The translations under genes were made by a program, and so were the position numbers. Below are positions 1-64,000 of a DNA stretch of 64,000 bases, in pieces. This stretch comes from a virus. How positions within the stretch are numbered: position 1 is the stretch's first letter; every line of letters begins with the position of its first letter. Location of the stretch: the IMG/VR virus record IMGVR_UViG_3300033146_001382, positions 1-64,000 of that record. One strand, 5' to 3'. The notes below the pieces were generated by a model, which was given only the letters and a program-made list of their open reading frames with translations, searched no databases and was not told the origin of the DNA.

Positions 1-170
1 TGTGGGTGGCCACCACGAGGTTGGTGGTGACCATATAACTAGTAAGATTAATTTGAAAGTTAGAAGCCAACAAGGGTGAACACTGACTATATTCCTCTCT
101 AGGCGAGGGTCGCCCTCTGCATCAGGGACAGAGTGACCAAGTACACCATTAACAGGGTGTACGCCTGTTA

Positions 171-653
171 CTAATAGTCGCAAAATCCCTCCATGTTTGC
201 AACCATTTCATAATAAGTTGGGCTGAGTAACCCAACTGTTTCCAACCTGCGGTTGGAGAATATTGTTTTCTCCTGTACCACAGGATAATCTGCCATATAC
301 GTTCCATGGCAGTACCACTTCAATTTACCCAGCATCTCTGCCATGCTGGGTAAAACCCCTATGTAGATGTCTACATCATAATAGACCCGAAGGTCTTTCA
401 TGAATTGGACACCTTTTCTCATTGATGCCGGACACCAATGAGAAACCCAAAGCGAATTGGACTCTTGGTCCAACTCACCCGAAAGTACACTCCCATTATT
501 ATGAACGAGAGTGTACTGATTGAAAATATGTGCTTCCATATTTTCGTACGGAAGCACATATTTGCTATGGTTTTTAGCCATAGCTGAGGAATACCAATGG
601 TATTCCTCTTTTGTAATTGAGTACTGAGTGTACTCTGTTATGGGATAATACAT
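171..653 (-). CDS. Hypothetical protein (160 aa), possibly degenerate GNAT-like fold
   Basis: ORF with GGGGA RBS; preceded by repeat R2; fold guess is weak. Confidence 0.55.
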   Translation of the reverse strand: MYYPITEYTQYSITKEEYHWYSSAMAKNHSKYVLPYENMEAHIFNQYTLVHNNGSVLSGELDQESNSLWVSHWCPASMRKGVQFMKDLRVYYDVDIYIGVLPSMAEMLGKLKWYCHGTYMADYPVVQEKTIFSNRRLETVGLLSPTYYEMVANMEGFCDY

Positions 654-674
654 AATATCCCCTTGTTAAGAGTT

Positions 675-701
675 GCTACCAAGAACCCTGGTAGTTAGGT
701 A
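675..701 (-). repeat. Leader hairpin repeat R2, copy 1
   Basis: gctaccaagaaccctggtagtt(a/g)ggta recurs at 1166-1192; ctacca/tggtag stem. Confidence 0.85.
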
Positions 702-707
702 TCTCTA

Positions 708-926
708 TTAATTTGTATGTAGCTTAATATGACACTCCCTACATACAATTAATAAGTTTTCTCTAGTCGTTTCCCCGCCTTGTGAGACGGGGATTTTATG
801 ATGTGGGTCTGCTGTCCTCATGTCTAAACTAGACCCACACTCTTTACAAGTGTAATTGGCCTGTTTCAAAGCCTTTTTCTTCATAGACTTTGGAAACCTA
901 TTACACTTGGCTCTATTTTTGGCCAT
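708..926 (-). CDS. Small HNH endonuclease
   Basis: CxxC...DPHHKIPVSQGG...N...CRECH motif; RBS aggggag. Confidence 0.85.
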   Translation of the reverse strand: MAKNRAKCNRFPKSMKKKALKQANYTCKECGSSLDMRTADPHHKIPVSQGGETTRENLLIVCRECHIKLHTN

Positions 927-1165
927 AAATCTCTCCCTATAAGAGGTAATTGCCTACCCATCACTTATTTCTCATGCGGGCTTTGGACCGCCAATGGCTA
1001 GTTTAGTAGAGGGGCCACCGAAGGGGCTCCCTAAGTTAAAAATCTATCTCATCCAAAAACGGTTCAGCTGTCTTTGGATACTCATACGTGCCAAAGCAAA
1101 TGGCAGGTATTGGGTTGCCGCATTCTAAACAAATGTTAGAAATAAGACATCTCCAATAGAAGATA

Positions 1166-1192
1166 GCTACCAAGAACCCTGGTAGTTGGGTA
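1166..1192 (-). repeat. Leader hairpin repeat R2, copy 2
   Basis: 26/27 identity to 675-701. Confidence 0.85.
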
Positions 1193-1196
1193 CTAC

Positions 1197-1234
1197 ACCA
1201 CATCAACCCTCAAACCTAGGTTTGAAGGCTCATG
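1197..1234 (-). repeat. Hairpin element R3, copy 1
   Basis: accacatcaaccctcaa...ggctcatg flanks shared with 2130-2167; 9-bp stem kept. Confidence 0.75.
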
Positions 1235-1270
1235 TGATGGCAGGTGTTCGAAGGCACACCTGCCGTAAGC

Positions 1271-1435
1271 CTATAGTCCAGGAATCCATGCCTGAACTAA
1301 TACCTTAGGAAACTCCCAAAACATAGTCCTGATGAATTCCCTGTGATGTGGAGACAGCAGGCAACATATAACCTGTATCTCCACAACAAGAGTGATCCCT
1401 AATATGATTAGGGAATTTCTAATCCATTTTTTCAT
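1271..1435 (-). CDS. Small hydrophobic protein, 54 aa (MKKWIRNSLIILGITLVVEIQ...), absent from ORF track
   Basis: Manual translation; starts at the AGGAG-N6-ATG end of repeat R1. Confidence 0.6.
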   Translation of the reverse strand: MKKWIRNSLIILGITLVVEIQVICCLLSPHHREFIRTMFWEFPKVLVQAWIPGL

Positions 1436-1490
1436 AATGATCTCCTATGTATCATTATAAGGTTATGGCACAGTACCACGCCCTGTGCCT
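1432..1490 (-). repeat. 59-bp gene-leader repeat R1, copy 1 (hairpin + AACCTTATAAT + RBS + ATG)
   Basis: Exact match to 2062-2120. Confidence 0.95.
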
Positions 1491-1504
1491 TGGCGATTAC
1501 TTGC

Positions 1505-2065
1505 TTAATACTTTATGTGGGCTACGCCTTCCATAGAATCGTATCCCTTGTCAGTCAGGACCTTTTTCTGAAGACGATTAGCTTCATCCTCAGAGAGGCC
1601 ACCAGCACGGCACTGCTCGATAAGCTTCTTATAAGCAGCCTCACCACGCTTCCATACACTACTATCATCAGTGAAGTGATAGAACCAATCAAACTTGTCC
1701 ATAACAGCAATGATAGCTTCTAGTACAGCCTCGTCATTGTCGTCTCCCTGCTTAACCACTTGGACGGCAGCGAAGTAATGATTACTACCATCAGCATGAG
1801 GGTAACCAACTCCAAACTTATGGTTGTACTTGAGGCCAGAGGCTCTGAGTATAGCCTTGGTATTCTCATGTGCAGTCTGGCCGAAGTCCGATATGTATTT
1901 AGCCATTAGCCTAGCCATTTCCCTTAGGTTACCTGCTACTGCCAGTTTCTGCATCTTGTACTGAAGTACACACTGTTCGAGTGTTGCACCAGTAGGTAAG
2001 CCAGAGATGATTGCGGTGATAGCCAGGTTTGATGTAAATACTGCTACGATGTCTTTGAATGTCAT
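1505..2065 (-). CDS. Hypothetical protein (186 aa)
   Basis: ORF starting at the R1 RBS/ATG. Confidence 0.8.
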   Translation of the reverse strand: MTFKDIVAVFTSNLAITAIISGLPTGATLEQCVLQYKMQKLAVAGNLREMARLMAKYISDFGQTAHENTKAILRASGLKYNHKFGVGYPHADGSNHYFAAVQVVKQGDDNDEAVLEAIIAVMDKFDWFYHFTDDSSVWKRGEAAYKKLIEQCRAGGLSEDEANRLQKKVLTDKGYDSMEGVAHIKY

Positions 2066-2120
2066 AATGATCTCCTATGTATCATTATAAGGTTATGGCA
2101 CAGTACCACGCCCTGTGCCT
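2062..2120 (-). repeat. 59-bp gene-leader repeat R1, copy 2
   Basis: Exact match to 1432-1490. Confidence 0.95.
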
Positions 2121-2129
2121 AGGCTTAAT

Positions 2130-2167
2130 ACCACATCAACCCTCAATCGTGAGATTAAGGGCTCATG
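2130..2167 (-). repeat. Hairpin element R3, copy 2
   Basis: Conserved flanks, compensatory stem changes versus copy 1. Confidence 0.75.
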
Positions 2168-2268
2168 AAGTAGCACAATACAAAGCCTTGTGCTAGGGCA
2201 TTCAATTCTGTTAGCTCTTTTACGAGCATTCTGGCGGAATAGCTTGATTTGAACAAGTATGTTCCCAT
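2155..2268 (-). CDS. Putative 37-aa protein (MGTYLFKSSYSARMLVKELTEL...)
   Basis: AAGGAG RBS upstream; manual translation. Confidence 0.4.
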   Translation of the reverse strand: MGTYLFKSSYSARMLVKELTELNALAQGFVLCYFMSP

Positions 2269-2570
2269 AGCTTCTCCTTAATTAACCCAGCCCCGGGAGG
2301 GGGGAGGGGGATAAAAAATAAAAAATCATAACTAACCCAATGTCAGTATGATTCAGTTTAAAGATAAGTACATCTAGATGTATAGATTAAACACCCATGA
2401 AAAGAGGGGGCCCTATAACTAAATGAGTATGTGCGAATGGCACCTTATCATATATGGGTGCCTTCTCTGATAAATTTGGCTCTAATTAGGGTTCCGACCA
2501 TGATCATTTCATCGCGTGGTCCATGTCTCTTTATTTTTCAGCTAGTATTATATGTAGTGACCATTATAGT

Positions 2571-2715
2571 AGTATTATCTTATCTAGTACTACCTAAACT
2601 AGTATTATCTAGTACTACCTAAACTAGTACTACCTAAACTAGTATTATCTAGTATTATCTTATCTAGTATTATCTAGTATTATCTTATCTAGTATTATCT
2701 TATCTAGTACTACCT
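2571..2715. repeat. 145-bp array of 5/10-nt modules (AGTATTATCT, AGTACTACCT, TATCT, AAACT)
   Basis: Parses fully into four module types, ends 1 nt before TTGACA. Confidence 0.9.
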
Positions 2716-2716
2716 A

Positions 2717-2744
2717 TTGACAAATAATAAATAGTGTATATAAT
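2717..2744 (+). promoter_or_regulatory. Sigma70-type promoter TTGACA-N16-TATAAT
   Basis: Perfect hexamers upstream of the first plus-strand gene run. Confidence 0.75.
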
Positions 2745-2834
2745 ATATGTAAGAAAAAAGTAGAGGAGAGTGTGGTGGTTGTTATATAGTAGTGTTTATG
2801 TGGCGAAAAATAAACGAGTGTTATAAGGAAAATC

Positions 2835-3062
2835 ATGAAAGCTAAATTAACATTTAATTTACCAGAAGATAAAAGCAATTATCTAGTAACAGTAAATGCA
2901 ATGGAATTCGCTTTAACATGTTGGGATATGGACCAATTTCTGAGAAGTAAATTAAAGTATGGGCATACATATAAAAACATAGATGAAGCGTTAGAAGATT
3001 GTAGAGAAAAACTTGCTGAAGTGATGATTAATTATAATATTACTTTAAATATGATTGAATAA
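2835..3062 (+). CDS. Phage hypothetical protein
   Basis: ORF with AAGGA RBS. Confidence 0.7.
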   Translation: MKAKLTFNLPEDKSNYLVTVNAMEFALTCWDMDQFLRSKLKYGHTYKNIDEALEDCREKLAEVMINYNITLNMIE

Positions 3063-3089
3063 GGTAAAAGACATCTTCGGAGGTATATA

Positions 3090-3914
3090 ATGTGGAAAAT
3101 ATGTACTAAGTGTAAAAAACATAAAGCGTTGTGGGCATTTCATAAAGACTCTAGGCTGCTATTCAATAGTAGATCACAGTGTAAACAGTGTATTTCAGAA
3201 AAAAATAAAGGGCAGTGGCAAGACCCTAAGTACAGGGCCCAACAAACACAGTATCGAAAAAATAATAAAGAACATTACAGGGAGTGGATGAGTAATAATT
3301 ATAAAAGTAATAGAAAGTATTATAGAAAACGAAATAAACTAAATTATGAAAATAATAGAGAGTATTACCTAACTAGTAGTAAAAAACTAAGAACTGGAAA
3401 AGCTCTAGCAGATTCATACTATGTAAATAAACTTACTATAGAAGAATCTCCAAGACCTGCGAAAGACAAACTCCATATAGAAGTAAAATGTAGGTATTGT
3501 GGTAAATATTTTATTCCTACTTATCAACAACTAGCATCAAGGGTTAGAGCTTTAAATAGTATTGAATACGGTAGTGGTGAACATAATATATATTGTAGTA
3601 CATTATGTAAACACACATGCCCTTTGTTTAATTGGCATGAACACTATGGCAGTAGAACACCTACTATAGAAGTACCTAAAGATCTAAGGCAGATAGTATT
3701 TAAACGAGATAAATATATATGCAGAAAATGTGGTAAAAGACACGTGTCCTTACATTGTCATCATATAATACCTAAAGTATATGAACCACTACTAGCGGCA
3801 GACCCAGATAATTGTATTACACTATGTAAAGAGTGCCATAAAAAAGTACATCAGCAACCAGGATGTACTAGTGGTGATCTAAGAAAATTTAGCGTTAATA
3901 ATTGTGAGGCATAA
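3090..3914 (+). CDS. Free-standing HNH homing endonuclease with N-terminal Zn-finger
   Basis: N-terminal CTKC...CKQC; C-terminal CRKCG...LHCHHI...N...CKECH. Confidence 0.85.
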   Translation: MWKICTKCKKHKALWAFHKDSRLLFNSRSQCKQCISEKNKGQWQDPKYRAQQTQYRKNNKEHYREWMSNNYKSNRKYYRKRNKLNYENNREYYLTSSKKLRTGKALADSYYVNKLTIEESPRPAKDKLHIEVKCRYCGKYFIPTYQQLASRVRALNSIEYGSGEHNIYCSTLCKHTCPLFNWHEHYGSRTPTIEVPKDLRQIVFKRDKYICRKCGKRHVSLHCHHIIPKVYEPLLAADPDNCITLCKECHKKVHQQPGCTSGDLRKFSVNNCEA

Positions 3915-3916
3915 AA

Positions 3917-4195
3917 ATGAGTTATTCAAGATGGTCAACTAGTTATTGGTACACATATTGGAAAATACAGGATAAAAATACCGAGAATTATGATACAGCT
4001 ATATTTTGTATATGTAGTTTTGATGGTGATCTACTATTTACAGCAAAAGAACTTAGAAAAAATATAAGTGGTTGTATTAATACAATTTTAATGCAGGATA
4101 AACTTGCTAGTCATAAAGAAATCCAAGAATTAATTACTTATATAAATGAGTTTTTAAAAGATGTAGATAAAGAATACTTAACTAACCTATTATAA
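3917..4195 (+). CDS. Phage hypothetical protein
   Basis: ORF packed against neighbours. Confidence 0.65.
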   Translation: MSYSRWSTSYWYTYWKIQDKNTENYDTAIFCICSFDGDLLFTAKELRKNISGCINTILMQDKLASHKEIQELITYINEFLKDVDKEYLTNLL

Positions 4196-4230
4196 TGATA
4201 GTAGTAAAATACTAAAAAAGGAGAAATAAA

Positions 4231-4533
4231 ATGAAAAAGAAACTAATAACACTATTACTAGGATTATCTATACTAGTAGCTTCAACAGCTTTTGCAGTAA
4301 CAACTATGAAAGTTATGTTTATGTCTATTAGTCCATTTGGTGGAGCTTACGCAGCAAATTCAGTAGAAATGCCTACAATGGATAGACCTACCTTACAAGG
4401 AGCCTTAGGTTTTCCAACTAGATCTTATGGCTACTGTGATGTATGGACAGGGTTTGATCAAATATATGTAGCATATTACGATGTATATGGTAATACTACT
4501 ACAGCATTAATACTACCAGTAACATCATGGTAA
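4231..4533 (+). CDS. Exported protein
   Basis: Signal peptide MKKKLITLLLGLSILVASTAFA; AAGGAG RBS. Confidence 0.7.
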   Translation: MKKKLITLLLGLSILVASTAFAVTTMKVMFMSISPFGGAYAANSVEMPTMDRPTLQGALGFPTRSYGYCDVWTGFDQIYVAYYDVYGNTTTALILPVTSW

Positions 4534-4859
4534 TAATACCAAATTATGTGTCAGGGCATTTATTTGTAGGATTATTTTTCTTTATAATAATTTATGGTAT
4601 AGGTATAGTGTGGATTATATCAGAACGAACTACTAGTTATCATTGTAGTGATGATTATTCTAGCGTAAGTTCTAGACATAGAGCAACTACAACTAAGGAT
4701 ATGTGGATAGCAGTATTGTGGCCATTAACTGCCTTAATAGTAGTACCTTTAAGAATACTAGGACTTATAAATATATTAATGCACTATGTATTATTACTAC
4801 TAGGTATAAATTATAAAGATACCTATTTAAGTAAAAAAATAAATAAATTATGTAATTAA
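4527..4859 (+). CDS. Membrane protein, 2 TM segments
   Basis: Two hydrophobic stretches. Confidence 0.6.
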   Translation: MVIIPNYVSGHLFVGLFFFIIIYGIGIVWIISERTTSYHCSDDYSSVSSRHRATTTKDMWIAVLWPLTALIVVPLRILGLINILMHYVLLLLGINYKDTYLSKKINKLCN

Positions 4860-4900
4860 TAGCCTTACTGCGTAAGTGTGTTTTAAATTCTTATATCTAA

Positions 4901-4954
4901 ATTAGGTAGTACTAGTGTTAATTACTTATTAAATTGATACTAGTACTACCTAAT
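4901..4954. repeat. Perfect 16-bp inverted repeat (ATTAGGTAGTACTAGT / ACTAGTACTACCTAAT)
   Basis: Arms 4901-4916 and 4939-4954. Confidence 0.85.
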
Positions 4955-5136
4955 ATCTCTGTTTATATCTTTTATTGTAACATTTTTTACCTTATAATTC
5001 TAACCATATCATGGTCATATATGGATGTCTACATTTTGACGTTTAAATACCGTCCTCATCCTCTTCGCCCGCAGATTTTTTAACTAACCTTTATATAAAT
5101 GAAGTGGTGTTTCTAATAAATTCTAGGGGAAATATT

Positions 5137-5433
5137 ATGGCAGAATATATAGAAGATTTATGTGAAGGAGCCAACACTTGCTCTGAATTAAGTTTGAATG
5201 ATTACACTGATTGGTACTTACCATCTAGAAATGAATTACGTATGGTGTATAATAATAAAGCAGCATTAGAGTCTGCAGGTACAGGTAGTTTTAATAACTA
5301 TTTTTATTGGAGTTCATCAGAAGCTAATACTAGCCAGGCTTACTGGGTACAATTACATACTGGAGATGAGGATTTGACTAACAGTAAAACCTCTTCTGCA
5401 TATATAAAGGCTATAAGACGCTTTAAAATATAA
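5137..5433 (+). CDS. DUF1566/Lcl (C-type lectin-like) domain protein, short
   Basis: DWYLPSRNEL...YWSSSE...AIRRF motifs; likely ATG at 5137 (track starts at GTG 5104). Confidence 0.8.
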   Translation: MAEYIEDLCEGANTCSELSLNDYTDWYLPSRNELRMVYNNKAALESAGTGSFNNYFYWSSSEANTSQAYWVQLHTGDEDLTNSKTSSAYIKAIRRFKI

Positions 5434-5481
5434 TTTTTTAACATATTCAATACTTATTATAAAATAAAGGAGATATAATTT

Positions 5482-5886
5482 ATGAACTATTTTAGTCCTA
5501 ATGATAATCCTGTAAATGACTCAGTGAGTGACACAGTAGATGGTGATTTTAATGGTAATCGTGAGTATACTACAGGCAAACAACATAAAAAAAGTGATTA
5601 TAAAAAACCAGTAGGTGGTTCTTCCAATATAGAAGAAAACCCTGTAGAAGAAGTATCAAGAGATATAGATGAAATGACTGACCCAACTATTAGAAAACGT
5701 GAGTTTTCTAGGAGAGAAGAAACCCAGGATCATGCAGATCATAATAAAGATAGGTTTCCAGAGTCTGATACTGATAATAGACCTAAAGAGGATACTTCTC
5801 CTATAAAAATACCTGACGATAAAGTTCACGGTGACAAATTGAAGTACCATTTTGGTGAAGGCCAGTATGAGAGTGAAATGAGTTAA
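5482..5886 (+). CDS. Acidic, likely disordered protein
   Basis: D/E/K-rich; AAGGAG RBS. Confidence 0.65.
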   Translation: MNYFSPNDNPVNDSVSDTVDGDFNGNREYTTGKQHKKSDYKKPVGGSSNIEENPVEEVSRDIDEMTDPTIRKREFSRREETQDHADHNKDRFPESDTDNRPKEDTSPIKIPDDKVHGDKLKYHFGEGQYESEMS

Positions 5887-5917
5887 AATAAATTATAAAG
5901 GGGATTTAAATAATACT

Positions 5918-6598
5918 ATGAGAGATGATAACCTATCAGAATTATTCAATATTTCTAGTCAGGGTTGGCTTAGAGGTAAAGCTTCTGAGGGATTTGTTAG
6001 GCCTACTTTAAAGCAGTTTTTTAGCCCAGCCTCCAGTAGTTTTGAGGAAATTTTAGCTGGGATACCAGCTACTATGCCGTTAACTGAAACAGCTGGTGGT
6101 ACCATGGCTATAAGTGCAAATGGGTTAACTATAACTAAAATAGGGGCTACTGGAGCTTTTACATATTGTTTTCAGGATTCGGCCATTACTAGAGGAAAAC
6201 ACTATTTTGAGGCAACATTTAGTAACCATTTAGGAGATGTAATTGTAGTAGATGACTTTGAAAGTACACGTACTACTAATGGTTCTACAGCTGGAGCGTA
6301 TAGGGCAGATTCTTGGGGAGTTTATAATAGTGGTGGTGGATTATATGAAAGAACTACTAGTGTAGGCTTTATTGGCAGTTTTATAAACGAAACTATAGGA
6401 GTAGGGTTAGATATGGATAATAAACAATTAAATTATTATAAAACTACTGGACTAGTAGGTACAATTTCTAATTTACCTGAGGCAGTGTATGTTGCTTTTG
6501 ATTTACATGCTAGTGGTTCTAGTATTGTTATAAATTTTGGCCAGAATGCATTTAATTTTACAGTACCTAATGGGTATAATTCTGGGTTACTTGTATAA
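5918..6598 (+). CDS. SPRY/B30.2-domain protein
   Basis: GKHYFEA, TIGVGLDMDNKQLNYYK, INFGQNAFNFTVPNGY motifs. Confidence 0.8.
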   Translation: MRDDNLSELFNISSQGWLRGKASEGFVRPTLKQFFSPASSSFEEILAGIPATMPLTETAGGTMAISANGLTITKIGATGAFTYCFQDSAITRGKHYFEATFSNHLGDVIVVDDFESTRTTNGSTAGAYRADSWGVYNSGGGLYERTTSVGFIGSFINETIGVGLDMDNKQLNYYKTTGLVGTISNLPEAVYVAFDLHASGSSIVINFGQNAFNFTVPNGYNSGLLV

Positions 6599-6602
6599 AA
6601 AC

Positions 6603-6630
6603 TTGACAAATAATACTTATGTATTATAAT
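6603..6630 (+). promoter_or_regulatory. Sigma70-type promoter TTGACA-N16-TATAAT
   Basis: Perfect hexamers. Confidence 0.75.
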
Positions 6631-6676
6631 TAATATAAGAAATATATTTACTTTTAAACAAAAAAAGGAATTACAC

Positions 6677-6931
6677 ATGACTAAAGAATTAGAAACTGAA
6701 CGTGCTGAGTATAACATGAAGTTGAATGATACATTAAGTTTTTCTACTGGATTAACTAAAATGATAATCATGCGTGTACCTGGTGGATGGATTTATACTA
6801 CTATACTAGAACCTGGAGCAAAGGATCATAAACCTATACCAATTGCTAGTAGTGTATTTGTGCCTATACATAAACCTAAAGCATCAGAATATGTGCCTAA
6901 TGATTTTAAAGTTGGTGAGGTAACTGAATGA
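6677..6931 (+). CDS. Phage hypothetical protein
   Basis: ORF with AAGGA RBS. Confidence 0.65.
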   Translation: MTKELETERAEYNMKLNDTLSFSTGLTKMIIMRVPGGWIYTTILEPGAKDHKPIPIASSVFVPIHKPKASEYVPNDFKVGEVTE

Positions 6932-6994
6932 AAAAAGATAGTTTTCCAAATTTAGGGGATGACGTATTAAATTTAGCTTATTTCGAGGTACTTA

Positions 6995-7186
6995 ATGACT
7001 GAAATAATTAGACGTATAAAACAAGAATTGATGCGGAGAGAAGCAGGTTCTACTATTAGTTTAGAATTAAAGAATAATTCAGAAGCCGGAGTGAGTATAT
7101 TATGTGATTGTCTTTTAGCAAATGAGAATATAAAGGCTACATATATAAAACTAGATGGATCTATAAAGATATTTTGTCGTCTTTAA
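6995..7186 (+). CDS. Hypothetical protein
   Basis: ORF track; GAGG RBS. Confidence 0.5.
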   Translation: MTEIIRRIKQELMRREAGSTISLELKNNSEAGVSILCDCLLANENIKATYIKLDGSIKIFCRL

Positions 7187-7207
7187 TGATAAATAGGAGT
7201 TATAACT

Positions 7208-7399
7208 ATGAAATATGAAGTGCTAATAAACAAAGATGGCGACATAAGATGTGCTAGATGTAATAAAATAAGTGCTAGTTATATAAAAATAAATAATAAA
7301 GATGAATTAATAGATTATCTACGGCCAATAATCATATGTTCATCATGTTTAAGTGATTTTATAGATGAACTAGCCATTTCAGTGAGTAAAGATGATTAA
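7208..7399 (+). CDS. Small Zn-binding protein
   Basis: CxxC...CxxC; AGGAG RBS. Confidence 0.6.
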   Translation: MKYEVLINKDGDIRCARCNKISASYIKINNKDELIDYLRPIIICSSCLSDFIDELAISVSKDD

Positions 7400-7685
7400 G
7401 ATTATATTTTCATTACTACTTATACTTAATATTAATACACTAAGTATGGCTAATGAAGTATACACCTCTTCAATTATAACTAAAGAGATGTCTGAGAAGC
7501 TTAAAACATTTACTACTGAAGAGCTTAAACAGGAAATGATAGAGTTACGAGAACATATACATATTAAAAGTGAAGCTTGGTGTAAATATAGAAAAGAAAA
7601 AGATTATCGTGATTTAAGACGCTTCCAAAAAATACATAGCCGTATAAGAATGGAAGTATTGATGCGTAGAAGTAATACTCTATAA
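7392..7685 (+). CDS. Exported hypothetical protein
   Basis: N-terminal signal-like segment. Confidence 0.55.
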   Translation: MIKIIFSLLLILNINTLSMANEVYTSSIITKEMSEKLKTFTTEELKQEMIELREHIHIKSEAWCKYRKEKDYRDLRRFQKIHSRIRMEVLMRRSNTL

Positions 7686-7713
7686 CACTTTAAAATATAT
7701 ATATATAATAAAC

Positions 7714-7763
7714 AAACCTCCTTATAATTAGATTGAACTATCTAAGTTATATGGGGGTTTTTT
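7714..7763 (+). terminator. Intrinsic terminator
   Basis: aaacctcc...gggggttt long stem plus T-tract. Confidence 0.65.
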
Positions 7764-7791
7764 ATTAAATAATTGTATTATTGGAGGTAAC

Positions 7792-8646
7792 ATGACGTTA
7801 CAAGAATTTTTTTGGAGCTTTGGTTATTATGGTAATGACCCAACTACACCATTTTCAAGGGACTGGGTAGATTGTATAGGTATATCTGGACTTGCAAAGG
7901 TACAAAGAAGGATAAAACAACTATCTAAAGCTACTCAACTATATAAAGATATAATGATTAAATTTGGCTCTAACTCTCATGAATTAAGTGTTATTGCAGA
8001 TTGTACAAAACAATACACTATGGGTAGACATAATATTTCACCAGACACACTTATAATATTACTTAAAGCTATGGGCTTTAATACTTGGGAACAATTGGCA
8101 CATTGGATTACCGATGCTGACTATACATTATTTACTTTAAAAGGTGCATTTAATTGTATACGGCCTCCTTGTCCTAATCTCGGTGAGTTGGAGAAATTCT
8201 CTTTACACGATGTAAGAAGACGTATTAGAGATGCATGTCCTGGCATACATCCATTTAAACTCTATAATATGGATAATAAGTATAGATATGTACCTGAAAA
8301 TAAAATTCAGGAGATAATAAATGCCTGCCCTATTCATAGATTAGTTGGGCAACAAGAACGTTTAGATTGTGATGATTTTACAAGAGCTATGATGGGGTGG
8401 CTCTCGGAGAATGGGCAAGGTAATATAACTATTGGAAGAATGGTAGTTACACTTAGTAATTCACCAAATCCTACTATAGGTACTGGTGCCCAGCATGCTC
8501 TTTGTTTTGCTATAACTGTGGATCGTAAGATGTTCGTAATAGAACCACAAAAAACAGGTGAACACGCATGGTATAGATACACACCAGATAATAAATGTGC
8601 ATTTCAAGGATGGAAATACTTAACCCCAACATCTATGGAGATTTAG
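7792..8646 (+). CDS. Protein with C-terminal transglutaminase/papain-like Cys protease domain (MOA lectin C-terminal-like)
   Basis: DCDDF...HAL...IEPQ motif order. Confidence 0.65.
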   Translation: MTLQEFFWSFGYYGNDPTTPFSRDWVDCIGISGLAKVQRRIKQLSKATQLYKDIMIKFGSNSHELSVIADCTKQYTMGRHNISPDTLIILLKAMGFNTWEQLAHWITDADYTLFTLKGAFNCIRPPCPNLGELEKFSLHDVRRRIRDACPGIHPFKLYNMDNKYRYVPENKIQEIINACPIHRLVGQQERLDCDDFTRAMMGWLSENGQGNITIGRMVVTLSNSPNPTIGTGAQHALCFAITVDRKMFVIEPQKTGEHAWYRYTPDNKCAFQGWKYLTPTSMEI

Positions 8647-8715
8647 GACTTAAAATTAAAAGGAGCTAATTATATTCTAGAATTACAGTAAGTTATCAAA
8701 AAGGAAAATATTAAT

Positions 8716-11559
8716 ATGAAAACTATATTTAAAATAATTTTAATATTGGTTATACTCTCAACTTCTGTAATTAGCCATGGTGGTTCCAATAAAAAGAAAC
8801 TAATTGTAGGAGCGTTTAATTTCCCTCCTGCAATTTTTTTAAATAGTAACGGGGAGACAGAGGGATTTTTTGTTGACTTACTAAAAGAAATAGCTAAAGA
8901 AGAAGATTGGACACTTAGTTTTAAATTTACAACCTGGAGTAATGGGTTAGAGATGATGAAAAATGGTGATTTAGATATTTGGACTAGTACGGCATACACT
9001 GAAGTAAGAAACGCCTATATGGACTATAGTAACGAGCCTATACTAACAACCTGGGTAGAAATATTCTCCTCTACATCATCTAAAGTAAATAGTATATTTG
9101 ATCTAGAAAATAAAATAGTAGCTATAATGAAAAAAGATATTAATGGTATTATTTTTAAAGATTATATTAAAAAACTTAAAATAGACTGTAATATAAAATA
9201 CTACGAGGATTATTTTACAGTATTCCATGATTTAGAGACTGATTTAATTGATGTAGCAATTGCTAATAATATTGCTGGAGGATCTTATTTTACTAACCAT
9301 AAGGTACGTAGAACTAATATAGTATTAAGTCCATTTTTAATTTATTATACGGTACCAAAAAATAAGAATGCTTATGTAATAAAAGCTATAGACAAACATC
9401 TTAAAAAATGGAAATTAGATAGTAGTTCAATATATTATAAGTCGTTAGATTTTTGGTTACATAAAGAAGCTAATATTCAAAATGTAGTACCTAAGGCTAT
9501 TAAAATTATAGGAGTTATAGCAATAGTAGGATTTTTTATAATGGCTCTAATTATTTTAATATTTAAACATAAGGTTAATTCTAAATCTAGAGATGTACTA
9601 GAAGGTGAAGCTGATTATAAATCAACACTTGAAAATTTGTTAATAGGTATTATAGTGTATAAAAAACATTCTGGAATAATTATGTGTAATGAGGAAGCTG
9701 AAAAAATAATAGGATTAACATACTTACAAATAATAGAGAAGAATAGATCTGTACAAGATTGGGACTTTGTATCTGTTGATAAAACCAACTTAAAATTTGA
9801 AGACTATCCAATAAATAAAGTAATAGCCACCAACAATCCTTTAAAAGATACAGTATTAGGCATAAAAAATATTAATAAACATAGTATCACTTGGGTTTTA
9901 GTGAATGCTGTACCTATCTTTACTATGACTAATAAATTAAAAAAAATTATAGTTAATTTTATAGATATAACACATATTAAACAAACAGAAGAGCAATTAT
10001 TAAAAAATGATCAATTTTTACATACAACTAGTAAATTAGCTAAAGTAGGTGGCTGGGAATTAACTAAAGAAGGTGAAATGACTTGGTCAAAAGAACTATA
10101 CTACATACATGAAATACCTATGGGTGTACCTATTGATACTAAATTACTCATTCATAATTTATTTTTAGACCAAAAAGAGGTGATAGATGAAGCTTTTATT
10201 GAACTATTTAAAAATAAACAGAAGATATCCATCCAACTAAAATTAATAACTAAAGAAACAAAAACAGTTAAATGGCTTAGAGTAATAGCTATCCCTTTAT
10301 TAGACAAGAATGGGGAGGTAGAAAAAGTAATTGGGGCAACTCAAGATATCACTACTGTACATAACTTTGCTAAAGAAAAAGAGTTAATGACTAAGCAGTT
10401 ACAACAATCTCAAAAAATGGAGGCTATAGGTACACTCGCTGGTGGAATTGCACATGATTTTAATAATATACTGTCTGGTATATTTGGGTATACCCAGTTA
10501 GCCGAAATGAGTGTAGAAACCCCAGAAAAAGCCAGAAAACATTTAAAAATGGTTGTAGCTAGTGCTCAAAGAGCTGCAGAGTTAGTACAACAAATTTTAA
10601 CTTTTAGTAGAACACCAGATAAAGATCTAGCACCATTAAAAGTATATATAGTAATTAAAGAGGCTATGAAATTACTAAGAGCTTCAATACCTTCCTCAAT
10701 AAAGTTTACTGTAGACATCCAATCTAAAGGAAGTGTAAAGATGGACCCTACTAAAGTACACCAAATTATAATGAATCTAGTGACTAATGCATACCAAGCT
10801 ATCGGAGATGCTGAGCAGGGGGAAATAACTATAGTAGTAAGAGAAATATTTTTAAACAAAAAAGGAGTAATACCTAATGTAGGTCTTAAAAAAGGTGAGT
10901 ACTTAAAACTATCAGTAAGTGACACTGGTACAGGTATGACTAAAGAAGTACAAGAACGACTATTTGAACCATACTACACTACTAAAATAAAAGGGAAGGG
11001 TACAGGTTTGGGGCTGTCTATAGTGCATGGAATAGTTACCAATGCTGGAGGCCAAATTAATGTATATAGTGAATTAGGCATAGGTTCATCTTTTAATATT
11101 TATTTACCTCTCAGTGTAGAACTAACAGCCTATGAGAATAAAAAAGTAACTATCACTGATAAAGAGCTACTTAAAGGTACTGAAACCTTAATGATAGTAG
11201 ACGATGAGCCTATGGTAGTATCAGCTTTTCAAACTATATTAAATCAGTATGGCTATACTGTAGATATTTTCAAAAATGGAGCTCTAGGGTTAGAAGCATT
11301 CAAAAAATATCCAACCAGATATAATCTAATAGTTACAGACCAGACAATGCCAATTATGACTGGGGCAGAAATGTCAAAGCGTATTTTGGATATTAACTCT
11401 GATATGCCTATAGTTCTTTGTACAGGGCATACAGAACAAACTACAAAGGAGCAATGGAAGACTATAGGAATAAAAGGAATTCTAAATAAACCAGTACTAA
11501 CTAGTGATTTATTAATGTCTATTAGAACTATATTAAATAAAAAAGAGATAATTAAATGA
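8716..11559 (+). CDS. Hybrid sensor histidine kinase: SBP_bac_3 sensor, TM, two PAS, HisKA, HATPase, receiver
   Basis: GIAHDFNNIL H-box, MNLVTNA N-box, DTGTGM G1, KGTGLGLS G2, IVDDEP/TDQTMP/NKP receiver motifs. Confidence 0.95.
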   Translation: MKTIFKIILILVILSTSVISHGGSNKKKLIVGAFNFPPAIFLNSNGETEGFFVDLLKEIAKEEDWTLSFKFTTWSNGLEMMKNGDLDIWTSTAYTEVRNAYMDYSNEPILTTWVEIFSSTSSKVNSIFDLENKIVAIMKKDINGIIFKDYIKKLKIDCNIKYYEDYFTVFHDLETDLIDVAIANNIAGGSYFTNHKVRRTNIVLSPFLIYYTVPKNKNAYVIKAIDKHLKKWKLDSSSIYYKSLDFWLHKEANIQNVVPKAIKIIGVIAIVGFFIMALIILIFKHKVNSKSRDVLEGEADYKSTLENLLIGIIVYKKHSGIIMCNEEAEKIIGLTYLQIIEKNRSVQDWDFVSVDKTNLKFEDYPINKVIATNNPLKDTVLGIKNINKHSITWVLVNAVPIFTMTNKLKKIIVNFIDITHIKQTEEQLLKNDQFLHTTSKLAKVGGWELTKEGEMTWSKELYYIHEIPMGVPIDTKLLIHNLFLDQKEVIDEAFIELFKNKQKISIQLKLITKETKTVKWLRVIAIPLLDKNGEVEKVIGATQDITTVHNFAKEKELMTKQLQQSQKMEAIGTLAGGIAHDFNNILSGIFGYTQLAEMSVETPEKARKHLKMVVASAQRAAELVQQILTFSRTPDKDLAPLKVYIVIKEAMKLLRASIPSSIKFTVDIQSKGSVKMDPTKVHQIIMNLVTNAYQAIGDAEQGEITIVVREIFLNKKGVIPNVGLKKGEYLKLSVSDTGTGMTKEVQERLFEPYYTTKIKGKGTGLGLSIVHGIVTNAGGQINVYSELGIGSSFNIYLPLSVELTAYENKKVTITDKELLKGTETLMIVDDEPMVVSAFQTILNQYGYTVDIFKNGALGLEAFKKYPTRYNLIVTDQTMPIMTGAEMSKRILDINSDMPIVLCTGHTEQTTKEQWKTIGIKGILNKPVLTSDLLMSIRTILNKKEIIK

Positions 11560-11984
11560 TCTATTTTAAATACTTATACTATATACTTAATCATAAGTGG
11601 GATGTAGGTATAGAGTGCATAAAACTTAAATTATATTGGCATGCTATAACTCATGATCTATCTAAATTTTATCCATCAGAGTTTAAAGCCTATGCTAAAC
11701 ATTTCTATGCTGGGCCTAATAGAAGCTTATTTGAAACAGCTTGGTGCTTACATCAACATAGAAACAAACATCATTGGGAATATTGGGTAAAAGCTGATGG
11801 ACACACTGTACCGATGCCAGAGCAGTATGTAAAACAAATGGTGGCAGACTGGAAAGGCATGGCTAGAAATAAAAAATTTGATCCGGCTGGTATTTTTTAC
11901 ATTAAAAATAAATATAAAATGAAGCTACATAAACAAACCAAAGCTTGCATATTAAAACTATTATATGAGGAAATTTATGACTAA
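11556..11984 (+). CDS. DUF5662-like HD-fold protein
   Basis: HDLSKF...HQHRNKHHWEYW...MVADW. Confidence 0.75.
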   Translation: MIYFKYLYYILNHKWDVGIECIKLKLYWHAITHDLSKFYPSEFKAYAKHFYAGPNRSLFETAWCLHQHRNKHHWEYWVKADGHTVPMPEQYVKQMVADWKGMARNKKFDPAGIFYIKNKYKMKLHKQTKACILKLLYEEIYD

Positions 11985-12441
11985 AAAAGAACAATTAATT
12001 ACGTGGTACCATACTATTGATTCTTTCAGTGATTTAGAAGACTATTATATTAAATTAATGAATTGTATTGATAATAAACTAGAGGACAACTATTGGACAA
12101 TTATACGTCTAAAAGATAATATACTTAATATACTATGGTATAGTCCTTGTAATTTTATAACTAATATAATTAAATATCGTAAGTTTTTATGGGAAGATAG
12201 ATGGTATGACTACTGGTTCTTATTAAATGCAATTCAAATAAAATTGGAACAAGATGCTAAGAACTATAGAAATAATGGCATTTGTACTTCAACTGATGAG
12301 GTGGCAAAAGAGATGGAAAATACTGTAGCACTTATTAAAAGGATAAATAATGATAATTATGATGATTTTAAACAATCTAAGGTAGATATTAAAAATTTAT
12401 TTGATTATATTGGAAATAATATTTTAAAATGGTGGGATTAA
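11965..12441 (+). CDS. Phage hypothetical protein
   Basis: ORF; LWEDRWYDYWFLL segment typical of large-phage hypotheticals. Confidence 0.6.
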   Translation: MRKFMTKKEQLITWYHTIDSFSDLEDYYIKLMNCIDNKLEDNYWTIIRLKDNILNILWYSPCNFITNIIKYRKFLWEDRWYDYWFLLNAIQIKLEQDAKNYRNNGICTSTDEVAKEMENTVALIKRINNDNYDDFKQSKVDIKNLFDYIGNNILKWWD

Positions 12442-12475
12442 TTTATACAATTAAGGAGATAAACTATATATATAA

Positions 12476-12874
12476 ATGACTATAACATTTGATATAAATA
12501 AAAAAACTAATATTGTTACACATAAGTGGACTGGTAGTATAACAGGTAATTATATAAGTGGCAGACTAAAGGAACTTACTCAATTACCTAGTTGGACTTT
12601 TGGTATGTCGCATATAATAGATATTAAAAAAGCTAACTTTGAATTTATGAGTTCTAATGAATTAATACAAGTACTATCACATATGGAATCTAATACTTTA
12701 AGAAACTCCAAGGGGGAAATTATAGGTAAAATAGTACTACTAACTGATAGAAATAAAAGTAGTTTAGCACATGAACTAAAATTATTTAATTTATTTAAAT
12801 CTAAAACTAATAGAAAAATTAATTTATTTTATGATAAAAATACTTTATGTAAATGGTTAAACAGTAAATATTAA
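12476..12874 (+). CDS. STAS/SpoIIAA-like alpha/beta protein
   Basis: THKWTGSITG, HIIDIKKA, KIVLLTD, NLFYDK..LCKWL pattern. Confidence 0.5.
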   Translation: MTITFDINKKTNIVTHKWTGSITGNYISGRLKELTQLPSWTFGMSHIIDIKKANFEFMSSNELIQVLSHMESNTLRNSKGEIIGKIVLLTDRNKSSLAHELKLFNLFKSKTNRKINLFYDKNTLCKWLNSKY

Positions 12875-12885
12875 GAGGAATAAAA

Positions 12886-13140
12886 ATGAATAATGAATTA
12901 AAGATTTCTACAAAAGATGTTAAAGTTAAATTAACACTAGTTAATAGACAGTCTATAACAGGGACTTTAAATATAATAGGTTATGATCGATTATCTGATT
13001 TTATAGAGATTGATAAGGGAAAACATTTAAAATTGTATAATGCCACCACTGAAGGTAATACACTTAATTTTATTTTAGTTACTAAAGTACATGTACTTTA
13101 TTATGAACTAGACATAACTAAAAATACCTATTACATGTAA
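12886..13140 (+). CDS. DUF6812-like protein
   Basis: ITGTLNI..YDRLSDFI...LYNAT...FILVTK pattern recalled from deltaproteobacterial proteins. Confidence 0.6.
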   Translation: MNNELKISTKDVKVKLTLVNRQSITGTLNIIGYDRLSDFIEIDKGKHLKLYNATTEGNTLNFILVTKVHVLYYELDITKNTYYM

Positions 13141-13166
13141 TTTATAAGGAGGAATTGAATAAACAC

Positions 13167-13325
13167 ATGGAAGAAGTAATTAAAGACTATATTAAACGTA
13201 TGTTTACATTTATTTTACCCCCATGGGAACCTAAGTATGAAGGTGTTCTTATTTATGATATACAGCAACATAATTGGGTTGGTGGAGATAGTATAGGTTG
13301 GGTAGTAATAAAAAAGGAAACTTAA
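13167..13325 (+). CDS. 52-aa protein, paralog of 13329-13532, absent from ORF track
   Basis: MEEVIKDYIKRMFTFILPPWEPKYEGVLIYD...; AAGGAGG upstream. Confidence 0.6.
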   Translation: MEEVIKDYIKRMFTFILPPWEPKYEGVLIYDIQQHNWVGGDSIGWVVIKKET

Positions 13326-13328
13326 TTT

Positions 13329-13532
13329 ATGGAAATAAATGTAATAAATTATATTAAAAATATGTTTGCTATGGAAACTACTCCAGTATGGAATGCAGGT
13401 TATGAAGGTACTATTTTTTATGATAAAAGTACTAGAAAATGGATTTCAGGTATTTATTCTAATTTAGCATTTAACATAATAAATGATGATTTAGATAATA
13501 CTTTTTATATAGACAATATGTATAAGATATAA
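13329..13532 (+). CDS. Small protein, paralog of 13167-13325
   Basis: YIKNMF...PVWNAGYEGTIFYD...W. Confidence 0.6.
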   Translation: MEINVINYIKNMFAMETTPVWNAGYEGTIFYDKSTRKWISGIYSNLAFNIINDDLDNTFYIDNMYKI

Positions 13533-13547
13533 AAAAAAGGATTCACT

Positions 13548-14201
13548 ATGCAAGTAAAAAATAAAACATTACAAAATTTACTATTAAATATAGTAGAGTA
13601 TAGTCATGATATTATATGGATTATAGACACTAATTTAATTGTAGTATACTTCAATAAAGCTATAGAAAAATACGGTTGGAAACGTGATAATTTAATAGGG
13701 AAAAATATATTAAATATAATGGATAAACAATCAAGTAATTTATTTAAAACTACCATAAATAATAAATTTACTACATGTAGTGAGAAAGCTGCAGTAGTCG
13801 AAACTAATAATTTTTTTAATGGTACTAAAAATATTTTTATTCTAGAGTCTACTTGTAAAGTATTACATAATAACTATGGTAAGATTATAGGACTATATGG
13901 TATCTCAAGAGATGTTACTTGTAATAAGCAATTGGAACAAATAACTTTAGAGAAAGAAAAGAAAAAAATGCTAGTTGAAGTATCCGGAGGTATTTGCCAC
14001 GAAGTAAGTCAACCTTTACAAGTCATGATGGGGTATATAGATCTACTGGATACTACAGAACTTAGTGTAGAAGGTAAAAAATATATAAACAACCTACATA
14101 CTAGTATGAATAGATTAAATACTTTAGTTAAAAAGATACAAAATATAAAAGAATATAAAACTAGGTCATATTTAACTACTAAAATAATTGACCTAGATTA
14201 G
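13548..14201 (+). CDS. PAS + HisKA (DHp) protein lacking an ATPase domain
   Basis: PAS (DIIWIIDTNLIVVYFNKA...GISRDVT) then ICHEVSQPLQVMMGY; ends KIIDLD. Confidence 0.8.
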   Translation: MQVKNKTLQNLLLNIVEYSHDIIWIIDTNLIVVYFNKAIEKYGWKRDNLIGKNILNIMDKQSSNLFKTTINNKFTTCSEKAAVVETNNFFNGTKNIFILESTCKVLHNNYGKIIGLYGISRDVTCNKQLEQITLEKEKKKMLVEVSGGICHEVSQPLQVMMGYIDLLDTTELSVEGKKYINNLHTSMNRLNTLVKKIQNIKEYKTRSYLTTKIIDLD

Positions 14202-14210
14202 GAGTTATAG

Positions 14211-14459
14211 ATGAAAATAGAAAAACGAAAGTTTAAACGAGTTATATTTAAAAATTATGTAAATATTATAAATAATGGTAAAATACTGAAAGTTAAATCA
14301 ACTAATGTATCTAGACATGGTATGTTCTTAAATACCAACGTTTTTAATGTAGGGGATAAATTAGTTGCTATATTCTCAGTACTACTTAATATACCATTAA
14401 AAAAAGATATTATTGTAATTAGAAAAAATAATAATGGGATAGGTATCAAATTTATATAA
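14211..14459 (+). CDS. Stand-alone PilZ-domain protein
   Basis: RKFKR (RxxxR) and NVSRHG (NxSxxG) motifs; terminal GIGIKF. Confidence 0.85.
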   Translation: MKIEKRKFKRVIFKNYVNIINNGKILKVKSTNVSRHGMFLNTNVFNVGDKLVAIFSVLLNIPLKKDIIVIRKNNNGIGIKFI

Positions 14460-14469
14460 CTTAGTTATA

Positions 14470-14655
14470 CTAACATTGTACTGTACATTTAGAACTAAAT
14501 AGTCTTTTAAAAAACATAATAAACCCTCTTTGTTGAGGAGGTGCAGTGTCCCACGGAGGATTCTCCCATTTTCCAGAGTTACAAATAAATACTGACTCAA
14601 TGGGTAAAGCAGTTGAGTTTGTTTTAGTTAGTGTTGGTTTTGTCCAATTTTTCAT
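14470..14655 (-). CDS. RiPP-precursor-like peptide (61 aa)
   Basis: AAGGAG RBS; leader MKNWTKPTL (WxxPxL); PIESVFIC; three Cys. Confidence 0.6.
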   Translation of the reverse strand: MKNWTKPTLTKTNSTALPIESVFICNSGKWENPPWDTAPPQQRGFIMFFKRLFSSKCTVQC

Positions 14656-14683
14656 AATTTATCTCCTTTATAATTTACATAAG

Positions 14684-15526
14684 TTAGTTTATTAAGTCAT
14701 TTTCTATATCATTTATTACATTGTAGGATAAATCAAAATATAAATTACTATACTTTATATCTTGTAATTTATATATTTTTTTTACATACTCTAGATCTAC
14801 ATTAAAATAGCTAACTATATTTTTATATAATTCTTCCACTTTATTTGGTGTTTCTATTATAGTTATATTAGTTGATTGATATAAAAAATAGAATTTATTT
14901 ATATATGCGGTTAAATTACTAGTTTTTTCATAAGATCCATGACACCAATGACCGAAAGCCTTATTACCTAATAAAATAGTACGGTCATCACATAATAACG
15001 ACCAGCCGCGTTGTTCTAATTTTTTAGACAAAGTAGATTTACCAGTACCTGAACTACCTAGTAAAGTTATAGCTTTATTATTTTTTATTAAACTATTACC
15101 ATGTAAAATTAAACCATTATTTTTAATTACATATGGATATAACATCACTTGATCAGAATAAAATACACATAAATTATTAATTAACTTTTTATTATAAATA
15201 CTTATTATATTTTTTGGAAGATATATCCGCCAATCAGTTAGCTCTTTATTAACAACAGCTTTTATATTATAAGGTTTATAAAAATATAATATATCTGTAT
15301 TACTTTCTTTTATAATCCAGGTAGAATTTTGAAATCTAGTTTTATATTTTTTAAAAAAATTAAATTTTAATTTAAATAGATTATGAGTTATTTTAATATC
15401 TATATCATTAGTATTATCTATATCTACTTTAAATTTATTAAATTGCTCATTTAAAACTAAACTACTTTTAATTGGCGTATTTAATTCTATTACACAGTTA
15501 CATGTTTTATAATAACTTTTATACAT
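14684..15526 (-). CDS. HprK-related P-loop kinase (RiPP-cassette type)
   Basis: GLILHGNS...LLGSSGTGKST...LLCDDRTIL...HWCHG. Confidence 0.8.
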   Translation of the reverse strand: MYKSYYKTCNCVIELNTPIKSSLVLNEQFNKFKVDIDNTNDIDIKITHNLFKLKFNFFKKYKTRFQNSTWIIKESNTDILYFYKPYNIKAVVNKELTDWRIYLPKNIISIYNKKLINNLCVFYSDQVMLYPYVIKNNGLILHGNSLIKNNKAITLLGSSGTGKSTLSKKLEQRGWSLLCDDRTILLGNKAFGHWCHGSYEKTSNLTAYINKFYFLYQSTNITIIETPNKVEELYKNIVSYFNVDLEYVKKIYKLQDIKYSNLYFDLSYNVINDIENDLIN

Positions 15527-15532
15527 ATATAA

Positions 15533-15560
15533 ATAATAAGTATTATTATTATATTGTCAA
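15533..15560 (-). promoter_or_regulatory. Promoter TTGACA-N16-TATTAT; probably leaderless mRNA
   Basis: -10 ends 6 nt before the ATG at 15526; no SD. Confidence 0.6.
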
Positions 15561-15620
15561 TAAACTAACTAGTAAATATATGAGATACTTATTTTTATTA
15601 TAAATAAAAGGAGGTAATTC

Positions 15621-15824
15621 ATGTCTAGATACTTAACACAATTATACGATATAGCATATAAATTGAGGAGTGTAGATCCCAGTACATTTAGTAGTATTTG
15701 TTTTGGTTACTTTAAAACTAAACCTGTAGGGTGTGTAACTGCTTCATTAGATTTAGGTTGTGGTGGCAAAAAGACTGATAAAGAAATAAGTATAGTACTA
15801 CCACCTAATATCGTAATTCAATAA
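15621..15824 (+). CDS. Hypothetical protein
   Basis: AGGAGG RBS. Confidence 0.6.
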   Translation: MSRYLTQLYDIAYKLRSVDPSTFSSICFGYFKTKPVGCVTASLDLGCGGKKTDKEISIVLPPNIVIQ

Positions 15825-15924
15825 TAATTATATATAAATTTTGTGCTTAATTATAGGTATAATTATTTAACCTACTTATAATTAGGCACTTAAAATTTAT
15901 TATTTTTTAGTTAAAGGAGAGGTA

Positions 15925-16695
15925 ATGGCTAGATTATCTAGAGTTTTTAGTAAAAAGCGGTGTAAAAACAATCAAACCAATAAATCCACATTAATGGATC
16001 GAATGACGTCTAGACAAAATAGTAGTATGATTAGTGATAATAATCTTTTAGGTGATTTATTTATTACTACTGATATGGATAATATAGTAGACTTAACTCA
16101 ATTACATAAACCAATTGTGAGTAGACTTAAAACTTCGACTAAAATAACTAATTTACAGAATAAAACTAGTATAGCATTTGATGGTAAAGACGCTAATTTA
16201 AATATACTTGATAATGGTAATTTTAATTTTAATATAGATGATTTTTCAATTGACTGGTGGGAATACCAATTACCAGAACCAGACGGTTGGGAATTAGAAG
16301 TAGCTACTACCCAGTATATTGTATATAAAAATTCTATTGATAAAAAAGCTCCTTTACAGATATCTAATAGCCCAGATAAAACTATTTCTATTTCTAGTGA
16401 TGGTAGCCATTGGGATATATCAGATAATAGATATATAGGTACTGTAGACTATAATAAATGGACTCATTGGGCCATAGTAAGAGCTAATAATAATTTTTAC
16501 ACTTTTAAAAATGGGGCAATAAAGAATATATGGTCATCCTCTAAAGCTATTAATTCTTCAGACGGTTATTTAACTTTTGGTAGTAATCCTAAAGGTAATA
16601 ATTTTTATGGTTATTTAGATAAAATACGTATTATAAAAGGCACTTCATTGTGGACAGATGAGTTTAAACCCACAAAAGAGGATTTATTTTATTAA
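15925..16695 (+). CDS. LamG/concanavalin A-like domain protein
   Basis: DFSIDWWEY, WTHWAIVR, GYLDKIRIIKG...WTDEFKP. Confidence 0.85.
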   Translation: MARLSRVFSKKRCKNNQTNKSTLMDRMTSRQNSSMISDNNLLGDLFITTDMDNIVDLTQLHKPIVSRLKTSTKITNLQNKTSIAFDGKDANLNILDNGNFNFNIDDFSIDWWEYQLPEPDGWELEVATTQYIVYKNSIDKKAPLQISNSPDKTISISSDGSHWDISDNRYIGTVDYNKWTHWAIVRANNNFYTFKNGAIKNIWSSSKAINSSDGYLTFGSNPKGNNFYGYLDKIRIIKGTSLWTDEFKPTKEDLFY

Positions 16696-16699
16696 TTTG

Positions 16700-16727
16700 T
16701 TGACAATTATGTAATAAGTATTATAGT
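16700..16727 (+). promoter_or_regulatory. Promoter TTGACA-N16-TATAGT
   Basis: Same spacing as other copies. Confidence 0.6.
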
Positions 16728-16757
16728 CTATATATAATATTTTAAGAAAGGAAAATC

Positions 16758-16943
16758 ATGAGAATTACTTATCAACAATTATTTACTAATATTAGATCTA
16801 GAATTAATATATTCACAAATCTACCTCATTATTATTCTAAATTATACAATAACTATAATAAACCATTAAATACAGAAGCTATACCTATAAAAATAGATAG
16901 AATAAGTACTAATATAGGTAGCACTATTAATATATATATTTAA
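16758..16943 (+). CDS. Hypothetical protein
   Basis: AAGGA RBS. Confidence 0.45.
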   Translation: MRITYQQLFTNIRSRINIFTNLPHYYSKLYNNYNKPLNTEAIPIKIDRISTNIGSTINIYI

Positions 16944-16957
16944 ATTAAGGAAAAAAA

Positions 16958-17296
16958 ATGAAAAATAAAAAAATGACTGACTTTATAATAGCTAATGAAG
17001 TATTAGATAATTTAAGTACGACCCTAAAAAACATGTTTGCTGACGATGTAACTTTTGGGTACGGAGAGGAATTTAAAAAATTAACTGAAAGAACTTATGA
17101 AGTTATGTGTCATATGGAAGCTGCAAATGAAGAGCTTGAAAAAGACCCAGGGATTTTACAAACTGCCCACAAATTTAGTATAACTACAGAATCTGTTATA
17201 GAAGATATATCTAAAATAATGATGTACTCTACTATAGCAAAACAAGGGTTGATAATAGAAACACTAACTTTGTTACTAGAGGGTAAAGATGAGTAA
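16958..17296 (+). CDS. Hypothetical helical protein
   Basis: ORF with AAGGA RBS. Confidence 0.65.
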   Translation: MKNKKMTDFIIANEVLDNLSTTLKNMFADDVTFGYGEEFKKLTERTYEVMCHMEAANEELEKDPGILQTAHKFSITTESVIEDISKIMMYSTIAKQGLIIETLTLLLEGKDE

Positions 17297-17723
17297 CCCT
17301 ATATGTTATGAGTGTTTAAAGTTAATGGTTAAAAAACATAGTATAATTTATATTAATAGACCAGGATTTGGAGAGTATAAGGTTCCAGGAGTATTGCATT
17401 TTTCATGTGAGAAATGCGGGACTAAGATAATTCCACCTATTGAGTCATTAAGAATTACCCAAAAAGGTATTAAATTACACTTATTAAAAGTACTTAAAGA
17501 ATTAAATACTGAGTCAGTATTAAATCTATGTCAGATATTAAAGTGTGAACTTAGTGAGTTAAATGAAGTACTAATACAATTAAATGATGAAAATATCATT
17601 TCATTGAGTGATACCGGTAGATTTCCTATGGTAAGTTTAAATACAATAGAACCTAAAATTAAAAAAGGATTTATCTCAAAATTAATTAATAGCTTATTTA
17701 AAGGTGAAGCTAGTGATATATAA
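17289..17723 (+). CDS. YgiT/MqsA-type Zn-finger plus HTH-like protein
   Basis: CYEC...VPGVLHFSCEKCG. Confidence 0.6.
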   Translation: MSNPICYECLKLMVKKHSIIYINRPGFGEYKVPGVLHFSCEKCGTKIIPPIESLRITQKGIKLHLLKVLKELNTESVLNLCQILKCELSELNEVLIQLNDENIISLSDTGRFPMVSLNTIEPKIKKGFISKLINSLFKGEASDI

Positions 17724-18294
17724 AAATTTTTGTATAATACCAGAAAATGCTATAGAAGAAGAATTTATAGAACATGAAATAAAATTTCTAATAGATGTGT
17801 CTATACATAAACAACATGAAATAAAAGACAAAGATACATATATTAAAATAGTTAAAAATAGATTTATAGATTGGTTAAATAAGGATTCAAAAATGAATGA
17901 AGTAAAACAAGTAATAGTAATACGTAAAGATTTAAAAATGCGTAAAGGTAAAGCTATAGCTCAAGGTGCTCACGCTGCTATGAAAGTAATACTAGACAAA
18001 ACTATAAAAACTGAAGATTCTACTAGTCAATATTTAAAATTAAACTTACTAAAAAATGACCCTATGTTTAAATGGCTTAATGGTAGTTTTACAAAAATAG
18101 TAGTAGGTGTAGATTCATTAGGGGAATTAGAAAAGATAGAGTCAAAAGCTATGGAACTAGGTATTATGTGTGCTAAAATAATAGATGAAGGTAGAACAGA
18201 ATTTAAGAATAAAAAAACTATTACAGCTTTAGCAGTAGGGCCTGAATGGTCGGAAAAATTAGACCCAATAACAAGCAATCTTAAGTTAATATAA
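17704..18294 (+). CDS. pth2: Peptidyl-tRNA hydrolase, Pth2 type, with N-terminal extension
   Basis: KQVIVIRKDLKMRKGKAIAQGAHA...DEGRTEF...TALAVGP. Confidence 0.9.
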   Translation: MKLVIYKNFCIIPENAIEEEFIEHEIKFLIDVSIHKQHEIKDKDTYIKIVKNRFIDWLNKDSKMNEVKQVIVIRKDLKMRKGKAIAQGAHAAMKVILDKTIKTEDSTSQYLKLNLLKNDPMFKWLNGSFTKIVVGVDSLGELEKIESKAMELGIMCAKIIDEGRTEFKNKKTITALAVGPEWSEKLDPITSNLKLI

Positions 18295-18305
18295 GGAATA
18301 ATATT

Positions 18306-18545
18306 ATGCCATATATAAGTAAACAGAGAAAAGAAACTATAATAGAGCCAAAAAATAGCGGAGAATTAAATTATATGGTTACTAAATTACTAATAACATA
18401 TTTAAAAAATAATAAAATTAATTACCAAGTATGTAACGATATAGTAGGGGCTCTAGACAATGCTAAGGATGAATTTAGACGTAGAATACAACATCCTTAT
18501 GAAAATAATAAAATAAAAGAAAATGGTGATGTGTATGAGAAATGA
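18306..18545 (+). CDS. DUF6899-like phage protein
   Basis: MPYI...GELNY...N.IVGALDNAKDEFRRR...PYE..KI.ENGDVY. Confidence 0.65.
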   Translation: MPYISKQRKETIIEPKNSGELNYMVTKLLITYLKNNKINYQVCNDIVGALDNAKDEFRRRIQHPYENNKIKENGDVYEK

Positions 18546-18714
18546 TTTTTTAACAGATACAGAAGTAATGGAAGAACGCCTAGCAGTACTGAAAAGTTTA
18601 GACCATCCTAATGATTATTTTGAAGCCAGTAAAATAAGAGGAGAAATAAAATATATTGAAAACATGTTAAGTGCTGCAGCATTTTCCACATTTAATGACT
18701 ACCCTTTACTATAA
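18523..18714 (+). CDS. Hypothetical protein
   Basis: ORF track; overlaps neighbours. Confidence 0.45.
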   Translation: MVMCMRNDFLTDTEVMEERLAVLKSLDHPNDYFEASKIRGEIKYIENMLSAAAFSTFNDYPLL

Positions 18715-18736
18715 TATAATTAAAAAGGAAGTAACT

Positions 18737-19222
18737 ATGAGAGACAAAATCTACATGATTGGCCAAATAAGTGTTAATGAGCCTGAAACTTACAATTGGC
18801 GACAACGAGTAAAACAAACTTTTATGGATAGTAGGCAATTTTATTTTATCGACCCTTGTAATAATGAGTTTAATAAATCTGTGCAAGCAGAATATGGTGA
18901 TGGCTCTGACCCAGACAGAACTAAGGTATACACTACTGAAGGTATTAATCTCTTAGTGCCAAAAGATAAAATGTATGTTATGAAGTCCACGGGGGCCATA
19001 GCTAACATGAATCACTATGATACAGAAAAACCTATGATAGGTACAATGTTTGAACTAGCTTGGTATCATGATAATAATCATAAAGCTGTTATTGGTATAT
19101 TTAAAGGTGATCGTACTAAAGATAAATACTGTAATCATCCATTTGTATCAAGTGTAGTAAATTGCTGGGTACAAGATGAAGAAGAAGCATGCCGCGTACT
19201 TGAAAAGTATTTTAGTATTTAA
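18737..19222 (+). CDS. Nucleoside 2-deoxyribosyltransferase-like protein
   Basis: IYMIGQI...WR...FIDP...IGTMFELAW; start reassigned to ATG after AAGGA. Confidence 0.7.
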   Translation: MRDKIYMIGQISVNEPETYNWRQRVKQTFMDSRQFYFIDPCNNEFNKSVQAEYGDGSDPDRTKVYTTEGINLLVPKDKMYVMKSTGAIANMNHYDTEKPMIGTMFELAWYHDNNHKAVIGIFKGDRTKDKYCNHPFVSSVVNCWVQDEEEACRVLEKYFSI

Positions 19223-19233
19223 AAGGAGATAAT

Positions 19234-19419
19234 ATGGAAAAAGTTATAGAAGTAGAAAATAAACAGTCTGAGGGTGCAAAAATAAATCTAACTATTGACT
19301 TAGCACCAGAGGATTGTTATGTTATGTGTAAACAATTATTTGATAAATTAAAAATAAAAGAAAAAGATGAAATAGTTAATTCATATTTTGAAGCTAAAAA
19401 AGTACCAAGACAACTATAA
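19234..19419 (+). CDS. Hypothetical protein
   Basis: AAGGAG RBS. Confidence 0.55.
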   Translation: MEKVIEVENKQSEGAKINLTIDLAPEDCYVMCKQLFDKLKIKEKDEIVNSYFEAKKVPRQL

Positions 19420-19427
19420 ATAGTAAG

Positions 19428-19466
19428 TTTAACTAACCTTCTAATTAGTATGGAAGGTTAGTTAAA
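19428..19466 (+). promoter_or_regulatory. 14-bp perfect hairpin containing TTAACTAACC motif
   Basis: tttaactaaccttc / gaaggttagttaaa. Confidence 0.6.
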
Positions 19467-19538
19467 TTAGTATAGAAAGGAGGTAGGAAGAAACCAAACT
19501 GAATTTTTAAACTAAAACTTATTAAGGGAGACTACTGA

Positions 19539-20891
19539 ATGGTTGAGATTTTAGAATGGGATGGTAAATTGGAAGATAAAGTAGTTATAGACACTAATTT
19601 ACTTCTAGATGATTCAAAGATTTTATTTAAATTAACAAAAAAGTATAGACAAATTGTAATACCAATTACTGTACTACAAGAATTAGATAAACATAAGTTT
19701 AAACAAGGTACTTCTTATAGCGCTAGACAAGCAATAAGAGCACTTATAGATTTTAAATCAAAGTATAGAGATAGAATATTATTTGATATTTCTAGTATTG
19801 ATTTAAATAAGTTAGATACTAATGATCTAAAAATAATTAAATGTGCTAAAGATAGTAATTCAACGCTTGCAACTAAAGATATGTCTATGGACATAATAGC
19901 AGAAGCACTTGAAGTAAAGACTAAATTATATGATGTAGTATTAAATAATATTTTTAATCCTTATGTGTACATAGAACAGTATAAACTATTTAATGTTAAT
20001 ACTGAGGGCGTATTTGGATATGGTAGATATTTTGAAGGTGCAGACTACAATAAAGTATATAATTTATTTAATACTGCTAGTGATAGACCACTTATAAGAG
20101 ATTCATGGTTTTTTGTAATTATAAATACACCAACTAGTAACCCTACAGTCTATGCACATAATCCGATTAGAAAGTTATTTGTAAAAATAGACGATGAGCC
20201 TACATACAGAAGTATAAAAGGTAAAAAAGGAGAACATATTAAAGCTAGGGATATTTATCAAACATGCGCAATATATGCACTAAAAGAAGCACAACATGTG
20301 TTGATAACTGGTAAATGGGGCTCTGGTAAAACACTATTAGCTACAGCACAATCACTAGCTAATGAGGATAAAAAAGTATTTGTAACTAGAGCACCTATAG
20401 GCTTGAATTCTAAGTATGATATAGGATTTATTCCTGGTGATAGAGTTGAAAAAATGCAAGATTGGTTAGGTGGTTTTATGAGTGCCTTATATTTTCTTTA
20501 TGGCAATACTAAAGGCCAGGTAGGGGAAGGCAATAAAGGTTATGATTATGTCAAAGAAGTTCTTTTCAGAGAAAAATTAGAACCTATTGCAATTAACTCT
20601 ATACAAGGGCTTTCATTACTAGATCATGATACTTTAATAGTAGATGAAGTACAACTCATCACTGTGGACTATATTAGTATGATTTTGAGCCGTCCGTCAG
20701 AATCTGGTAGGTTAGTACTCTTAGGTGACTTAGGTCAAACATATGACGTAGTAAAGCCCTCAGAATCGGGTTTATTAAAACTATTAAGGATACTACCACA
20801 TAGGTCTATAGCATACGTAGATTTACAAAATTCGTATAGAAGTGATATTTTAGAAGTTGCAGAGCTTTTACAGGATAAAACAATAGGATAA
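19539..20891 (+). CDS. phoH: PIN-domain PhoH-family ATPase
   Basis: VIDTNLLL PIN; GKWGSGKT; IVDEVQL; LLGDLGQ; YRS. Confidence 0.9.
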   Translation: MVEILEWDGKLEDKVVIDTNLLLDDSKILFKLTKKYRQIVIPITVLQELDKHKFKQGTSYSARQAIRALIDFKSKYRDRILFDISSIDLNKLDTNDLKIIKCAKDSNSTLATKDMSMDIIAEALEVKTKLYDVVLNNIFNPYVYIEQYKLFNVNTEGVFGYGRYFEGADYNKVYNLFNTASDRPLIRDSWFFVIINTPTSNPTVYAHNPIRKLFVKIDDEPTYRSIKGKKGEHIKARDIYQTCAIYALKEAQHVLITGKWGSGKTLLATAQSLANEDKKVFVTRAPIGLNSKYDIGFIPGDRVEKMQDWLGGFMSALYFLYGNTKGQVGEGNKGYDYVKEVLFREKLEPIAINSIQGLSLLDHDTLIVDEVQLITVDYISMILSRPSESGRLVLLGDLGQTYDVVKPSESGLLKLLRILPHRSIAYVDLQNSYRSDILEVAELLQDKTIG

Positions 20892-20907
20892 AAATAGGAT
20901 AAAAAAA

Positions 20908-21480
20908 ATGAACACAAAACCATTAGTTATAAACCTATTAGGTGGTCCAGGTAATTTAAAATCAGCCACGGCCGCTGGGATATTCTCGTTATTAAAATTA
21001 CATTATATAAATTGTGAATTGGTTACAGAGTTTCCTAAAGATTTGACATGGGAAGAAAATTGGAAAGTCTTAGCTATGCAAGGACTAGTATTCTCAGAAC
21101 AAAATAGACGATTAGCCAGAATAACTCACGATGTAGATGTTATTGTTACTGATACATCTTTATTATTTTCACTACTTTATAACAAAGATACTTTAACTAC
21201 TGAATTTAGTGAATATATAATGAGTGTGTATAATTCTTACAATAATTTAAATGTTAATTTAGTTAGAAATAAACATATCATGTATGAAGAGTTTGGTAGA
21301 AAAGAATCTAAAAACGAATCTATGCAGATAGATGTTAATATAAAGTCAATACTAAATAAATATAAACTAGACTATATAGAATTTAATACTGGAATAAATA
21401 CTATTAATGAAATAGTAGCACTAATTCTTAATAAATTTAGTAAAAAAATTAAATACACACTAAAGGAAGTGCAGACATAA
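20908..21480 (+). CDS. NadR/AAA_28-type P-loop kinase/ATPase
   Basis: INLLGGPGNLKS...EFPKDLTWE...VIVTDTSLL. Confidence 0.8.
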   Translation: MNTKPLVINLLGGPGNLKSATAAGIFSLLKLHYINCELVTEFPKDLTWEENWKVLAMQGLVFSEQNRRLARITHDVDVIVTDTSLLFSLLYNKDTLTTEFSEYIMSVYNSYNNLNVNLVRNKHIMYEEFGRKESKNESMQIDVNIKSILNKYKLDYIEFNTGINTINEIVALILNKFSKKIKYTLKEVQT

Positions 21481-21654
21481 ATGGATAATGGATATAAATA
21501 TTTAATTGAGCAGGTGGATAAAAAATTTTTAAAGGAAAATAAAATATCTAAAGACGATATTGTATTGTTATTTGATGTAATAAATGCATTAGAGGACCAA
21601 GTAAAATTATACAAAACAATTATTAGAGAAGGTAGACATATTACAATAGAGTAG
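21481..21654 (+). CDS. 57-aa hypothetical protein, absent from ORF track
   Basis: Manual translation MDNGYKYLIEQ... Confidence 0.5.
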   Translation: MDNGYKYLIEQVDKKFLKENKISKDDIVLLFDVINALEDQVKLYKTIIREGRHITIE

Positions 21655-21743
21655 CAAATGATTTTTAATAGTTAGTATAATAGTAGCCACCTTATCAGTA
21701 TATATTTGAGTGGCTATTATTATATTTAATTGTATCTAAGGAG

Positions 21744-21977
21744 GTGATTAAAATTAAACTAAAAAATTGGGGGTACTCAGAAAAAAAATTACTGAAAGAG
21801 AACTATGATAAACTAACCATTAAAGAGTTAGAACAGTTATTTCCAAAAAGATCTAGGGAGTCTATCAATAATAAAATAAAAAGACTTAAAAGATCAGGAG
21901 AACTAACAGAAGGAAAAGATAAAGATACCATCAAAAGATCATATGACCAACGAGGTATTGAAATAGATAAATTTTAG
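21744..21977 (+). CDS. Myb/SANT-like HTH protein
   Basis: W..SE.KLLKENY...F..RS..SI.NKIKRL. Confidence 0.6.
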   Translation: MIKIKLKNWGYSEKKLLKENYDKLTIKELEQLFPKRSRESINNKIKRLKRSGELTEGKDKDTIKRSYDQRGIEIDKF

Positions 21978-21990
21978 TAAAGGAGTTTAT

Positions 21991-22263
21991 ATGGAAAATA
22001 TTGTTAACCCTTTAGAAGCTATATATAAATCTAAATGTTTTACATGTAAGTACAGATTAAGTAGAGTAGTAGAACCAGTAACACAAGAAGATAGAGAATA
22101 TTATTTAGAATTTATGGACATAGACATAGGAGAAAATTACGATTTACATATAGAACAACATAAGTGTCTAATGACTGATGAGGATCTTGATGGTATAATA
22201 TTAAAATGTAATCAGTATAAAATGGTGCATGATTTTAAATTAATACGGGAGTATAAATTTTGA
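21991..22263 (+). CDS. Small Cys-containing hypothetical protein
   Basis: CxxC...C...C; AAGGAG RBS. Confidence 0.6.
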   Translation: MENIVNPLEAIYKSKCFTCKYRLSRVVEPVTQEDREYYLEFMDIDIGENYDLHIEQHKCLMTDEDLDGIILKCNQYKMVHDFKLIREYKF

Positions 22264-22457
22264 AGAAAAATAAAAGTAATAAAAAATTTCCTACCATGTT
22301 TCAATTTGTAGCTGAGCAGAATAGACTAGAACGTACTGGTGGTTTACCTTCAAACCATCCAAATGGAGGTATTGAGCCGTATGATGTACCTCTGACACCA
22401 AGAGAACGTGACTTCTTTAAAAGACGGCTAGAAGAAGCTTTAAAAGGACTAGAATAA
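22260..22457 (+). CDS. Hypothetical protein
   Basis: TTG start overlapping upstream stop. Confidence 0.5.
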   Translation: MKKNKSNKKFPTMFQFVAEQNRLERTGGLPSNHPNGGIEPYDVPLTPRERDFFKRRLEEALKGLE

Positions 22458-22473
22458 GGACTAAAAAAGAATT

Positions 22474-23040
22474 ATGGATGTAAAAAATAATAGATTTCAC
22501 ATGGATTTTGACAGACATGTCATAGATTTAACTAAAAAGAACTCAGCAGAAAGAATAGCCTCCAATAAAATTTATAATTGTAGTGCTTATAACTTATTTA
22601 GAACACTAATAGTTAATGTAGTAAGAGGGGGATGGCAAGATCATAACGGTTACCCATTAAAAAGTAAATTCTTTGAAAAAGGTAAATTAGCTTGTAGTAT
22701 ATCTACAAGAAAATTAGCTAGAATGGTAGGCCAGAGCGACCAACTGATTCAAAAAAATATAAAACTACTTAAACAAGTGAAATGGTTGGAAACTTCTAAT
22801 CAGTATATGGCAAAAAAGCAAACTACTTTTGTACTAGGATATTGGATAGAGTATTCGGACACAAAAGGAAAAATTAAGTACAAAGAAACTTGGTATAAAG
22901 ACGAAGTTCTAGATAATGTACGGCTCCTTAATTATAGTAAAATTGAAAAATCAATAGAAGAAGAAGTAGCTATTTTTGAAGAAGAAACATTAGATTTTGA
23001 CGATATTTACTTTAATAATTGCTCAAATTATTTTAAATAG
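22474..23040 (+). CDS. Winged-HTH DNA-binding protein, replication-initiator-like
   Basis: SISTRKLARMVGQSDQLIQKNIKLLKQVKWLET helix-turn-helix-wing pattern. Confidence 0.55.
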   Translation: MDVKNNRFHMDFDRHVIDLTKKNSAERIASNKIYNCSAYNLFRTLIVNVVRGGWQDHNGYPLKSKFFEKGKLACSISTRKLARMVGQSDQLIQKNIKLLKQVKWLETSNQYMAKKQTTFVLGYWIEYSDTKGKIKYKETWYKDEVLDNVRLLNYSKIEKSIEEEVAIFEEETLDFDDIYFNNCSNYFK

Positions 23041-23083
23041 ACCGTAGTGAAATTCACTACAGTACCGTAGTGAAATTCACTAC
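23041..23083. repeat. Two 20-bp direct repeats (23-bp period), each with a 17-bp palindrome GTAGTGAA-A-TTCACTAC
   Basis: 23041-23060 = 23064-23083; AT-rich tract follows. Confidence 0.9.
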
Positions 23084-23224
23084 ATATAATATATAAGAAT
23101 AAAATACTAGATTAATTATTACTACTAGTGTTAATTAAATAAGTATTAATAATTTTTTTTAAAAAATTATATTTAAAATAAAACTTACGCAAAAAACTAA
23201 AACATAACTAGAAAAAGAAATACT

Positions 23225-23440
23225 ATGGAAACTTTAACGATACACACTGCTAAAAAAACTATGCACTTAAAAGATTCAAATGCTTGCGTCAGTTTTGTAA
23301 GTACAATTTGGAGAGATAAGCCAGTTTTAATTATGTTTAATAACCTAACTAATAAAATTATTGAAATATATTTTAATCCAGTATGTCAGGACGGTGATGA
23401 AGAGCTGCTAGAATCTTTAGTAATCTCATTTTTAATGTAA
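23225..23440 (+). CDS. Hypothetical protein
   Basis: ORF track. Confidence 0.5.
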   Translation: METLTIHTAKKTMHLKDSNACVSFVSTIWRDKPVLIMFNNLTNKIIEIYFNPVCQDGDEELLESLVISFLM

Positions 23441-23447
23441 TATTGCA

Positions 23448-23475
23448 TTGACAACTGAACTTTGATGCATATATT
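23448..23475 (+). promoter_or_regulatory. Promoter TTGACA-N16-TATATT upstream of clpP
   Basis: Same spacing as other copies. Confidence 0.55.
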
Positions 23476-23523
23476 ATATATAACGGACGAAGAAATATTT
23501 AATTAAAAAAAAAGGAATTACAC

Positions 23524-24105
23524 ATGGTACCATACGTTATTGAAACAGGCAAGAATGACCAAGAAAAAGTATATGATATTTATTCAAGACTTCTTAAAGA
23601 CAGAATTATATTTATTAGAGGGGAATTTAACCCAGAATTAGCAGATGCTGTAACTGCACAATTACTGTTTCTAGAATCAGCTGACCCTGAGAAAGATATT
23701 TTTATGTATATAAACAGTCCTGGTGGCCATATAGACGCTATGTATAGTATTTATGATACTATGAACTACATAAAACCAGATATATGCACACTAGCCTATG
23801 GACAGGCTTGTTCTGCAGGTTCTTTTATTTTAGCTGCTGGTACTAAAGGAAAAAGATTTGCTTTACCTAATTGTGATATTATGATTCATGAGTTATCAGG
23901 CGGAAGCCAGGGTAAGTTTCATGATATGGAGATAAGTTTTAATAGAAGTAAATCTCTGTATGAGAAAATGGCTAAGCATTATGTAGATTTTACAGGACAG
24001 AAATTAGTTAAAATAAAAAAAGATATGAAAAGAGATCACTATATTAGTTCAGAAGATGCAGTAAAATACGGACTTATAGATAAAGTCCAAACTACAAGAG
24101 GCTAG
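23524..24105 (+). CDS. clpP: ClpP protease subunit
   Basis: YDIYSRLLKDRIIF, YINSPGG, ACSAGS, MIHEL, RDHY; triad intact. Confidence 0.97.
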   Translation: MVPYVIETGKNDQEKVYDIYSRLLKDRIIFIRGEFNPELADAVTAQLLFLESADPEKDIFMYINSPGGHIDAMYSIYDTMNYIKPDICTLAYGQACSAGSFILAAGTKGKRFALPNCDIMIHELSGGSQGKFHDMEISFNRSKSLYEKMAKHYVDFTGQKLVKIKKDMKRDHYISSEDAVKYGLIDKVQTTRG

Positions 24106-24106
24106 T

Positions 24107-24712
24107 ATGATTACGTATAATAAAATATATGAAAAAAAAGATGGCAGGAAATTAGTTGCTACAGGTCCTAGGAATTTACAGAATAGACAGCAGTTACAGA
24201 GTACTGAAGTAGTTAGTACTAACTCTGGTATTGTAGAAGGATTAAAAGATGAGTTAAAACATATAGCTTCTACAATTGGTTATACTAAAGATCAGGCTAC
24301 AGAAATGCTTAACACTGCTATTGAAGAAGTATCAATAGACCTTGAAAAAAAATATATTTTTGAAATTGACACTTTGAAAAAATCAGTGTCAGATAGTATT
24401 AATACTATTAATGAGCTTAAAGCTATTAATTCAGCTTTGCAAGTTAGAATTGATAAAAAAGATGACGTAATACTAGAATTAACTTCTAAATTAAGTTCAC
24501 CTACTAGGGAAGTTGTCTATGAGAGCGATTCAAGTAGTACTAGTGATAGACCGTCTATTGATAATATAATAATAGACCCTACAGAAAGAGGTGCAGGTGC
24601 AAAAATGGAATCACACCTTACAGTTAAAGAAGTCAAGTCTATGAAGCCAAAACTTGCTTCAAATATAAATAAATTAAAAGAATTAATGGGTGGATTACCG
24701 AAAATAAAATAG
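24107..24712 (+). CDS. Coiled-coil protein
   Basis: Central heptad stretch; coupled to clpP and actin. Confidence 0.7.
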   Translation: MITYNKIYEKKDGRKLVATGPRNLQNRQQLQSTEVVSTNSGIVEGLKDELKHIASTIGYTKDQATEMLNTAIEEVSIDLEKKYIFEIDTLKKSVSDSINTINELKAINSALQVRIDKKDDVILELTSKLSSPTREVVYESDSSSTSDRPSIDNIIIDPTERGAGAKMESHLTVKEVKSMKPKLASNINKLKELMGGLPKIK

Positions 24713-24721
24713 GAGCAAATT

Positions 24722-25888
24722 ATGACTGATAAAAATTTTAATAAAACTAGTGGGCCACAAGATAGAGTACCTAAGGTTAAGAATAAACATGAAAGTATGG
24801 ATGAATCTACAATTGAGAAGGAAAGACCAAAAATTGAAGACCCCATGCCTATTAAAGAAACTGTTGTAGAGTCAGAGCCTACAGTGGTAACACCAATACA
24901 TAAAGGGCTAGATATAGGAACTAATATGTTAGTAGCTAGCAGTATGGATGCTGATGGAGATACTTCATTTAAAATGCAACGTGATGCATTTTATAGGATA
25001 GAACCAAAGTCGGAAGTAAATAAAAATAGCATTAGAATGTCTCTAGATAAGCGACAAGCTAGTTACATTATTGATAATGATGAGTCATTCATAGTAGTAG
25101 GTGAAGATGCCCTAGAAATAGCCATAGAGAGGCATGATAAGGCGGAAAGACCTCTTCAGCGAGGAGTCATTTCCCCCCAAAATAAAAAATCACTTCCTAT
25201 ATTAAAACATATTGTTAAAGACTTGCTAGGTGAAGCAATTCCAGGCTCAAAGGTGGTATATTCTGTACCTGCTGCCCCAACCGATACTGATTTCGATATT
25301 GTATATCATACTGAAATAATGGGTATGTATTTAAAAGAGTTAGGTTACACATCTGCTCCTATAAATGAAGCCTTTGCTATTGCACTATCTGAATTGTTAG
25401 ATGAGGGGTTGACAGGTGTATGTTTATCTTATGGAGCTGGTATGACTAATGTAGCTGTAATTCATCAGGGTGACCCTTTAGTTGAGTTTAGTTTAACAAG
25501 GTCAGGAGATTACATAGATCAATCAGTAGGTAGAGCTTTAGATATATCACCGAGCCTGGTTCAGCAAGAGAAAGAAGCCGGTATAGATTTAAATTCACCT
25601 AATGGTGAGATAGTAGAGGCTATATCTGTATATTATAGTGCAGTAATTAAGTACACTCTAGAGAACATAGCATATGAATTGAGTAAGCGTAAAAAAGATC
25701 TACCTATTTTTAGAGAAGAAGTACCTTTAATAGTATCTGGTGGATTAACACTAGCTAATGGTTTTGTACCAAAGGTTCAGGATACTATAGTTAATTTAGA
25801 CTTCCCTTTAAAAATTGGTACAGTACGTAGAGCTGCAGAGCCTATGACTACAGTAGCACATGGTTGTCTTTTAGCAGCCCATCTTTAA
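24722..25888 (+). CDS. Actin-like ATPase (MamK/Mad28-like) with disordered N-terminus
   Basis: GLDIGT, INEAFA, SYGAGMTNV, VSGGLT, VAHGCL motifs. Confidence 0.85.
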   Translation: MTDKNFNKTSGPQDRVPKVKNKHESMDESTIEKERPKIEDPMPIKETVVESEPTVVTPIHKGLDIGTNMLVASSMDADGDTSFKMQRDAFYRIEPKSEVNKNSIRMSLDKRQASYIIDNDESFIVVGEDALEIAIERHDKAERPLQRGVISPQNKKSLPILKHIVKDLLGEAIPGSKVVYSVPAAPTDTDFDIVYHTEIMGMYLKELGYTSAPINEAFAIALSELLDEGLTGVCLSYGAGMTNVAVIHQGDPLVEFSLTRSGDYIDQSVGRALDISPSLVQQEKEAGIDLNSPNGEIVEAISVYYSAVIKYTLENIAYELSKRKKDLPIFREEVPLIVSGGLTLANGFVPKVQDTIVNLDFPLKIGTVRRAAEPMTTVAHGCLLAAHL

Positions 25889-25949
25889 TTTCATTACTAT
25901 GTATATTTATTAATGTAACCTATTTACCTATAAGAGGGAAATTAAAAAA

Positions 25950-26354
25950 ATGCCATCATTTGGACGTAGATCTAAGAAAAACTTAAGTACAGCACATTTT
26001 GATTTACAATTACTATTTACTAGAGTTGTAAAATATTTTGATTGTAGTGTACTTTGTGGATTTAGGGATAAAGAATCCCAGAATGAAGCTTTTCATTCTG
26101 GACGATCTAAAGTATTATGGCCAAATAGTAAACATAATAGTAAACCTTCCTACGCTATAGATGTAGCCCCTTATTACACTGGGGAAGGGGTCCCATGGGA
26201 TAATAGAGAACGTTTTATTATTTTTGCTGGCTTTGTATTAGGGCTGGCAGCTAGTATGGATATAGAACTTAGATGGGGCGGAGATTGGGATTCGGATAGA
26301 AAGTTAAATGACCAAAGTTTTTTTGATGGTGTACATTTTGAACTTGTGCACTAG
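25950..26354 (+). CDS. Endolysin, M15 L-Ala-D-Glu peptidase
   Basis: SKHN...AIDVAPY...WGGDW...DGVHFEL. Confidence 0.9.
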   Translation: MPSFGRRSKKNLSTAHFDLQLLFTRVVKYFDCSVLCGFRDKESQNEAFHSGRSKVLWPNSKHNSKPSYAIDVAPYYTGEGVPWDNRERFIIFAGFVLGLAASMDIELRWGGDWDSDRKLNDQSFFDGVHFELVH

Positions 26355-26564
26355 ATTTTTTTGGTAATTTATATTATAAATTAATTTTACTTTTAAAGTT
26401 GAAACTTAAAAAGTAATAGTTGAGATCACACAGATTTGTACTTAGAGATAATTTATGCGGCCCTAAGTACTTTACTGAGTGTTGTAAGAAGTGATTCTAG
26501 AGCTTATTCTAGAATTACAGAATTATAGAAATTTATTTTAAAAGATTAGGAGGAAGTAAAGTCA

Positions 26565-26780
26565 ATGAGTCACAGAGTTGAAGGTATTGTAAAATGGTTT
26601 AATGATTCAAGAGGTTATGGGTTTGTGTATGAAAGTGAAGATTTACCTGAAGAATTTTTTGTACACTTTAGTGCTATCGAGATGGATGGTTTTAAGACCC
26701 TTACAGAAGGTCAAAAAGTATCATTTACTTTAGTACAGACAGATAAAGGTGTTCAAGCATCTTCTGTCCAATTACTTTAG
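26565..26780 (+). CDS. csp: Cold-shock protein
   Basis: GIVKWFNDSRGYGF; FVHFSAI; FKTLTEGQKV. Confidence 0.97.
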   Translation: MSHRVEGIVKWFNDSRGYGFVYESEDLPEEFFVHFSAIEMDGFKTLTEGQKVSFTLVQTDKGVQASSVQLL

Positions 26781-27036
26781 TATAATAACTAGATAATAAT
26801 CATCTACCTTAATAAAAAAATAACTTATTTATTTAATTATACATACATATTAAAGGTAGTATAGTTAGTGGTTATGGTAGTTTATAAGAAATTTTAAACG
26901 GTAAAAGAAAGATATTAGTATACTTATTATTATAAAAACTAAAATATGTTGTTCTAAGTATGGGCGCAAATAGAATAGTAGTATTAAACGTTATGGTAAT
27001 TGTACTTTTTATTTTCATTAATTAATATTTTGGTAG

Positions 27037-27432
27037 ATGATTATGTTTTTAAGACAACAACTAGATAAAAGAAACAATATAAAAAATAAAATAAATGAGT
27101 TGAGTGCGTGGGTACTTAAAGTGGTACCTTCAGACAAACTAGTATCATTACTATTAGTACAGTTTGATGAGTTACAGAATATAAATTTATTAATTAGTAA
27201 AGTAAACAATCAAACTGAAGTAAATATAGGTGGTACTACTATTAGTTTAGCTACTGCTATAGAAATACGTAGTACTATTAAATTGAAAATAGATTTAATA
27301 ACTAGTTTAATAACTACTAACACTAATTTAGATATAACTAGTTTATTGGATCAGCGAGATAACTTTCTAGCTGAATACAATAGTATAGATGGAGTAATTA
27401 GAGTCACAGATTGGAATATTAAATTAGATTAA
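27037..27432 (+). CDS. DIP1984-family-like coiled-coil protein
   Basis: Helical pattern with SLATAIEIR...D..I..TDW. Confidence 0.5.
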   Translation: MIMFLRQQLDKRNNIKNKINELSAWVLKVVPSDKLVSLLLVQFDELQNINLLISKVNNQTEVNIGGTTISLATAIEIRSTIKLKIDLITSLITTNTNLDITSLLDQRDNFLAEYNSIDGVIRVTDWNIKLD

Positions 27433-27545
27433 AGGGGATATTTATGGATAAGGCTTATGATAAACAAGCACTACTAGGTTTGACAGATTGGGATATGTAT
27501 TGGACTGTAATTAGAATTCTAAAGAATAAATAAGGAATTAATACT

Positions 27546-28124
27546 ATGGCATTAATAGTAATTAGTGGTAAAGCAAGAGCTGGTAAAGACACATTTGGTA
27601 AGATTTTACAAGCTAAATTAAAAGATAATTATTTTATAATGGCGTTTGCTAATGAGTTAAAACGCAGACTTAAGAAGGATTTTGATTTATCTAATAGTCA
27701 GCTATATGGTGACTTAAAGGAAGTACCAGATAAAAGATATAGAAAACCTACAGATGAGGATAAGGTGATTTATTGGACACCAAGAGAAATAATGCAGTTT
27801 ATAGGTACTGATACTTTTAGGGCTATAGATGATAATTTTTGGGTTAATCAGTTATTTAAGTATGTTACTAGAAATAACTTAAAAAATGTAATTATAACTG
27901 ATGGTAGATTTCCTACTGAAATTGAGGCAGTTAAATCCAGGGGAGGAATTCATATCAGGGTAGATAGACCTGATGCACAAGAAATATGTGGCAGCTTACA
28001 TTCTTCTGAAACCTCATTAGATACGTATGATGATATAGATTTCATTGTGAATAATAATAGTACTATTACAGCTTTAGAGGTGATAGCTGAAGAAATTATA
28101 AAGGAGATAGAAAATGGAAAATAA
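27546..28124 (+). CDS. Deoxynucleoside monophosphate kinase
   Basis: ISGKARAGKDT, FANELK, REIMQFIGTD, ITDGRFPTE, HSSE. Confidence 0.92.
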   Translation: MALIVISGKARAGKDTFGKILQAKLKDNYFIMAFANELKRRLKKDFDLSNSQLYGDLKEVPDKRYRKPTDEDKVIYWTPREIMQFIGTDTFRAIDDNFWVNQLFKYVTRNNLKNVIITDGRFPTEIEAVKSRGGIHIRVDRPDAQEICGSLHSSETSLDTYDDIDFIVNNNSTITALEVIAEEIIKEIENGK

Positions 28125-28470
28125 TGAATTTAACGTAGGTATTGAAATTAAAACAATTAAGAACGCTAGTATTAGTAGGTATAGTGATGGGTATAATTAT
28201 GCTAGTATATCATCTAAAGTGGCTGATAATGAGTATATGAGTGTTCATTATGAATGGAAAGGTAATCAGATTCCTGAGTTTGCTCTAAATGTTATGGAGG
28301 TAATGAAATCTTTAGGTAAGGAAGAAGCATCAAAAAATAATGAGTATGCTGCTTCTTTGGAGAGAGCCGGTAATTTTTTTATTGCTCAGGCAGCAAAAAT
28401 GAAAGATGAGGAAGATCCTAAGAATAAAAAGAAGGATACTAAAAAAGATACTAAAAAAGAAAAATGCTAA
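28114..28470 (+). CDS. Hypothetical protein with Lys/Asp tail
   Basis: ORF; AAGGAG RBS. Confidence 0.65.
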   Translation: MENNEFNVGIEIKTIKNASISRYSDGYNYASISSKVADNEYMSVHYEWKGNQIPEFALNVMEVMKSLGKEEASKNNEYAASLERAGNFFIAQAAKMKDEEDPKNKKKDTKKDTKKEKC

Positions 28471-28485
28471 TATAAGGGAGGTAAT

Positions 28486-28731
28486 ATGCCTATTAGTGAA
28501 AGTGAGTTTAGGGAGCCAAAATTTACTAGATACCAAGAGAGGTATCCTATGACTTACAATAAAAATGAGAGGTACACTGCTACTGTAGTTAATCCTAAAA
28601 TTTTACAAGCGAGAGTAAATAGTATTGATGGTAGTGGTTGGAAATTACCAGGGTACAATCCAAATCATAACTCAATATCAGTAGAGCGTGTGAATTTAAC
28701 TACAGAGTCACCTACATTCAGACCCTATTAG
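28486..28731 (+). CDS. Hypothetical protein
   Basis: GGGAGG RBS. Confidence 0.65.
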   Translation: MPISESEFREPKFTRYQERYPMTYNKNERYTATVVNPKILQARVNSIDGSGWKLPGYNPNHNSISVERVNLTTESPTFRPY

Positions 28732-28751
28732 AATTAAAGGAATTACGAATT

Positions 28752-29321
28752 ATGGATATAGAACAAAGATTAGATGTTTTTAAAGATGAATTATCCGCTA
28801 TCTCTGATGGTAGAATAAGGGAATTTACTAAATTGTGTTTAGCTCAAGGGCCAGATTACTTTTTTACAGATTGTCCTGCTAGTACTACTGGTAAATATCA
28901 CCCCTTAAATGAGATTAGTTGGGATGGTACTATTATACATACAAAAAAAGTTTTTAATATTGCATATACTTTAGCACGTGGATTGGGCATAGAGCACAAT
29001 AGAGACCCTATTTTATGTGCTTGTATTATACATGATTTAATAAAGAAAGGTCTAAAAGATTCACAATGGGCTCAGAAAAACCATCCTCAATTAGCTGCTA
29101 GTTTGGTAGATAGGATTCAAAAAGATACTCAATTATTAACACCAGAAGAGTTTGATATAGTTTATAATAGTATCTATTATCACTATGGTCCGTGGACTAC
29201 TAAAGCTGTAGCAAAACCTATGAATGAGTACTCATTAGAGGAATTATGTGTATATGTTAGTGACTATGTAGCGTCTAAAAGATTTGTAGAAGTGCAATAT
29301 AAGGATCTAGAACATGAGTAG
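28752..29321 (+). CDS. HD-domain phosphohydrolase
   Basis: PASTTGKYHP...IHTK...IIHDL...HP...HYG...DY. Confidence 0.85.
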   Translation: MDIEQRLDVFKDELSAISDGRIREFTKLCLAQGPDYFFTDCPASTTGKYHPLNEISWDGTIIHTKKVFNIAYTLARGLGIEHNRDPILCACIIHDLIKKGLKDSQWAQKNHPQLAASLVDRIQKDTQLLTPEEFDIVYNSIYYHYGPWTTKAVAKPMNEYSLEELCVYVSDYVASKRFVEVQYKDLEHE

Positions 29322-29712
29322 TACTAAATATTTAGATGAATTCTTACTAGATGACAGAGGTAAGATAACCAAAGACGTCATGGACACCATTAAAGATTAC
29401 TGCGGATTATTTGCATTTGTGATGTCTATATGTAATGATCAAATATTATCTGACCAAGCTAAAGCTGATTTGATTAGAAATATTGTAGAGTCGTCGTTAA
29501 AGTTCATGAGTAAGCGTTATCTTACTAATCTAAATTTATATAATAAACAAGTTACTGATAATTTAAAAACTGGTAAACTTTTTGAGGCTCTATCTGAAAT
29601 TCCAGCCAAAATGCAGGAAGACTATGAAATGGGTATTGAAGAAGCCCGCCATTTTATATATACTGAAGTACGAGATATTTTAAAAATTTTAAAGATTAAT
29701 TTAGAAATATAG
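29314..29712 (+). CDS. Hypothetical helical protein
   Basis: ORF track. Confidence 0.65.
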   Translation: MSSTKYLDEFLLDDRGKITKDVMDTIKDYCGLFAFVMSICNDQILSDQAKADLIRNIVESSLKFMSKRYLTNLNLYNKQVTDNLKTGKLFEALSEIPAKMQEDYEMGIEEARHFIYTEVRDILKILKINLEI

Positions 29713-29722
29713 GGAGGTATTT

Positions 29723-30034
29723 ATGTCAGCTGATAATCATTTTGGTAGTTTAGGTACAGGAGAATTACGCCCAGGTGCTACACCCAGGAGATGGGAACCT
29801 GATGGAGGTGTAACTAGTTTGAATAATAGAATTCATAAAGAAAGTAAATTCGCTGATACACATAAAAAATTACCATTTTCTTTCCGTAAGCCACTGAAAG
29901 CAAAAGGTAGTCGTAGTCTAATTCAGTGTGATAATTGTGGGGCTATAACTATTGGTACTACCATTACTGTGGGCATTATATGTAAAAAATGTAATAAATT
30001 TTCATCTACCTCGGAGGTTTTGTTTGAAGACTAG
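29723..30034 (+). CDS. Protein with C-terminal Zn ribbon
   Basis: CDNCG...CKKC; GGGAGG RBS. Confidence 0.65.
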   Translation: MSADNHFGSLGTGELRPGATPRRWEPDGGVTSLNNRIHKESKFADTHKKLPFSFRKPLKAKGSRSLIQCDNCGAITIGTTITVGIICKKCNKFSSTSEVLFED

Positions 30035-30458
30035 TACATTTAGGCAAGGCCGAAAAGGTAGACCTATAGGTTTTAGATTAAGTGAAGCCAGCAAAAGAGC
30101 TATTAGCGAAGCTAAAAAGGGTCAAAAGCATAAAGAAACTACTAAAACTAAAATATCTAGATCGTTACAGAACTACTTTAGACGTAAGAACCCACTTTCA
30201 GAGGAGTTAATTAATACTTATTGTAGAGTATCAGATGACGCCATGTGTGAATGGATGTATAAGGTTACTGAAGAACTTGATAATAGTAGAGATATACTTA
30301 CTCAGAGGGCTATGTTTAATAAATTAAGGACTGAGATCTCTTATGGTCATAATATAGAAGAAATATTTAGTCATGCTATAACACCTGAGATTCTTTTAAT
30401 GGCTAAAGAAGCTATTGAATCAAAAATTATTCTAGAAGATGAAAAGGATATTAAATAA
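30024..30458 (+). CDS. NUMOD3-like DNA-binding protein
   Basis: SEASKRAISEAKKG.KH.ETTKTKIS; likely TTG start at 30024 after GGAGG. Confidence 0.55.
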   Translation: MKTSTFRQGRKGRPIGFRLSEASKRAISEAKKGQKHKETTKTKISRSLQNYFRRKNPLSEELINTYCRVSDDAMCEWMYKVTEELDNSRDILTQRAMFNKLRTEISYGHNIEEIFSHAITPEILLMAKEAIESKIILEDEKDIK

Positions 30459-30986
30459 ATGGGCGGCCAAGGTAGTGGTAAACCAAAAAAACCAGTAATT
30501 AAAAAGTTAATAAAAGAGATAATTCCTACTAGTAAAATTTTCTCAGAAGATGAAGCTCAAATGTATGAAGATTTTATGGCAGCTTATTTAGCTGATTTTG
30601 ACGCTGATGAATTAATCTCTAGCGACATGGATGATATAATGAATTTAGCTCTTAATAAGGTATTATCGTTCAGACTGTTAAAAGAAAGTAAGGATGATAC
30701 TGATAGACAAATTGATATAGCAGCAACTCTTGAAAAATTAGATAAGCGTAATGAAAAAATAAAAGAAAGTTTATCTACAAGACGCCGTGATAGAATAAAC
30801 CCCAACGAATTAAAAGGATTTTCTATTGTTGATCTAGCTGTAGCGTTTGACCAAGAGGCTAAGGCAGCTCAAGCTAAGCGTATGGAAAAATTACGTAAAG
30901 AAGAGAGAGATATTTTAAAGAAAAGAGAATCATACGAAGGGAATAAGAATGACCTAGAAGAAACTAAACAGGATGACGAATATTAA
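30459..30986 (+). CDS. Probable terminase small subunit
   Basis: Helical protein immediately upstream of and overlapping terL. Confidence 0.55.
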   Translation: MGGQGSGKPKKPVIKKLIKEIIPTSKIFSEDEAQMYEDFMAAYLADFDADELISSDMDDIMNLALNKVLSFRLLKESKDDTDRQIDIAATLEKLDKRNEKIKESLSTRRRDRINPNELKGFSIVDLAVAFDQEAKAAQAKRMEKLRKEERDILKKRESYEGNKNDLEETKQDDEY

Positions 30987-33900
30987 TGACTAAGAAGAGG
31001 CACAATTTAGATGATTTAATGGTGCAAGGTAAAGATCTAATTTCATTTTATAGGGCACATCCATGTATTGCTGCTTATGAACTACTTGGAGTTGATTTAG
31101 CCCCCATACAACGGCTTGTATTTAGGGATATGTGGTTTAAGAGTTATGTTATAGCAGTGTGCGGGCGTGGTTATGGAAAAAGTCAGTATACTGGATCACT
31201 CATACATACTAAATTGGATGGGTTAGTATATCTAAATGAGGTACTTCCACCTATTCCAGCCCATTTAAGTGATGGTGAAGAGGAAGTAATTGATTGGGTT
31301 GATGAGATTTATACATCTGAGGGGTTTAGAAATACTAAAAAATTATGCCTGGAAAAAGGTATTACTGGAAAAAAAATCATAACTCAAAACTATTATGAGA
31401 ACAAAGGAAGTACTCATCACCCATTGTTAGTGTTAAATTCTAAGTGTTGTTTTGAATATAAAAGTATGGATGAATTTATTCCAGGGGACAGGATATGTAT
31501 ACAAAGAGGACAAAACACTTTTGGTAATAATTTAATACCTTTAGATGAGGCTTACTTAATAGGTTTATTTATAGGTGGTAGTTTTATAGGTAGAAAAAAT
31601 TATATAAAGATTACCACCACAGATAATTACATTAAAGACTTTTGCATTAATTTCTGTATCAATAATAGTGTATCATATAGGGTTGACAAAGATAGATGTA
31701 CTGAGGATGGCTTTAGTATTTATTTTAAACAATTCGTATCATTTTTTGATAGACACAGTATTGATATGGAGACATCTTACACTAAATCAGTACCATACTC
31801 TGTGCGTACTTCTTCTAGAGCATCTCAAGTAGCATTTTTACAAGGGTACTTCGATACTAATAGTACTGTCTATAGAACTAATGGTAGTGTGTCATGTTAC
31901 TCTGTATCTAAGAAACTGCTAAAAGAAGTTCAAATGATGCTACTAAATTTTGGTATAATAGCTAGACTAAGAAAAAAGAAAACTAAGTCTAAATTTGGTA
32001 AAGTTTACTTATTGGATATGTGCTTAGATGACGCTTTAAAATTTAAAGAATTAATAGGGTTTAGATTAAAAAGAAAACAATTTATATTAAATAATTATTT
32101 TCATAAAAAAGAACTTAACGTAGATAAAACTACTATACCGTATGCATTACAATTGTGTTACTCCATAACACAATACTACCATAATAAATATATCACTTCT
32201 AAAAAACCCCCATTTAACATACGAATTACTAATAAAAAAGAGATAACTTACGATAGGTTAACTAGGTTTTTATCTCAATGTGAAGATATTGAACTTGCTG
32301 GATTTAGTCTTATAGAGGTAAGAGAGGACATTTATAAATTAAAAGAGATACTAAAATATAATTACTATTTTGATACTGTTATTTCAATAGATGACTGGAA
32401 AGGTGATTGTTACGATTTTGAAATGAATATGGAAACTGATGTTGAGCCAAATTATTTTTCTAATGGGTTTATAGCCCATAATACTTTTATGTTAGGTACT
32501 TTAGCAGCATTAAGTTGTTTACTATACCCAGGCTATAGAGTAGGTCTAATTGGCCCAGTCTTTAGACAATCAAAAATGATTTTTTCAGAAGTTGAAAAAT
32601 TGTATGATCAGTCACCCATTCTACGAGAAGCTACTGCTAAAAAACCTACTAGGGGGTCTGATACATGTTATTTAAAATTTAAATCTGTAGCAGGCAAGAC
32701 TCCATCATATATCGAAGGACTTCCTCTAGGAGATGGTAGTAAGATTCGTGGATCTAGATTTTATTTAATACTTATAGATGAGTTGGCACAAATACCAGAT
32801 CAAACACTTGATATGGTTGTACGTCCAATGGGGGCTACAGCCTTAGCACCAATGGAGAGAGTTAGACGTCTAGAAGAGCAAACAAGGCTAATAAAAGCAG
32901 GACTAGCTGTAGAAGAAGACTTCCAAGAAGAGAAAGTAAATAAGATGGTTATGACTTCTTCAGGTTACTATAAGTTTAACCATATGTGGCGAAGAATGAA
33001 GGATCATTGGAAAATGATGGTAGAGTATGAGGCTAAGGGTGAGGAATGCCCTTACTCTGTTTGGCAAGTCCCTTATTGGGATCTACCTGATGGGTTTTTA
33101 GATAAAGCTAATATTGCTGAAGCTAAACGTATAATGTCGTCACATGAGTACAGTATGGAGTATGAAGCCGCTATGGTGTCCGATTCAGAAGGTTTTTTTA
33201 AAGCTTCTTTATTAGAAGAATGTACTATAGACTCTGATTTTACTACTCTTCATAAAGGTGATCCAAATAAGAGTTATGTAATTGGTGTAGACCCTAATCA
33301 AGGGGGATCAGCTAGTTGTGGTGTTATAGTTACTGAAATGGGTAAACCTAACAAAATTGTAAGTGTGTTAGAATTGATGTCAAAGACTACTCAGGGATTG
33401 ACACAAGCAGTGCAATCTTTATGTGATCAGTATAAAGTAATAAGAATATTTATGGATAGAGGTGGTGGAGGTAAAGCCATCATGGATCTACTAGAAGAAG
33501 GTTATGGTAATGTTGAACCTATTATAGATAGAGGTAATCCTGATAATATTCATAAAGATGGTAGACATATTTTAGAAATGGTTAATTTTAATCCTTCTTG
33601 GATTTCTGATGCCAATTTTACTACTAAATCTATGTTTGAAGATAAGAGTTTAAGATTTCCAGAATTAACTGTGAGCGCCAACGATTTAATGGCAAGGACA
33701 TATGAGTCTATAACTACATTAAAATCTCAATTATTAAGTATAGTTGTAACACAAACTTCTACTGGCATCTTACATTTTGATACTCCCACTAAAAGTATGA
33801 ATAAGGATTTATATTCTGCTTTGATACTTGCAGCACATGGTATTAGAATGGTGGAAAGGGAACTAGAAGAAGGGGAAGAACCCATACTACATAATGATAG

Positions 33901-34033
33901 TGGTTTATTTAGAAGTCGTACTGGTAGTCAGGGGTTTAATTACTTAGGTTCGGCTGGTAATATGGGCCTAGGGGCACCACCTATAGGTAGATTTGGTTTG
34001 GGTTCTGCCGTGTTACATAGGAAGAAAAAGTAA
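30986..34033 (+). CDS. terL: Terminase large subunit with intein
   Basis: GRGYGK/T Walker A, ILIDE Walker B, IGVDP nuclease, KDLYSA. Confidence 0.93.
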   Translation: MTKKRHNLDDLMVQGKDLISFYRAHPCIAAYELLGVDLAPIQRLVFRDMWFKSYVIAVCGRGYGKSQYTGSLIHTKLDGLVYLNEVLPPIPAHLSDGEEEVIDWVDEIYTSEGFRNTKKLCLEKGITGKKIITQNYYENKGSTHHPLLVLNSKCCFEYKSMDEFIPGDRICIQRGQNTFGNNLIPLDEAYLIGLFIGGSFIGRKNYIKITTTDNYIKDFCINFCINNSVSYRVDKDRCTEDGFSIYFKQFVSFFDRHSIDMETSYTKSVPYSVRTSSRASQVAFLQGYFDTNSTVYRTNGSVSCYSVSKKLLKEVQMMLLNFGIIARLRKKKTKSKFGKVYLLDMCLDDALKFKELIGFRLKRKQFILNNYFHKKELNVDKTTIPYALQLCYSITQYYHNKYITSKKPPFNIRITNKKEITYDRLTRFLSQCEDIELAGFSLIEVREDIYKLKEILKYNYYFDTVISIDDWKGDCYDFEMNMETDVEPNYFSNGFIAHNTFMLGTLAALSCLLYPGYRVGLIGPVFRQSKMIFSEVEKLYDQSPILREATAKKPTRGSDTCYLKFKSVAGKTPSYIEGLPLGDGSKIRGSRFYLILIDELAQIPDQTLDMVVRPMGATALAPMERVRRLEEQTRLIKAGLAVEEDFQEEKVNKMVMTSSGYYKFNHMWRRMKDHWKMMVEYEAKGEECPYSVWQVPYWDLPDGFLDKANIAEAKRIMSSHEYSMEYEAAMVSDSEGFFKASLLEECTIDSDFTTLHKGDPNKSYVIGVDPNQGGSASCGVIVTEMGKPNKIVSVLELMSKTTQGLTQAVQSLCDQYKVIRIFMDRGGGGKAIMDLLEEGYGNVEPIIDRGNPDNIHKDGRHILEMVNFNPSWISDANFTTKSMFEDKSLRFPELTVSANDLMARTYESITTLKSQLLSIVVTQTSTGILHFDTPTKSMNKDLYSALILAAHGIRMVERELEEGEEPILHNDSGLFRSRTGSQGFNYLGSAGNMGLGAPPIGRFGLGSAVLHRKKK
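31181..32482 (+). mobile_element. Intein (434 aa) with degenerate LAGLIDADG endonuclease
   Basis: Starts Ser66, ends FSNGFIAHN before Thr; removal restores GRGYGKTF. Confidence 0.92.
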
Positions 34034-34171
34034 TAAACTAACCTCTTTATTAAATAGAGCAATTACAATAATTATAATATGGTAGGGTTACAGTAAGTAG
34101 TGATGAAAATTAAGTTAAAGTTTACAAACACTGTTCCCTACCATAATTTTATATAAAAGGAGAATTACACT

Positions 34172-34378
34172 ATGGCAGATGATAAAGTAAGAAATGATTT
34201 TACTGCACCTCCTTGGTGGCTAACACCAGCTTCTAATGATTATACTAAACATAGGACTGGAGCTATAAGTTATACTATGGATGATTTAATTGGTAGGAAT
34301 GATACTACTAAATATAAGCCTGTAACTAGTGATCCTGCTACTGATACATCAGGGGCTGGAGATTTGCTAACTTCTTAG
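34172..34378 (+). CDS. Small hypothetical protein
   Basis: AAGGAG RBS; between terL and portal. Confidence 0.65.
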   Translation: MADDKVRNDFTAPPWWLTPASNDYTKHRTGAISYTMDDLIGRNDTTKYKPVTSDPATDTSGAGDLLTS

Positions 34379-34387
34379 GATTAAAAA

Positions 34388-36394
34388 ATGACAAATGAAA
34401 TTATAGATACACATAAACTTACTGCAGAGCTTCAACAAAAATATCCTAATGCTGGTATTCAATCAGTCGATATAGATGAAACTACTGGTAAATCTACTTT
34501 TACTTTAATACCTAATAAACAGAATCTAGCTTTTATAGATAAACCTGGAATAGCTATAAAACCACATGTTCATTCTGAATCAGCTGCTACCATTAGCCGG
34601 GATTTTATGTCTAGGCAGACGTTGGATTTAGCTGTAAGCAAAAGCCCGTATGATGAAGATCCTAAAGCTCTTTTTAAAAAAGCGGATGAATTATACTATA
34701 CTGATCCATTACTAGGTTCAACTATTAATATTTTAGCCTCATTAGCTATGAAAGGGTTTGAAAATGATATTGATGATGCTAATATAAAACAATTTTTTGA
34801 TACCTGGACTTTTGATGTTAATTTTGATGAGCTTTTGGAATGGATATTTTTAGATTTTTTTAAAATAGGTCACGTTACAACATATAAAGTACTTGCTAAG
34901 TATGAGCCACGTGTATCGCACCTTTCCCCAGTTCCTGGTCAAAAAACAAAAGTTTCTAAATCACCTAAAGCGAAAGCAGAACAAGAAAGATTATTTAAAT
35001 TACATGCTAAATTTGAAAATATAAAAAAAGCTGAAGTAAAGGCTATTGTGGCACAAGCTAAAGCTAGTGGAGTATCACAAAAGGATTTAGCTAAATTTGA
35101 ACAAGCAGCCAAGAAAAATATATGGTCTAAAGGCCATTTACCGGTAGCTTACACTGTATTAAATCCACAATTAGTCACTATTGAAGGTAATTTATTATTT
35201 GATAATGTAGCAGTTAAATTGACTCCCCCACAAGAATTAGGTCAACTACTAAAGAAACCTTCTTCTAAATTAACTGAAGAGGAGAAAGCACTTATTAAAG
35301 CTTTACCTAAAGAGATAAAGGCAGCTGCAGAAAAGGGTGGAGATTTCCAACTAGACTCTAGGCTAGTTAATACTGTAACCTATAGAAAACAACCTTATGA
35401 GAGATATGCTAGACCGAGAGCTACTAGAGTATTTGATACTATTAATTATAAACAACAATTAAAGAATGCAGATATCAGTACATTGGATGGTATTTCTAAT
35501 TATATACTGAAAATAACTATAGGTAATGATGAGTTCCCAGTCACAAAACAGGCTGAGTTAGAGACTGTAGCTAAATTATTTGATACTCCATCTAAATCAT
35601 TTGATGTAGTGTGGAACCATACTTTAGATATTCAAAAAATTGTTTCACCTGAGATAGAGTCTATTTTAGGGCAAGATAAGTATAAGCAAGTCAATGAAGA
35701 TATGACTGGTGGTTTAGCTATTTCTAGGGCTATAGTAGATGGTGCTGGGGATACTAACACAGCAGAAATAGGGCTTCTTACTAAAGGTATAATGGAGGAA
35801 ATTAATTATGCTCGCCGCCAAGTAGAAAAATGGATATATAAAGAGTATAGACAAATAAGTGAGGCTATGGGTTTTGATAGGTTCCCAAAGGTTAGATGGG
35901 ACGATTCAGTATTACGTGATGAAGTATTATATATGAGTACTTTAAGTTCATTAGTGGATAGAAGGATGCTTAGTTATAATACTGCTCTAGAGGCACTAGG
36001 GTTTGATTATGAGACAGAGCTTAAAAATATGCAAACTGAGCTACCGTTGGTAGAAGATGGTATTTTTGGTATATTAGGAAGTCCATTTCAGCAGGCAGCT
36101 ACAGGTCCAGGTATCCAACCTAAACAAAAATCACCTACTGGTACCCCTAGTAAGGGTAGACCTGCAGGGGAAACTAAAACAAAGAAAACTAAGAATACTG
36201 ATCCAAGTAAGCAGCCAGGAAAAAAACCAACTAAACCTAAAAAAACAGCATCATTAGTGGCTAACAGTGAGGAACTTAGAAATATGTCTAAAGAAGCTTG
36301 GAAGTATTTTTTAAGTGGAGCTAGAAGTGAACTTTCAGATCGTGATTATGTTAGTTTTTTGGACACTGTGAGTAAGATAAGGTTTGGTAGTTAG
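34388..36394 (+). CDS. Portal protein
   Basis: Position after terL, 668 aa, helical with basic disordered tail. Confidence 0.8.
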   Translation: MTNEIIDTHKLTAELQQKYPNAGIQSVDIDETTGKSTFTLIPNKQNLAFIDKPGIAIKPHVHSESAATISRDFMSRQTLDLAVSKSPYDEDPKALFKKADELYYTDPLLGSTINILASLAMKGFENDIDDANIKQFFDTWTFDVNFDELLEWIFLDFFKIGHVTTYKVLAKYEPRVSHLSPVPGQKTKVSKSPKAKAEQERLFKLHAKFENIKKAEVKAIVAQAKASGVSQKDLAKFEQAAKKNIWSKGHLPVAYTVLNPQLVTIEGNLLFDNVAVKLTPPQELGQLLKKPSSKLTEEEKALIKALPKEIKAAAEKGGDFQLDSRLVNTVTYRKQPYERYARPRATRVFDTINYKQQLKNADISTLDGISNYILKITIGNDEFPVTKQAELETVAKLFDTPSKSFDVVWNHTLDIQKIVSPEIESILGQDKYKQVNEDMTGGLAISRAIVDGAGDTNTAEIGLLTKGIMEEINYARRQVEKWIYKEYRQISEAMGFDRFPKVRWDDSVLRDEVLYMSTLSSLVDRRMLSYNTALEALGFDYETELKNMQTELPLVEDGIFGILGSPFQQAATGPGIQPKQKSPTGTPSKGRPAGETKTKKTKNTDPSKQPGKKPTKPKKTASLVANSEELRNMSKEAWKYFLSGARSELSDRDYVSFLDTVSKIRFGS

Positions 36395-36421
36395 TCAGTA
36401 CAAAAATTATGGAGGGGACTA

Positions 36422-37549
36422 ATGGAAAAATATAAATTTTATTTAACTGCTAATATAAATATGGCAGAAGAAACAGAGGATTTAAAAAAAGAGGCAGCAT
36501 CAGTAATAAATTTACCTCAGGGTGCGGATAAACAACCAGACTTGAGTTATTTTTCAGCTATATTGGTTTCTACAGGGACTAATTTAAATAACGCTTGTTT
36601 TTTAGGTAGTGAGTTAGTTGCTGCAAAAGACACTATAGTTAGTAAAGCAATGGATATAGAACATGAAGAGCAAGATATAATTGGTCACATTTATTCTAGT
36701 GCTTTTACTGATGATTCTGGTGAATTTTTGAATACTATAGAGCTATCTTCTACTGAAACAGCTACTTTAGATACAAAAGATATGCATATACAGATAGGAT
36801 CTGTTGTGTATAAAAATAGGTTTGCTGATATTGCAAAAGAAATAGCAAATAATGAATGGTCTGTAAGTATGGAATGCTATTATAAGGATTTTGATATTAA
36901 GGTTGGTGACATGATTATCCCTAAGGAGGCAGCAGCAACATTAGGAATAGAAATAGCAGATGAGGCTATTTATGGTAATCATGCGAAGGTCTTTAGTAAA
37001 GGAATAGAGGTAGCAGAAGGTACAGTAGCCAGAGTATTAAGAGGAATATGTTTTTCAGGTTGTGGGATAGTTAAAAACCCTGCTAATCCTTCTTCAGTGG
37101 TTTTAGAAACTGCTAAAGATATTAGTACGGATGATTATTTAGTGTTTAATTTAGATTTACTAAATACTACTAGTAATGCTCCAGAAGAACCACAAACTAT
37201 TGAAAGTATTAATGTAACCTCTAAAGAGATAGAAGATAAACATCAACAAAAAGAAGTTTCTGATTTAGATTATAACGACACGGTAGGTATATGTGTTAGT
37301 TACAAAAAACGATTGGAAGATAAAGATGGTACGTTAGTACATGAGAAATGGTGTACTGAATTCTCGCAGATTTGTGCTTCTACATTTTTAGGAGATGCCT
37401 CTGACCAAGGTTGTCTTAGAAATAAGGTGCTTCAAACTGCAGCTTCATACGTTGAACATCTTTTTAAAAGTAAACGAACTGAGGATATTACAGTAACTTC
37501 ATTGGCTCGTTTACAGTCTGCTATAAATAAAGCAGATAAAGTAATTTAA
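36422..37549 (+). CDS. Prohead maturation protease
   Basis: DIEHEEQDIIGH...WSVSMEC...FSGCGIVKNPA. Confidence 0.8.
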   Translation: MEKYKFYLTANINMAEETEDLKKEAASVINLPQGADKQPDLSYFSAILVSTGTNLNNACFLGSELVAAKDTIVSKAMDIEHEEQDIIGHIYSSAFTDDSGEFLNTIELSSTETATLDTKDMHIQIGSVVYKNRFADIAKEIANNEWSVSMECYYKDFDIKVGDMIIPKEAAATLGIEIADEAIYGNHAKVFSKGIEVAEGTVARVLRGICFSGCGIVKNPANPSSVVLETAKDISTDDYLVFNLDLLNTTSNAPEEPQTIESINVTSKEIEDKHQQKEVSDLDYNDTVGICVSYKKRLEDKDGTLVHEKWCTEFSQICASTFLGDASDQGCLRNKVLQTAASYVEHLFKSKRTEDITVTSLARLQSAINKADKVI

Positions 37550-37573
37550 CTATTAGTATAAGGAGGAGTTAAT

Positions 37574-37999
37574 ATGCCACAATTAGGACAGGCTCAAACA
37601 GGTTCACTTAGAAGCACACCTAAGCAACTGAAAATGACAGCTTCAGATAAAGCTGCAGCAGTGTATAAAAATATGGGTAACAACCATAACGTACCATTTA
37701 TTTGGTCAGCTTCTGCAACTGTTTCAGGTACTGCAACAGAAGTAGAATTGGCTAACGGTCTTAAATTCTATGATATGGATTTAGCAAGTTATGCTGTTGT
37801 AACAGCAACACCTACTTCAGACCCAGGCGACACGTACTGGGTAGAACATAACACTAGCACTAATACTATTAAATTAGTAGTAGGAAGTGCTGTAGCTAGT
37901 GATGTAGAGTTCAATGTTATGTTTATGTTAGGCGCACCTATTGATGTAAGTACATTGAGTACTAGAGGTTTAGGCGCACCAGCGCAGAGTTATCCGTAA
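37574..37999 (+). CDS. Virion structural protein
   Basis: Beta-rich, in head operon. Confidence 0.65.
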   Translation: MPQLGQAQTGSLRSTPKQLKMTASDKAAAVYKNMGNNHNVPFIWSASATVSGTATEVELANGLKFYDMDLASYAVVTATPTSDPGDTYWVEHNTSTNTIKLVVGSAVASDVEFNVMFMLGAPIDVSTLSTRGLGAPAQSYP

Positions 38000-38102
38000 T
38001 TAATAAGTTAATAACAAATGGTTTTATTGAATTACCCAGGTTGGTAACCTAAAGTAACAAAAAATAACATGATTTTAATTATATAAGGAGGAAAACCTTA
38101 CT

Positions 38103-38825
38103 ATGGACGAAGCATTGAAGAAAGATATTGAAAATATGGTAAAGACCATCTTTTCTGATAAAGAAGAAGCTAGTCAGATGCAAAAAACTCAAGACGCTTT
38201 AAATGAGTCAGCAGAGACTATTGAGGCTTTAACTAATACTTTAGAAGAGACTAATACAGAGCTGGCTAATGTCAAAGATTTGGCAAAAGAGGATGCAGCT
38301 ACTAAGGATTCTAAAATTTCCGAACTTACTACTGAACTAGAGGCAGTTCAAACTAAGTTGGGTACAGCAGAGGCAGATTTACTTGTTTCTGAGGAGTCTT
38401 TAATTAACATTAAAAAAGACCGTTTGGCAGAAGCTAGAATGGTAGAATTACAAGAAGCTAAGGTAGCAATGGAGAATAATTTGGAAGTTCAGACTGCGAA
38501 AGTAAGAGAATTTTCAGATGAAGAGTTTGCTACATATAAAGAAGATAGAATTGAGCTTAGAGATTCAGTTAAGAAAGAACTAGAAGCTGCAGCTACTGCT
38601 GCCGCTGCTGAAAATAGTAATACAGGTGAAGAAAATACTCAAGAGAACACTGAAACAGCCTCTACTGAAGAGGGTAACAACACACCACCTGTAGAAGTAG
38701 CTCCTGGCCAAGCTATGGCTGCTGCTATGAATTTTGAAAATAATCCATCAGATGACATGGTGAGTAAGTATGAGGCAATGGGTAAAGCCATGGCCGCTAG
38801 TTTAGCACCTAAGTCCGATAATTAA
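38103..38825 (+). CDS. Capsid scaffolding protein
   Basis: Acidic coiled coil before decoration/capsid genes. Confidence 0.75.
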   Translation: MDEALKKDIENMVKTIFSDKEEASQMQKTQDALNESAETIEALTNTLEETNTELANVKDLAKEDAATKDSKISELTTELEAVQTKLGTAEADLLVSEESLINIKKDRLAEARMVELQEAKVAMENNLEVQTAKVREFSDEEFATYKEDRIELRDSVKKELEAAATAAAAENSNTGEENTQENTETASTEEGNNTPPVEVAPGQAMAAAMNFENNPSDDMVSKYEAMGKAMAASLAPKSDN

Positions 38826-38843
38826 TAAGGAGGAAGAAAAGGT

Positions 38844-39473
38844 ATGTTTATTCCTAGACATTCAGTTGTAGAAAATCAATTTTGTAGTTATACCGAGTCT
38901 AATACATTCGGCGGAGCAGGTACAGGTGATGTAGTAGCATATGCAGGTTCAGTAGTTTATCTAGATCCAGCAGCTGCTAATGAAGAGCCAATGGTAAAAG
39001 CCATGGCTGGTGTTGTAACTCAAGCTCCTTTTGGTTTTATGATGCAAAAAGTTAAAGTAGGGTATCATAATGTACATCCTACTGGGTTTGTTATGCCAGG
39101 TGATTTAGGCTCTAGTGATGCAATAGCACAGCCATTATATAATACTGCTGGCGCTATAGTAGGTCATAAGTCTGTACCAGTAGGTATAGCTCATCTTGGT
39201 ATATTTGATACTGTTCATTATATATGTGAAGCTGCCGGTGGTACAGCTAGTGCAAAAATGGCTCCAGGGCAATCTTTGTATGCAGCGTCTTATCAAGCTA
39301 GAGTTACAAATTCTAGTAATAATACTCCAGCAGATGATGCTACGGGTGATACAGGTGAGAGAGCTTCTAATACAGTTGTTGCTAGAGTTGTTAAAGGGGC
39401 TAGTTTGGCTAAATGCCAAGCAAATATGGATAATGTAACACTCTATCCGATTAGAATGAAATTACTTGTTTGA
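38844..39473 (+). CDS. Head decoration/cement protein
   Basis: Gly/Ala-rich beta protein directly upstream of capsid gene. Confidence 0.65.
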   Translation: MFIPRHSVVENQFCSYTESNTFGGAGTGDVVAYAGSVVYLDPAAANEEPMVKAMAGVVTQAPFGFMMQKVKVGYHNVHPTGFVMPGDLGSSDAIAQPLYNTAGAIVGHKSVPVGIAHLGIFDTVHYICEAAGGTASAKMAPGQSLYAASYQARVTNSSNNTPADDATGDTGERASNTVVARVVKGASLAKCQANMDNVTLYPIRMKLLV

Positions 39474-39540
39474 TAAAAAAGTTGGATTAATGTATTTTTA
39501 TAATACATCCAAAATTACTAAATATTAGGAGGAAGTATAA

Positions 39541-40608
39541 ATGGAAAGACAAGAAATGATGGAATTGTTCAAAGCTACTTCAGAGATAAATACCCCTGAA
39601 GGGATGGCTGCATACCGTGCGTTTGCTGCTGCTTTGACTACACCAATATTACAGAAAATTGAGTTAGACTCTATAATGAGGAATCTCTTTACTGTGGAAA
39701 GACTAGGTCCAGGAGCTCAGGCTGTTTATCCAGTGGCGGAAGATTTTGAGATCCCAGTTTGGGTACTACCCGGATTAGGATATGTAGCACAGAACTTTAT
39801 TGAAGGTATCGGTGAAGAGGTATACGTTCCTACGTTTACTATTGACGCTGCTGCTGATTGGAAAATAACGTATGCGCGTGATTCCAGAATAGATATTGCT
39901 TCTAGAGCTGCAAATCGTGCCGCAAAAGATCTAGCGAATTATGAGGAAGAGTGTGGATGGCGTGTAATTATGCCAGCTGCTACTTCTGCTTTCTCAGGTA
40001 AGGGGCTATTAGGCTCTAGACCAGCACCAATTTATGAAATAAATCCTGCTGCACAAGGTGCAGGATATTTATCTAAAGAGTTGATTAATAAAATGATAGT
40101 CGGATTTAAACGATTAGGTAGAACACTTACTGATTTGTATGTATCTCCAGAAGATGCTGCAGATATCAGAGAGTGGACTGATACTGATATAGATCCTATT
40201 ACTCGTAGAGAGATCTTTCAGGCTTCCGGTATGGGAAGTCTTTGGAATGTATCACTTCATGAAATTCAACATTTGGGTGCTACAGGTATGTTTAATATTA
40301 ATGGCGACGGTTCAGCTTATGGAAAATTCACAGCACCGGGTAATGTTTATAATGGGTATACACTAGACAACCCCAATATTACTGCAGCTGATGGCACCGT
40401 AGGCACTTTAGGTGAAACACAAATTCTTGGTTTTGACCTGAGTATGAATGATTCTCTAGTTATGCCAATACGTAAAGAGTATGAAGCACATGATGATCCT
40501 ACATTACTTCGTGTGCAGAAACAAGGATTTTTTGGATGGGCAGAGTTGGGTTTTGCGTGTCTAGATAGTAGAATGCTTGGTATGGGTATTATAGATAGAA
40601 GTTTATAA
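39541..40608 (+). CDS. Major capsid protein
   Basis: 355 aa, position, strong RBS, terminator downstream. Confidence 0.88.
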   Translation: MERQEMMELFKATSEINTPEGMAAYRAFAAALTTPILQKIELDSIMRNLFTVERLGPGAQAVYPVAEDFEIPVWVLPGLGYVAQNFIEGIGEEVYVPTFTIDAAADWKITYARDSRIDIASRAANRAAKDLANYEEECGWRVIMPAATSAFSGKGLLGSRPAPIYEINPAAQGAGYLSKELINKMIVGFKRLGRTLTDLYVSPEDAADIREWTDTDIDPITRREIFQASGMGSLWNVSLHEIQHLGATGMFNINGDGSAYGKFTAPGNVYNGYTLDNPNITAADGTVGTLGETQILGFDLSMNDSLVMPIRKEYEAHDDPTLLRVQKQGFFGWAELGFACLDSRMLGMGIIDRSL

Positions 40609-40618
40609 TTTTTAGTGA

Positions 40619-40664
40619 TAACAGTACCTTATATAGTTTTAATTAATTATATAAGGTATTGTTA
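40619..40664 (+). terminator. Hairpin after capsid gene
   Basis: acagtaccttatata / tatataaggtattgt stem. Confidence 0.6.
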
Positions 40665-40875
40665 TATAAGTAATACCTGTATTTTATTAATGTAAATATT
40701 TTTTCTAACTATTCATAGTATAATAGGGACAGAATTAGTATATCAAGTTAAACAATTCAGATGGGGGCCATAATATTATTTTTATTTCAACATCTTATAG
40801 TCAAAAATATTAATGGTTACATCCATAAAATATATTTGTTTAACTTAAGTAATTAACTAACCATCTAATAGTTAG

Positions 40876-41181
40876 ATGAGAATACTATTGATAATATTTG
40901 CTGCAATAATTTTTACTGAGGCCATTACTGAACTAGTAGTTAAATCAGAGCTATTTGAACCTTTAAGGAGATCTTTATTTGAGTCTAAGTATAAAGTTTT
41001 AAGATTCATACATAGTATTCTGGATTGTGGGTATTGTTTTTCAGTATGGGCAGCAACTATATCATCAGTATTATTATTTGCTCTAGATAATAAGATAATA
41101 AATTTTTTTATAATGTGTATCATTGTACATCGTTTGTCTAATTTACTCCATTTTATAATTGATAGAGTAAGAGGGCAATAA
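40876..41181 (+). CDS. DUF1360-like membrane protein
   Basis: ELFEPLR...LDCGYCFSVW; three hydrophobic segments. Confidence 0.7.
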   Translation: MRILLIIFAAIIFTEAITELVVKSELFEPLRRSLFESKYKVLRFIHSILDCGYCFSVWAATISSVLLFALDNKIINFFIMCIIVHRLSNLLHFIIDRVRGQ

Positions 41182-41235
41182 TTTTAAAGATTTAAAAGGA
41201 CAAGGTAAAATCAAACAGAAAAGGAGAATTTTAGT

Positions 41236-41721
41236 ATGGAAGGTTTCGTAAAAAATAAATCGTCAGAGTGGGCATATGCAATGAAACGTTCAATTAGACC
41301 TGGAGGTGAAATACCATTAAAGGAACTATATGAACAGTATGGAAAAAAATATGATATGTTACCAGATGAGACGTTTGTTAATTGGTTGAAAGACATTAAA
41401 TTACAAGGTTCAGATAGATGGGATATAGTATTTGATTTTAAAGACACTGAGGTAAAAACAAGTACTTCTAGTACTGCTACACCCAATAAAAGTCTTAGTA
41501 ATCCATCTAATACTGATTTTACCTCCTCAGTAGCTGTTAAACAGCTACAAGTAGAGGATATTGTTAATTTAACAGTTAGAAAGGCTAGGGGCATTCTACC
41601 TAGAGTAATGGATCTAAATTTGTTAAAATATTCTTTAACAGAAGCACGACAGCTATCAGATAAGGATAGTTTATGTAGGTTATTACAAAAGAGAGTAAAA
41701 GAATTACAGATTTCTAGATAA
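41236..41721 (+). CDS. Virion-module hypothetical protein
   Basis: ORF; AAGGAG RBS. Confidence 0.7.
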   Translation: MEGFVKNKSSEWAYAMKRSIRPGGEIPLKELYEQYGKKYDMLPDETFVNWLKDIKLQGSDRWDIVFDFKDTEVKTSTSSTATPNKSLSNPSNTDFTSSVAVKQLQVEDIVNLTVRKARGILPRVMDLNLLKYSLTEARQLSDKDSLCRLLQKRVKELQISR

Positions 41722-41753
41722 CTATAATTAAAATAATAGGCGGGGTAGTATAA

Positions 41754-42080
41754 ATGATTGTTTTAAGAAAAATCAACTCAAGTTTAGTTGAAAAAACTAT
41801 ACAGCCCGGGCAGACGGAAGAATTTTTTACTCTTGATTTGGATAAGTATGACGCATTTGATTGGAATGTAAAAATTCTAAGTGATGGCAATAGCGGTATT
41901 ACTAAAATTTCAAGCTTATACAATGATAATGTTATGGAATCTACAGCGTATGCTTTTTTAGGGAAAAGGTTTAAGGCAACTACTATAATTACGGTAGTAT
42001 ATGGTACTCATTGCCAATTTAGTATTACTAATAATGAGATAGAATTAATTAAGTGTAGTGTTAAATTAAAAACTTTTTAA
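41754..42080 (+). CDS. Small structural protein resembling the C-terminal domain of 42095-44218
   Basis: Shared beta-strand pattern. Confidence 0.6.
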   Translation: MIVLRKINSSLVEKTIQPGQTEEFFTLDLDKYDAFDWNVKILSDGNSGITKISSLYNDNVMESTAYAFLGKRFKATTIITVVYGTHCQFSITNNEIELIKCSVKLKTF

Positions 42081-42094
42081 GGAGGAATTAAATT

Positions 42095-44218
42095 ATGGCA
42101 CTTTTTGGTATAAAAGAAGGTCTAAAGATCTTCGGAAGTGAGTCAGACACTAGTCTACTTAATGGTACTAGTGACCCTTCTGCTGCTGCTGGTATTCCTG
42201 CGCCTCAAGGGTCCTTATACCTCAGGGCAGATGGAGTTAGTTATAAAAAAACTGGAGCGTTAGATACAGATTGGCAACCATATAGTGAAATTGAAGGTGG
42301 TGGACTTCTTTGGTCTACAATTAGTGGTGCTACCGTATTGGAGTCTAGTAAAGGTTATATATTAGATGCTGATTCTACTGCGTTTACAGTTACTATGCCA
42401 GCCGCCCCAGAAGAAGGCGATTCAATAGGTTTTGCTGGTTTAAGTGATATAGAAACAAATAATGTTACTGTTGATCTAAACGGTCTAAATATGAATGGGT
42501 CAGGTGATGACCTTGTAATAGATTTAAATTATTGTTATTTTGAGATGTTGTACACCGGTGATGCTACTACTGGTTGGGTATTATCTAATACAGATGAGTC
42601 TGGTAATGTAGATAATATTAGAACTTTTATTGGTAATAATGATAATGTTGATCCAGCAGTAACCGAGTTTACTGAAGAAAATTATATTGTAGCTGGTGAT
42701 TCTTTAGAAACTTCTATAGATAAACTTGATATGGCATTAGCTGATGCTGATACTTCTTCTTCAGGTATTAATACAGATCTTACTACATTATCAGGTAGAG
42801 TAGATGTTAATGAAGTTAACATAGCATCTAATGATATTGATATAGCTAATAATGTTACTAATATAGCTACTAATGCTTCTGGTATAGCAGTGAACGCTGC
42901 GGATATTAGTGACTTAGAGGCCTATACTGGGTCAGCAGGTGCTTCAGCCCCTGATTATAATCAAGAAAACTATATTACAGATGGCGATTCGTTAGAAGAA
43001 GCTATCAGTAAGTTAGATGCAGCTTTACAGACTGTAGATAATATAGCAGCTACCGGTGTTAACTGGCGTCAATCTATTATGGGTGCCACTGGCGATATTA
43101 TTACTACAGGCGTAGCAGATTATGCTGGTACAGATCATTTCTCTGATGATGATGTCCCATTCTGGACACATGATATGTGGGCAGATGGCGATCAAATGTT
43201 GTCATTGAATGCTTCTACTTCTGGTATAATTTATACTTGGAATGATGGAGCAGACCAATGGGTGCAAACAGACGCCTTAGGTGCTAATGACGCAGTATCC
43301 GTAAGATATGATTTTCCAGATGCCCCAGGGGGTCAGGAAGATGGTGCTTCTTATATGATGAAGTCAGATCTTACAGAATGTATTAAGATTGCTGATTTTG
43401 ATATGGAGACAGCAGCTACTATAGGATTATCTTCTGGATACACTGCAACATCAGGTACTATCTCTTCTACCGATAGTGTAGAGAGTGCGCTTGAGAAATT
43501 AGACGCTAGATCGTCTGATGCCGGTGGAGATTTAACAGCTTTAGAAGCTAGAGTAACTACTAATGAAACTAATATTTCATCTAATGATACCGATATAGCT
43601 ACTAATGCATCAGGAATAGGTGTAAATGGTGCAGATATTGATGATCTTGAAGCAGCTGTAGGCTCGTCTACTGGCTTAGCAGGTATGGATTATACCTCAA
43701 CTAGTTATGTTACTGAGGATACTTCTGCAGTAGCTGCAATTTCAGCTTTAGATGCAGCACTTACTTTAACAGACGCTACGGTTTCTGGATTAGGTGTTAC
43801 TGCTAATAATAATTACACTTATATAACTAATGTGGATACAGCACACGATAAGCTAGCTGCTGCAGTTCTTACAGAGGCTACTACTGCTGTAAGTGCCTCT
43901 TCTAGTGACACAGTGTTAGATACTGTACCTCAGGCAGGTAATTTAGGAGCTAAATGGTTCGTAATAGCTTATGATGGTAGTGGTAATAGATATGCAGCAG
44001 AAATTTATGCTATGCATGACGGCACCACCTCAGCAGATTTGACTGAGTATGCTATTCTTACTATAGGTACTAGGCTTAAAGTGGATTTTGATGTAGCTGC
44101 TAATGGTACTTCTATGAGTTTGACTGTGGATAATGGAGATACTTCTTCTGTAACCGTTAAGACTCAAAGAATAACTGTACAGACCGCTTCTGTAGATACT
44201 ACTGCAATAATTAGTTAA
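42095..44218 (+). CDS. Fibre protein with internal coiled-coil repeats
   Basis: Repeated NYI.AGDSLE.AI.KLD and NE.NI.SND.DIA.NASGI units; T4 proximal-fibre-like beta repeat. Confidence 0.75.
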   Translation: MALFGIKEGLKIFGSESDTSLLNGTSDPSAAAGIPAPQGSLYLRADGVSYKKTGALDTDWQPYSEIEGGGLLWSTISGATVLESSKGYILDADSTAFTVTMPAAPEEGDSIGFAGLSDIETNNVTVDLNGLNMNGSGDDLVIDLNYCYFEMLYTGDATTGWVLSNTDESGNVDNIRTFIGNNDNVDPAVTEFTEENYIVAGDSLETSIDKLDMALADADTSSSGINTDLTTLSGRVDVNEVNIASNDIDIANNVTNIATNASGIAVNAADISDLEAYTGSAGASAPDYNQENYITDGDSLEEAISKLDAALQTVDNIAATGVNWRQSIMGATGDIITTGVADYAGTDHFSDDDVPFWTHDMWADGDQMLSLNASTSGIIYTWNDGADQWVQTDALGANDAVSVRYDFPDAPGGQEDGASYMMKSDLTECIKIADFDMETAATIGLSSGYTATSGTISSTDSVESALEKLDARSSDAGGDLTALEARVTTNETNISSNDTDIATNASGIGVNGADIDDLEAAVGSSTGLAGMDYTSTSYVTEDTSAVAAISALDAALTLTDATVSGLGVTANNNYTYITNVDTAHDKLAAAVLTEATTAVSASSSDTVLDTVPQAGNLGAKWFVIAYDGSGNRYAAEIYAMHDGTTSADLTEYAILTIGTRLKVDFDVAANGTSMSLTVDNGDTSSVTVKTQRITVQTASVDTTAIIS

Positions 44219-44268
44219 TATAGTTGTATGATAAAATAATATACATAACTATAATTAGTTAAACTATT

Positions 44269-44307
44269 AAGAGGGAGGTCTATTTAATTATAGGCTTCCC
44301 TTTTTTT
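44269..44307 (+). terminator. Intrinsic terminator
   Basis: agggaggtcta/taggcttccct plus T7. Confidence 0.75.
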
Positions 44308-44364
44308 ATATTTAAAATTAGATTAAAAATTAAATTATAATATGTTAAATAAGGAGAAATAAAA

Positions 44365-44694
44365 ATGCCTACACTTTCTAGTTTATATCGACATGCAGAT
44401 GTACGGTGGGAAACTCTAGATTTAATTAATATATCAGATGGAGAAACTTTTTATATGGGGGCTAATATACAAGTAGTAGTAGGATCTAATTGCACTGTTG
44501 TACTTAACCCTGGTCCAGTAGTTGGTGCAGAAATATCTATAATGGTAGGAGCAGATTGGGAAGATGTGTCTTCAACTATTTCGGGGGCAGGTAATAATAT
44601 TATGTCATCTCCTGAAAACTTAGTATTGGATATTAATAATCCATTAAAATTGATTTATCAAAATGATATTCGTGGTTGGGTTTTTGGAGCTTAA
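44365..44694 (+). CDS. Small fibre-associated protein
   Basis: GADW...LDIN.P..L.Y repeat shared with next gene. Confidence 0.7.
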   Translation: MPTLSSLYRHADVRWETLDLINISDGETFYMGANIQVVVGSNCTVVLNPGPVVGAEISIMVGADWEDVSSTISGAGNNIMSSPENLVLDINNPLKLIYQNDIRGWVFGA

Positions 44695-44705
44695 GGAGGA
44701 AATAT

Positions 44706-45023
44706 ATGATAAGACAATTCGATAGAGATTGGTATTTAACTCCATGGGTAACTGTGGAGGATAACTCTACTTTTAATATAACAGAATTTTTAAATAAATT
44801 AATAGTAGGAGGTAATTGTACTATTAATTTACCTGAAATTCCTATTATAGGTACAAAAATATCCTTAGCTATTGGGGCTGATTGGGAAGTCAATAATACA
44901 ACCATATTCTCGCATGGTTCATGTATTATGGGAGTTGTTAGGGATATTACTTTAGATATTAATAAACCTATTAGTTTATTATATAAAGACTTAGATAGTG
45001 GATTTATATTTAGTAAATTTTAA
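44706..45023 (+). CDS. Small fibre-associated protein, paralog of previous
   Basis: Start reassigned after AAGGAGG. Confidence 0.7.
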   Translation: MIRQFDRDWYLTPWVTVEDNSTFNITEFLNKLIVGGNCTINLPEIPIIGTKISLAIGADWEVNNTTIFSHGSCIMGVVRDITLDINKPISLLYKDLDSGFIFSKF

Positions 45024-45036
45024 AAGGGAGCATAAT

Positions 45037-46875
45037 ATGACAAAATGGAGTGATTTTTCTAAAGTATTTTCCGATAAAGTTGTGTTTGACAACTCGGAGT
45101 CTACATTGCAATCAGACGATGTAGAAACTGTAATAGTAGAACTAGATGATAAAGTTAATGGATTAGATCAAGCATTAACTGCTATCTCAGGAACGGTAGA
45201 AGAGATAGAATCTAGTGATGGTTCAAATGTGACTAAAGTTGTTAATCAAGATCAATTTAATAATCTATTCGAGCTATTCGATGCTAGATCTGAGTGCGCA
45301 CAATACGGTGTTTATAAAGTTAAGTCTGAATTCACTGATATTCTTATTGCACCAGGGAGTTATAGTGTAGAATCATTTTTAACATCCAAAGGTAATAGTA
45401 GTAATTATTGCTGCTTTATACTTCATGATAATGTGAAAACTTTTATGTGTGATATGCAGGATAAGAACTCAAAAGTAGAGATAGATTTTTATAGTAAAAG
45501 GCCCTTAGGTAATTTAGGAGCCTTAGCTATTAGACAATATGGTGCACATGTTAGAGGTATCAAGTTAACTAGGTACGAGACACAAAATGTAGTTGAGATA
45601 GGTAGTTCAGGATTTCAGTTATTAGGTGACGCAATACAATTAGAAGATTGTGAAGTGGAGAATTTTTATCGTTCAGGCGGTAGTGGTGAAAATGTGTATA
45701 GTTTTACAGGGGCTTTAACTATAGATAATCCTGATCAAAGTGGCGGTTATTACTCAGGAGAACCTATTTGGAGTCCTTGGACGTACGGTACTGATAATGG
45801 TAATATAGATACTGCGTTATGTAAACTTATCCGTTGTTCTGTATTAAATTATAATAAGGGTTTCTATCAAGTAGGTAATTTAGTAGATTGTGTAGCTAAA
45901 GAAGGGTGGGGTATAACTATTTCACCGTCAGCCTTATGTAGTAGTGTGAATAATATAGATGGGCTTCATTTGACTTCTTATACTCATTCATTAGATACAC
46001 CTTTATTTAATTATTGTAGTAATGTTAGTAATGTTACTGTAACTTTTAGAACTAATTATGCTACATGGAAAGGGGTGTTTAGTAGATGTAATAATATTAG
46101 TAATATACTTTTAGATGAGTATCATAGTGAACAAATACATTTAATGAGAGACATCCTTAAAAATTGTAATTACGTGAGAGGATTTAAGATAAACCTAGGT
46201 GATGGTGGTACTTTTAGTGGAGATAGTGTACCTTCTATTTCTAATTGCTCATATCTTCAGGAGTTAGATTTTACTTTTGGTAAAGTACATGATGACGCTA
46301 ATGAAAATGTGGCATTATTTTATGATTGTAGTAATATAAGTGAGTTTAAATTTAACTTTACCCACGCTGCTGCTAGGACTAGAATGTTTATATTTGATGA
46401 AAGTAAATTCATTAGTTCTGGTATAATTAGTAGTAGTGATCATGATAGGATGCTTACATGTTTTCATAACTCTTCTTATATTAGTTTAATACAATTAAAC
46501 TTACAAGAAGAACATTACGTAGCAGTAGGTTCTAACTATTTAAGTGATATTAAAGCTACTATGCTTAGTAGCAGTACAATTCAAAATACTAATAGTTTTT
46601 TTACTTGTAAGAATTTAACTAATTGTAGTGTTCAGTTTCCAGCCTCTTCTACACTTACTACAGGGTTTAGAGGTTGTATAATGCTTAGTACTTGTTCAGT
46701 AAATGAAGCAGTATACGGTTTTCATGGTTGTGAAAATATAGTAGCATGTAGAGTTGATAATTGTACAGCTGGTTTTACTAATTGCAAATATCTAGCAGCT
46801 TGCTCTGATTTAGATAATACTAGTTCATCAGGTAATATTAGTGTAGATTCAGATTCATGTTCTGGAATAAGTTAA
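45037..46875 (+). CDS. Tailspike-like beta-helix protein, Cys-rich
   Basis: N-terminal STLQSDDVETVIVEL docking motif; repeated C.N/S.N rungs. Confidence 0.6.
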   Translation: MTKWSDFSKVFSDKVVFDNSESTLQSDDVETVIVELDDKVNGLDQALTAISGTVEEIESSDGSNVTKVVNQDQFNNLFELFDARSECAQYGVYKVKSEFTDILIAPGSYSVESFLTSKGNSSNYCCFILHDNVKTFMCDMQDKNSKVEIDFYSKRPLGNLGALAIRQYGAHVRGIKLTRYETQNVVEIGSSGFQLLGDAIQLEDCEVENFYRSGGSGENVYSFTGALTIDNPDQSGGYYSGEPIWSPWTYGTDNGNIDTALCKLIRCSVLNYNKGFYQVGNLVDCVAKEGWGITISPSALCSSVNNIDGLHLTSYTHSLDTPLFNYCSNVSNVTVTFRTNYATWKGVFSRCNNISNILLDEYHSEQIHLMRDILKNCNYVRGFKINLGDGGTFSGDSVPSISNCSYLQELDFTFGKVHDDANENVALFYDCSNISEFKFNFTHAAARTRMFIFDESKFISSGIISSSDHDRMLTCFHNSSYISLIQLNLQEEHYVAVGSNYLSDIKATMLSSSTIQNTNSFFTCKNLTNCSVQFPASSTLTTGFRGCIMLSTCSVNEAVYGFHGCENIVACRVDNCTAGFTNCKYLAACSDLDNTSSSGNISVDSDSCSGIS

Positions 46876-47633
46876 TGCACAATTTTGTAATAATAACTTT
46901 GGATTCTTTACGGTATGATGTGGCTATGTTAGCCAATACTCCTACATTAAATAGTTTAATGCACAAGTATCAGGTAGCAACTGATACTTGGCATAAAACT
47001 TTTGCTCATGCTACTTATACTTTACCTGCTCATGTGTCTATGTTTTCTGGTGGAAAATTTCCGTGTAATGAGGGGGATGTAGCTCCATTTAGTAGGTTGA
47101 ATAATCTTTTTGGGTATACATTTACTAAATCAAATAGTTTATTCAAGTTAACTGAAGATAATGAGTGTATTACGTGTTATTTTAAAGATAGAGACTACAG
47201 AACTATAGGCTTAGGTTCTGTTGGGTGGTTTGATGATTTATTAAGCTCTTCAAAAGATTTTTGGGGTAAGTATTTTAATGAATTTTACTATCAATCGAAT
47301 TTCTCAGTAAAAAATTCTGAAAGTTTTAGAAATCAGATAAATTTTACACGTGATTTACTAAAAAATAATACCAGTGATTTATTTTATTTTGTTAATGTAG
47401 GATCTACTCATGCACCTTATAGAGATGGTGGTACTAGTATAGATGCACAAAAGAAAGCATTAGAGTATATAGATGATAACATAGCAGAGCTTATTAGTTT
47501 ATTCGGTAGTGGTACTGATATCTTTATCTGTGGAGACCATGGTGAGTGTTTTGGGGAAGATGGTCTATGGGGACATAGTTTTTATCACCATAAGGTAATG
47601 GAAGTACCCGCGTGCTACTTGGAGATACCATGA
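46875..47633 (+). CDS. Alkaline phosphatase/sulfatase-superfamily enzyme (STM4013-like)
   Basis: ITLDSLRYD...ATYTLPAH...STHAPY...GDHGECFGEDGLWGH. Confidence 0.8.
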   Translation: MHNFVIITLDSLRYDVAMLANTPTLNSLMHKYQVATDTWHKTFAHATYTLPAHVSMFSGGKFPCNEGDVAPFSRLNNLFGYTFTKSNSLFKLTEDNECITCYFKDRDYRTIGLGSVGWFDDLLSSSKDFWGKYFNEFYYQSNFSVKNSESFRNQINFTRDLLKNNTSDLFYFVNVGSTHAPYRDGGTSIDAQKKALEYIDDNIAELISLFGSGTDIFICGDHGECFGEDGLWGHSFYHHKVMEVPACYLEIP

Positions 47634-48355
47634 AGAAATTTAGTATATCTGGAAGATTTAACGCATTAGAACAAATGGATTTAATTAACTCTATACAGAC
47701 TAGATTTGAAAAATTTAAAGCACTTGGGACTATAGAATCTATTTTTGGTTGTTACATTAGTTATTCTAAGTTATATGGTGGTAGACATAATGCAAATATA
47801 TTAGATACTGATTGTATAGAGTTAATTTATAGTATAGGAGCACATGTGTCTATAACCATGTCAAATTTATTCTTTGATGGTAAATTAGATAAAAATAGTG
47901 AAAAAATACTAGATTTATTGCATACTGATGGTAACTCCATCGTAGTGGCTAATGATGAGTTGGCTAAAACGATAAGAAAATATTATCCTAAATATCTATT
48001 AAGGGCGTCTGCTACTAAACTAATTACTACTATTGAAGAAATTGATCATTTGTTAGAGTTGTATAATTTGGTAGTGTTGATGCCTAATTATAGTACAGAT
48101 ATAGTTTTTTTAGAAAAAATAAAATTTAAGGATCGTATTGTGTTGTTTGCTAATGCTAATTGTGCCTATACATGTAAGAATCATCCTTGTTATGTTAGTA
48201 TTTCTAGACAAAATAGGGGGGAGTCTAATGACGATTATCCCACATGTCCGATGAAGGATAGATCTATACGTAGAAATATAAAAACTACTTATTTTGACAT
48301 GAGCGATCCTATTTTTAATGAGTTTAATAATTTTAAATTAGTGAATTGCAAGTAA
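47630..48355 (+). CDS. Peptidase-U32-like TIM-barrel protein
   Basis: LYGGR; VVANDEL; RASATK; FANANCAYTC...C...C cluster. Confidence 0.6.
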   Translation: MKKFSISGRFNALEQMDLINSIQTRFEKFKALGTIESIFGCYISYSKLYGGRHNANILDTDCIELIYSIGAHVSITMSNLFFDGKLDKNSEKILDLLHTDGNSIVVANDELAKTIRKYYPKYLLRASATKLITTIEEIDHLLELYNLVVLMPNYSTDIVFLEKIKFKDRIVLFANANCAYTCKNHPCYVSISRQNRGESNDDYPTCPMKDRSIRRNIKTTYFDMSDPIFNEFNNFKLVNCK

Positions 48356-48412
48356 ATAAAATGAATTAAGTAACCATATTATTAATAGAGCTAAGTTAAA
48401 AAAGGAGTACAT

Positions 48413-48562
48413 ATGTTTAAGTTTATTTTAAGGTTAGTGCTTTGTACTATAACACTACATAAAAAAGGGGCCAAGATACAGTCTCACAGGGAATATAATA
48501 TATACACATGCGCTAGGTGTGGTAATCTTTTCGCGGTAAAGAAGGATAAATATAAAATATAG
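48413..48562 (+). CDS. 49-aa Zn-binding small protein, absent from ORF track
   Basis: AAGGAG RBS; C...H...CARCG. Confidence 0.55.
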   Translation: MFKFILRLVLCTITLHKKGAKIQSHREYNIYTCARCGNLFAVKKDKYKI

Positions 48563-48581
48563 TTTTAAAAGGATGAAATAA

Positions 48582-49100
48582 ATGACTAAGTATTTAAATG
48601 CCAAAAATGGTATAGAGATACTACATTCTGATGGGCTTACTCAGATTATTACAGGAAGTAGCGACCCTAGTTTAGATGGTGCTGAAGCTAATGTAGGCTC
48701 TTTATTTCTACGTAATGACTTGGGCGGGGGTATTTATAATAAAATAGGTACTCAAGATACTGATTGGGAACTACAAGTATCTTCTCCTAATACTTCTAGT
48801 AGTGGTATAACTCCTGAACAACATATAGCTCTTCATAATGGTGATAAATTTATAGAGTATATTAGAACTGGGGCTAGAGTATCAAATATAAATGAATGGT
48901 TAGATGAAACTAAAACTTATTGCATAAGTTCTACATATTTAGCTAGGGATGCTGGCAGAGTAAATCATTTTACTAAACATATTTATGATTATGCTTCTGG
49001 CTCTTATATAGTAGCTACAGTATCTGGAGTAGTTAATAGAGTAGATGGTAAAGTTATTTCAATAAAGTACTCTAGAGATAATACTATAGGGGGGTATTAA
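48582..49100 (+). CDS. Fibre-associated protein
   Basis: G.SDPS..G..A..GSL.LR...Y.K.G..DTDW shared with 42095 N-terminus. Confidence 0.7.
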   Translation: MTKYLNAKNGIEILHSDGLTQIITGSSDPSLDGAEANVGSLFLRNDLGGGIYNKIGTQDTDWELQVSSPNTSSSGITPEQHIALHNGDKFIEYIRTGARVSNINEWLDETKTYCISSTYLARDAGRVNHFTKHIYDYASGSYIVATVSGVVNRVDGKVISIKYSRDNTIGGY

Positions 49101-49101
49101 T

Positions 49102-49527
49102 ATGGAATATGTAGTAATAGAAGGGGAAGTAGTATTAATTGATTCCAAAGGGGATATTTTATCTACTATCAGTGGGGCTAATGGTAGTAAATTAGAAGTA
49201 GCTACTGCATTAGATAATACAATTAGTGGAAGTGCTATAAAAGTAAGGGAGCAGAACTTAGATCCTGAAGGCTATATAAAGAATTCATCTCATAATATGG
49301 CACATCAAGAGGGTCATTGGGCACCTTTAAATTTAGATTCTTTAGGTAGATTGAGGGTAGTTACGGAAGTTGAAAACCTACCACACACGTTAAGTGGTAC
49401 GCAACATACAGGTATTTTAAGTGATGCTCAAATACCATTTAGTATAGTTCGAGATGATGATTTAGCTACAGTTTCTGGAGTATTAAGACAAGATATAGAT
49501 AATATTGATGGTGGAAATTTCATTTAA
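49102..49527 (+). CDS. Structural protein
   Basis: Four T[ILV]SG motifs; C-terminal DGGNF. Confidence 0.65.
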   Translation: MEYVVIEGEVVLIDSKGDILSTISGANGSKLEVATALDNTISGSAIKVREQNLDPEGYIKNSSHNMAHQEGHWAPLNLDSLGRLRVVTEVENLPHTLSGTQHTGILSDAQIPFSIVRDDDLATVSGVLRQDIDNIDGGNFI

Positions 49528-49536
49528 GGAGAAATT

Positions 49537-50586
49537 ATGACAACACAAATTAGAATAAGAAGAGGGACAAAAACACAGTTAGCTACATTAATGGCAGGGG
49601 CTACCCCATTAGCTAGTGGGGAACTTGGGTTTACGACTGATACTAAGGAAGTATTTGTATCTGATGGTAGTGCTACTCATTTAATAGGTAGGGTGTTAGT
49701 AGGACTACTAACAGCAAGACCTGCAGCAGGTCAGTCAGGTTCTATGTATCATGCTACGGATGATTCATCTACTTGGGTGGACAATGGCACTTCATGGGTA
49801 GATGTGTCTGGAGGGTTGTCTACTTTAGATGATTTAGCTGACGGCACGACGTATGGTAAAGTATTAAATACATATTTAGATAGTAATAGACCTGATGGTT
49901 TATGGGATGGTGCTGTAAAACTTACAGGTAGTGTACTTAGAACACATTTAAATACTATAGCACAACATAGAGAAATTAATGATGCAGGAGGGTCAAGTAC
50001 CGATTTATGGTCTGCAGATAAGATAACTACTGCTATAGATAATGCATTAACTGGTTTAGATTTTCAAGCTGATGTTATAGCTATACAGGGTGATGCGTCA
50101 TTAGATCCTACAGGTTCGCCTGTAGTAGGTGCTAGATATATAATTAACAATAGTTCATCTTTACACGCTAATTTTGGCACTATTACGGGTGTAGCGGACG
50201 GTGACATAGTAGAATATAATGGATCTATTTTCATAGTAAGTTATGATGTTTCCGTATCTGGGGAAGGAGCATTAGTATGGGATAGAGATACTGATACTTA
50301 TCAAAAGTGGGATGGGACTACTTGGGCTGAGTTTGGCGGATTATCTGGTATTACTGCTGGAAGTGGACTAACTAAGGCTGGAAATACTTTAAATGTAGGA
50401 CAAGGTAACGGTATAAATGTACTGGCAGATGCTATCACGGTAAAACCTGATGTAACTACTGGGGCCACAGTTGCCCCTGTAGCTGTAACTAGTGCCGGTG
50501 TAGGCGTTATACTTGATAATGACTCATTAGCACATGTAGGTGGCGCTGTAGAAGTAAAAAAAGTAGACGGTGGAACATTTGTATAA
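49537..50586 (+). CDS. Tail fibre protein with Mtd-like N-terminal domain
   Basis: IRIRRGT...LASGELGFTTDTKEVFVSDG; C-terminal DGGTF. Confidence 0.75.
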   Translation: MTTQIRIRRGTKTQLATLMAGATPLASGELGFTTDTKEVFVSDGSATHLIGRVLVGLLTARPAAGQSGSMYHATDDSSTWVDNGTSWVDVSGGLSTLDDLADGTTYGKVLNTYLDSNRPDGLWDGAVKLTGSVLRTHLNTIAQHREINDAGGSSTDLWSADKITTAIDNALTGLDFQADVIAIQGDASLDPTGSPVVGARYIINNSSSLHANFGTITGVADGDIVEYNGSIFIVSYDVSVSGEGALVWDRDTDTYQKWDGTTWAEFGGLSGITAGSGLTKAGNTLNVGQGNGINVLADAITVKPDVTTGATVAPVAVTSAGVGVILDNDSLAHVGGAVEVKKVDGGTFV

Positions 50587-50596
50587 GGAGTAATAT

Positions 50597-51901
50597 ATGA
50601 CTTCTGAAATTAAAATAAAAAGGGGTACAAAGTCCCAATTACCAACTTTAGAGCTAGCTGAGCCTGGGTTTGTAACTGATTCCAAGGAATTATACATAGG
50701 GGATGGTACTGGGAATATAAAAATTGGCGGGAATTCTACCTTCTTAGAACATGTGGATTCCCCGGCTACTTACACTAGCTATGCTAATAATGTGGTGGCA
50801 GTAAATAATGCTGAGTCTGGACTAGAATTTAAAAGTATAGATTTAACTCCTAGTACTTTGGCATTGATGGTGTATAATACCAATGCACAAACTGACGTTG
50901 ATACAGCAGAAAGTTTACAGTTGGAAGGTATAATAAGGTTGGATAGTGGTTTTAGTATGGGTGGTACTAATAGTACCGAAATAACTATTAGTGGTGCAGG
51001 TTGGTACGAATTTCAGTATTCTGTCGCATGGGATAGTGATTATAGTAATAGATCTACTATGCGTGTATATGTAGAACGTGCAGGTCTGTATGGCTGGGAA
51101 GCAATTAGTCAATCTTATTCTTATGAGTACTTACGACATAGTACTTATGGTAGAATGAGTAATAATACAGCATCTTTCTTTCTAAATTCATCTGAAGGAG
51201 AAAAATTTAGAGTTCGTATGGATGGCGCTACTACTGGTTCATTCCCATCAACTAGTGTTGATTCAGATACAATAAATAATCAGTGTTGGGTTACTATAAA
51301 ATCATTAGATTTTATGGGTATAAAGGGTAAAGATGGTAAAGATGGTAGTGACGGTGATGATGGGGTAGATGGTTCACCGGGCCCTCCTGGCTCTGGTTCT
51401 TCCACTAATGTTTACCATGAGGGTTCTACTATTTCTGGATCTCCATTTAGTACTATTAATTTTAATGGGTTGAATGTAGCTCCTAGTGTAACTAGCGGTA
51501 CTGTAGATGTAACACATACTCCTTCTATTTTTGGTACCTGGTATGGTTGGGAAACTTCTGAGTCTCAGAGTACGACTACAAGTACCTCTTGGCAACTAAA
51601 ATTAAGATATTCTTTAAGTGATATACCAGCTGGGTACTATAGAATAGGGTACCAGTGGGAGTGGCGAAGAAATCATGTAGGAACTGATTTTAAATCAAGA
51701 GTACAAATAGATGATACTAGTACGGTAGCTAATATGAATTATGAATCTAAAGATGTCCATTCGTGGCATTTAGATCAAGGATTTTACATAGCTAATTTAA
51801 CTGCAGGTAATCACTACATAGATATAGATTATTGTGGTGAATCAAGTTCATACACTAACTATATTAGGGCAGTTAGAATAGAATGTTATAGAGTGTCATA
51901 A
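50597..51901 (+). CDS. Tail fibre protein with Mtd-like N-terminus and collagen-like segment
   Basis: IKIKRGT...EPGFVTDSKELYIGDG; GIKGKDGKDGSDGDDGVDGSPGPPG. Confidence 0.8.
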   Translation: MTSEIKIKRGTKSQLPTLELAEPGFVTDSKELYIGDGTGNIKIGGNSTFLEHVDSPATYTSYANNVVAVNNAESGLEFKSIDLTPSTLALMVYNTNAQTDVDTAESLQLEGIIRLDSGFSMGGTNSTEITISGAGWYEFQYSVAWDSDYSNRSTMRVYVERAGLYGWEAISQSYSYEYLRHSTYGRMSNNTASFFLNSSEGEKFRVRMDGATTGSFPSTSVDSDTINNQCWVTIKSLDFMGIKGKDGKDGSDGDDGVDGSPGPPGSGSSTNVYHEGSTISGSPFSTINFNGLNVAPSVTSGTVDVTHTPSIFGTWYGWETSESQSTTTSTSWQLKLRYSLSDIPAGYYRIGYQWEWRRNHVGTDFKSRVQIDDTSTVANMNYESKDVHSWHLDQGFYIANLTAGNHYIDIDYCGESSSYTNYIRAVRIECYRVS

Positions 51902-51914
51902 ATAGGAGAATACT

Positions 51915-52940
51915 ATGGAATACATTTATATACTAGAACAATTTATGAATAATAAGGCAGATTTTAGTAAGTTAACACGAGAGATAGGTGATGCCGATAT
52001 TATAACTGCGTTGGATTTTATATCCGGAGAAAATAATGAGGTAACTATACATTTTAAAGCTGAGTTATCATCAGGTGATTTTGCTACTCTTAGTGGTATA
52101 GTGGCCTCACATGACGGCGTAGATGATAATATTGACTACCAACCAGTTAAAATAATAGGCTCTGATGATGCTATCCATTTAAATACATGTTTAAATGATG
52201 AGTATAGGGATAGATCTGGTAAATTAAGAATTCATCAGACTTCCAGGAAGATAGGTACTGTAATTGTATGGACTGGAGAAGGAGATGATCACACTGATCC
52301 CTCATGTGTTGGTGGTGGAGAACCATTTTCTTTTAATTATACTATGGGGCAATCAGATCCTTTAATTAAGTATATAGATTTTAATATGATAGAGAATGAG
52401 ACATGGTTACATGAAGGTTATATAACTTGGAGTAATTGTAGTTTAGATACATTAGATTTACTATTGGTGACTAGAGCTACCCCCTTTATTACAGCTAGTG
52501 GTACTAATTTTAATTTGTATAATGGGTATTTAATTGTACCAGCAGTACCTGGTACTGGTACAATTGATATAACTACTGATTTATCAGAGCATACAGCAGG
52601 GCTGGTGTACACCCCAAAGAACGATGTAGGAGTACGTCCAACTGCTTTTTGGGATGCTACCTGGGATAGTTCCATTCAGAAATTTGTAGACATAGTACCT
52701 AATCCTACAGGCACTGGCAAATACAATCTATTTGCAGCAGAAATACCAATAGCACATTTTATACGGAAGATGCCTTTATTAGACTCTGGCTTCATAGCGC
52801 TCAACTCATCTGATACAGATCAGTTAGGTCACGGAATGAGGTTAAAAATGATAGCTGACACTAATACTACTAGTAGTGTAGGTGATCATGATTGGTCTAT
52901 TGCCTGTACAATGTGTTTACATAGAGCTAGAACTGTATAA
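51915..52940 (+). CDS. Virion structural protein
   Basis: Context and composition. Confidence 0.6.
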   Translation: MEYIYILEQFMNNKADFSKLTREIGDADIITALDFISGENNEVTIHFKAELSSGDFATLSGIVASHDGVDDNIDYQPVKIIGSDDAIHLNTCLNDEYRDRSGKLRIHQTSRKIGTVIVWTGEGDDHTDPSCVGGGEPFSFNYTMGQSDPLIKYIDFNMIENETWLHEGYITWSNCSLDTLDLLLVTRATPFITASGTNFNLYNGYLIVPAVPGTGTIDITTDLSEHTAGLVYTPKNDVGVRPTAFWDATWDSSIQKFVDIVPNPTGTGKYNLFAAEIPIAHFIRKMPLLDSGFIALNSSDTDQLGHGMRLKMIADTNTTSSVGDHDWSIACTMCLHRARTV

Positions 52941-52960
52941 ATTTATTTAGGAGGATAGTA

Positions 52961-53539
52961 ATGAAACATACAAAAAGTTTTACTAGAAAGTTTAAAGAAA
53001 TACTAATAGATTTTTTAGGTAATATTAGATTTTACCCTGGTGGATTAGTACTATTTGGAGATTCTAAATATAAATTAAAGGGGCCAGATTGGAGGGCTAT
53101 TTTAGATATTATAAAACCAGGAGATGTGATAGGAAGTGCACATAATCATTACGTTAGTTCATGGTTCATAAAAGGTGATTTTGGTCATGTAGGTCTATAT
53201 GTTGGCAATAATAAGATTATTCATGTAAGAACTGATGGTATAGTAGAAGAAGACATACTTACATTTTTAAGGGCCGACAATGCTTTTGTAGTTAGACCTA
53301 CTAATGTAGAATTAGTTCCCCCTGCTATTACTAAAGCATATACACAACTAGCAAAAAATATAGAATATGATTATGATTTTAATAAACAAGATACAGAACA
53401 GTTTTATTGCTCTGAGTTTACTGATTTTTGTTATGGATACCTTTTACGTGAAGGTGTATCAAAAGATAAAAATTATATTTTTCCTGATGACTATTTAGTG
53501 CCCTCCGCACTATTTGACATTATATGGAAAAAACAGTAA
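52961..53539 (+). CDS. YiiX/YebB-like permuted papain-like amidase
   Basis: PGDVI...FGHVGLY...YDYDF...FYCSE. Confidence 0.85.
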   Translation: MKHTKSFTRKFKEILIDFLGNIRFYPGGLVLFGDSKYKLKGPDWRAILDIIKPGDVIGSAHNHYVSSWFIKGDFGHVGLYVGNNKIIHVRTDGIVEEDILTFLRADNAFVVRPTNVELVPPAITKAYTQLAKNIEYDYDFNKQDTEQFYCSEFTDFCYGYLLREGVSKDKNYIFPDDYLVPSALFDIIWKKQ

Positions 53540-53551
53540 AGTAGGTATTAT

Positions 53552-54088
53552 ATGATAGAAGCTAATAAAAATGAGTTGTTTCCTATCACAGTTTCACTTT
53601 ATGATGAAACTACTTCTGAATTAGTACCTAATCAGTTAGTTACTTATGACATACGTACTATGGATGATATGGTATTAGCACCACCAATTAGTGGTAGTTT
53701 AAGTGAATCTACAGTAGAAGGTGGTATATATAAAACTCAACTTAGTTTACCTTACTCAGGTACTTATATATGTTATGCTTCTTGCTCTGGATTTTTGGCT
53801 GGTACTGAAGATATAGTAATAAATAATGAAAATATCTATGAAATTACAAAATCAAATAGACCCCATAATTTATCAGTAATAGATGTTCCTAGAGTTACAG
53901 TTTCTGGTGCTGCAACACCTTCTCAGATTTTGCGTAGAGTACCATTTGGTAGAACTGATTATATCACAACAATTATAAAAAATGATAGTGCGCTTGATTG
54001 GAGTAATCCAGTGAGTTCTGGGGTATCGTATGCTCATTACAAGTCTACTAGTGATGAATTACCATACATGATGGCTGGAGAGTTCTAG
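53552..54088 (+). CDS. Ig-like virion protein
   Basis: GIYKTQLSLPYSGTY beta-sandwich pattern. Confidence 0.55.
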   Translation: MIEANKNELFPITVSLYDETTSELVPNQLVTYDIRTMDDMVLAPPISGSLSESTVEGGIYKTQLSLPYSGTYICYASCSGFLAGTEDIVINNENIYEITKSNRPHNLSVIDVPRVTVSGAATPSQILRRVPFGRTDYITTIIKNDSALDWSNPVSSGVSYAHYKSTSDELPYMMAGEF

Positions 54089-54535
54089 ATGGTAGATATT
54101 AGGCCAATGGCAGCCAGAGGATTTGATATGTGGAGCCCTCAAATAATAACAACTACTGTTTCAGGCGGTGGTATGTTTGGTAAAGGCTCTATAGAACTAG
54201 AAACAGGTTGGCAGTTAGTAGCTATTCCTATTGAGCATGGTTACTGGAGTTCGGCTACTCATATGCATATACATGATGGTGTTACTAAAGCTAAGTTTAA
54301 AAACTATGTATTAGATCAAATATCCGATTTATATGGGGAGGATATAGTAGAAGTAGCCAATACTTATACTGGAGATCAGCAAGCATTTTTTAGTTTTGTA
54401 GTAGGGTCAACCCCTGCCTCATCACCACATAATTTTAATTTAGTGTATAGTGATAATATTAGTATGGAGATTGCTGGATTTTGGATCAATATTATAGGCA
54501 ATACAGGTCCATATGTGATAAGCTGGGGGGAGTAA
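54089..54535 (+). CDS. Virion structural protein
   Basis: L.TGWQLVAIP motif, context. Confidence 0.55.
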   Translation: MVDIRPMAARGFDMWSPQIITTTVSGGGMFGKGSIELETGWQLVAIPIEHGYWSSATHMHIHDGVTKAKFKNYVLDQISDLYGEDIVEVANTYTGDQQAFFSFVVGSTPASSPHNFNLVYSDNISMEIAGFWINIIGNTGPYVISWGE

Positions 54536-54569
54536 TGACTTTTGGTATAATATACAAGGAGGCTAGTCT

Positions 54570-57197
54570 ATGAGTCTAAATATCACTTTTGATGGTTATG
54601 CCTATGATAAAGATTCAAGTATAGGTAATGCTGACATATATTATCAAGCTTATTTCTATAATAATGGTACTTCTTCCAGCACATCAAAATGGAATGATGT
54701 AAGATTAATAGAAAACTCTGGTTATTGGAACTTCAATCTAGGTGATAGTGATTTCTTAGGCCAAACTGGTGTAGTACTGTCAGGTTCAAAACTAGTAGTT
54801 GTTTTTTGGAAAGGTGCCGCAGATAGAACAGCTGATTGTGGTGTACTAACTGAGTGGGGGGCCTTTGAATTAAATATAACGTCAGCATCATTTTATACTA
54901 GTGATATTCAAACTAAAACCAATATAATTCCCAACCTAATATGGTATGACAATATCCCAACTCATGGGTATGTAAATACTAATTATAGTGTAATTAATAA
55001 TAGTACAGATATACACTTATGGAATTTTGATGGGATATTATCTACTGGAAGTGTTACTATGTATCATTGGTACACACGGTATAATCAAGTTATTAATAAT
55101 GTAAATAGAATTGAAACTACTGATTATACTTGGGGAGATGGTGAGTCATCATTAGGGGTAGCAGGTACTATAAATGGAGGACATTCTTATGATGCTGCCG
55201 GTACATATACTATTGATATAGAAGTACATGATTATTGTGGTGGTAGTTCTTCTGATTCTACTGAGGTAGATATATACTGGCATGCACCTAGTCCTAATAT
55301 ATCTAGATGTACTAATTTAGGAGCTACACAAGGTAATACTATATATCCACCAGATACTAAAGTATTTTTTAAATATGTTGGTACTGATATAGACAACACT
55401 ATAACATCTATAGAGTGGACCATCCATGATAGTGGGGTATATGGAAATACTGATACTATAATTACTACTAGTAAAGATTCTATCATAGCTCATAGTGAGG
55501 GGGATGGTACTGCATGGGATGGGCATTTAGCTACTTCTGGAGCTTTTACAAATCCAGGCACTCATGTAGTTGAATTGAAAGTGTATTGGTATGATGGGTA
55601 TGAGACTAAAGTAGTTTCTTACAGCGAAAATTTTAATCAATTAACCTTCAATGGACCCCCTGTAGCAAATTTAGTATGTAATGAGGCACAAAGTAATCAT
55701 GTAGCTATTCCTAGTACAGTAGTAACATTTGCATATACAGGTACTAATCCAGATGGTAGGTTAACTGGTATAGATTGGACTATTGATGATGGTACTACAG
55801 ATACTATTATAAATAATTCTCCTTATGATACAGTTATTAATCACACAGAAGGATTAGGAGGAAGTTGGTATGGTAATTTAAGTACTATAGGCGCATTTTC
55901 TAACCCTGGTAATCATCTCATAAGTATTAAAGTACATTGGAATGATGGTTGGGAAAATTTGGAAGTAAACTATAGTGAAAATATTACACAAGGTGTTTTT
56001 TCTGGTCCAATACTTAGTTTGGATCAGGTACCATCTAAAGCTACAGTGGCTAGTGGTGTAACATTCGTAAATACATCTACTAATACTGATAGGGTAGGAT
56101 TAGACTTATTTGATAATGAGGAATACAAATGGGTATGGGCTGATGGTTTTTTAGTTGAGTCTGAACTTGATAAGCCGTATAGTTATCAGTTTACAAAAGT
56201 ACCTACTTCAGTAGAGTGTATTGTGTATTTATATGCGGATTGGTCTGATGGTTGGGATAGTAAAACATCTTGGATAGACGTACCTGTAGTCTTTGATACT
56301 TCAGTTACTATTACTCCAGAGGACTGTTATTATAGTATTAGTATAATTGGAACTTCTTCTGATGGTTCGGCTACTAGCTATAATTGGACAGTTTCTTCTG
56401 GAGTATCAGAGGAAGGCCCATGGGATATAGTTTGGGAAAGTCCTACAGGATTAGAACAACAACAAAAAACGCTATGTTTTTCTGCTACTGGTTGGTACAA
56501 AGTAACAGGGTATGTACATGGTACTGGCAGTACTTCTAGTGCATATGATACTTTATTAATTACCGAAACATGCCCAGATTCTGCAGCAGTATATAATATT
56601 TGGAATGGTACTGGAATTTTAGATATAGGTACAGATTGGTTAAGGCTTGGAGCAGGGGAAGAAACAACGGTTTCTAAATATAGAGGTACTAATGGATTAG
56701 ATGTAGTATATAGTGGACATACTAATATAGTGGAGTTTGTTAGAACTACTGATTCAAATATTAACGACTATGATTTTTTGTCTTTTTGGATAAACACCAG
56801 AGAGTATCATAAAAGAAGTGATATTTTTATTAGATTATTTTCTTCTAACTTTACATATGGTTCAGAGTTACATTTAAGCCACTATGTGGATTTGTCTGAC
56901 ACAGATCATTGGACAAGAGCAATGATACCTATATCTAGATTTAATTTAAAAGCTCAGTTTGCAGAATTAGGTTGGCCTACTTTAATAAATATGTTACACT
57001 TTAGAACTAAAGGTCATATAAGTTTTTGGTTAGATAATGTAGCACTAAGTATGGGCGCATTAATAACTGTACCAGTATGTGCACCTATAATGGAAACTAC
57101 AGATTTAGGTGGATTAACTATGAATACAACAAATGTTGGGGAAGTTCCAATGATAGCAGCTAATATTAGGTCCTTTCCAAAGCCTATAAATATATAA
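54570..57197 (+). CDS. Large PKD/Ig-repeat virion protein with C-terminal carbohydrate-binding-like domain
   Basis: YTWGDG...HSYDAAGTYTI; internal duplicated domain; DFLSFW...WTRAMIPIS.F. Confidence 0.75.
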   Translation: MSLNITFDGYAYDKDSSIGNADIYYQAYFYNNGTSSSTSKWNDVRLIENSGYWNFNLGDSDFLGQTGVVLSGSKLVVVFWKGAADRTADCGVLTEWGAFELNITSASFYTSDIQTKTNIIPNLIWYDNIPTHGYVNTNYSVINNSTDIHLWNFDGILSTGSVTMYHWYTRYNQVINNVNRIETTDYTWGDGESSLGVAGTINGGHSYDAAGTYTIDIEVHDYCGGSSSDSTEVDIYWHAPSPNISRCTNLGATQGNTIYPPDTKVFFKYVGTDIDNTITSIEWTIHDSGVYGNTDTIITTSKDSIIAHSEGDGTAWDGHLATSGAFTNPGTHVVELKVYWYDGYETKVVSYSENFNQLTFNGPPVANLVCNEAQSNHVAIPSTVVTFAYTGTNPDGRLTGIDWTIDDGTTDTIINNSPYDTVINHTEGLGGSWYGNLSTIGAFSNPGNHLISIKVHWNDGWENLEVNYSENITQGVFSGPILSLDQVPSKATVASGVTFVNTSTNTDRVGLDLFDNEEYKWVWADGFLVESELDKPYSYQFTKVPTSVECIVYLYADWSDGWDSKTSWIDVPVVFDTSVTITPEDCYYSISIIGTSSDGSATSYNWTVSSGVSEEGPWDIVWESPTGLEQQQKTLCFSATGWYKVTGYVHGTGSTSSAYDTLLITETCPDSAAVYNIWNGTGILDIGTDWLRLGAGEETTVSKYRGTNGLDVVYSGHTNIVEFVRTTDSNINDYDFLSFWINTREYHKRSDIFIRLFSSNFTYGSELHLSHYVDLSDTDHWTRAMIPISRFNLKAQFAELGWPTLINMLHFRTKGHISFWLDNVALSMGALITVPVCAPIMETTDLGGLTMNTTNVGEVPMIAANIRSFPKPINI

Positions 57198-57213
57198 TAT
57201 TAAGGAGAGTAAT

Positions 57214-58218
57214 ATGATTGGGTTATCTTTTACAATTGACAATATATCTACCGTACTTACTGCGTATAATTATATTCAAATAGCGAAGTATACCGGTACA
57301 GAATCAGACCAACCACCTAGTCCGGCAGATGATGTGGCTAATTGGACTTCAATGTCTGGGTCGTTAGAATTTCCTATACCTGTAGCATTAGAGGCTAATA
57401 AATCATTCTACCAAGCTTATGATAATGATGGTCAGTATAATGATTGGTATAGTTCTAGATATGTGTATATAACTACTGAGAGTGGTACTAGTGTAATAGA
57501 TGCAGCTAATGGATGGTCCTCTCCAATACTTGGAGAAACAGGTGATTTATACTATGACCCTGAATTCCCAAAAGAAGTAAATTATGGTACTGCTGATCAG
57601 CGAATAATAGACAGAATAAGGCTTTATATAGGTGATCCATTATCCCTCAGACGAGAGTATGGTGAAGAAGCCATGGCATCTATACATCCTGATGGTAAAA
57701 CATATGAAATGGATGAATTAGGTTGGCCAGTGTTTGTTACTATGGGAGGTAAAGCTTTTGTGGACACCTTAAATCCCTCAGTAAATGGATACAGGTTATT
57801 AAAATTTCAGGAATACATTGATGAGATGTGCGCTACTTGTTCAGGTATAACTAATTTATGTGGTGTTGATATTGTGAAGGAGATAGATCATGGTGTGGAT
57901 ATCTGGTATTATACTTTCAGACATTCAGATAGGCAGATAATGGAAGCATACGAGTCTTGCCCAATACCACCACAATTAGATGAGCATACAGCTACTCCCT
58001 CAGTGTATATGATACAGACATCTATCGATTTATTACGACAAGAATTATTAGAAGATGCTACTGAAGATGGAGCTAAAGTAAGGGATGAGGGGTCATCATA
58101 TGACCCAGAACCAGGCCTAAAAATTAGACGAGAATTGTTAGCAGATTTAAAGAAAAGGTTAGATGAGATGATTAAGGTGCTAATGATGCAAGGTATTTCT
58201 GGTGTACTTATCGATTAA
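57214..58218 (+). CDS. Head-tail connector/neck protein
   Basis: IDRIRLYIGDP...; position. Confidence 0.6.
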   Translation: MIGLSFTIDNISTVLTAYNYIQIAKYTGTESDQPPSPADDVANWTSMSGSLEFPIPVALEANKSFYQAYDNDGQYNDWYSSRYVYITTESGTSVIDAANGWSSPILGETGDLYYDPEFPKEVNYGTADQRIIDRIRLYIGDPLSLRREYGEEAMASIHPDGKTYEMDELGWPVFVTMGGKAFVDTLNPSVNGYRLLKFQEYIDEMCATCSGITNLCGVDIVKEIDHGVDIWYYTFRHSDRQIMEAYESCPIPPQLDEHTATPSVYMIQTSIDLLRQELLEDATEDGAKVRDEGSSYDPEPGLKIRRELLADLKKRLDEMIKVLMMQGISGVLID

Positions 58219-58230
58219 TAGGAGATTAAA

Positions 58231-58821
58231 ATGGCATATAGTGGTGTAAGTTCAAAAACAAAACGTAGATATAGAAAAGCTATGAAAAAGGTTGTTAAGA
58301 CTCTAAGTAGAAAAATAGCTGTATATAAACAACCATTAAAAGCTGAGTGTCCAAATTGTTACTATGATAAACTTACAGATAGTTCTACTGGTAAATGTAA
58401 ATGGACTCCGTTAGAAGCTAGAAGTAAACAAATGGCAATAGGACTAAGTAACGAACTACAATATAAGTTTTTTAAGGTAGGCAGGTGTCCTGTATGTAAA
58501 GGTAAGGGCTATCTAGAAACACCTAGAAAAGTTTGGGTGGATTGTTTAGTAATATGGAATCCTAATAATAGAAACAGTGTATCTTACACTCCAGCTGGCA
58601 CAGAAGGATCTACTATAGTTGAATTAAAATCAGACACCAGTAATTTTGAACTATTTAAAAATTGTGATAAATTGGTAATTGACGGTATTACTTGTAGATT
58701 ATCCAAACCTCCAATACTACGAGGACTAGGCAATCAAACAGTATTAATAATTACAGCATTTACTACTGATAAAGCTAGTATCAATAGTGATGAGATATTA
58801 AAGAATTATCTAGGTGACTAA
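58231..58821 (+). CDS. Head closure/neck protein with Zn-binding motifs
   Basis: CPNC...CPVC; position. Confidence 0.55.
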   Translation: MAYSGVSSKTKRRYRKAMKKVVKTLSRKIAVYKQPLKAECPNCYYDKLTDSSTGKCKWTPLEARSKQMAIGLSNELQYKFFKVGRCPVCKGKGYLETPRKVWVDCLVIWNPNNRNSVSYTPAGTEGSTIVELKSDTSNFELFKNCDKLVIDGITCRLSKPPILRGLGNQTVLIITAFTTDKASINSDEILKNYLGD

Positions 58822-59441
58822 TGGATAGACGTATTAAAGATTCTTATAGATATACTATAGTTAAACTAGAGCAAATGTTTGAAGATAAAATACCTGAGCT
58901 TATAGAGGTAATTATGGAAGGATATGATAGTTTATCTGTTAAAGTAAGTGATTCCAATAGTAAAACTAATCCTGAGTTATTTAGGGATCAGTTTAAAGAA
59001 AAATTAGATAATTTTACATATGTATATAAAACTTTAACACAAACTAAACTAGTTGTACCTGATATGTACAATTTTAATTTTGTGGGTATACCTATAGTAG
59101 AACAAATACTGGAAGGTACAGCAGGAACATTTGTAGAAATATTACATGAGGATCTGGTTAAACTTACTGGTAAATCTACCATTAATGAGGAGCCGGTAGA
59201 TTCCTCTATAACTAAACAAAAAAGAGTTTATCTAATTAGGTATGATGATAAGGTAAGACAGGCAGAAAAAGGGGTATTAAAGAAAAAATTAATAAGGTTT
59301 CCTTTTTCTAATACACCAGCCCTAGATGCTACAGTATTTGGAGTAGCAGAAGAGTATGTTGTTGATAATATTGATAAATGGATAGATTCAACATTAAAAA
59401 CAAGTACAAAAGAGATATCACAAAAATGCGGGAAGGGGTAA
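58821..59441 (+). CDS. Neck/tail completion-region protein
   Basis: Position. Confidence 0.5.
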   Translation: MDRRIKDSYRYTIVKLEQMFEDKIPELIEVIMEGYDSLSVKVSDSNSKTNPELFRDQFKEKLDNFTYVYKTLTQTKLVVPDMYNFNFVGIPIVEQILEGTAGTFVEILHEDLVKLTGKSTINEEPVDSSITKQKRVYLIRYDDKVRQAEKGVLKKKLIRFPFSNTPALDATVFGVAEEYVVDNIDKWIDSTLKTSTKEISQKCGKG

Positions 59442-59442
59442 C

Positions 59443-60414
59443 ATGAAAAATTTACGTAAAGAAGATTTGAGTTTATATAGATACATTAAAGATACAGTGT
59501 TACGAGATTTTATAGAAAAAGAGGAGATGGTACCATTAGAACTCCTTACTGAGTTGTCTTGTCAAGGTAGTTATGTCTACCAAGCTAAATCTGTAGCAAT
59601 ACCATCTCCTATTGATAGAGGTAGAGGTTGGGTTTTCTTTGATTGTCCCAATTATGACTCTGATGGTTATTGTGAATATACTACTGAGAGTTGTATACCT
59701 GAATTTGTATCAGTAGATGGTACCGACTATGGTGGTACTTTGTCTGGTACTGAGTTGCCTGGTAATAATTGTATTGGTACCCCAGAACAATCCAATAGAG
59801 TAGTACTCTATGATGAAAATTTTTCTACTATATCAGGTACTAATTATTTAATAGACTACACAGATGGTAGAATTATAATGACTACTAATGATATTATTCC
59901 TAAGTATGTTGATTACTATTGGAATTATATAAGTGTAGTAGATGAATGGGCTTCTATTGAAGCTGCAGAGCCACCAGTTGTGGTAATAGATACTAATGGT
60001 ACTGATAAAGAGCCATACCAGTTAGGTGGTGGTAAAAAAGTGAAACGAAAGGTAGAAATACATGTGTTTGCAAGTAACACTTCAGAACGTAATGATATAA
60101 TAGAAACAATACATGATGGACTATATAATAAATCTTCACCGGTGTATAATTTTGCTACTGGGGATGTACTAGATTATGATGGAACTTTTTATGGCCGCAA
60201 ATATACCTCCAATAAACTAACCTCACTATTTAATAGAACGTCTTTAAATGATTTAGGTCAGCTTCATGGAGGAATGACTTTTAATAAAGTTTCTTCTAGA
60301 CATGTCAATTTACCGTTGTTAATGTCTAGGGATCGTGGAGAGGTAATGCTAAGTGATTTAAATGCTTACAGATCTAGAATAAGTTTTGAAATAGAAACTT
60401 ATACAAGGATATAA
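59443..60414 (+). CDS. Probable tail terminator/completion protein
   Basis: VEIHVFASNTSERNDI; directly upstream of major tail gene. Confidence 0.6.
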   Translation: MKNLRKEDLSLYRYIKDTVLRDFIEKEEMVPLELLTELSCQGSYVYQAKSVAIPSPIDRGRGWVFFDCPNYDSDGYCEYTTESCIPEFVSVDGTDYGGTLSGTELPGNNCIGTPEQSNRVVLYDENFSTISGTNYLIDYTDGRIIMTTNDIIPKYVDYYWNYISVVDEWASIEAAEPPVVVIDTNGTDKEPYQLGGGKKVKRKVEIHVFASNTSERNDIIETIHDGLYNKSSPVYNFATGDVLDYDGTFYGRKYTSNKLTSLFNRTSLNDLGQLHGGMTFNKVSSRHVNLPLLMSRDRGEVMLSDLNAYRSRISFEIETYTRI

Positions 60415-60519
60415 GGATAGGCTTATTGCTAGTGCTACAGCCTCGTTAATCTAGTAATAAGAAGACGTTTTAACTACCAACCTGAGTGCTGTTTTAAAAA
60501 AATAACAGGAGGAAAGACT

Positions 60520-62112
60520 ATGGCACGTAATAGAATAATTTATGCTTCCCAGAGTGTATGGGTAGATGGAGAGGTACTTTATAGAGTACAATCATTGGGG
60601 ACAACAACGTCATTTACGAGCGAGGATATATTTGAGCTCGGCCACCTCGATATAATTGACGTGGTAGATGATGTCCCAGCAGTAACAGTTACATTGAATA
60701 CTAATGATTTTGGGGATGTGAAAACATTCGCTAAATTAGCACAAGTGGCACCAGCAAAAATTGCTATGGATGCTACTGCTACTGTAAATAATGCCAATTT
60801 GGTCGCTGGCGCTACTTATTTACATGGAGTAGCTTTAGCCGATTTTGCAGTAACATGTGGTAATCTTACAGGGGTAACTCTGTGGGCACCAGTACAGGAT
60901 GAGTGCTCAATAGGTACTTTAGCTAATAACATAGATCAAACTTTATTTCTTGATGAAGTATATATTAATAGTTTGGAATATAGTTATACTACTGGAGCTA
61001 ATGCTACAGAGAATTATGGTGCAGAAACTGATAATAAAATGTGGTTATTGAATGATGGTAGATTTGTTAATTTTGAATCTACAATCTCAGGGTCACTTGG
61101 AGAGTTGGATGCTACTATGATTAGTGATGGTTATGTAGATCTTACTTTGGATGCTTCTGCTGAAATTGCAGAACTTTCAACTGGTCTAGGTTTCCTAAGG
61201 AAGGACGCTAATGGTGTTTCAGCGGTAACACATTATGCCACCTCTGGTGGTTCAGCTGAGAATGTAGCAATAGTTGTAGGTACTTTAGCAGCTCTAGATA
61301 CTTATGTATATCATAACACAGGTACAGAGCATCGTATTTATTTTCCTACAGGTACTAATGCTCCAGTAGCTGGGGATGTTATTCAAGCAGTATATTCTGC
61401 TGATGCCTATGCTGCAGCTATGAATGATTATTTTATTCCTCTAACAGAGGAGACTACTAGACCAGACGCAGTAGGTGCATTAAGACAGGGTCAAGTAGAG
61501 GTATATATAGTTGATCCAGACTCTAGTGCTACTGACTTTGATAATGCTTGGAGATTAACTGGTGCTACTATTTCTACTGATCTTACTCGTGAGCCACTTA
61601 CTGAGCTAGGACATTTAGGTCCTTATGATAGACCACTTACACTTCCAATTCCAATTACTATTAGTATTGATACTACTGCCGGTGATTTGGAGAACTGGGC
61701 TAAGTTTGCTGGGAAATTAACTGACTATGATGCGGAGACTATGCTATCAGTAGATCTTACAGATCTTATGACTAAAGATAACTTAACTCTCGTAGTTAAA
61801 GTTTTCGAACAGACTGATGAAGAAGCTGGTGGAGCTACTGGTGCTGGGCGTAAAGTACTGGCAGGTAGTAGTATGGTAGGTGATGAGTATTTCTCAGATG
61901 GTGCTATGGCAGTTTATACACCAGGTCAGCGTGAATATGCACTTAAGACTATAGTTGTTAAAAACCTTAAGATCACTGATGAGGGTATGACTCTCGATGT
62001 TGGATCTAATGCAACACAGACATTTGGTTTTAAATCCAATAATGACCTGTATGCAGTTAAAGGTGATGTGTCTTACGCTACTGTTCAAGCTAATATTATG
62101 CGTAATGCTTAA
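60520..62112 (+). CDS. Major tail (tube) protein
   Basis: MARNRIIYASQSV...GEVLYRVQS...E..ELGHL repeated; strong RBS; hairpin after. Confidence 0.7.
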   Translation: MARNRIIYASQSVWVDGEVLYRVQSLGTTTSFTSEDIFELGHLDIIDVVDDVPAVTVTLNTNDFGDVKTFAKLAQVAPAKIAMDATATVNNANLVAGATYLHGVALADFAVTCGNLTGVTLWAPVQDECSIGTLANNIDQTLFLDEVYINSLEYSYTTGANATENYGAETDNKMWLLNDGRFVNFESTISGSLGELDATMISDGYVDLTLDASAEIAELSTGLGFLRKDANGVSAVTHYATSGGSAENVAIVVGTLAALDTYVYHNTGTEHRIYFPTGTNAPVAGDVIQAVYSADAYAAAMNDYFIPLTEETTRPDAVGALRQGQVEVYIVDPDSSATDFDNAWRLTGATISTDLTREPLTELGHLGPYDRPLTLPIPITISIDTTAGDLENWAKFAGKLTDYDAETMLSVDLTDLMTKDNLTLVVKVFEQTDEEAGGATGAGRKVLAGSSMVGDEYFSDGAMAVYTPGQREYALKTIVVKNLKITDEGMTLDVGSNATQTFGFKSNNDLYAVKGDVSYATVQANIMRNA

Positions 62113-62130
62113 TTATAAAAAATGAAGTAT

Positions 62131-62156
62131 TAAGGGAGGGGGAAACCCCTCCCTTA
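62131..62156 (+). terminator. 11-bp GC hairpin with GAAA loop after tail gene
   Basis: taagggagggg-gaaa-cccctccctta; no T-tract. Confidence 0.6.
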
Positions 62157-62189
62157 GGACCAGAATATAATTAAAGGAAGGTAAAGGCT

Positions 62190-62444
62190 ATGGAAGAAAG
62201 GTTTAAAAATAATAGTCGTAAAAAATTAGTACAGGCTATGAAAAAAGAAGTTACTAAGATGATGGAAAAGACTTTGGATTTTGCAGATGTAGCATGTCCA
62301 AAAGACAATTTTAAACAATTACGTTCAAAAATACTACGCGCAGGTAATGACTGTATGCGTAATCTTACTAAGGAATTTGATGGTTACATCATTGAGTATG
62401 ATAAACTTAATGAAGAAATAATCGAATTTAGAAATAAAGGATAA
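62190..62444 (+). CDS. Hypothetical helical protein
   Basis: ORF with RBS. Confidence 0.6.
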   Translation: MEERFKNNSRKKLVQAMKKEVTKMMEKTLDFADVACPKDNFKQLRSKILRAGNDCMRNLTKEFDGYIIEYDKLNEEIIEFRNKG

Positions 62445-62456
62445 GGAGAAATTAAA

Positions 62457-63200
62457 ATGGTAGAAGAAATTAAAGGGTTAGAAGATGAGTTTGATGCGCG
62501 AAGAAGTTTTTCAACAGTGGAAGAAGAGATTGATTATTTTATAGGTACACCTAGTGCAGAGGATATACGTGGTGCGGATTGGCAGTATAGTAAAGTTTTT
62601 ACTAAGTGTCTAAATGAAGGTATACCAACTAGTGCTGAATTGACTGATATATTGAAACGTCGTGGAATAATTGGTGAAGATTTCGATAAACGTGCACAAG
62701 AACTATCTATTACATTAAATGAACTTATAAACCGACTAAATGAATCCGATGGTAATACTACTAAAGCTGAGTTAGCTTTGGAAGTTTCTAAGGCTAGAGA
62801 AGCCTTATTCCAATGGAATCAAAGATTAAGTGGACCAATGAGTAATACTTGTGAACAAATTGCTGATGATGCACGTTTGGAGTACTTAACAGCAAGTATT
62901 CTACAGCATAAAGATAAGTCTAAAGTATGGAATGACTATGATGAGTTTCTAAGTTCAACTGATCAGAGCCTTACTTTAAAAGCCAGATATGAAGTTATGT
63001 TATTTTTGCAAGGGTATGACTCTAATTTTCTAGAGAACACCCCAGAAGCTGTTGCTATGAAAGAGGTGGAAACTAATATAATTCAAGAAGCTGCAATAGC
63101 AGTAGAAAAGGAACAGGCAGCAAAGGCTTTAGAAGAAAAAAAGAGTGTAAAATCTAAAGTTAAATCTAAATCTAAATCAAAACCTAATAATAAAAAGTAA
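62457..63200 (+). CDS. Probable tail assembly chaperone
   Basis: Follows tail gene; helical; Lys-rich tail. Confidence 0.55.
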   Translation: MVEEIKGLEDEFDARRSFSTVEEEIDYFIGTPSAEDIRGADWQYSKVFTKCLNEGIPTSAELTDILKRRGIIGEDFDKRAQELSITLNELINRLNESDGNTTKAELALEVSKAREALFQWNQRLSGPMSNTCEQIADDARLEYLTASILQHKDKSKVWNDYDEFLSSTDQSLTLKARYEVMLFLQGYDSNFLENTPEAVAMKEVETNIIQEAAIAVEKEQAAKALEEKKSVKSKVKSKSKSKPNNKK

Positions 63201-63216
63201 AAAGGTTTAATTATTT

Positions 63217-64000
63217 ATGTTATTAGAGGACTCTGAGGTTGAAAATCTAATTACTTGTATCTCTTCTGGGGTACATCTTAAAATTATTGATAATAAGTTA
63301 ATAGTATTTAAATTTCCTACGAATATAATTAAATTAGAGGCCGATGTCCGTTATGAAGATGAATATAAAAAAGCAATTGATAGTGGTTTACTAGATAGGT
63401 CCTCATTAGAAGAACTAATTAAAAAGCGAAATTTATTTACTAATGAGGATCAAAAGAAGTTAGATAGTTTAAAATCTAAGCTAGAAGCACAAAGAGTACT
63501 ACTAGCTAAGACTACCGTTGTAAAAGCAAATCAATCTAGAATTAAAGGTATAATTAATAAATTAACTTCGGATATAGCAGAAATAACTTTACAAAAGACT
63601 TCCAAGTTGATGATGTCAGCAGAAGTAAGGGCCAATGAAGAGAGGTCATTATTTTTATGCTGGAGATGCACTTTTATTAATGATAAATTAGTATGGGAAA
63701 CTTTTGAAGATTTTAAGCACTCTACTGATTTAGTATTTAGAGAGAATGTTTTAACTTATTTTTTAGATGTGAACGCCGGTTTACCGGCGGATAAATTAAG
63801 ATTCATAGCTCGCCATAATTTATGGCGAATTAGGTATGTAAATAGCCAGAAATTATCTGAAGCTTTATTTGGTGTACCTTCTGTAGAGTATACTACAGAT
63901 ATGCTAAGTTTAGCTTATTGGTCTAATTACTATGATAATATATACCAAATGATGGCTGAAGATAAACCAAGTGATTTAATCATAGAAGATGATGAGTCAT
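63217..64000 (+). CDS. Paralog of 62457-63200, truncated by window end; absent from ORF track
   Basis: Manual translation MLLEDSEVENLITC...LEELIKKRNL...AEVRANEER...VWETFEDF. Confidence 0.7.
   Translation, partial: MLLEDSEVENLITCISSGVHLKIIDNKLIVFKFPTNIIKLEADVRYEDEYKKAIDSGLLDRSSLEELIKKRNLFTNEDQKKLDSLKSKLEAQRVLLAKTTVVKANQSRIKGIINKLTSDIAEITLQKTSKLMMSAEVRANEERSLFLCWRCTFINDKLVWETFEDFKHSTDLVFRENVLTYFLDVNAGLPADKLRFIARHNLWRIRYVNSQKLSEALFGVPSVEYTTDMLSLAYWSNYYDNIYQMMAEDKPSDLIIEDDES

Follow-up and report, generated by a model that had tools for sequence, protein, structure and literature searches.

We find that an uncultured jumbo phage, apparently virulent, encodes an intact hybrid sensor histidine kinase of 947 amino acids (P0001), which its lineage has kept under purifying selection and which shares the genome with further genes of signal transduction. 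The phage thus probably has its own signalling pathway and does not merely use that of the host. The gene lies at positions 8716..11559 of the analysed DNA, a stretch of 64,000 nucleotides (the window) from an IMG/VR phage record of 189,441 bp with a CheckV completeness of 72%; all features of the window given below are on the + strand. Its assignment is carried by the open reading frame, the Pfam domains, two orthologs (P0002 and P0003) and an overall dN/dS of 0.11 between P0001 and the ortholog of a sister phage.

The reading frame starts with ATG about 10 nt downstream of an AAAGGA ribosome-binding site, and the domains follow each other in the order signal or first membrane segment, SBP_bac_3, second membrane segment, PAS, PAS, HisKA, HATPase_c and receiver. 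The N-terminal signal peptide or first membrane segment (approximately residues 1-22, 8716..8781) has a Kyte-Doolittle peak of 2.14 over residues 1-19 and is present in all three orthologs. The second segment (approximately residues 262-284, 9499..9567) reaches 3.28 over residues 264-282 and is conserved in P0002 and P0003. Between the segments 1-19 and 264-282, as is characteristic of a periplasmic SBP_bac_3 sensor, lies a type II solute-binding domain (residues 35-235, 8818..9420; PF00497 with 55.6 bits, cut-off 26.4; dN/dS 0.11), which is expected to be extracytoplasmic. Two cytoplasmic PAS domains follow (approximately residues 300-419 and 431-549, 9613..10362; dN/dS 0.115 and 0.09). The first is matched by PAS_9 with 38.6 bits over residues 311-419, above the Pfam gathering cut-off, and the second (around residues 485-549) falls just under it with both PAS_3 (23.9 versus 25.6 bits) and PAS_4.

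The HisKA (DHp) domain (residues 572-632, 10429..10611; PF00512 with 42.6 bits, cut-off 26.9; dN/dS 0.05) carries the phospho-acceptor H580 within an AHDFNN H-box, and this histidine is invariant in six homologs. In the HATPase_c catalytic domain (residues 677-800, 10744..11115; PF02518 with 84.7 bits, cut-off 26.4) we recognise the N-box (687-692), the G1 box (736-740), the F box (F750) and the G2 box (760-766), with N691, D736/G738/G740, F750 and G762/G764/G766 all invariant. The C-terminal receiver (residues 826-936, 11191..11523; PF00072 with 75.1 bits, cut-off 30.2) retains D829/D830, D875, T903 and K925. Across the six aligned homologs the catalytic residues do not vary, save that T903 is either T or S. 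By domains and residues (HisKA, HATPase_c and C-terminal receiver) the protein is a class I hybrid histidine kinase. The first-pass annotation had described an intact hybrid kinase of this length with all catalytic motifs, and reading frame, Pfam domains and invariant residues agree with it. As read from the alignment, the kinase's receiver has no aromatic residue at position K-3, an absence which has been described for receivers that act as relay intermediates (PMC9981736).

In a sequence comparison with the PDB, the nearest solved structures to the sensor are the amino-acid-binding domains of GlnPQ (6h30) and AncQR (4zv1) and the sensor HK29s of a Geobacter histidine kinase (3h7m), all of the same type II periplasmic-binding fold family. 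The arginine of the carboxylate clamp is kept as an invariant Arg98. In contrast to the amino-acid binders, the aspartate that binds the alpha-amino group aligns with Asn184, which is invariant in the phage sensor and in its cellular relatives, and the threonine of the carboxylate site aligns with alanine. Thus only the arginine (R98) of the alpha-amino-acid triad (Arg, Asp, Thr/Ser; GlnH/HisJ type) is retained. The ligand is probably a carboxylate-bearing compound and, in view of the asparagine and the alanine at the triad positions, probably not a standard alpha-amino acid.

The gene lies in the middle of the contig among phage genes, and terminase, portal, PhoH and HNH genes are found on the same strand of the record. 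The phage-like, AT-rich codon use noted in the first-pass annotation is borne out. The kinase gene has a GC content of 0.295 and a GC3 of 0.191, compared with 0.331 +/- 0.033 and 0.203 +/- 0.029 in 109 phage ORFs of 150 aa or more on the + strand. Its codon-usage distance is within 1 sd of that of the other long ORFs. The leftmost 2 kb are richer in GC (0.435), and we considered a host flank or prophage junction there; yet this part encodes an HNH endonuclease with many PHROG matches and holds no recognisable cellular gene. The window contains no tRNA. A promoter and terminator scan from 6.5 to 16.5 kb returned 87 promoter-like sites against 74.6 expected and is uninformative because the DNA has a GC content of 30%. 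A search for intergenic 9-mers recovered the ribosome-binding-site motif and nothing else.

A sister phage, represented by a contig of 318 kb (L007), encodes a syntenic ortholog of the kinase (P0002) with 73-75% amino acid identity. Both phages have the same gene order, that is, the kinase and a DUF5662 gene, then genes for a PAS-HisKA protein, a PilZ protein and a Laminin_G_3 protein. Independent assemblies of the sister phage come from IMG/VR and Logan, and the arrangement is identical in three assemblies. The third ortholog (P0003, 36% identity) comes from a phage-like contig with a phage tail gene and a DUF5662 gene. Between P0001 and P0002, dN/dS by segment ranges from 0.05 to 0.28, with the six named domains at 0.05-0.12 and two short linkers higher; the values are approximate since dS is about 1.5 and thus near saturation. 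HisKA is the most constrained part (0.05), and the catalytic domain has a value of 0.10. The comparison among phage orthologs which the first-pass annotation had proposed therefore reveals purifying selection in all domains, including the external sensor.

Cellular relatives are remote. Among 5.8 billion proteins searched, the nearest are about 30-37% identical over the full length and at most 51% (49-51%) on the kinase core. The named ones belong mostly to the Thermodesulfobacteriota (= Desulfobacterota), as the first-pass annotation had proposed from the architecture. Kinases of Desulfolithobacter dissulfuricans, Desulfoluna spp. and a Desulfobacula sp. have the same full-length domain order (SBP_bac_3-TM-PAS-HisKA-HATPase_c-REC), an H-box of the AHDFNN type and the catalytic boxes. 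In our tree the three phage kinases cluster (SH-aLRT 91, FastTree 80) on a long stem within the clade of these cellular kinases; the grouping of P0003 with the other two has moderate support. The phage copies thus nest inside the cellular group but differ from it by their long branch, their phage genome and their composition. The first-pass annotation itself had named a refuting case, in which the gene is nearly identical to one of the host and lies where the assembly breaks. This case does not apply in view of the distance, the position within the contig and the conserved synteny, and on sequence grounds the gene is not host contamination. We suggest that the kinase is an old capture of a type common in Thermodesulfobacteriota and has since been kept by a jumbo-phage lineage under purifying selection; joined with the relay proposed below, this account has in our estimate about an even chance of being right.

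Hybrid kinases are not confined to this lineage. IMG/VR contains dozens of them, and intact HisKA-HATPase-REC genes are found inside contigs of 250-500 kb which are called viral. These kinases fall outside the clade of the window's kinase in the core tree, and none of 32 IMG/VR kinases is among the eight best matches of the SBP region of P0001. They are likely to be separate captures, as judged from a tree built without their own cellular relatives. A tblastn search of GenBank phages gave weak matches to the core only (22-30% identity), many of them in records which are really bacterial contigs, and provided no useful relative.

Directly downstream, with an overlap of 4 nt at the stop codon of the kinase, is a gene for a DUF5662 protein of 142 aa (11556..11984; PF18907 with 101.7 bits). 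It adjoins the kinase gene in all three phage contigs, and the three proteins are 58-70% identical with invariant H29, H33-D34, H66, H72-H73 and D98. A sequence search of the PDB gave nothing significant, and an AlphaFold model from the three-sequence alignment (mean pLDDT 58.7) was too poor for a fold search.

About 2 kb downstream of the kinase follow the PAS-HisKA and PilZ genes. The PAS-HisKA protein (217 aa, 13548..14201) is matched by PAS_9 with 35.5 bits and by HisKA with 35.3 bits, carries H151 as the conserved histidine, has no HATPase_c domain and ends 60-70 residues past the histidine. The sister phage has an ortholog (57% identity, dN/dS 0.20) in which H151 is invariant. With a sensor domain and a C-terminal HisKA with conserved histidine, the protein belongs to the incomplete kinases of the type "HisKA, no HATPase". 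This type, or "possible incomplete histidine kinase", is a category of P2CS, for which phosphatase activity was deemed as likely as phosphotransfer (Galperin et al. 2018, PMC5847659). In the Galperin proteins, too, sensor domains precede a HisKA at the C-terminus that retains its histidine. At E <= 0.01 Pfam returned PAS families and HisKA only, and the families of ChpT and Spo0B (HPTransfase, SPOB_a) gave no match. A recent duplication of the kinase was considered as the source and rejected, as the protein is merely 26% identical to the PAS2-HisKA region. From its sequence the PAS-HisKA protein is a candidate histidine phosphotransferase or receiver phosphatase.

The PilZ gene (82 aa, 14211..14459; PF07238 with 33 bits, cut-off 22.5) begins 9 nt past the PAS-HisKA gene. 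The protein has both motifs expected to bind c-di-GMP (R6-x3-R10 and N32-x-S34-x2-G37). These motifs and the 9-nt spacing recur in the sister phage, and dN/dS is 0.24. In addition, the record encodes a PAS-only protein of 715 aa, and outside the window (C1:184468-184851) a stand-alone receiver of 127 aa (PF00072 with 61 bits) with D10-D12, D54, T84 and K106. With its catalytic residues intact this is a single-domain response regulator of the CheY/Spo0F/CpdR type. It also matches cREC_REC more weakly, with 30.6 bits versus 61 for Response_reg; Iyer et al. tie cREC to NAD/ADP-ribose systems and not to kinases (PMC7824862). The 318-kb contig that carries the kinase ortholog also encodes an ortholog of this receiver with 82% identity.

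The absence of an output response regulator from the window, noted in the first-pass annotation, holds, the kinase's own receiver being the only receiver domain there. Nor does the record as a whole encode a response regulator with an output domain or a DNA-binding end regulator, and its sole HATPase_c is that of the hybrid kinase. No GGDEF domain was found in the record. A search for Hpt (PF01627) with a threshold of E <= 0.1 returned 0 matches in the 189 kb; as the record is about 72% complete, this does not prove its absence. The first-pass annotation had not connected three further genes with the kinase, namely PAS-HisKA and PilZ within the window and the stand-alone receiver outside it. 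The lifecycle decision which it suggested, if taken as one between lysis and lysogeny, is unsupported because no integrase of the PF00589 family was found in the 189 kb of this record, which is about 72% complete.

The PAS-HisKA protein is a member of a bacterial family. A word-based homolog search with the 217-aa protein returned only itself, and the family came from an exhaustive profile search. It is characterised by a CHE-x-(N/S)-QP H-box and a conserved C-terminal tail (Y-x-T-x2-Y...I-x-DI). At five of six sampled cellular loci a receiver gene of 128-133 aa directly follows the ATPase-less PAS-HisKA gene, and these receivers are of the subtype that the phage carries: they share 34-39% identity with the phage's stand-alone receiver, which is only 21% identical to the kinase's own receiver. 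The cellular pairs are adjacent, whereas 170 kb separate the PAS-HisKA gene from the stand-alone receiver in the phage record, which is linear and about 72% complete. The phage members are short (203-219 aa), and on a phage-like contig (L070) such a short gene is located 345 nt upstream of a gene for a soluble hybrid kinase. A placement of this kinase in the phage clade was tried and given up: its branch is very long, it could not be placed, and its PAS1 is no nearer to P0001 than cellular PAS1 domains are. Compared with the archaea of the Galperin survey, the present subfamily has the distinctive H-box and tail, a dedicated receiver of 128-133 aa and short phage members.

We suggest that signalling could proceed as follows, where the activity of the kinase, the order of the relay, the ligand and the output are inferred from the parts. 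After infection the kinase would insert into the host inner membrane, where its solute-binding domain would read a small molecule of the periplasm and the two PAS domains would contribute cytoplasmic input. H580 would then be autophosphorylated and pass the phosphoryl group to D875 of the kinase's own receiver. Since no Hpt domain was found in the phage, we propose the PAS-HisKA protein as the next carrier, with H151 accepting the phosphoryl group from D875 in the manner of a DHp-type transferase like ChpT or Spo0B, and D54 of the stand-alone receiver would take it over from H151. The PilZ protein, presumably co-transcribed, might couple this step to the c-di-GMP of the host. Because no DNA-binding regulator is encoded, we would expect the output to act on the development of the phage or the physiology of the host through protein-protein interaction and not through transcription. 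That a functional, phage-owned membrane hybrid kinase feeds such a relay of its own with c-di-GMP input seems to us, from the sequences, evenly poised between right and wrong. More tentative, and in our view rather more doubtful, is the far-reaching version in which a virulent jumbo-phage lineage possesses a complete four-step phosphorelay, the ATPase-less HisKA proteins form a new class of phosphotransferases, and an extracellular solute together with host c-di-GMP times development or remodels the host.

Precedents for such a chain are CckA-ChpT-CtrA/CpdR and KinA-Spo0F-Spo0B-Spo0A, in which a hybrid kinase or a receiver intermediate donates the phosphoryl group to a dimeric DHp-type carrier in place of Hpt, with a receiver as the next acceptor (PMC3433190, PMC9981736). 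The best NCBIfam matches to the kinase core include CckA models, and the similarity to CckA, VirA-like and LuxQ models is confined to this core, with scores far below the equivalog cut-offs (VirA-like 301.6 versus 647, CckA 251.9 versus 1000, LuxQ 136 versus 1200). The carrier of the phage differs from ChpT and Spo0B by its PAS domain and by a short conserved tail in place of the degenerate ATPase domain, such that the resemblance is one of functional analogy alone. Unlike the CckA and KinA relays, the phage chain would also end without a DNA-binding regulator.

Alternatively, the kinase could be functional and donate its phosphoryl groups to Hpt proteins or response regulators of the host, for example the partners of its homologous kinases, and so reprogram metabolism, motility or biofilm formation, with PAS-HisKA and receiver forming a separate module. 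This is possible, if rather unlikely. Consistent with it are the lack of Hpt and of an output-domain response regulator in the phage, the identity of up to 51% between its kinase core and cellular kinases, the abundance of such hybrid kinases in the likely donor phylum, and the cellular ATPase-less HisKA/receiver pairs, which are self-contained two-gene units with no adjacent hybrid kinase. However, the long stem and the core identity of 49-51% suggest that partner specificity has drifted, both sister genomes keep their own receiver and HisKA carrier, and on contig L070 a hybrid kinase gene and a short PAS-HisKA gene do adjoin. Given that the phage carries PAS-HisKA, PilZ, the stand-alone receiver and the 715-aa PAS-only protein, we consider a relay internal to the phage at least as likely as the direct supply of host regulators.

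Less probable still, and on the whole unlikely, is that the kinase serves chiefly as a phosphatase or phosphate drain and PAS-HisKA as a PAS-regulated receiver phosphatase, which together would shut down a receiver of the host or of the phage. In the alignment the H-box of the kinase does read H-D-x-x-N, the phosphatase motif of HisKA; HisKA proteins that lack the ATPase cannot phosphorylate themselves, and a role as phosphatases has been proposed for them (PMC5847659); and CheZ is encoded beside one cellular family locus and CheX beside another. Yet a pure phosphatase would not need the invariant ATP boxes of the hybrid kinase nor a catalytic domain held at a dN/dS of 0.10, and in the PAS-HisKA family position H+4 aligns as glutamine and not as the threonine or asparagine of the phosphatase motif. 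That the gene is a passenger, be it a recently captured host gene with no phage role, mis-assembled or mis-called host DNA or a decaying gene, is highly improbable and close to refuted: many IMG/VR kinase matches do lie at the ends of short contigs, possibly in host flanks, and the record is linear and incomplete, but this kinase gene sits mid-contig with phage genes of the same strand and composition, recurs in one arrangement in three independent sister-phage assemblies, has no close relative among the 5.8 billion proteins and combines a dN/dS of 0.11 with intact motifs. We therefore retain the phage-owned relay as the preferred reading.

For a eukaryotic virus a related role has been put forward. 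According to a passage in PMC12993054 which cites Delaroque et al. (2000, 2001), hybrid kinases of the brown-alga giant virus EsV-1 were proposed to sense cues for viral activation. EsV-1 is of an unrelated lineage, has another kinase architecture, and integrates and becomes latent, whereas here we deal with a tailed phage in which no integrase was found. In the literature searched we found no paper that describes a phage-encoded histidine kinase. Sensing by phages is known through small peptide or quorum-sensing receptors such as arbitrium AimR and VqmA-Phi, mostly in temperate phages.

In summary, we describe a large, probably virulent phage which carries a full membrane sensor kinase under selection and, on paper, enough parts for a relay. 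The ATPase-less HisKA proteins emerge as a conserved bacterial family with a dedicated receiver partner, and this makes the question of phosphotransferase versus phosphatase directly testable, for which the small phage proteins are convenient material. If the proposed relay is true, a virus would install its own environmental sensor in the envelope of its host.

The hybrid kinase is encoded in one open frame of 947 codons (window 8716-11559(+)) with an ATG start and the ribosome-binding site AAAGGA about 10 nt 5′ of it. Over the Pfam gathering cut-offs, the protein has an SBP_bac_3 domain (residues 35-235), a first PAS domain (311-419), HisKA (572-632), HATPase_c (677-800) and Response_reg (826-936); a second PAS domain (residues ~485-549) scores slightly under its cut-off. 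The residues which define an active kinase and receiver are all there (H580; the N, G1, F and G2 boxes; D829/D830, D875, T903 and K925), and alignment to five homologs, two from phages and three cellular, shows all to be invariant, except that T903 is T or S. As frame, domain set and catalytic residues were all recovered, the first-pass annotation of an intact hybrid sensor kinase is right in all particulars. Because hydrophobic segments (residues 1-19 and 264-282) lie on either side of the solute-binding domain, this domain should face the periplasm and all residues past 284 should be cytoplasmic. By its sequence the protein is a typical hybrid histidine kinase of the SBP_bac_3-sensor subclass; a score test placed it in none of the curated equivalogs CckA, VirA, LuxQ or others. 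It is highly probable that the kinase is functional and owned by the phage.

The source record, an IMG/VR virus of 189,441 bp (C1) of which the window is the first 64 kb, is linear and 72% complete by CheckV, so that the full phage genome is probably >250 kb. The sole HATPase_c domain of the whole record is that of the hybrid kinase. Further signalling genes encode a 217-aa protein with PAS and HisKA and no ATPase domain (13548-14201), an 82-aa PilZ protein with both c-di-GMP-binding motifs 9 nt past it (14211-14459), a 715-aa PAS-only protein (C1:180146-182293) and a stand-alone receiver of 127 aa with complete catalytic residues (C1:184468-184851). Thus, the earlier remark that no response regulator is present holds for the window, but not for the phage as a whole. 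The stand-alone receiver also matches the cREC family, more weakly, its Response_reg score being twice as high; in a jumbo-phage survey cREC was linked to NAD/ADP-ribose systems, not kinases (PMC7824862). Between the multi-PAS gene and the receiver lie genes for an Hsp20/alpha-crystallin small heat-shock protein (C1:182351-182851; L075:4851-5351 in the segment numbering) and a putative phage metallopeptidase (C1:183133-183606; L075:5633-6106). Domain searches of the 72% complete record found no Hpt, GGDEF or tyrosine-integrase domain.

The top match for the kinase among 5.8 billion proteins, P0002 (948 aa, 75% identical), is encoded on a 318,366-bp contig which is a sister phage. Independent assemblies in IMG/VR (99.996% identical) and from one Logan run gave the same phage sequence. 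Window and sister phage have in common the gene order kinase, DUF5662, then PAS-HisKA, PilZ and Laminin_G_3. The sister phage keeps the PAS-HisKA protein at 57% identity, PilZ at 67%, the multi-PAS region at ~81% and, on the same contig, the stand-alone receiver at 82%.

A profile built from the PAS-HisKA proteins of both phages, searched against 1.84 billion representative proteins, retrieved one coherent family. The N-terminal part consists of one to many PAS domains or of a membrane sensor, the HisKA H-box reads G-x-(I/V)-C-H-E-x-(N/S)-Q-P, and ~60 residues past the H-box the protein ends in a conserved tail, Y-x-T-x2-Y ... I-x-D-I. The literature lists a category of "HisKA, no HATPase" proteins, of which no member has been studied; they have been proposed to be phosphotransfer proteins or phosphatases (PMC5847659). 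Short members (203-219 aa) are located in phage-like contigs. One heads a run of small ORFs on a 54-kb contig with phage families, and another (contig L070) lies 345 nt 5′ of a soluble PAS-HisKA-HATPase-REC hybrid kinase. Amid small unknown ORFs of a further such contig (L066:3789-5284 and L067), a gene for a 278-aa HD-GYP-type (HD_5) protein lies directly 5′ of that for a 214-aa ATPase-less PAS-HisKA protein; after the adjacent PilZ gene of the window, this neighbour is a second tie of the family to c-di-GMP. Adjoining the pair on L070 is a 1083-aa protein (L070:3-3251(-)) whose C-terminal domain is PARP-like and which strongly matches a PHROG (phrog_18612, 6e-60).

The longer cellular members have a stand-alone receiver gene (128-133 aa) ~20-120 nt downstream in five of six readable loci. 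To these partner receivers the phage stand-alone receiver is 34-39% identical, with YA(L/F)TG(H/Y/F) and AGF(D/E)(D/E)xFxKP in common, whereas its identity to the receiver within the hybrid kinase is just 21%. On this resemblance to the partner receivers, both halves of the cellular two-gene unit, the ATPase-less HisKA protein and the receiver, are present in the phage, though unlinked on the record. One cellular cluster (L078:496-4075) consists of HDOD, a receiver, CheX, a membrane ATPase-less HisKA protein and then a receiver, the last being the nearest non-phage relative found for the phage stand-alone receiver (39%). This gene cluster suggests that the family acts in a CheY-like dephosphorylation or relay setting.

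An intact, selected, membrane-anchored kinase, an ATPase-less HisKA protein with conserved histidine, a PilZ protein and a receiver are kept together in two phages which have diverged to ~75% protein identity. We propose that they work as follows. The kinase would sense a periplasmic ligand. In the alignment the sensor keeps the carboxylate-clamp Arg98, and an invariant Asn takes the place of the Asp holding the alpha-amino group in amino-acid binders; this suggests a carboxylate other than a standard amino acid. The kinase would then autophosphorylate and load its own receiver. As no Hpt is available, the obvious candidate for the second histidine would be the ATPase-less HisKA protein, by analogy with ChpT and Spo0B (PMC3433190, PMC9981736). 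The relay would end at the stand-alone receiver. In our reading both phage receivers lack an aromatic residue at the K-3 switch position, a trait tied to relay receivers in a study of CckA (PMC9981736). The PilZ protein, which is translationally close to the HisKA protein, could place this step under c-di-GMP control, and since no DNA-binding output is encoded the output would probably be a protein-protein effect. We regard this specific internal relay as tentative, with at best an even chance of being correct.

Alternatively, the kinase might feed host Hpt proteins or regulators, the HisKA/receiver pair being an independent module; the absence of Hpt from the record and the self-contained nature of the cellular HisKA/receiver pairs speak for such a host route. 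A system which is mainly a phosphatase or phosphate sink would fit the kinase motif H-D-x-x-N, the CheZ and CheX genes near two cellular members of the ATPase-less family and the phosphatase suggestion in the literature (PMC5847659), but has the fully conserved ATP-binding site against it. Synteny, selection, composition and the absence of any close cellular copy all but exclude that the kinase is a passenger gene or an artefact.

The composition of the kinase gene (GC 0.295, GC3 0.191, codon usage) is indistinguishable from that of the phage's other long ORFs. PhoH, large terminase and portal genes lie downstream on the same strand, and the surroundings hold HNH endonucleases and many PHROG-only ORFs. 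The second match in the search of 5.8 billion proteins, P0003 (916 aa, 36% identical over its full length), is encoded on a 7-kb contig where a phage tail gene and DUF5662 adjoin it. All remaining matches are cellular; their full-length identity is ~30-37%, and on the kinase core it does not exceed 51%. The named ones are nearly all from Thermodesulfobacteriota (Desulfolithobacter, Desulfoluna, Desulfobacula, Desulfobacterales MAGs), in keeping with the first-pass annotation of the architecture as typical of Desulfobacterota. Between window and sister phage, dN/dS is 0.11 (dN 0.17, dS 1.5), a rough figure as dS is near saturation, and relaxed selection is excluded. By segment, equally roughly, the ratio is 0.05 for HisKA, ~0.09-0.12 for sensor, both PAS domains, ATPase and receiver, and 0.20-0.28 for two short linkers.

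In the kinase-core tree the pairing of the window kinase with P0002 is fully supported. Support for adding P0003 to the pair is moderate (FastTree 80, SH-aLRT 91), and the trio is nested on a long stem within a cellular kinase clade. Most simply, the gene was captured once, long ago, from a Thermodesulfobacteriota-type donor and has since had a long evolution within phages. A further 32 kinases of IMG/VR putative viral contigs, some of 250-500 kb, are placed elsewhere and are likely separate captures, in a tree without their own cellular relatives. Hybrid kinases with the same H-box type, outside the clade of the window kinase, are found on such contigs of 250-500 kb (L021, L029, L034, L033, L052, L055, L064); in this set one 250-kb contig has two hybrid kinases and a 416-kb contig three receiver-containing ORFs (710, 526 and 162 aa).

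DUF5662 (142 aa; window 11556-11984(+), L007:13104-13541 in the sister phage, L009:2732-3160 in the 7-kb contig) adjoins the kinase in all three phage contigs, downstream in two and upstream in the third, where gene order differs. It is 58-70% identical across them, more conserved than the kinase, and its invariant residues (H29, H33-D34, H66, H72-H73, D98) resemble the motif of HD-type metal hydrolases, for which the AlphaFold model is too poor a test. The sole minus-strand block of that part of the window (14470-15560(-)) encodes a 280-aa P-loop protein with weak PEPCK and HprK-kinase matches and a small ORF; at the matching place the sister phage instead encodes a caspase-like Peptidase_C14 protein (L007:19014-19877). 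Well upstream of the structural genes, the accessory region encodes a SPRY-domain protein slightly under the Pfam cut-off (5918-6598(+)) and a Laminin_G_3/concanavalin-like protein with baseplate-wedge PHROG matches (15925-16695(+)), syntenic in the sister phage. The left record end (window 1-2100) has a GC of 0.435 versus ~0.30 elsewhere, minus-strand ORFs, an HNH endonuclease (708-926) and no host-gene sign; it is possibly a mobile-endonuclease island. In the large terminase protein (30986-34033(+), 1015 aa) the terminase match spans residues 501-957 only, and residues 141-510 match another PHROG whose function is unknown (phrog_9666), which indicates an extra N-terminal domain.

Virus-encoded hybrid kinases are on record for the brown-alga virus EsV-1, according to a citation in PMC12993054. 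Full-text literature searches for a phage or viral histidine kinase under its obvious names retrieved no paper, and the broad jumbo-phage survey names kinases only in stating that the divergent receiver it describes is never linked to them (PMC7824862). What sets this locus apart is that its sensor faces outward, that a full set of candidate relay parts is present and that it is tied to an uncharacterised ATPase-less HisKA/receiver family. The first-pass annotation had considered a lifecycle decision; since no tyrosine integrase was found in the 72% complete record, we disfavour a lysis-lysogeny switch. The system may tune the timing of replication or lysis, or it may remodel host behaviour.

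What the first reader, a model, noticed from the sequence alone, without database searches (positions are those of the whole stretch)
14470..15560. Minimal RiPP-like operon: HprK-type kinase plus precursor-like peptide
Seen: the only minus-strand unit after 2.3 kb, with its own promoter and apparently leaderless kinase mRNA, then an SD-led 61-aa peptide with WTKPTL leader, PIESVFIC, many Ser/Thr and terminal CxxxC. Known: (Y/W)xxPxL leaders are RRE/PqqD recognition motifs, and HprK-like kinases accompany lasso-peptide and radical-SAM peptide cassettes. No RRE, radical SAM, cyclase or transporter is present. Inference: the phage makes a phosphorylated peptide using only a kinase, or hijacks/decoys the host RiPP machinery.
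Basis: partly seen in the sequence, partly recalled or inferred. Interest (0 to 1): 0.8.

Follow-up and report, generated by a model that had tools for sequence, protein, structure and literature searches.

The report
Phage-borne kinase plus RiPP-like precursor peptide
A large uncultured phage carries a two-gene unit, a peptide kinase and a small peptide bearing the docking motif of a recently described family of phosphorylated bacterial peptides. It lacks the docking protein, the leader-cutting protease and the exporter that always accompany these genes in bacteria, so it probably depends on or interferes with host machinery.

Summary
A 280-aa HprK/PEPCK-fold P-loop protein (14684-15526, minus) is followed by an SD-led 61-aa ORF (14470-14655, minus) behind its own promoter-like site.

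In all 19 distinct loci seen, the kinase's cellular homologues (about 30% identity, full length) sit in the cassette kinase, PqqD/RRE, archaeal-type signal-peptidase-I-like peptidase. Many also carry an NTP-transferase and an ABC exporter, some carry radical SAM enzymes, and they lie in polysaccharide loci. This is the gene set of the 'linear polyphosphorylated peptide' (LPP) RiPPs characterised in 2026 (PMC13381572).

Their small precursors carry an N-terminal K-x-W-x-K-P-x-L leader. The phage peptide begins M-K-N-W-T-K-P-T-L. W-x-K-P-x-[LIVM] occurs only once in the six-frame translation of the 189-kb contig, in this ORF.

Beyond those ten residues the peptide is an orphan and fails a profile test. 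The only close kinase relatives, from a second phage-like lineage, lack the peptide.

The phage contig has no RRE, leader peptidase, radical SAM enzyme, NTP-transferase, lasso enzymes or ABC exporter.

Best reading, at about 0.5: a stripped-down LppK/LppA-like module that phosphorylates its own peptide and relies on, or blocks, host LPP machinery. I class it as a new variant of a known kind. Scan notes report a similar kinase-plus-peptide pair in another phage; I did not check this.

The parts
15533..15560 (-). Sigma-70-like promoter TTGACA-N16-TATTAT. The -10 element ends 6 nt before the kinase ATG, so the mRNA could be leaderless.
   Evidence: (11 of 12 consensus matches) and the sequence. 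This is a consensus match only, and such sites are not enriched over shuffles in this AT-rich region (22 found against 19.2 expected).
14684..15526 (-). 280-aa HprK/PEPCK-fold P-loop protein of the ScmC family (LppK-like peptide kinase).
   Evidence: Precomputed Pfam PF27840 ScmC. NCBIfam HprK_rel_A 3.9e-9 and ScmC 1.2e-7, both far below cut-off. 587 relatives found in an exhaustive search. All invariant family residues are kept: D125, H142, S159, G162, K163, T165, R182, H196. The AF2 model has pLDDT 91, and its top Foldseek hits are PEPCK and HprK/P.
14663..14668 (-). Shine-Dalgarno AAGGAG, 7 nt upstream of the peptide ATG.
   Evidence: Sequence. 29 of 41 large ORFs in the window have a comparable 5-mer SD.
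14470..14655 (-). 61-aa precursor-like peptide ORF: leader-like N-terminus, Pro/Trp/Ser/Thr-rich middle, and a cationic hydrophobic C-terminal stretch ending C-x-x-x-C.
   Evidence: It is an orphan in a 5.8-billion-protein search and has no Pfam, NCBIfam or PHROG hit.
14629..14646 (-). Codons for W-T-K-P-T-L (peptide residues 4-9), the [Y/W]xxPx[L/V/I] RRE-binding leader motif.
   Evidence: It is the only W-x-K-P-x-[LIVM] in the contig's six-frame translation. It ranks 2nd of 131,464 positions on a PSSM of the cellular leaders. HMM matches are confined to residues 1-10. The motif's role is documented in PMC13381572.

Best explanation
The unit is a phage-borne, stripped-down derivative of an LPP-type (linear polyphosphorylated peptide) RiPP cassette.

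Proposed course of events, all inferred: during infection the two genes are transcribed from their own promoter and the 61-aa peptide is translated from its strong SD. The ScmC-family HprK-like kinase uses ATP to phosphorylate a Ser (possibly Thr) hydroxyl of that peptide. The peptide's N-terminal W-T-K-P-T-L is the docking motif for a discrete PqqD-type RRE.

The phage has no RRE, signal-peptidase-like leader protease, NTP-transferase or exporter. Leader removal and export would therefore need the host's LPP-like machinery, or else the peptide stays intracellular.

What is shown: the fold and family of the kinase, the cassette context of its homologues, the presence and rarity of the motif, and the absence of the partner genes in the contig.

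What is inferred: that the kinase acts on this peptide, which residue is modified, and the dependence on host proteins.
For: (1) The kinase is full length, keeps every invariant residue of a 30-member family alignment, models confidently as an HprK/PEPCK-like fold, and is kept at 42% identity in a second phage-like lineage. It therefore looks functional.

(2) In all 19 distinct cellular loci examined, homologues lie next to PqqD. In most a signal-peptidase-I-like S24/S26 peptidase follows. NTP_transf_5 is present in at least 6 loci and an ABC exporter in at least 8, within polysaccharide loci. This is the LppK/B/S/N/D set of PMC13381572.

(3) The 15 loci scanned for small ORFs each carry one to three same-strand small ORFs with the leader K-x-W-x-K-P-x-L-x-V-I...E-x-V-L. 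A profile of them retrieves 108 unannotated small proteins; 107 have W-x-x-P-x-[LIVM] and 86 have K at W+2.

(4) The phage ORF directly downstream of the kinase starts M-K-N-W-T-K-P-T-L. The strict motif is unique in 164,308 six-frame residues. The PSSM rank is 2 of 131,464, which gives about 8e-4 per 61-aa ORF. HMMER conditional E-values for this single pre-specified candidate are 0.002 and 0.007.

(5) Coding signals for the ORF: SD, a GC excess without RNA structure, and GC3 lowest in frame.

(6) Precedent: LppK polyphosphorylates core Ser3 of LppA (PMC13381572). Lasso-cluster HprK homologues phosphorylate linear precursors with little dependence on the rest of the sequence (PMC8498205).
Against: - The similarity of the peptide to the precursor family stops after about 10 residues. 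The hydrophobic x-V-I strand and the E-x-V-L block are not matched (block-2 score -2.5, at the 19th percentile).
- Ranked genome-wide by profile score, the ORF is only 8th of 2,737 segments.
- The peptide has no homologue anywhere, so there is no conservation evidence.
- In the related phage-like lineage the kinase is followed by a secreted SNase-like gene, not a peptide. The kinase can therefore persist without an adjacent precursor.
- The peptide lacks the C-terminal Ser found in 61 of 108 family members.
- All 19 distinct cellular loci pair the kinase with PqqD, so a kinase acting without an RRE would be exceptional.
- The contig is about 72% complete, so missing partners could lie in the unseen part.
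- The host is unknown.
Confidence: 0.5

Rival explanations
1. The kinase is a functional phage gene, but the 61-aa ORF is not its substrate. The W-T-K-P-T-L match would be chance or irrelevant, and the kinase would act on host LPP-type precursors or other host proteins. The small ORF would be an unrelated phage protein, for example a membrane-active peptide.
For: The related phage-like lineage keeps the kinase (42% identity) with no adjacent precursor-like ORF. The peptide is an orphan. Its profile match is confined to 10 residues and is not significant genome-wide. The second leader block is not matched.
Against: The strict motif is unique in the contig. It falls at the N-terminus of the one ORF co-transcribed directly behind the kinase, and it is exactly the motif used by precursors of the kinase's cellular homologues. 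The contigs of the other lineage are only 1.4-4.6 kb, so a precursor elsewhere in them cannot be excluded.
Confidence: 0.27
2. The peptide is a decoy. Its leader would occupy the host's discrete RRE and so block maturation of host LPP or lasso-type peptides. The kinase would act separately, or modify the decoy to improve binding. No mature product would be made.
For: Only the RRE-binding block of the leader is conserved, while the protease-presentation part is not. The phage encodes no protease or exporter. RRE/leader cross-talk between pathways is real and is tuned by Y against W in the motif (PMC13381572).
Against: There is no evidence that the host has such a pathway. A decoy would not need a 40-residue, compositionally constrained C-terminal part. 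No precedent for a phage-encoded RRE decoy was found in the papers searched.
Confidence: 0.13
3. The unit is a decaying remnant of a captured host cassette with no current function.
For: Four to five of the six core genes of the cellular cassette are missing. The peptide's leader is degenerate beyond its first block.
Against: The kinase ORF is intact with all invariant residues and a confident fold. It lies on a long branch with a second intact phage-like homologue, which implies long retention. The peptide ORF keeps a strong SD, an open frame and a GC-rich composition in a 17-22% GC neighbourhood.
Confidence: 0.07

Closest known systems
LPP (linear polyphosphorylated peptide) RiPP clusters of Bacillota: LppA/K/B/S/D/N (Popov et al., Nat Commun 2026, PMC13381572)
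   Same: An HprK-like kinase is paired with a small precursor whose N-terminal [Y/W]xxPx[L/V/I] leader is an RRE-binding motif. The phage kinase's cellular homologues sit in the same six-part gene set within polysaccharide loci. The kinase chemistry (Ser polyphosphorylation) is the expected activity.
   Different: The phage has only K and A, with no RRE (LppB), SpI-like peptidase (LppS), exporter or NTP-transferase. Its leader has W rather than the Y typical of Bacillota LPPs, and it lacks the downstream VLxHQxIxFET block. The relatives are from Desulfobacterota, Planctomycetota and other phyla, not Bacillota.
Unannotated WxKPxL-leader precursor family next to ScmC-like kinase/PqqD/SpI-like peptidase cassettes in Desulfobacterales, Planctomycetota, Omnitrophota and Lentisphaerota
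   Same: Same kinase family at about 30% identity over the full length. Same N-terminal K-x-W-x-K-P-x-L, placed 3-6 residues after the Met.
   Different: The phage peptide lacks the x-V-I strand and the E-x-V-L-x-x-C-K junction, lacks a C-terminal Ser, and is not retrieved by the family profile. The phage kinase and its one phage-like relative form a long separate branch.
Kinase-containing lasso peptide clusters (paeninodin PadeK, ThcoK, SyanK, pseudomycoidin PsmK)
   Same: HPr-kinase homologues phosphorylate a Ser hydroxyl of the linear precursor. The leader is W/YxxPxL, bound by a PqqD-like B1 (PMC8498205, PMC13381572).
   Different: No lasso cyclase or B2 protease in the contig. The peptide has no C-terminal Ser and no obvious Thr(-2)/Gly1...Asp/Glu ring signature.
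SynChlorMet cassette (ScmC/ScmD/ScmE/ScmF; TIGR04248-04251) and HprK-related kinase A (TIGR04352)
   Same: Same Pfam-level kinase family (PF27840 ScmC). Some relatives are flanked by two radical SAM/SPASM genes and PqqD or are fused to radical SAM.
   Different: Scores are far below the equivalog cut-offs: 31 against 125 bits, and 36 against 200 bits. The phage has no radical SAM or PqqD.
Phage- or prophage-borne RiPP/bacteriocin clusters (for example sublancin on SPbeta; bioRxiv 10.1101/2020.10.01.322628)
   Same: A virus carries genes for a ribosomal peptide and a modifying enzyme.
   Different: Those are complete clusters with immunity and export genes on temperate phages. This one is a two-gene fragment of a pathway on a large phage of roughly 190 kb or more, with no export or immunity gene identified.

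Membership tests
LPP-type RiPP cluster (PMC13381572) | HprK-like kinase (LppK) | tested here: met
   HprK/PEPCK fold, HprK-family profile hits, and intact Walker A and DD(R) motifs. Direct comparison with LppK itself was not possible.
LPP-type RiPP cluster (PMC13381572) | Precursor with N-terminal [Y/W]xxPx[L/V/I] RRE-binding leader | tested here: met
   W-T-K-P-T-L at residues 4-9, unique in the contig.
LPP-type RiPP cluster (PMC13381572) | Discrete RRE (PqqD-like LppB) | tested here: not met
   No PF05402 match at E<=1 in 189 kb. The contig is about 72% complete.
LPP-type RiPP cluster (PMC13381572) | Archaeal-type signal-peptidase-I-like leader peptidase (LppS) | tested here: not met
   No PF00717 or TIGR02228 match.
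LPP-type RiPP cluster (PMC13381572) | NTP-transferase and MsbA-like exporter | tested here: not met
   No PF14907 or PF00664 match.
LPP-type RiPP cluster (PMC13381572) | Kinase-dependent (poly)phosphorylation of a core Ser | not testable with these tools
   Needs co-expression and mass spectrometry.
WxKPxL-leader precursor family (108 members) | Significant match to the family profile over the whole leader | tested here: not met
   Only residues 1-10 align: 3-4 bits, conditional E 0.002-0.007. The ORF ranks 8th of 2,737 segments genome-wide. The E-x-V-L block is not matched.
Pfam PF27840 ScmC | Match to the family model | tested here: met
   Precomputed Pfam assignment for the window's protein and its relatives. 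The local Pfam copy lacks this model.
SynChlorMet cassette ScmC (TIGR04249) / HprK-related kinase A (TIGR04352) | Score above the curated equivalog cut-off, and the partner genes present | tested here: not met
   31.4 bits against 125, and 36 bits against 200. No radical SAM or PqqD.
Lasso peptide cluster | Asn-synthase-like macrolactam cyclase and transglutaminase-like B2 protease | tested here: not met
   No PF00733 or PF13471 match in the contig.

The most novel reading that the evidence does not exclude
A large phage parasitises its host's capsule- or EPS-linked LPP pathway. It supplies its own kinase and a precursor that keeps only the RRE-docking motif. The host's RRE, signal-peptidase-like protease and exporter would then process a phage-specified phosphopeptide, or be jammed by it, during infection. 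The unit lies beside phage-encoded PilZ and sensor-kinase genes, which fits a wider takeover of host surface-polysaccharide signalling.
Probability: 0.3. Interest if true: 0.8.

Novelty: new variant of a known kind. Interest (0 to 1): 0.6.

Why it matters
LPP-type peptides were described only in 2026. Their biological role is unknown, and they were reported as restricted to Bacillota.

If a phage carries a kinase-plus-precursor pair from this pathway, and nothing else from it, that would be a first hint of what the pathway is for: a target or a tool in phage-host conflict at the cell surface. It would also be an example of a virus relying on host RiPP machinery.

It offers a very small test system as well, two genes, for asking whether these kinases need an RRE.

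As a by-product, the session shows LPP-like cassettes in Desulfobacterota, Planctomycetota, Omnitrophota and Lentisphaerota, with an unannotated precursor family of at least 108 members. Some of these cassettes are combined with radical SAM/SPASM enzymes.

Tried and rejected
- **No close DNA or protein matches in phages.** tblastn and blastn against 50,697 phage records found nothing. Scans of IMG/VR with the kinase or with a two-sequence alignment found nothing. The metagenome scan gave only two short contigs of the lineage already seen.
- **Family libraries.** PHROGs and PADLOC gave only P-loop noise. Pfam and NCBIfam gave nothing for the peptide, and NCBIfam gave nothing for 10 cellular precursors.
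- **RNA explanations for the GC-rich stretch were rejected.** There is no Rfam hit and no excess folding energy on either strand.
- **'The 61-aa ORF is a truncated PqqD' was rejected.** It occupies the slot that PqqD holds in cellular cassettes, but there is no PF05402 signal and only 225 nt are available.
- **A second leader block.** By eye, E-S-V-F-I-C resembles the family's E-x-V-L-x-x-C. A PSSM with variable spacing did not support this, so it is not used as evidence.
- **I-E-S (residues 19-21)** resembles the F-E-T cleavage site of LppA, but it sits two residues further from the aromatic residue. It remains an untested lead.
- **Host assignment** from the phage's hybrid sensor kinase gave only 40-47% identity to many Desulfobacula kinases. 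That is compatible with such a host but not diagnostic.
- **One literature search on 'ScmC'** returned only unrelated acronyms.

Full report
**Setting.** The window is the first 64 kb of a 189,441-bp IMG/VR virus contig, estimated 72% complete. The neighbourhood of the finding is very AT-rich, 17-22% GC.

**What is at the coordinates.** The ORF list and the sequence confirm both ORFs.
- A 280-aa ORF at 14684-15526 on the minus strand has Walker A G-S-S-G-T-G-K-S-T.
- 28 nt downstream, a 61-aa ORF at 14470-14655 is preceded by AAGGAG 7 nt before its ATG.
- A TTGACA-N16-TATTAT site ends 6 nt before the kinase ATG. A leaderless mRNA is therefore possible. Promoter-like sites are not enriched over shuffles in this region, and the two relatives have SD-like leaders, so I treat this detail as unproven.
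- Apart from ORFs nested within plus-strand genes, this is the only minus-strand unit after about 2.3 kb.
- It converges on a PilZ gene (14211-14459) that follows a PAS-HisKA gene and a 947-aa hybrid sensor kinase.

**Is the small ORF a gene?** Several signals say yes.
- Its GC content is 38% against 17-22% around it.
- Neither strand folds better than shuffled controls (z -0.10 and -0.38), and Rfam finds nothing. The GC excess is therefore best explained by amino-acid constraint (Pro, Trp, Gly, Cys, Ala codons).
- GC3 is lowest in the ORF's own frame (0.23, against 0.33 and 0.49 in the other two frames), as in the phage's large genes (0.20).
- It is one of only four minus-strand small ORFs in the window with a 5-mer SD.
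- There is no conservation evidence. The peptide has no relative among 5.8 billion proteins.

**The kinase.**
- Local Pfam gives only sub-threshold PEPCK/HprK/P-loop hits.
- NCBIfam gives HprK-related kinase A (3.9e-9, 36 bits against a cut-off of 200) and ScmC (1.2e-7, 31 bits against 125).
- The precomputed Pfam assignment is PF27840 'ScmC'.
- An exhaustive HMMER search finds 587 relatives, many matching over the full length at 26-38% identity.
- In a 30-member alignment the phage protein keeps every invariant residue: D125, G138, H142, S159, G162, K163, T165, R182, G192, H196, F264.
- The AF2 model is confident (pLDDT 91, pTM 0.87). Its best PDB matches are ATP-dependent PEPCK and HprK/P, and a profile search of PDB sequences puts HPr(Ser) kinases first.
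- 'HprK-type kinase' is thus correct at superfamily level.

**Context of the homologues.**
- The best cellular relatives (Desulfobacterium autotrophicum HRM2, Desulfobacula and others) sit in a repeated cassette: kinase, then PqqD, then an S24/S26 peptidase, then a 43-73-aa ORF. A PEP-CTERM protein and an ABC exporter often follow, within polysaccharide loci.
- I fetched 13 more genomic loci and scored all loci with HMMs built in the sandbox. PqqD and the peptidase accompany the kinase wherever enough flank is available.
- Radical SAM/SPASM genes are added in five loci, and in three of those one is fused to the kinase.
- An NTP_transf_5 gene is present in at least six loci and the exporter in at least eight.
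- Three further relatives show the same picture.
- The peptidase's best NCBIfam hit is archaeal-type signal peptidase I.
- None of the components reaches an NCBIfam cut-off.

**The literature match.** This gene set is the 'LPP' pathway described by Popov et al. 2026 (PMC13381572).
- The precursor is LppA, with a [Y/W]xxP leader.
- The HprK-like kinase LppK polyphosphorylates core Ser3.
- The discrete RRE is LppB.
- The SipW-like signal peptidase LppS removes the leader only when LppB presents it, and it prefers the phosphorylated precursor.
- An MsbA-like exporter and an NTP-transferase complete the set, which is embedded in capsular polysaccharide loci.
- That paper calls LPPs restricted to Bacillota, does not mention phages, and leaves the biological role open.
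- Lasso-cluster HprK homologues likewise phosphorylate a Ser of the linear precursor (PMC8498205).

**The leader motif.**
- Small same-strand ORFs in the 15 cellular loci scanned for them share the leader K-x-W-x-K-P-x-L-x-V-I...E-x-V-L.
- A profile of 18 of them retrieves 108 small 'hypothetical' proteins. Of these, 107 contain W-x-x-P-x-[LIVM], 86 have Lys at W+2, and 61 end in Ser.
- The phage peptide starts M-K-N-W-T-K-P-T-L.
- In the six-frame translation of the whole contig (164,308 residues) the loose motif occurs 25 times. W-x-K-P-x-[LIVM] occurs once, in this ORF.
- On a PSSM of the 12 columns around the Trp, built without the phage peptide, the site ranks 2nd of 131,464 positions. 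That is about 8e-4 for a 61-residue ORF.
- HMMER's conditional E-value for this single pre-specified candidate is 0.002 with 19 leaders and 0.007 with 108 sequences.

**Limits.**
- The match ends after residue 10. The hydrophobic strand and the E-x-V-L block of the family are not matched (block-2 score at the 19th percentile).
- Genome-wide, the ORF is only 8th of 2,737 segments by profile score.
What is independent is that the kinase's own homologues use exactly this motif, with W and with Lys at +2.
- The only close kinase relatives (42% identity) belong to a second AT-rich, phage-like lineage: methyltransferase, zinc-ribbon gene, kinase, secreted SNase-like gene. It shows no precursor-like ORF in the 1.4-4.6 kb available.
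- In a tree the two phage-type kinases form a long branch outside all sampled cellular ones, so no donor can be named.

**What the phage lacks.** The contig has no PqqD, S24/SpI peptidase, radical SAM, NTP_transf_5, Asn-synthase-like cyclase, B2-type transglutaminase or ABC membrane domain. In contrast, all 19 distinct cellular loci examined pair the kinase with PqqD.

**Interpretation.**
- The most economical reading is a stripped-down LppK/LppA-like module. The kinase phosphorylates a Ser/Thr of the co-encoded peptide. Kinase-only phosphorylation of linear precursors has precedent in the lasso kinases (PMC8498205).
- The one leader element that is retained is the RRE-docking block. This suggests the peptide still meets an RRE, which can only be the host's. 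Whether that leads to processing and export (hijack) or to blocking (decoy) cannot be decided here.
- The adjacency to phage PilZ and sensor-kinase genes is suggestive of a link to host surface-polysaccharide control. So is the presence of a PilZ gene in one cellular LPP-like locus. Neither is more than suggestive.
- I put about 0.5 on the functional kinase-plus-substrate module, 0.27 on a functional kinase with an unrelated small ORF, 0.13 on a pure decoy, and 0.07 on a decaying remnant.

**Novelty.**
- The pathway type is known (2026). A phage-borne two-gene version is not in the papers I could search, and PHROGs has no family for the kinase.
- Unchecked notes from this scan mention a comparable YxxP-peptide plus HprK-like kinase pair in another phage, and an orphan lasso precursor in a soil virus. 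These are leads, not evidence.
- I class the finding as a new variant of a known kind.

Noticed in passing
window 1271-1435 (-): A 54-aa SD-led ORF gives the top score in the contig on the leader PSSM (M-K-K-W-I-R-N-S-L-I-I-L, without the Pro). It also has W-E-F-P-K-V near its C-terminus. It is most likely a small membrane protein whose hydrophobic stretch drives the score, and it has no PHROG hit.
   Followed up: partly
window 8716-14459 (+): A phage-encoded signalling island. It holds a 947-aa hybrid sensor kinase (SBP_bac_3, PAS, HisKA, HATPase, receiver), DUF5662, a PAS-HisKA protein with no ATPase domain (13548-14201) and an 82-aa PilZ protein (14211-14459). The island converges on the kinase/peptide unit. 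A PilZ gene also sits in one cellular LPP-like locus (L025/L026).
   Followed up: partly
L003-L019, L023-L026: LPP-like cassettes occur in Desulfobacterales, Planctomycetota, Omnitrophota, Lentisphaerota and a Pseudomonadota MAG, although the 2026 paper calls LPPs restricted to Bacillota. They comprise kinase, PqqD, SpI-like peptidase, NTP-transferase, ABC exporter and a WxKPxL precursor. 24 of 121 sampled Desulfobacterales genomes have a kinase homologue at E<=1e-20.
   Followed up: partly
L014, L015, L017, L018, L019, L024; proteins P0008, P0020, P0023: A sub-type adds one to three radical SAM/SPASM genes, in some cases fused N-terminally to the kinase (about 650 aa). Its precursors have Cys-rich cores and nearly always end in Ser. 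Across the wider family, 61 of 108 members end in Ser. This recalls the C-terminal Ser phosphorylated by lasso kinases.
   Followed up: partly
L001, L020, L021, L022: A second AT-rich, phage-like lineage carries the kinase (42% identity to the window's). It lies after a D12-class methyltransferase and a small zinc-ribbon gene, and is followed by a signal-peptide-bearing SNase-like nuclease whose start overlaps the kinase stop. A sequence block upstream of the kinase is conserved between L001 and L020.
   Followed up: partly
window 14524-14539 (-) and 14460-14469: A weak terminator-like hairpin (5 bp, then a T-rich run) lies inside the peptide ORF. The peptide ORF and the convergent PilZ ORF end only 10 bp apart, with no clear terminator between them.
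   Followed up: no
window 14557-14571 (-), peptide residues 29-33: A second partial copy of the leader motif (K-W-E-N-P, compared with the family's K-W-E-K-P) lies in the middle of the peptide. It may be chance.
   Followed up: no
window 13155-13325 and 13329-13532 (+): Two adjacent small ORFs (56 and 67 aa) look like tandem paralogues. Both have ...P-x-W-x-x-x-Y-E-G-x-x-x-Y-D...W. Neither has a family hit.
   Followed up: no
window 17704-18294 (+): The phage encodes a PTH2-type peptidyl-tRNA hydrolase domain (Pfam 4.3e-30).
   Followed up: no

What the first reader, a model, noticed from the sequence alone, without database searches (positions are those of the whole stretch)
23448..25888. ClpP - coiled-coil - actin operon: candidate phage cytoskeletal or partition system
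One promoter drives a catalytically intact ClpP, a coiled-coil protein and a MamK/Mad28-like actin with an acidic disordered N-terminus, 0.4 kb downstream of the palindromic repeats. Known: ParMRC uses actin + adaptor + repeats; jumbo phages use PhuZ tubulin spindles. Inference: an actin-based DNA positioning/segregation system with protease-controlled turnover.
Basis: partly seen in the sequence, partly recalled or inferred. Interest (0 to 1): 0.7.

Follow-up and report, generated by a model that had tools for sequence, protein, structure and literature searches.

The report
Jumbo-phage actin, tail-bearing partner, ClpP
An uncultured giant phage carries, behind a host-type promoter, a cell-type ClpP protease, a coiled-coil protein and a volactin-family actin, and the actin with its upstream partner recurs across many phages and one cell-like contig, so these phages probably build their own actin skeleton.

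Summary
A near-consensus sigma70-type promoter (23448-23477) precedes three tightly packed genes. They are a full-length cellular-type ClpP (23524-24105, Ser97/His122/Asp171 kept), a 201-aa coiled-coil protein (24107-24712) and a 388-aa actin-fold ATPase (24722-25888). The actin belongs to Pfam Volactin (205.7 bits). Its model is confident (pLDDT 90.5) and its nearest solved folds are the filament formers MamK, MreB/Mbl and BeeR.

The window opens a 189-kb virus record. At least 570 IMG/VR contigs encode relatives. In a strongly supported clade of 33 distinct actins the order ClpP, coiled coil, actin holds wherever there is enough flank.

The gene just upstream of the actin ends in one short tail motif, K-L-K-x-L with G or K after it, in at least eight unrelated partner architectures. 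These include single-pass membrane anchors, a secreted trypsin-like protease fusion and a coiled coil in a 69% GC cell-like contig. In this phage the actin's disordered N-terminus repeats two linear motifs of the coiled-coil protein.

The ParMRC reading is not supported. The palindromes go with the neighbouring wHTH gene, and the partner shows no DNA-binding domain. ClpP coupling stays open. This scan noted the same module earlier on other genomes.

The parts
23448..23477 (+). Sigma70-type promoter: TTGACA, then 16 nt to TATATT or 18 nt to TATTAT
   Evidence: One search gives 11 of 12 matches. One search gives the chance rate, about 8 sites per strand in 189 kb. One search finds a site with at most 1 mismatch upstream of clpP in 17 of 31 distinct related loci.
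23524..24105 (+). Cellular-type ClpP, 193 aa, with triad Ser97/His122/Asp171 and the N-terminal VPYVIE axial-loop segment
   Evidence: Pfam CLP_protease 235.7 bits. NF001368 252.9 bits against a cut-off of 249; the ClpP-related head-maturation model reaches only 70.5 against 120; end-to-end alignment with solved ClpP 4mxi; triad and N-terminal segment kept in orthologues.
24107..24712 (+). Partner protein, 201 aa: N-terminal linear motif, coiled-coil rod, RP motif and C-terminal tail
   Evidence: Searches find no known family. Searches support the coiled coil. One search gives the invariant columns Y4, K6, P21, R148, P149, D157, P158 and L190. The gene lies just upstream of the actin in the clade, apart from homing-endonuclease inserts.
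24116..24181 (+). N-motif of the partner (aa 4-25: Y-N-K ... G-P-R-N-x-Q)
   Evidence: Searches show it conserved across the clade; the pattern occurs only here and in the actin N-terminus among 462 six-frame ORFs of the 189-kb record.
24545..24580 (+). RP motif of the partner (aa 147-158: D-R-P-S-I-D ... I-D-P)
   Evidence: One search shows R148, P149, D157 and P158 invariant. Searches show related RP or I-D motifs in other partner types.
24653..24694 (+). C-terminal tail (aa 183-196, core N-K-L-K-E-L-M-G-G), the proposed actin-binding peptide
   Evidence: One search shows the tail on the upstream ORF in most of the 81 distinct loci that have one (regex 63, by eye about 77); 44 of 45 and 35 of 36 members of the two big partner clusters, against 2.9% of other ORFs; the cross-family HMM hits fall at C-termini, best E 1e-3.
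24722..24895 (+). Disordered N-terminal extension of the actin (aa 1-58), carrying copies of the partner's N-motif (F6-D14, nt 24737-24763) and RP motif (E34-P41, nt 24821-24844)
   Evidence: mean pLDDT 44-71 for residues 1-50; motif copies in the same order as in the partner, unique in the genome. L002 shares both copies and L004 the first.
24896..25888 (+). Volactin-family actin core (aa 59-388): phosphate-1 G-L-D-I-G-T (62-67), Glu216, phosphate-2 S-Y-G-A-G-M-T-N (236-243), adenosine motif G-G (340-341)
   Evidence: PF25216 205.7 bits over profile positions 2-321 of 321; invariant D64, G66, T67, G238, G240, G340, G341. MamK 5jyg E 3.6e-13; pLDDT 90.5. MamK filament TM 0.73, then MreB/Mbl and BeeR.
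25950..26354 (+). M15-type endolysin, possibly on the same transcript (context; membership in the module is uncertain)
   Evidence: phrog_465 endolysin 4.4e-34; no convincing terminator after the actin gene; different cell-wall-hydrolase-like gene families occupy this slot in relatives.
23041..23084 (.). Two exact 21-nt repeats, each with an 8+8 palindrome (context; assigned to the wHTH gene 22474-23040, not to this operon)
   Evidence: relatives carry palindromes of different sequence right after the orthologous wHTH gene.

Best explanation
This is a phage-encoded actin cytoskeleton module.

The 388-aa Volactin-family ATPase most likely binds ATP and forms filaments. That is inferred from family and fold.

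The gene just upstream encodes its dedicated partner. The partner's short conserved C-terminal tail (an RP or I-D motif, about 25-35 residues, then K-L-K-x-L-x-G/K) most likely docks on the actin. The rest of the partner sets what the filament is attached to.

In this phage clade the partner is a soluble coiled-coil rod with a basic N-terminal docking motif (Y-N-K ... G-P-R-D/N-x-Q). In other phage clades it is a single-pass inner-membrane anchor, sometimes fused to a secreted trypsin-like protease.

In this phage the actin's own disordered N-terminus carries copies of the rod's N-motif and RP motif. Filament subunits and rod would then dock on the same unknown target.

The three genes are read from a host-RNAP promoter, probably early or middle in infection. 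The ClpP is a true cell-type ClpP that needs a host AAA+ unfoldase. It is co-transcribed, and may or may not act on the filament system.

Shown here: gene content, family membership, fold, synteny, the tail motif and the shared motifs. Inferred: polymerisation, tail-actin binding, cargo and timing.
For: Family and fold. Pfam Volactin 205.7 bits over the whole profile. ATPase motifs are invariant across 40 diverse relatives. The AF2 model has pLDDT 90.5 and pTM 0.84. The nearest solved folds are all filament formers: MamK filament 5ljv, Mbl/MreB and the BeeR filament. The sequence profile gives MamK E 3.6e-13, with Glu216 aligned to a Glu of MamK. Volactin itself forms dynamic filaments whose tips touch the membrane in Haloferax volcanii (PMC10869688, read).

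Wide occurrence. 871 representative clusters at E <= 1e-3. At least 570 IMG/VR contigs.

Signs of an important ATP site. 13 of 52 long family members carry inteins. In P0017, 66% identical to this actin, the match to the query breaks at residue 237, beside the phosphate-2 motif.

Partner. A partner gene lies just upstream of the actin in all 33 clade-A loci with flank, apart from homing-endonuclease inserts. In about 45 clade-B loci a roughly 100-aa TM protein holds that place, in three different genomic contexts.

Tail. The motif sits at the C-terminus of 44/45 and 35/36 members of the two big partner clusters. It is also in c144, c278, the three trypsin-TM fusions, L104, L105 and the 403-aa coiled coil of the 69% GC contig L106. 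The background is 2.9% of other ORFs.

Operon. The gaps are 1 and 9 nt with SD motifs, and the promoter is conserved.

Shared motifs. The N-motif and RP motif occur only in the partner and in the actin N-terminus, out of 462 ORFs of the 189-kb record, and in the same order.
Against: No polymerisation, ATPase or binding data exist for any phage member.

The phosphate-2 motif has Ser where MamK has Asp (S-x-G-A-G against D-x-G-A-G); the comparison with other actins is from my own knowledge. This is a family-wide trait, shared by the family whose founder, volactin, polymerises.

The cross-family tail similarity is only at motif level. hhalign aligns 19 columns at probability 3.7%, and HMM E-values run from 1e-3 to above 1. 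A basic amphipathic C-terminal helix could instead be a membrane-targeting or oligomerisation element.

Synteny inside one phage clade is inherited, not independent evidence.

The cargo is unknown.

No cultured phage carries the family. The only matches in GenBank phages are 2 uncultured huge phages, and BFVD holds no close relative.
Confidence: 0.6

Rival explanations
1. Protease-coupled cytoskeleton, a stronger form of the first reader's idea. The phage ClpP, working with a host unfoldase, acts on the filament system. The N-motif shared by the coiled-coil partner and the actin N-terminus would be the degron or docking site, giving timed assembly and disassembly or a filament-bound protease.
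For: ClpP is co-transcribed with, and directly abuts, the partner gene. ClpP adjacency holds throughout clade A, and a ClpP-like gene sits directly before the actin in the distant locus L022. The N-motif is seen only in the clade that has ClpP, and it lies within 30 residues of the N-terminus in both proteins. Other lineages place other proteases at the actin. A trypsin-like c29 gene is near it in 10 of 18 loci of one clade-B subclade, and it is fused to the TM-tail partner in L077, L079 and L087. L104 has Trypsin_2, M42 and M24 peptidases around the actin. The volactin authors raised a link between volactin filaments and proteolysis (PMC10869688).
Against: Two of the three clade-B subclades have no protease within 6 kb. 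The tree does not exclude a single origin of ClpP adjacency. The trypsin-like domains are secreted, so they sit on the other side of the membrane from the actin. HNH genes are tolerated between clpP and the partner gene. Jumbo phages carry ClpP without any actin, read as an anti-host peptidase (PMC7824862). No ClpX is found in the 189-kb record.
Confidence: 0.25
2. ParMRC-like DNA positioning or segregation system. The coiled-coil protein is a centromere-binding adaptor, the twin palindromes at 23041-23084 are the centromere, and the actin pushes or pulls phage DNA.
For: An actin gene next to an adaptor-like gene, with repeats nearby. One cellular family member, P0077, fuses a ParB-type HTH to the actin, so at least some Volactin-family proteins may touch DNA. 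Phage and prophage actins that act on viral DNA are known: AlpC/AlpA of CGP3 (PMC4446434, listed).
Against: The actin's best solved relatives are MamK and MreB, and no ParM appears at E <= 0.01. The partner has no detectable DNA-binding domain and lies upstream, not downstream. The palindromes start at the base after the wHTH gene's stop. In relatives they differ in sequence at that same place while the partner's N-terminus stays conserved. A conserved 71-aa ORF separates the repeats from the operon. Most other phage clades pair the actin with a membrane anchor.
Confidence: 0.1
3. ClpP and the coiled-coil protein are the displaced prohead protease and scaffold of this phage. Their position next to the actin gene would then be synteny without shared function.
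For: Protease followed by a coiled coil mimics the usual protease-scaffold order. No prohead protease is recognisable in the head module (portal 34388, MCP 39541). No S77, S78 or second ClpP-fold gene is found in the 189 kb. The ClpP matches PHROG head-maturation protease families.
Against: The ClpP reaches the cellular ClpP subfamily cut-off, but scores only 70.5 bits against 120 for the ClpP-related head-maturation model. All clade-A orthologues keep the N-terminal segment aligned with the cellular ClpP N-terminus. By my own knowledge this is the axial-loop segment that cellular ClpPs use with an unfoldase, of no obvious use inside a procapsid. The head module has its own scaffold candidate: ORF 38103-38825 is predicted as one 170-residue helix. 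The coiled-coil protein's tail motif travels with the actin in lineages without ClpP and in a cellular contig. The operon lies 10 kb upstream of the head genes, among nucleotide-metabolism genes, behind a host-type promoter.
Confidence: 0.08
4. The actin-fold protein does not polymerise. It would be an ATPase of another kind (chaperone-like, kinase-like, or FtsA/PilM-like membrane adaptor) that works as a monomer or dimer with its partner.
For: The phosphate-2 Asp is replaced by Ser. Weaker PDB matches include FtsA, PilM and EutJ. The best viral matches in BFVD are Hsp70-like proteins and Bacillus phage G Gp506, at 10-16% identity.
Against: All of the top sequence and structure matches in the PDB are filament formers. 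The protein scores far above the Volactin cut-off, and volactin forms dynamic filaments in vivo (PMC10869688). It has no Hsp70 substrate-binding domain and no FtsA-type 1C domain.
Confidence: 0.07

Closest known systems
Volactin (VolA, HVO_2015) of Haloferax volcanii; Pfam PF25216
   Same: Same Pfam family: 205.7 bits against a cut-off of 35, covering the full profile. Volactin forms dynamic filaments that meet the membrane at their tips (PMC10869688). That fits the membrane-anchored partners found in many phage clades.
   Different: Here the gene is viral and the host is bacterial (host-type sigma70 promoter). It has a 58-residue disordered extension carrying partner-like motifs. It is paired with a tail-bearing partner and co-transcribed with ClpP. 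Volactin's role is archaeal cell shape. I did not look at volactin's own gene neighbours.
MamK (magnetosome actin; PDB 5jyg, 5ljv)
   Same: Closest solved structure both by sequence profile (E 3.6e-13) and by fold (TM 0.73 by target). A Glu of MamK aligns with Glu216.
   Different: About 16% identity. NCBIfam MamK scores 18.8 bits against a cut-off of 400. There is no magnetosome context. The phosphate-2 Asp is replaced by Ser.
MreB with RodZ (actin tethered to the envelope by a single-pass membrane protein)
   Same: MreB is among the top fold matches. The clade-B partner topology is a TM segment plus a tail predicted to be cytoplasmic. By my own knowledge of RodZ, that recalls how RodZ links MreB to the envelope.
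   Different: No homology to RodZ was found. This phage's own partner has no TM segment. MreB models score below their cut-offs (27 bits against 27 in Pfam; 24 against 293 in NCBIfam).
ParMRC, Alp7A/Alp7R and AlpC/AlpA (plasmid and prophage actin plus DNA-binding adaptor)
   Same: A mobile-element actin with a small dedicated partner encoded next to it. AlpC of prophage CGP3 supports viral DNA replication (PMC4446434).
   Different: A different actin family: no ParM match at E <= 0.01. The partner lies upstream and has no detectable DNA-binding domain. The nearby repeats belong to another gene.
PhuZ tubulin spindle of nucleus-forming jumbo phages
   Same: A cytoskeletal polymer encoded by a jumbo phage.
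   Different: That is the tubulin fold, not the actin fold. No tubulin is found in this 189-kb record.
Cellular ClpP (for example PDB 4mxi; E. coli ClpP 1tyf)
   Same: End-to-end alignment at E 2.7e-60. The triad and the N-terminal segment are kept. The NF001368 cut-off is met.
   Different: It is phage-borne, with no ClpX in the record. It scores below the TIGR00493 equivalog cut-off (243.8 against 308.6).

Membership tests
Volactin family (Pfam PF25216) | Score above the curated gathering threshold over the whole profile | tested here: met
   205.7 bits against 35, profile positions 2-321 of 321. One search gives the same on the genome. Of 14 control genomes only Haloferax volcanii passes the cut-off.
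Volactin family (Pfam PF25216) | Family-typical nucleotide-binding motifs (G-L-D-x-G-T; N-E; S-x-G-A-G-M-x-N; G-G-T) | tested here: met
   D64, G66, T67, G238, G240, G340 and G341 are invariant. E216, S236, N243 and T342 are at least 90% conserved in 40 diverse relatives.
Volactin family (Pfam PF25216) | Dynamic polymerisation | not testable with these tools
Actin/MreB/MamK-type filament-forming actin fold | Complete actin fold, with filament formers as nearest structural neighbours | tested here: met
   pLDDT 90.5, pTM 0.84. MamK filament 5ljv E 4.7e-16, TM 0.73 by target; then Mbl/MreB, BeeR filament and eukaryotic actin.
ParMRC-type (type II) partition system | ParM-family actin | tested here: not met
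   no ParM among the PDB matches at E <= 0.01; only Volactin, and weakly MreB and MamK.
ParMRC-type (type II) partition system | DNA-binding adaptor encoded downstream of the actin | tested here: not met
   The partner lies upstream. Searches find no DNA-binding family. Partners in other clades are TM proteins.
ParMRC-type (type II) partition system | Centromere repeats bound by the adaptor | tested here: inconclusive
   The repeats exist. They abut the wHTH gene, and in relatives differ in sequence at that same place. Binding cannot be tested with these tools.
Cellular ClpP (MEROPS S14; NCBIfam NF001368) | Score above the curated cut-off; Ser-His-Asp triad | tested here: met
   252.9 bits against 249. 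Ser97, His122 and Asp171 kept here and in 32 of 32 orthologues.
Cellular ClpP (MEROPS S14; NCBIfam NF001368) | Cognate AAA+ unfoldase | tested here: not met
   no ClpX in the 189-kb record, which is about 72% complete. A host unfoldase is assumed.
ClpP-related phage head-maturation protease (NF045542) | Score above the curated cut-off | tested here: not met
   70.5 bits against 120.
MamK family (NCBIfam NF040964) | Score above the curated cut-off | tested here: not met
   18.8 bits against 400. The resemblance is structural only.
AlpC/AlpA of prophage CGP3 | Sequence relationship to AlpC; AlpA-like adaptor | not tested
   No reference sequence was at hand. The system is known only from PMC4446434.

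The most novel reading that the evidence does not exclude
A protease-coupled viral cytoskeleton. The N-motif (Y/F-N-K ... G-P-R/Q-D/E), found near the N-terminus of both the coiled-coil partner and the actin, would be a docking site or degron for the co-transcribed phage ClpP working with a host unfoldase. The phage could then build an actin scaffold and dismantle it on schedule, or carry a protease along it. The recurrent placement of unrelated proteases (ClpP, trypsin-like) beside volactin-type actins in different phage lineages would reflect this coupling.
Probability: 0.15. Interest if true: 0.85.

Novelty: new variant of a known kind. Interest (0 to 1): 0.66.

Why it matters
The only well-studied phage cytoskeleton is the PhuZ tubulin spindle of nucleus-forming jumbo phages. 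Phage actins are known from a few ParM/Alp-type cases.

Here an actin of an archaeal-named family (Volactin) turns out to be common in uncultured large phages: at least 570 IMG/VR contigs. It always comes with a partner that shares one short tail but has interchangeable anchors.

That gives a concrete, testable model of filament, tail-docked adaptor and variable anchor. It also gives short peptides to mutate, and a likely handle on partners of cellular volactin-type actins. A coiled-coil gene ending in the same tail motif sits before the actin gene in a high-GC cell-like contig.

I found no paper describing this module in the held library. No cultured phage carries it, so it is open ground. 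The same module was already noted by this scan on other genomes, so this window is a further instance rather than a first sighting.

Tried and rejected
- Complex prediction (actin 58-388 with partner 140-201) was busy three times and then declared unavailable. The binding claim therefore has no fold-based test.
No survey of cellular genomes was made.
- Single-protein scans with P0023 and P0026 gave one truncated locus and nothing.
- The look-up of sequencing runs: no run was listed, and no RNA holder was listed.
- hhalign of the TM-partner family against the coiled-coil family aligned only 19 C-terminal columns at probability 3.7%. Whole-protein homology is not claimed.
- HMMs of the partners found no partner-actin fusion among 150 family representatives.
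- The Atlas feature search for the partner gave only sub-threshold hits (best 0.86; Mu-like_Pro at 0.78). I treat these as noise.
- Foldseek of the head-module helix protein found nothing in the PDB.
- Searches for S77 and S78 prohead proteases in the record were blank. The S77 control rang nowhere, so that blank is uninformative.
- Consensus sigma70 sites are not enriched genome-wide (12 against about 8 expected). The promoter argument therefore rests on position and conservation, not on abundance.
Full report
**What is there**

The window is the first 64 kb of a 189,441-base IMG/VR virus record, estimated 72% complete. It has about 30% GC, and almost all genes are on the + strand. The head genes lie further on. 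They are a large terminase with an intein at 30986, a portal at 34388 and a major capsid protein at 39541.

At the reported place, a promoter-like site (TTGACA at 23448, 16 nt to TATATT, 11 of 12 matches) precedes three ORFs:
- 23524-24105, 193 aa
- 24107-24712, 201 aa
- 24722-25888, 388 aa

The gaps are 1 nt and 9 nt, and AAGAGG and AGGAG ribosome-binding motifs lie in the junctions. Sites this close to consensus are not enriched in the genome: 12 on the + strand against about 8 in shuffles. One in the 76 nt before clpP is still improbable by chance. A site with at most one mismatch is found upstream of clpP in 17 of 31 distinct related loci. I accept the promoter and the operon. No convincing terminator follows the actin gene, so the transcript may continue into the endolysin gene at 25950.

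**The ClpP**

It is a cell-type ClpP:
- Pfam CLP_protease scores 235.7 bits.
- NCBIfam NF001368 scores 252.9 bits against a cut-off of 249. The ClpP-related head-maturation model reaches only 70.5 bits against 120.
- It aligns end to end with the solved ClpP chain 4mxi, and Ser97, His122 and Asp171 are kept.
- All 32 distinct orthologues keep the triad. The clade's members also keep the N-terminal V/I-P-Y-V-I-E segment. By my own knowledge, cellular ClpPs use this segment with an AAA+ unfoldase.

No ClpX is found in the record, so a host unfoldase is assumed.

**The actin**

- It matches Pfam Volactin (PF25216) at 205.7 bits over the whole profile. MreB and MamK models match only weakly.
- Forty diverse relatives keep the phosphate-1, phosphate-2 and adenosine motifs. 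Phosphate-2 reads S-x-G-A-G, with Ser where MamK has Asp. This holds across the family.
- A profile search of PDB sequences puts MamK first (E 3.6e-13), then BeeR, MreB and FtsA.
- The AlphaFold model is confident (pLDDT 90.5, pTM 0.84), with residues 1-50 disordered.
- Foldseek's best matches are the MamK filament (TM 0.73 by target), Mbl/MreB, the BeeR filament and eukaryotic actin.

Volactin itself forms dynamic filaments whose tips touch the membrane (PMC10869688). Polymerisation of the phage protein is therefore a well-founded inference, but it is not shown.

**How common it is**

- 871 representative clusters match at E <= 1e-3.
- A degenerate-pattern scan of IMG/VR confirmed at least 570 contigs.
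- GenBank phages hold only two matches, both uncultured huge phages of 485 and 595 kb.
- BFVD has no close relative. No cultured model is in sight.
- Thirteen of 52 long family members carry inteins. In P0017 the match to this actin breaks at residue 237, beside phosphate-2. An intein at such a place suggests the ATP site matters.

**Synteny**

I clustered the ORFs of 99 loci and built a quick tree of 89 distinct actins.

Clade A has 33 rows, SH-aLRT support 100, and actins at least 53% identical to the window's. It shows ClpP, coiled-coil partner (198-331 aa), actin, usually a cell-wall hydrolase, and a cold-shock gene. The two rows without ClpP lack upstream flank. The inserts between these genes belong to cluster c38, whose scanned member is an HNH homing endonuclease.

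Clade B has 47 rows at 38-47% identity. It has no ClpP within 6 kb. Instead a protein of about 100 aa sits directly before the actin. It has an N-terminal TM segment, and it occurs in three different replication or nucleotide-metabolism contexts.

Synteny within a clade is inherited. The informative point is what recurs between clades.

**The shared tail**

In the 81 distinct loci with an upstream ORF, that ORF nearly always ends in a tail of one type. The tail has an RP or I-D motif, then about 25-35 residues, then K-L-K/R/A-x-L and a G or K.

A regular expression for the core, applied to the last 25 residues, gave these hits:

| Set | Hits |
|---|---|
| TM partners (cluster c1) | 44 of 45 |
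| Coiled-coil partners (cluster c3) | 35 of 36 |
| Cluster c144 | 2 of 2 |
| Cluster c278 | 1 of 1 |
| Trypsin-TM fusions | 3 of 3 |
| All other ORFs | 2.9% |

The same ending is seen by eye in four more places:
- a TM-plus-coiled-coil partner in L104
- the partner in L105
- more weakly, the huge phage LR745208
- a 403-aa coiled coil before a Volactin gene in the 69% GC, 247-kb cell-like contig L106

Profile statistics across partner families are weak. hhalign aligns 19 columns at probability 3.7%, and HMM E-values run from 1e-3 upward. I therefore claim a shared motif, not whole-protein homology.

The exceptions are loci where a homing endonuclease is inserted, and L022, where a ClpP-like gene directly precedes the actin.

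The simplest reading is that the tail is the actin-docking peptide and the rest of the partner is an exchangeable anchor. An amphipathic membrane-binding helix is an alternative for the tail. It would be redundant in partners that already have a TM segment.

**Motifs shared by partner and actin**

This phage's partner has a conserved N-terminal motif, Y-N-K ... G-P-R-D/N-x-Q (Y4, K6 and P21 invariant). The actin's disordered extension carries F-N-K-T-S-G-P-Q-D at residues 6-14 and E-R-P-K-I-E-D-P at 34-41. The order is the same as the partner's N-motif and RP motif.

Among 462 six-frame ORFs of the whole record, each pattern occurs only in these two proteins. L002 shares both copies and L004 the first. 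Most clade-A actins have no extension at all.

I read this as the actin subunit having acquired the partner's docking peptides. Their target is unknown. The patterns were defined after seeing the two proteins, so genome-wide uniqueness is the control, not a formal probability.

**Is ClpP part of the system?**

For a link:
- co-transcription
- adjacency throughout clade A, and a ClpP-like gene before the actin in L022
- the N-motif seen only in the clade that has ClpP
- other proteases beside the actin elsewhere: trypsin-like c29 near the actin in 10 of 18 loci of one clade-B subclade, fused to the partner in three loci, and Trypsin_2, M42 and M24 peptidases in L104

Against a link:
- two clade-B subclades have no protease nearby
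- the tree does not exclude a single origin of ClpP adjacency
- the trypsin-like domains are secreted, so they lie across the membrane from the actin
- ClpP is known in jumbo phages without actins (PMC7824862)

I put functional coupling at about one in four.

**Rivals**

The ParMRC reading fails on three defining features: the actin family, the position and kind of the adaptor, and the ownership of the repeats. The two 21-nt repeats at 23041-23084 begin at the base after the wHTH gene's stop. Relatives carry palindromes of different sequence at that same place, while the partner's N-terminus stays conserved.

The prohead protease plus scaffold reading cannot be excluded from this record alone, because no other prohead protease was recognised. 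Several points speak against it:
- the cellular character of the ClpP
- a scaffold-like 170-residue helix protein inside the head module
- the partner's tail travelling with the actin in lineages without ClpP

**Novelty**

I found no paper in the held library that describes phage volactin-type actins or this partner. This scan noted the module earlier on other genomes, and two follow-ups reached similar readings.

I re-derived the modular-partner idea independently here. This window adds:
- the cell-like coiled-coil homologue of the arrangement
- the protease-partner fusion
- quantification of the tail motif against background
- the duplicated motifs in the actin N-terminus
- the assignment of the palindromes to the wHTH gene

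It is a new variant of a known kind: a mobile-element actin with a dedicated adaptor.

**Limits**

The host is unknown.

Noticed in passing
window 30986-34033: The large terminase gene carries an intein with a LAGLIDADG homing-endonuclease domain (Pfam LAGLIDADG_3 63.5 bits; Intein_splicing 24.4 bits, below its 35.8-bit cut-off). PHROG terminase matches flank it.
   Followed up: no
family representatives P0017 and 12 others: Inteins (Intein_splicing, LAGLIDADG_3, Hint_2, HNH_3) interrupt 13 of 52 long Volactin-family proteins. In P0017, 66% identical to this actin, the match to the query breaks at residue 237, beside the phosphate-2 ATP-binding motif.
   Followed up: partly
L106:1555-6676 (JGI 3300022554, 247-kb contig, 69% GC): A cell-like contig holds a 403-aa coiled coil ending in an RP motif and A-K-L-K-R-M-Q-G-G. 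It is followed by a 336-aa Volactin, and then by an 891-aa protein that fuses a ParB-type HTH, a Volactin domain and a long Pro/Ala/Glu-rich tail.
   Followed up: partly
L077:4848-5996, also L079 and L087: The actin's upstream partner is a 382-aa fusion: signal peptide, trypsin-like serine protease (T-A-A-H, G-D-S-G-G-G), a TM segment and the shared tail. Unfused homologues of about 250 aa lie within a few genes of the actin in sister phages.
   Followed up: partly
window 25950-26354 and the same slot in L005, L012, L029 and others: The gene right after the actin is an M15-type endolysin here. In relatives the slot holds members of other gene clusters (c41, c56, c61, c76) that look like cell-wall hydrolases, so the slot seems kept while its occupant is replaced. 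Only the window's gene was scanned against PHROGs.
   Followed up: no
window 22474-23220 and orthologous places in L004, L005, L006, L010, L014, L015, L040: The wHTH-like gene is followed at once by palindromes, often in two copies about 23-50 nt apart. Their sequence differs from phage to phage, as expected for the protein's own operator or iterons.
   Followed up: partly
window 38103-38825: A head-module ORF of 240 aa is predicted as a single helix of about 170 residues, then a disordered stretch and a short C-terminal helix. It is a typical scaffolding-protein candidate just upstream of the MCP gene. No prohead protease was recognised anywhere in the record.
   Followed up: partly
L007, L008, L009, L013, L017, L037 (between clpP, partner and actin); L024:2152-2772: HNH homing-endonuclease genes (cluster c38), and in L024 what looks by eye like a GIY-YIG gene, are inserted inside the module in some relatives. 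This separates genes that abut elsewhere.
   Followed up: partly
P0079 (1160 aa): A Volactin domain is fused to Wzz, GNVR and a ParA/BY-kinase-type ATPase, parts of polysaccharide co-polymerases. This may be a real fusion or a gene-calling artefact.
   Followed up: no
window 1-2000: The first 2 kb have 43.5% GC against about 30% elsewhere. They hold the only sizeable minus-strand ORFs at this end of the record.
   Followed up: no
window 19539-21480 and 27546-29321: The operon sits among nucleotide and RNA metabolism genes: a PhoH2-like helicase/PIN protein, a thymidylate-kinase-like protein, a dNMP kinase, an HD-domain protein and a cold-shock protein at 26565-26780.
   Followed up: no
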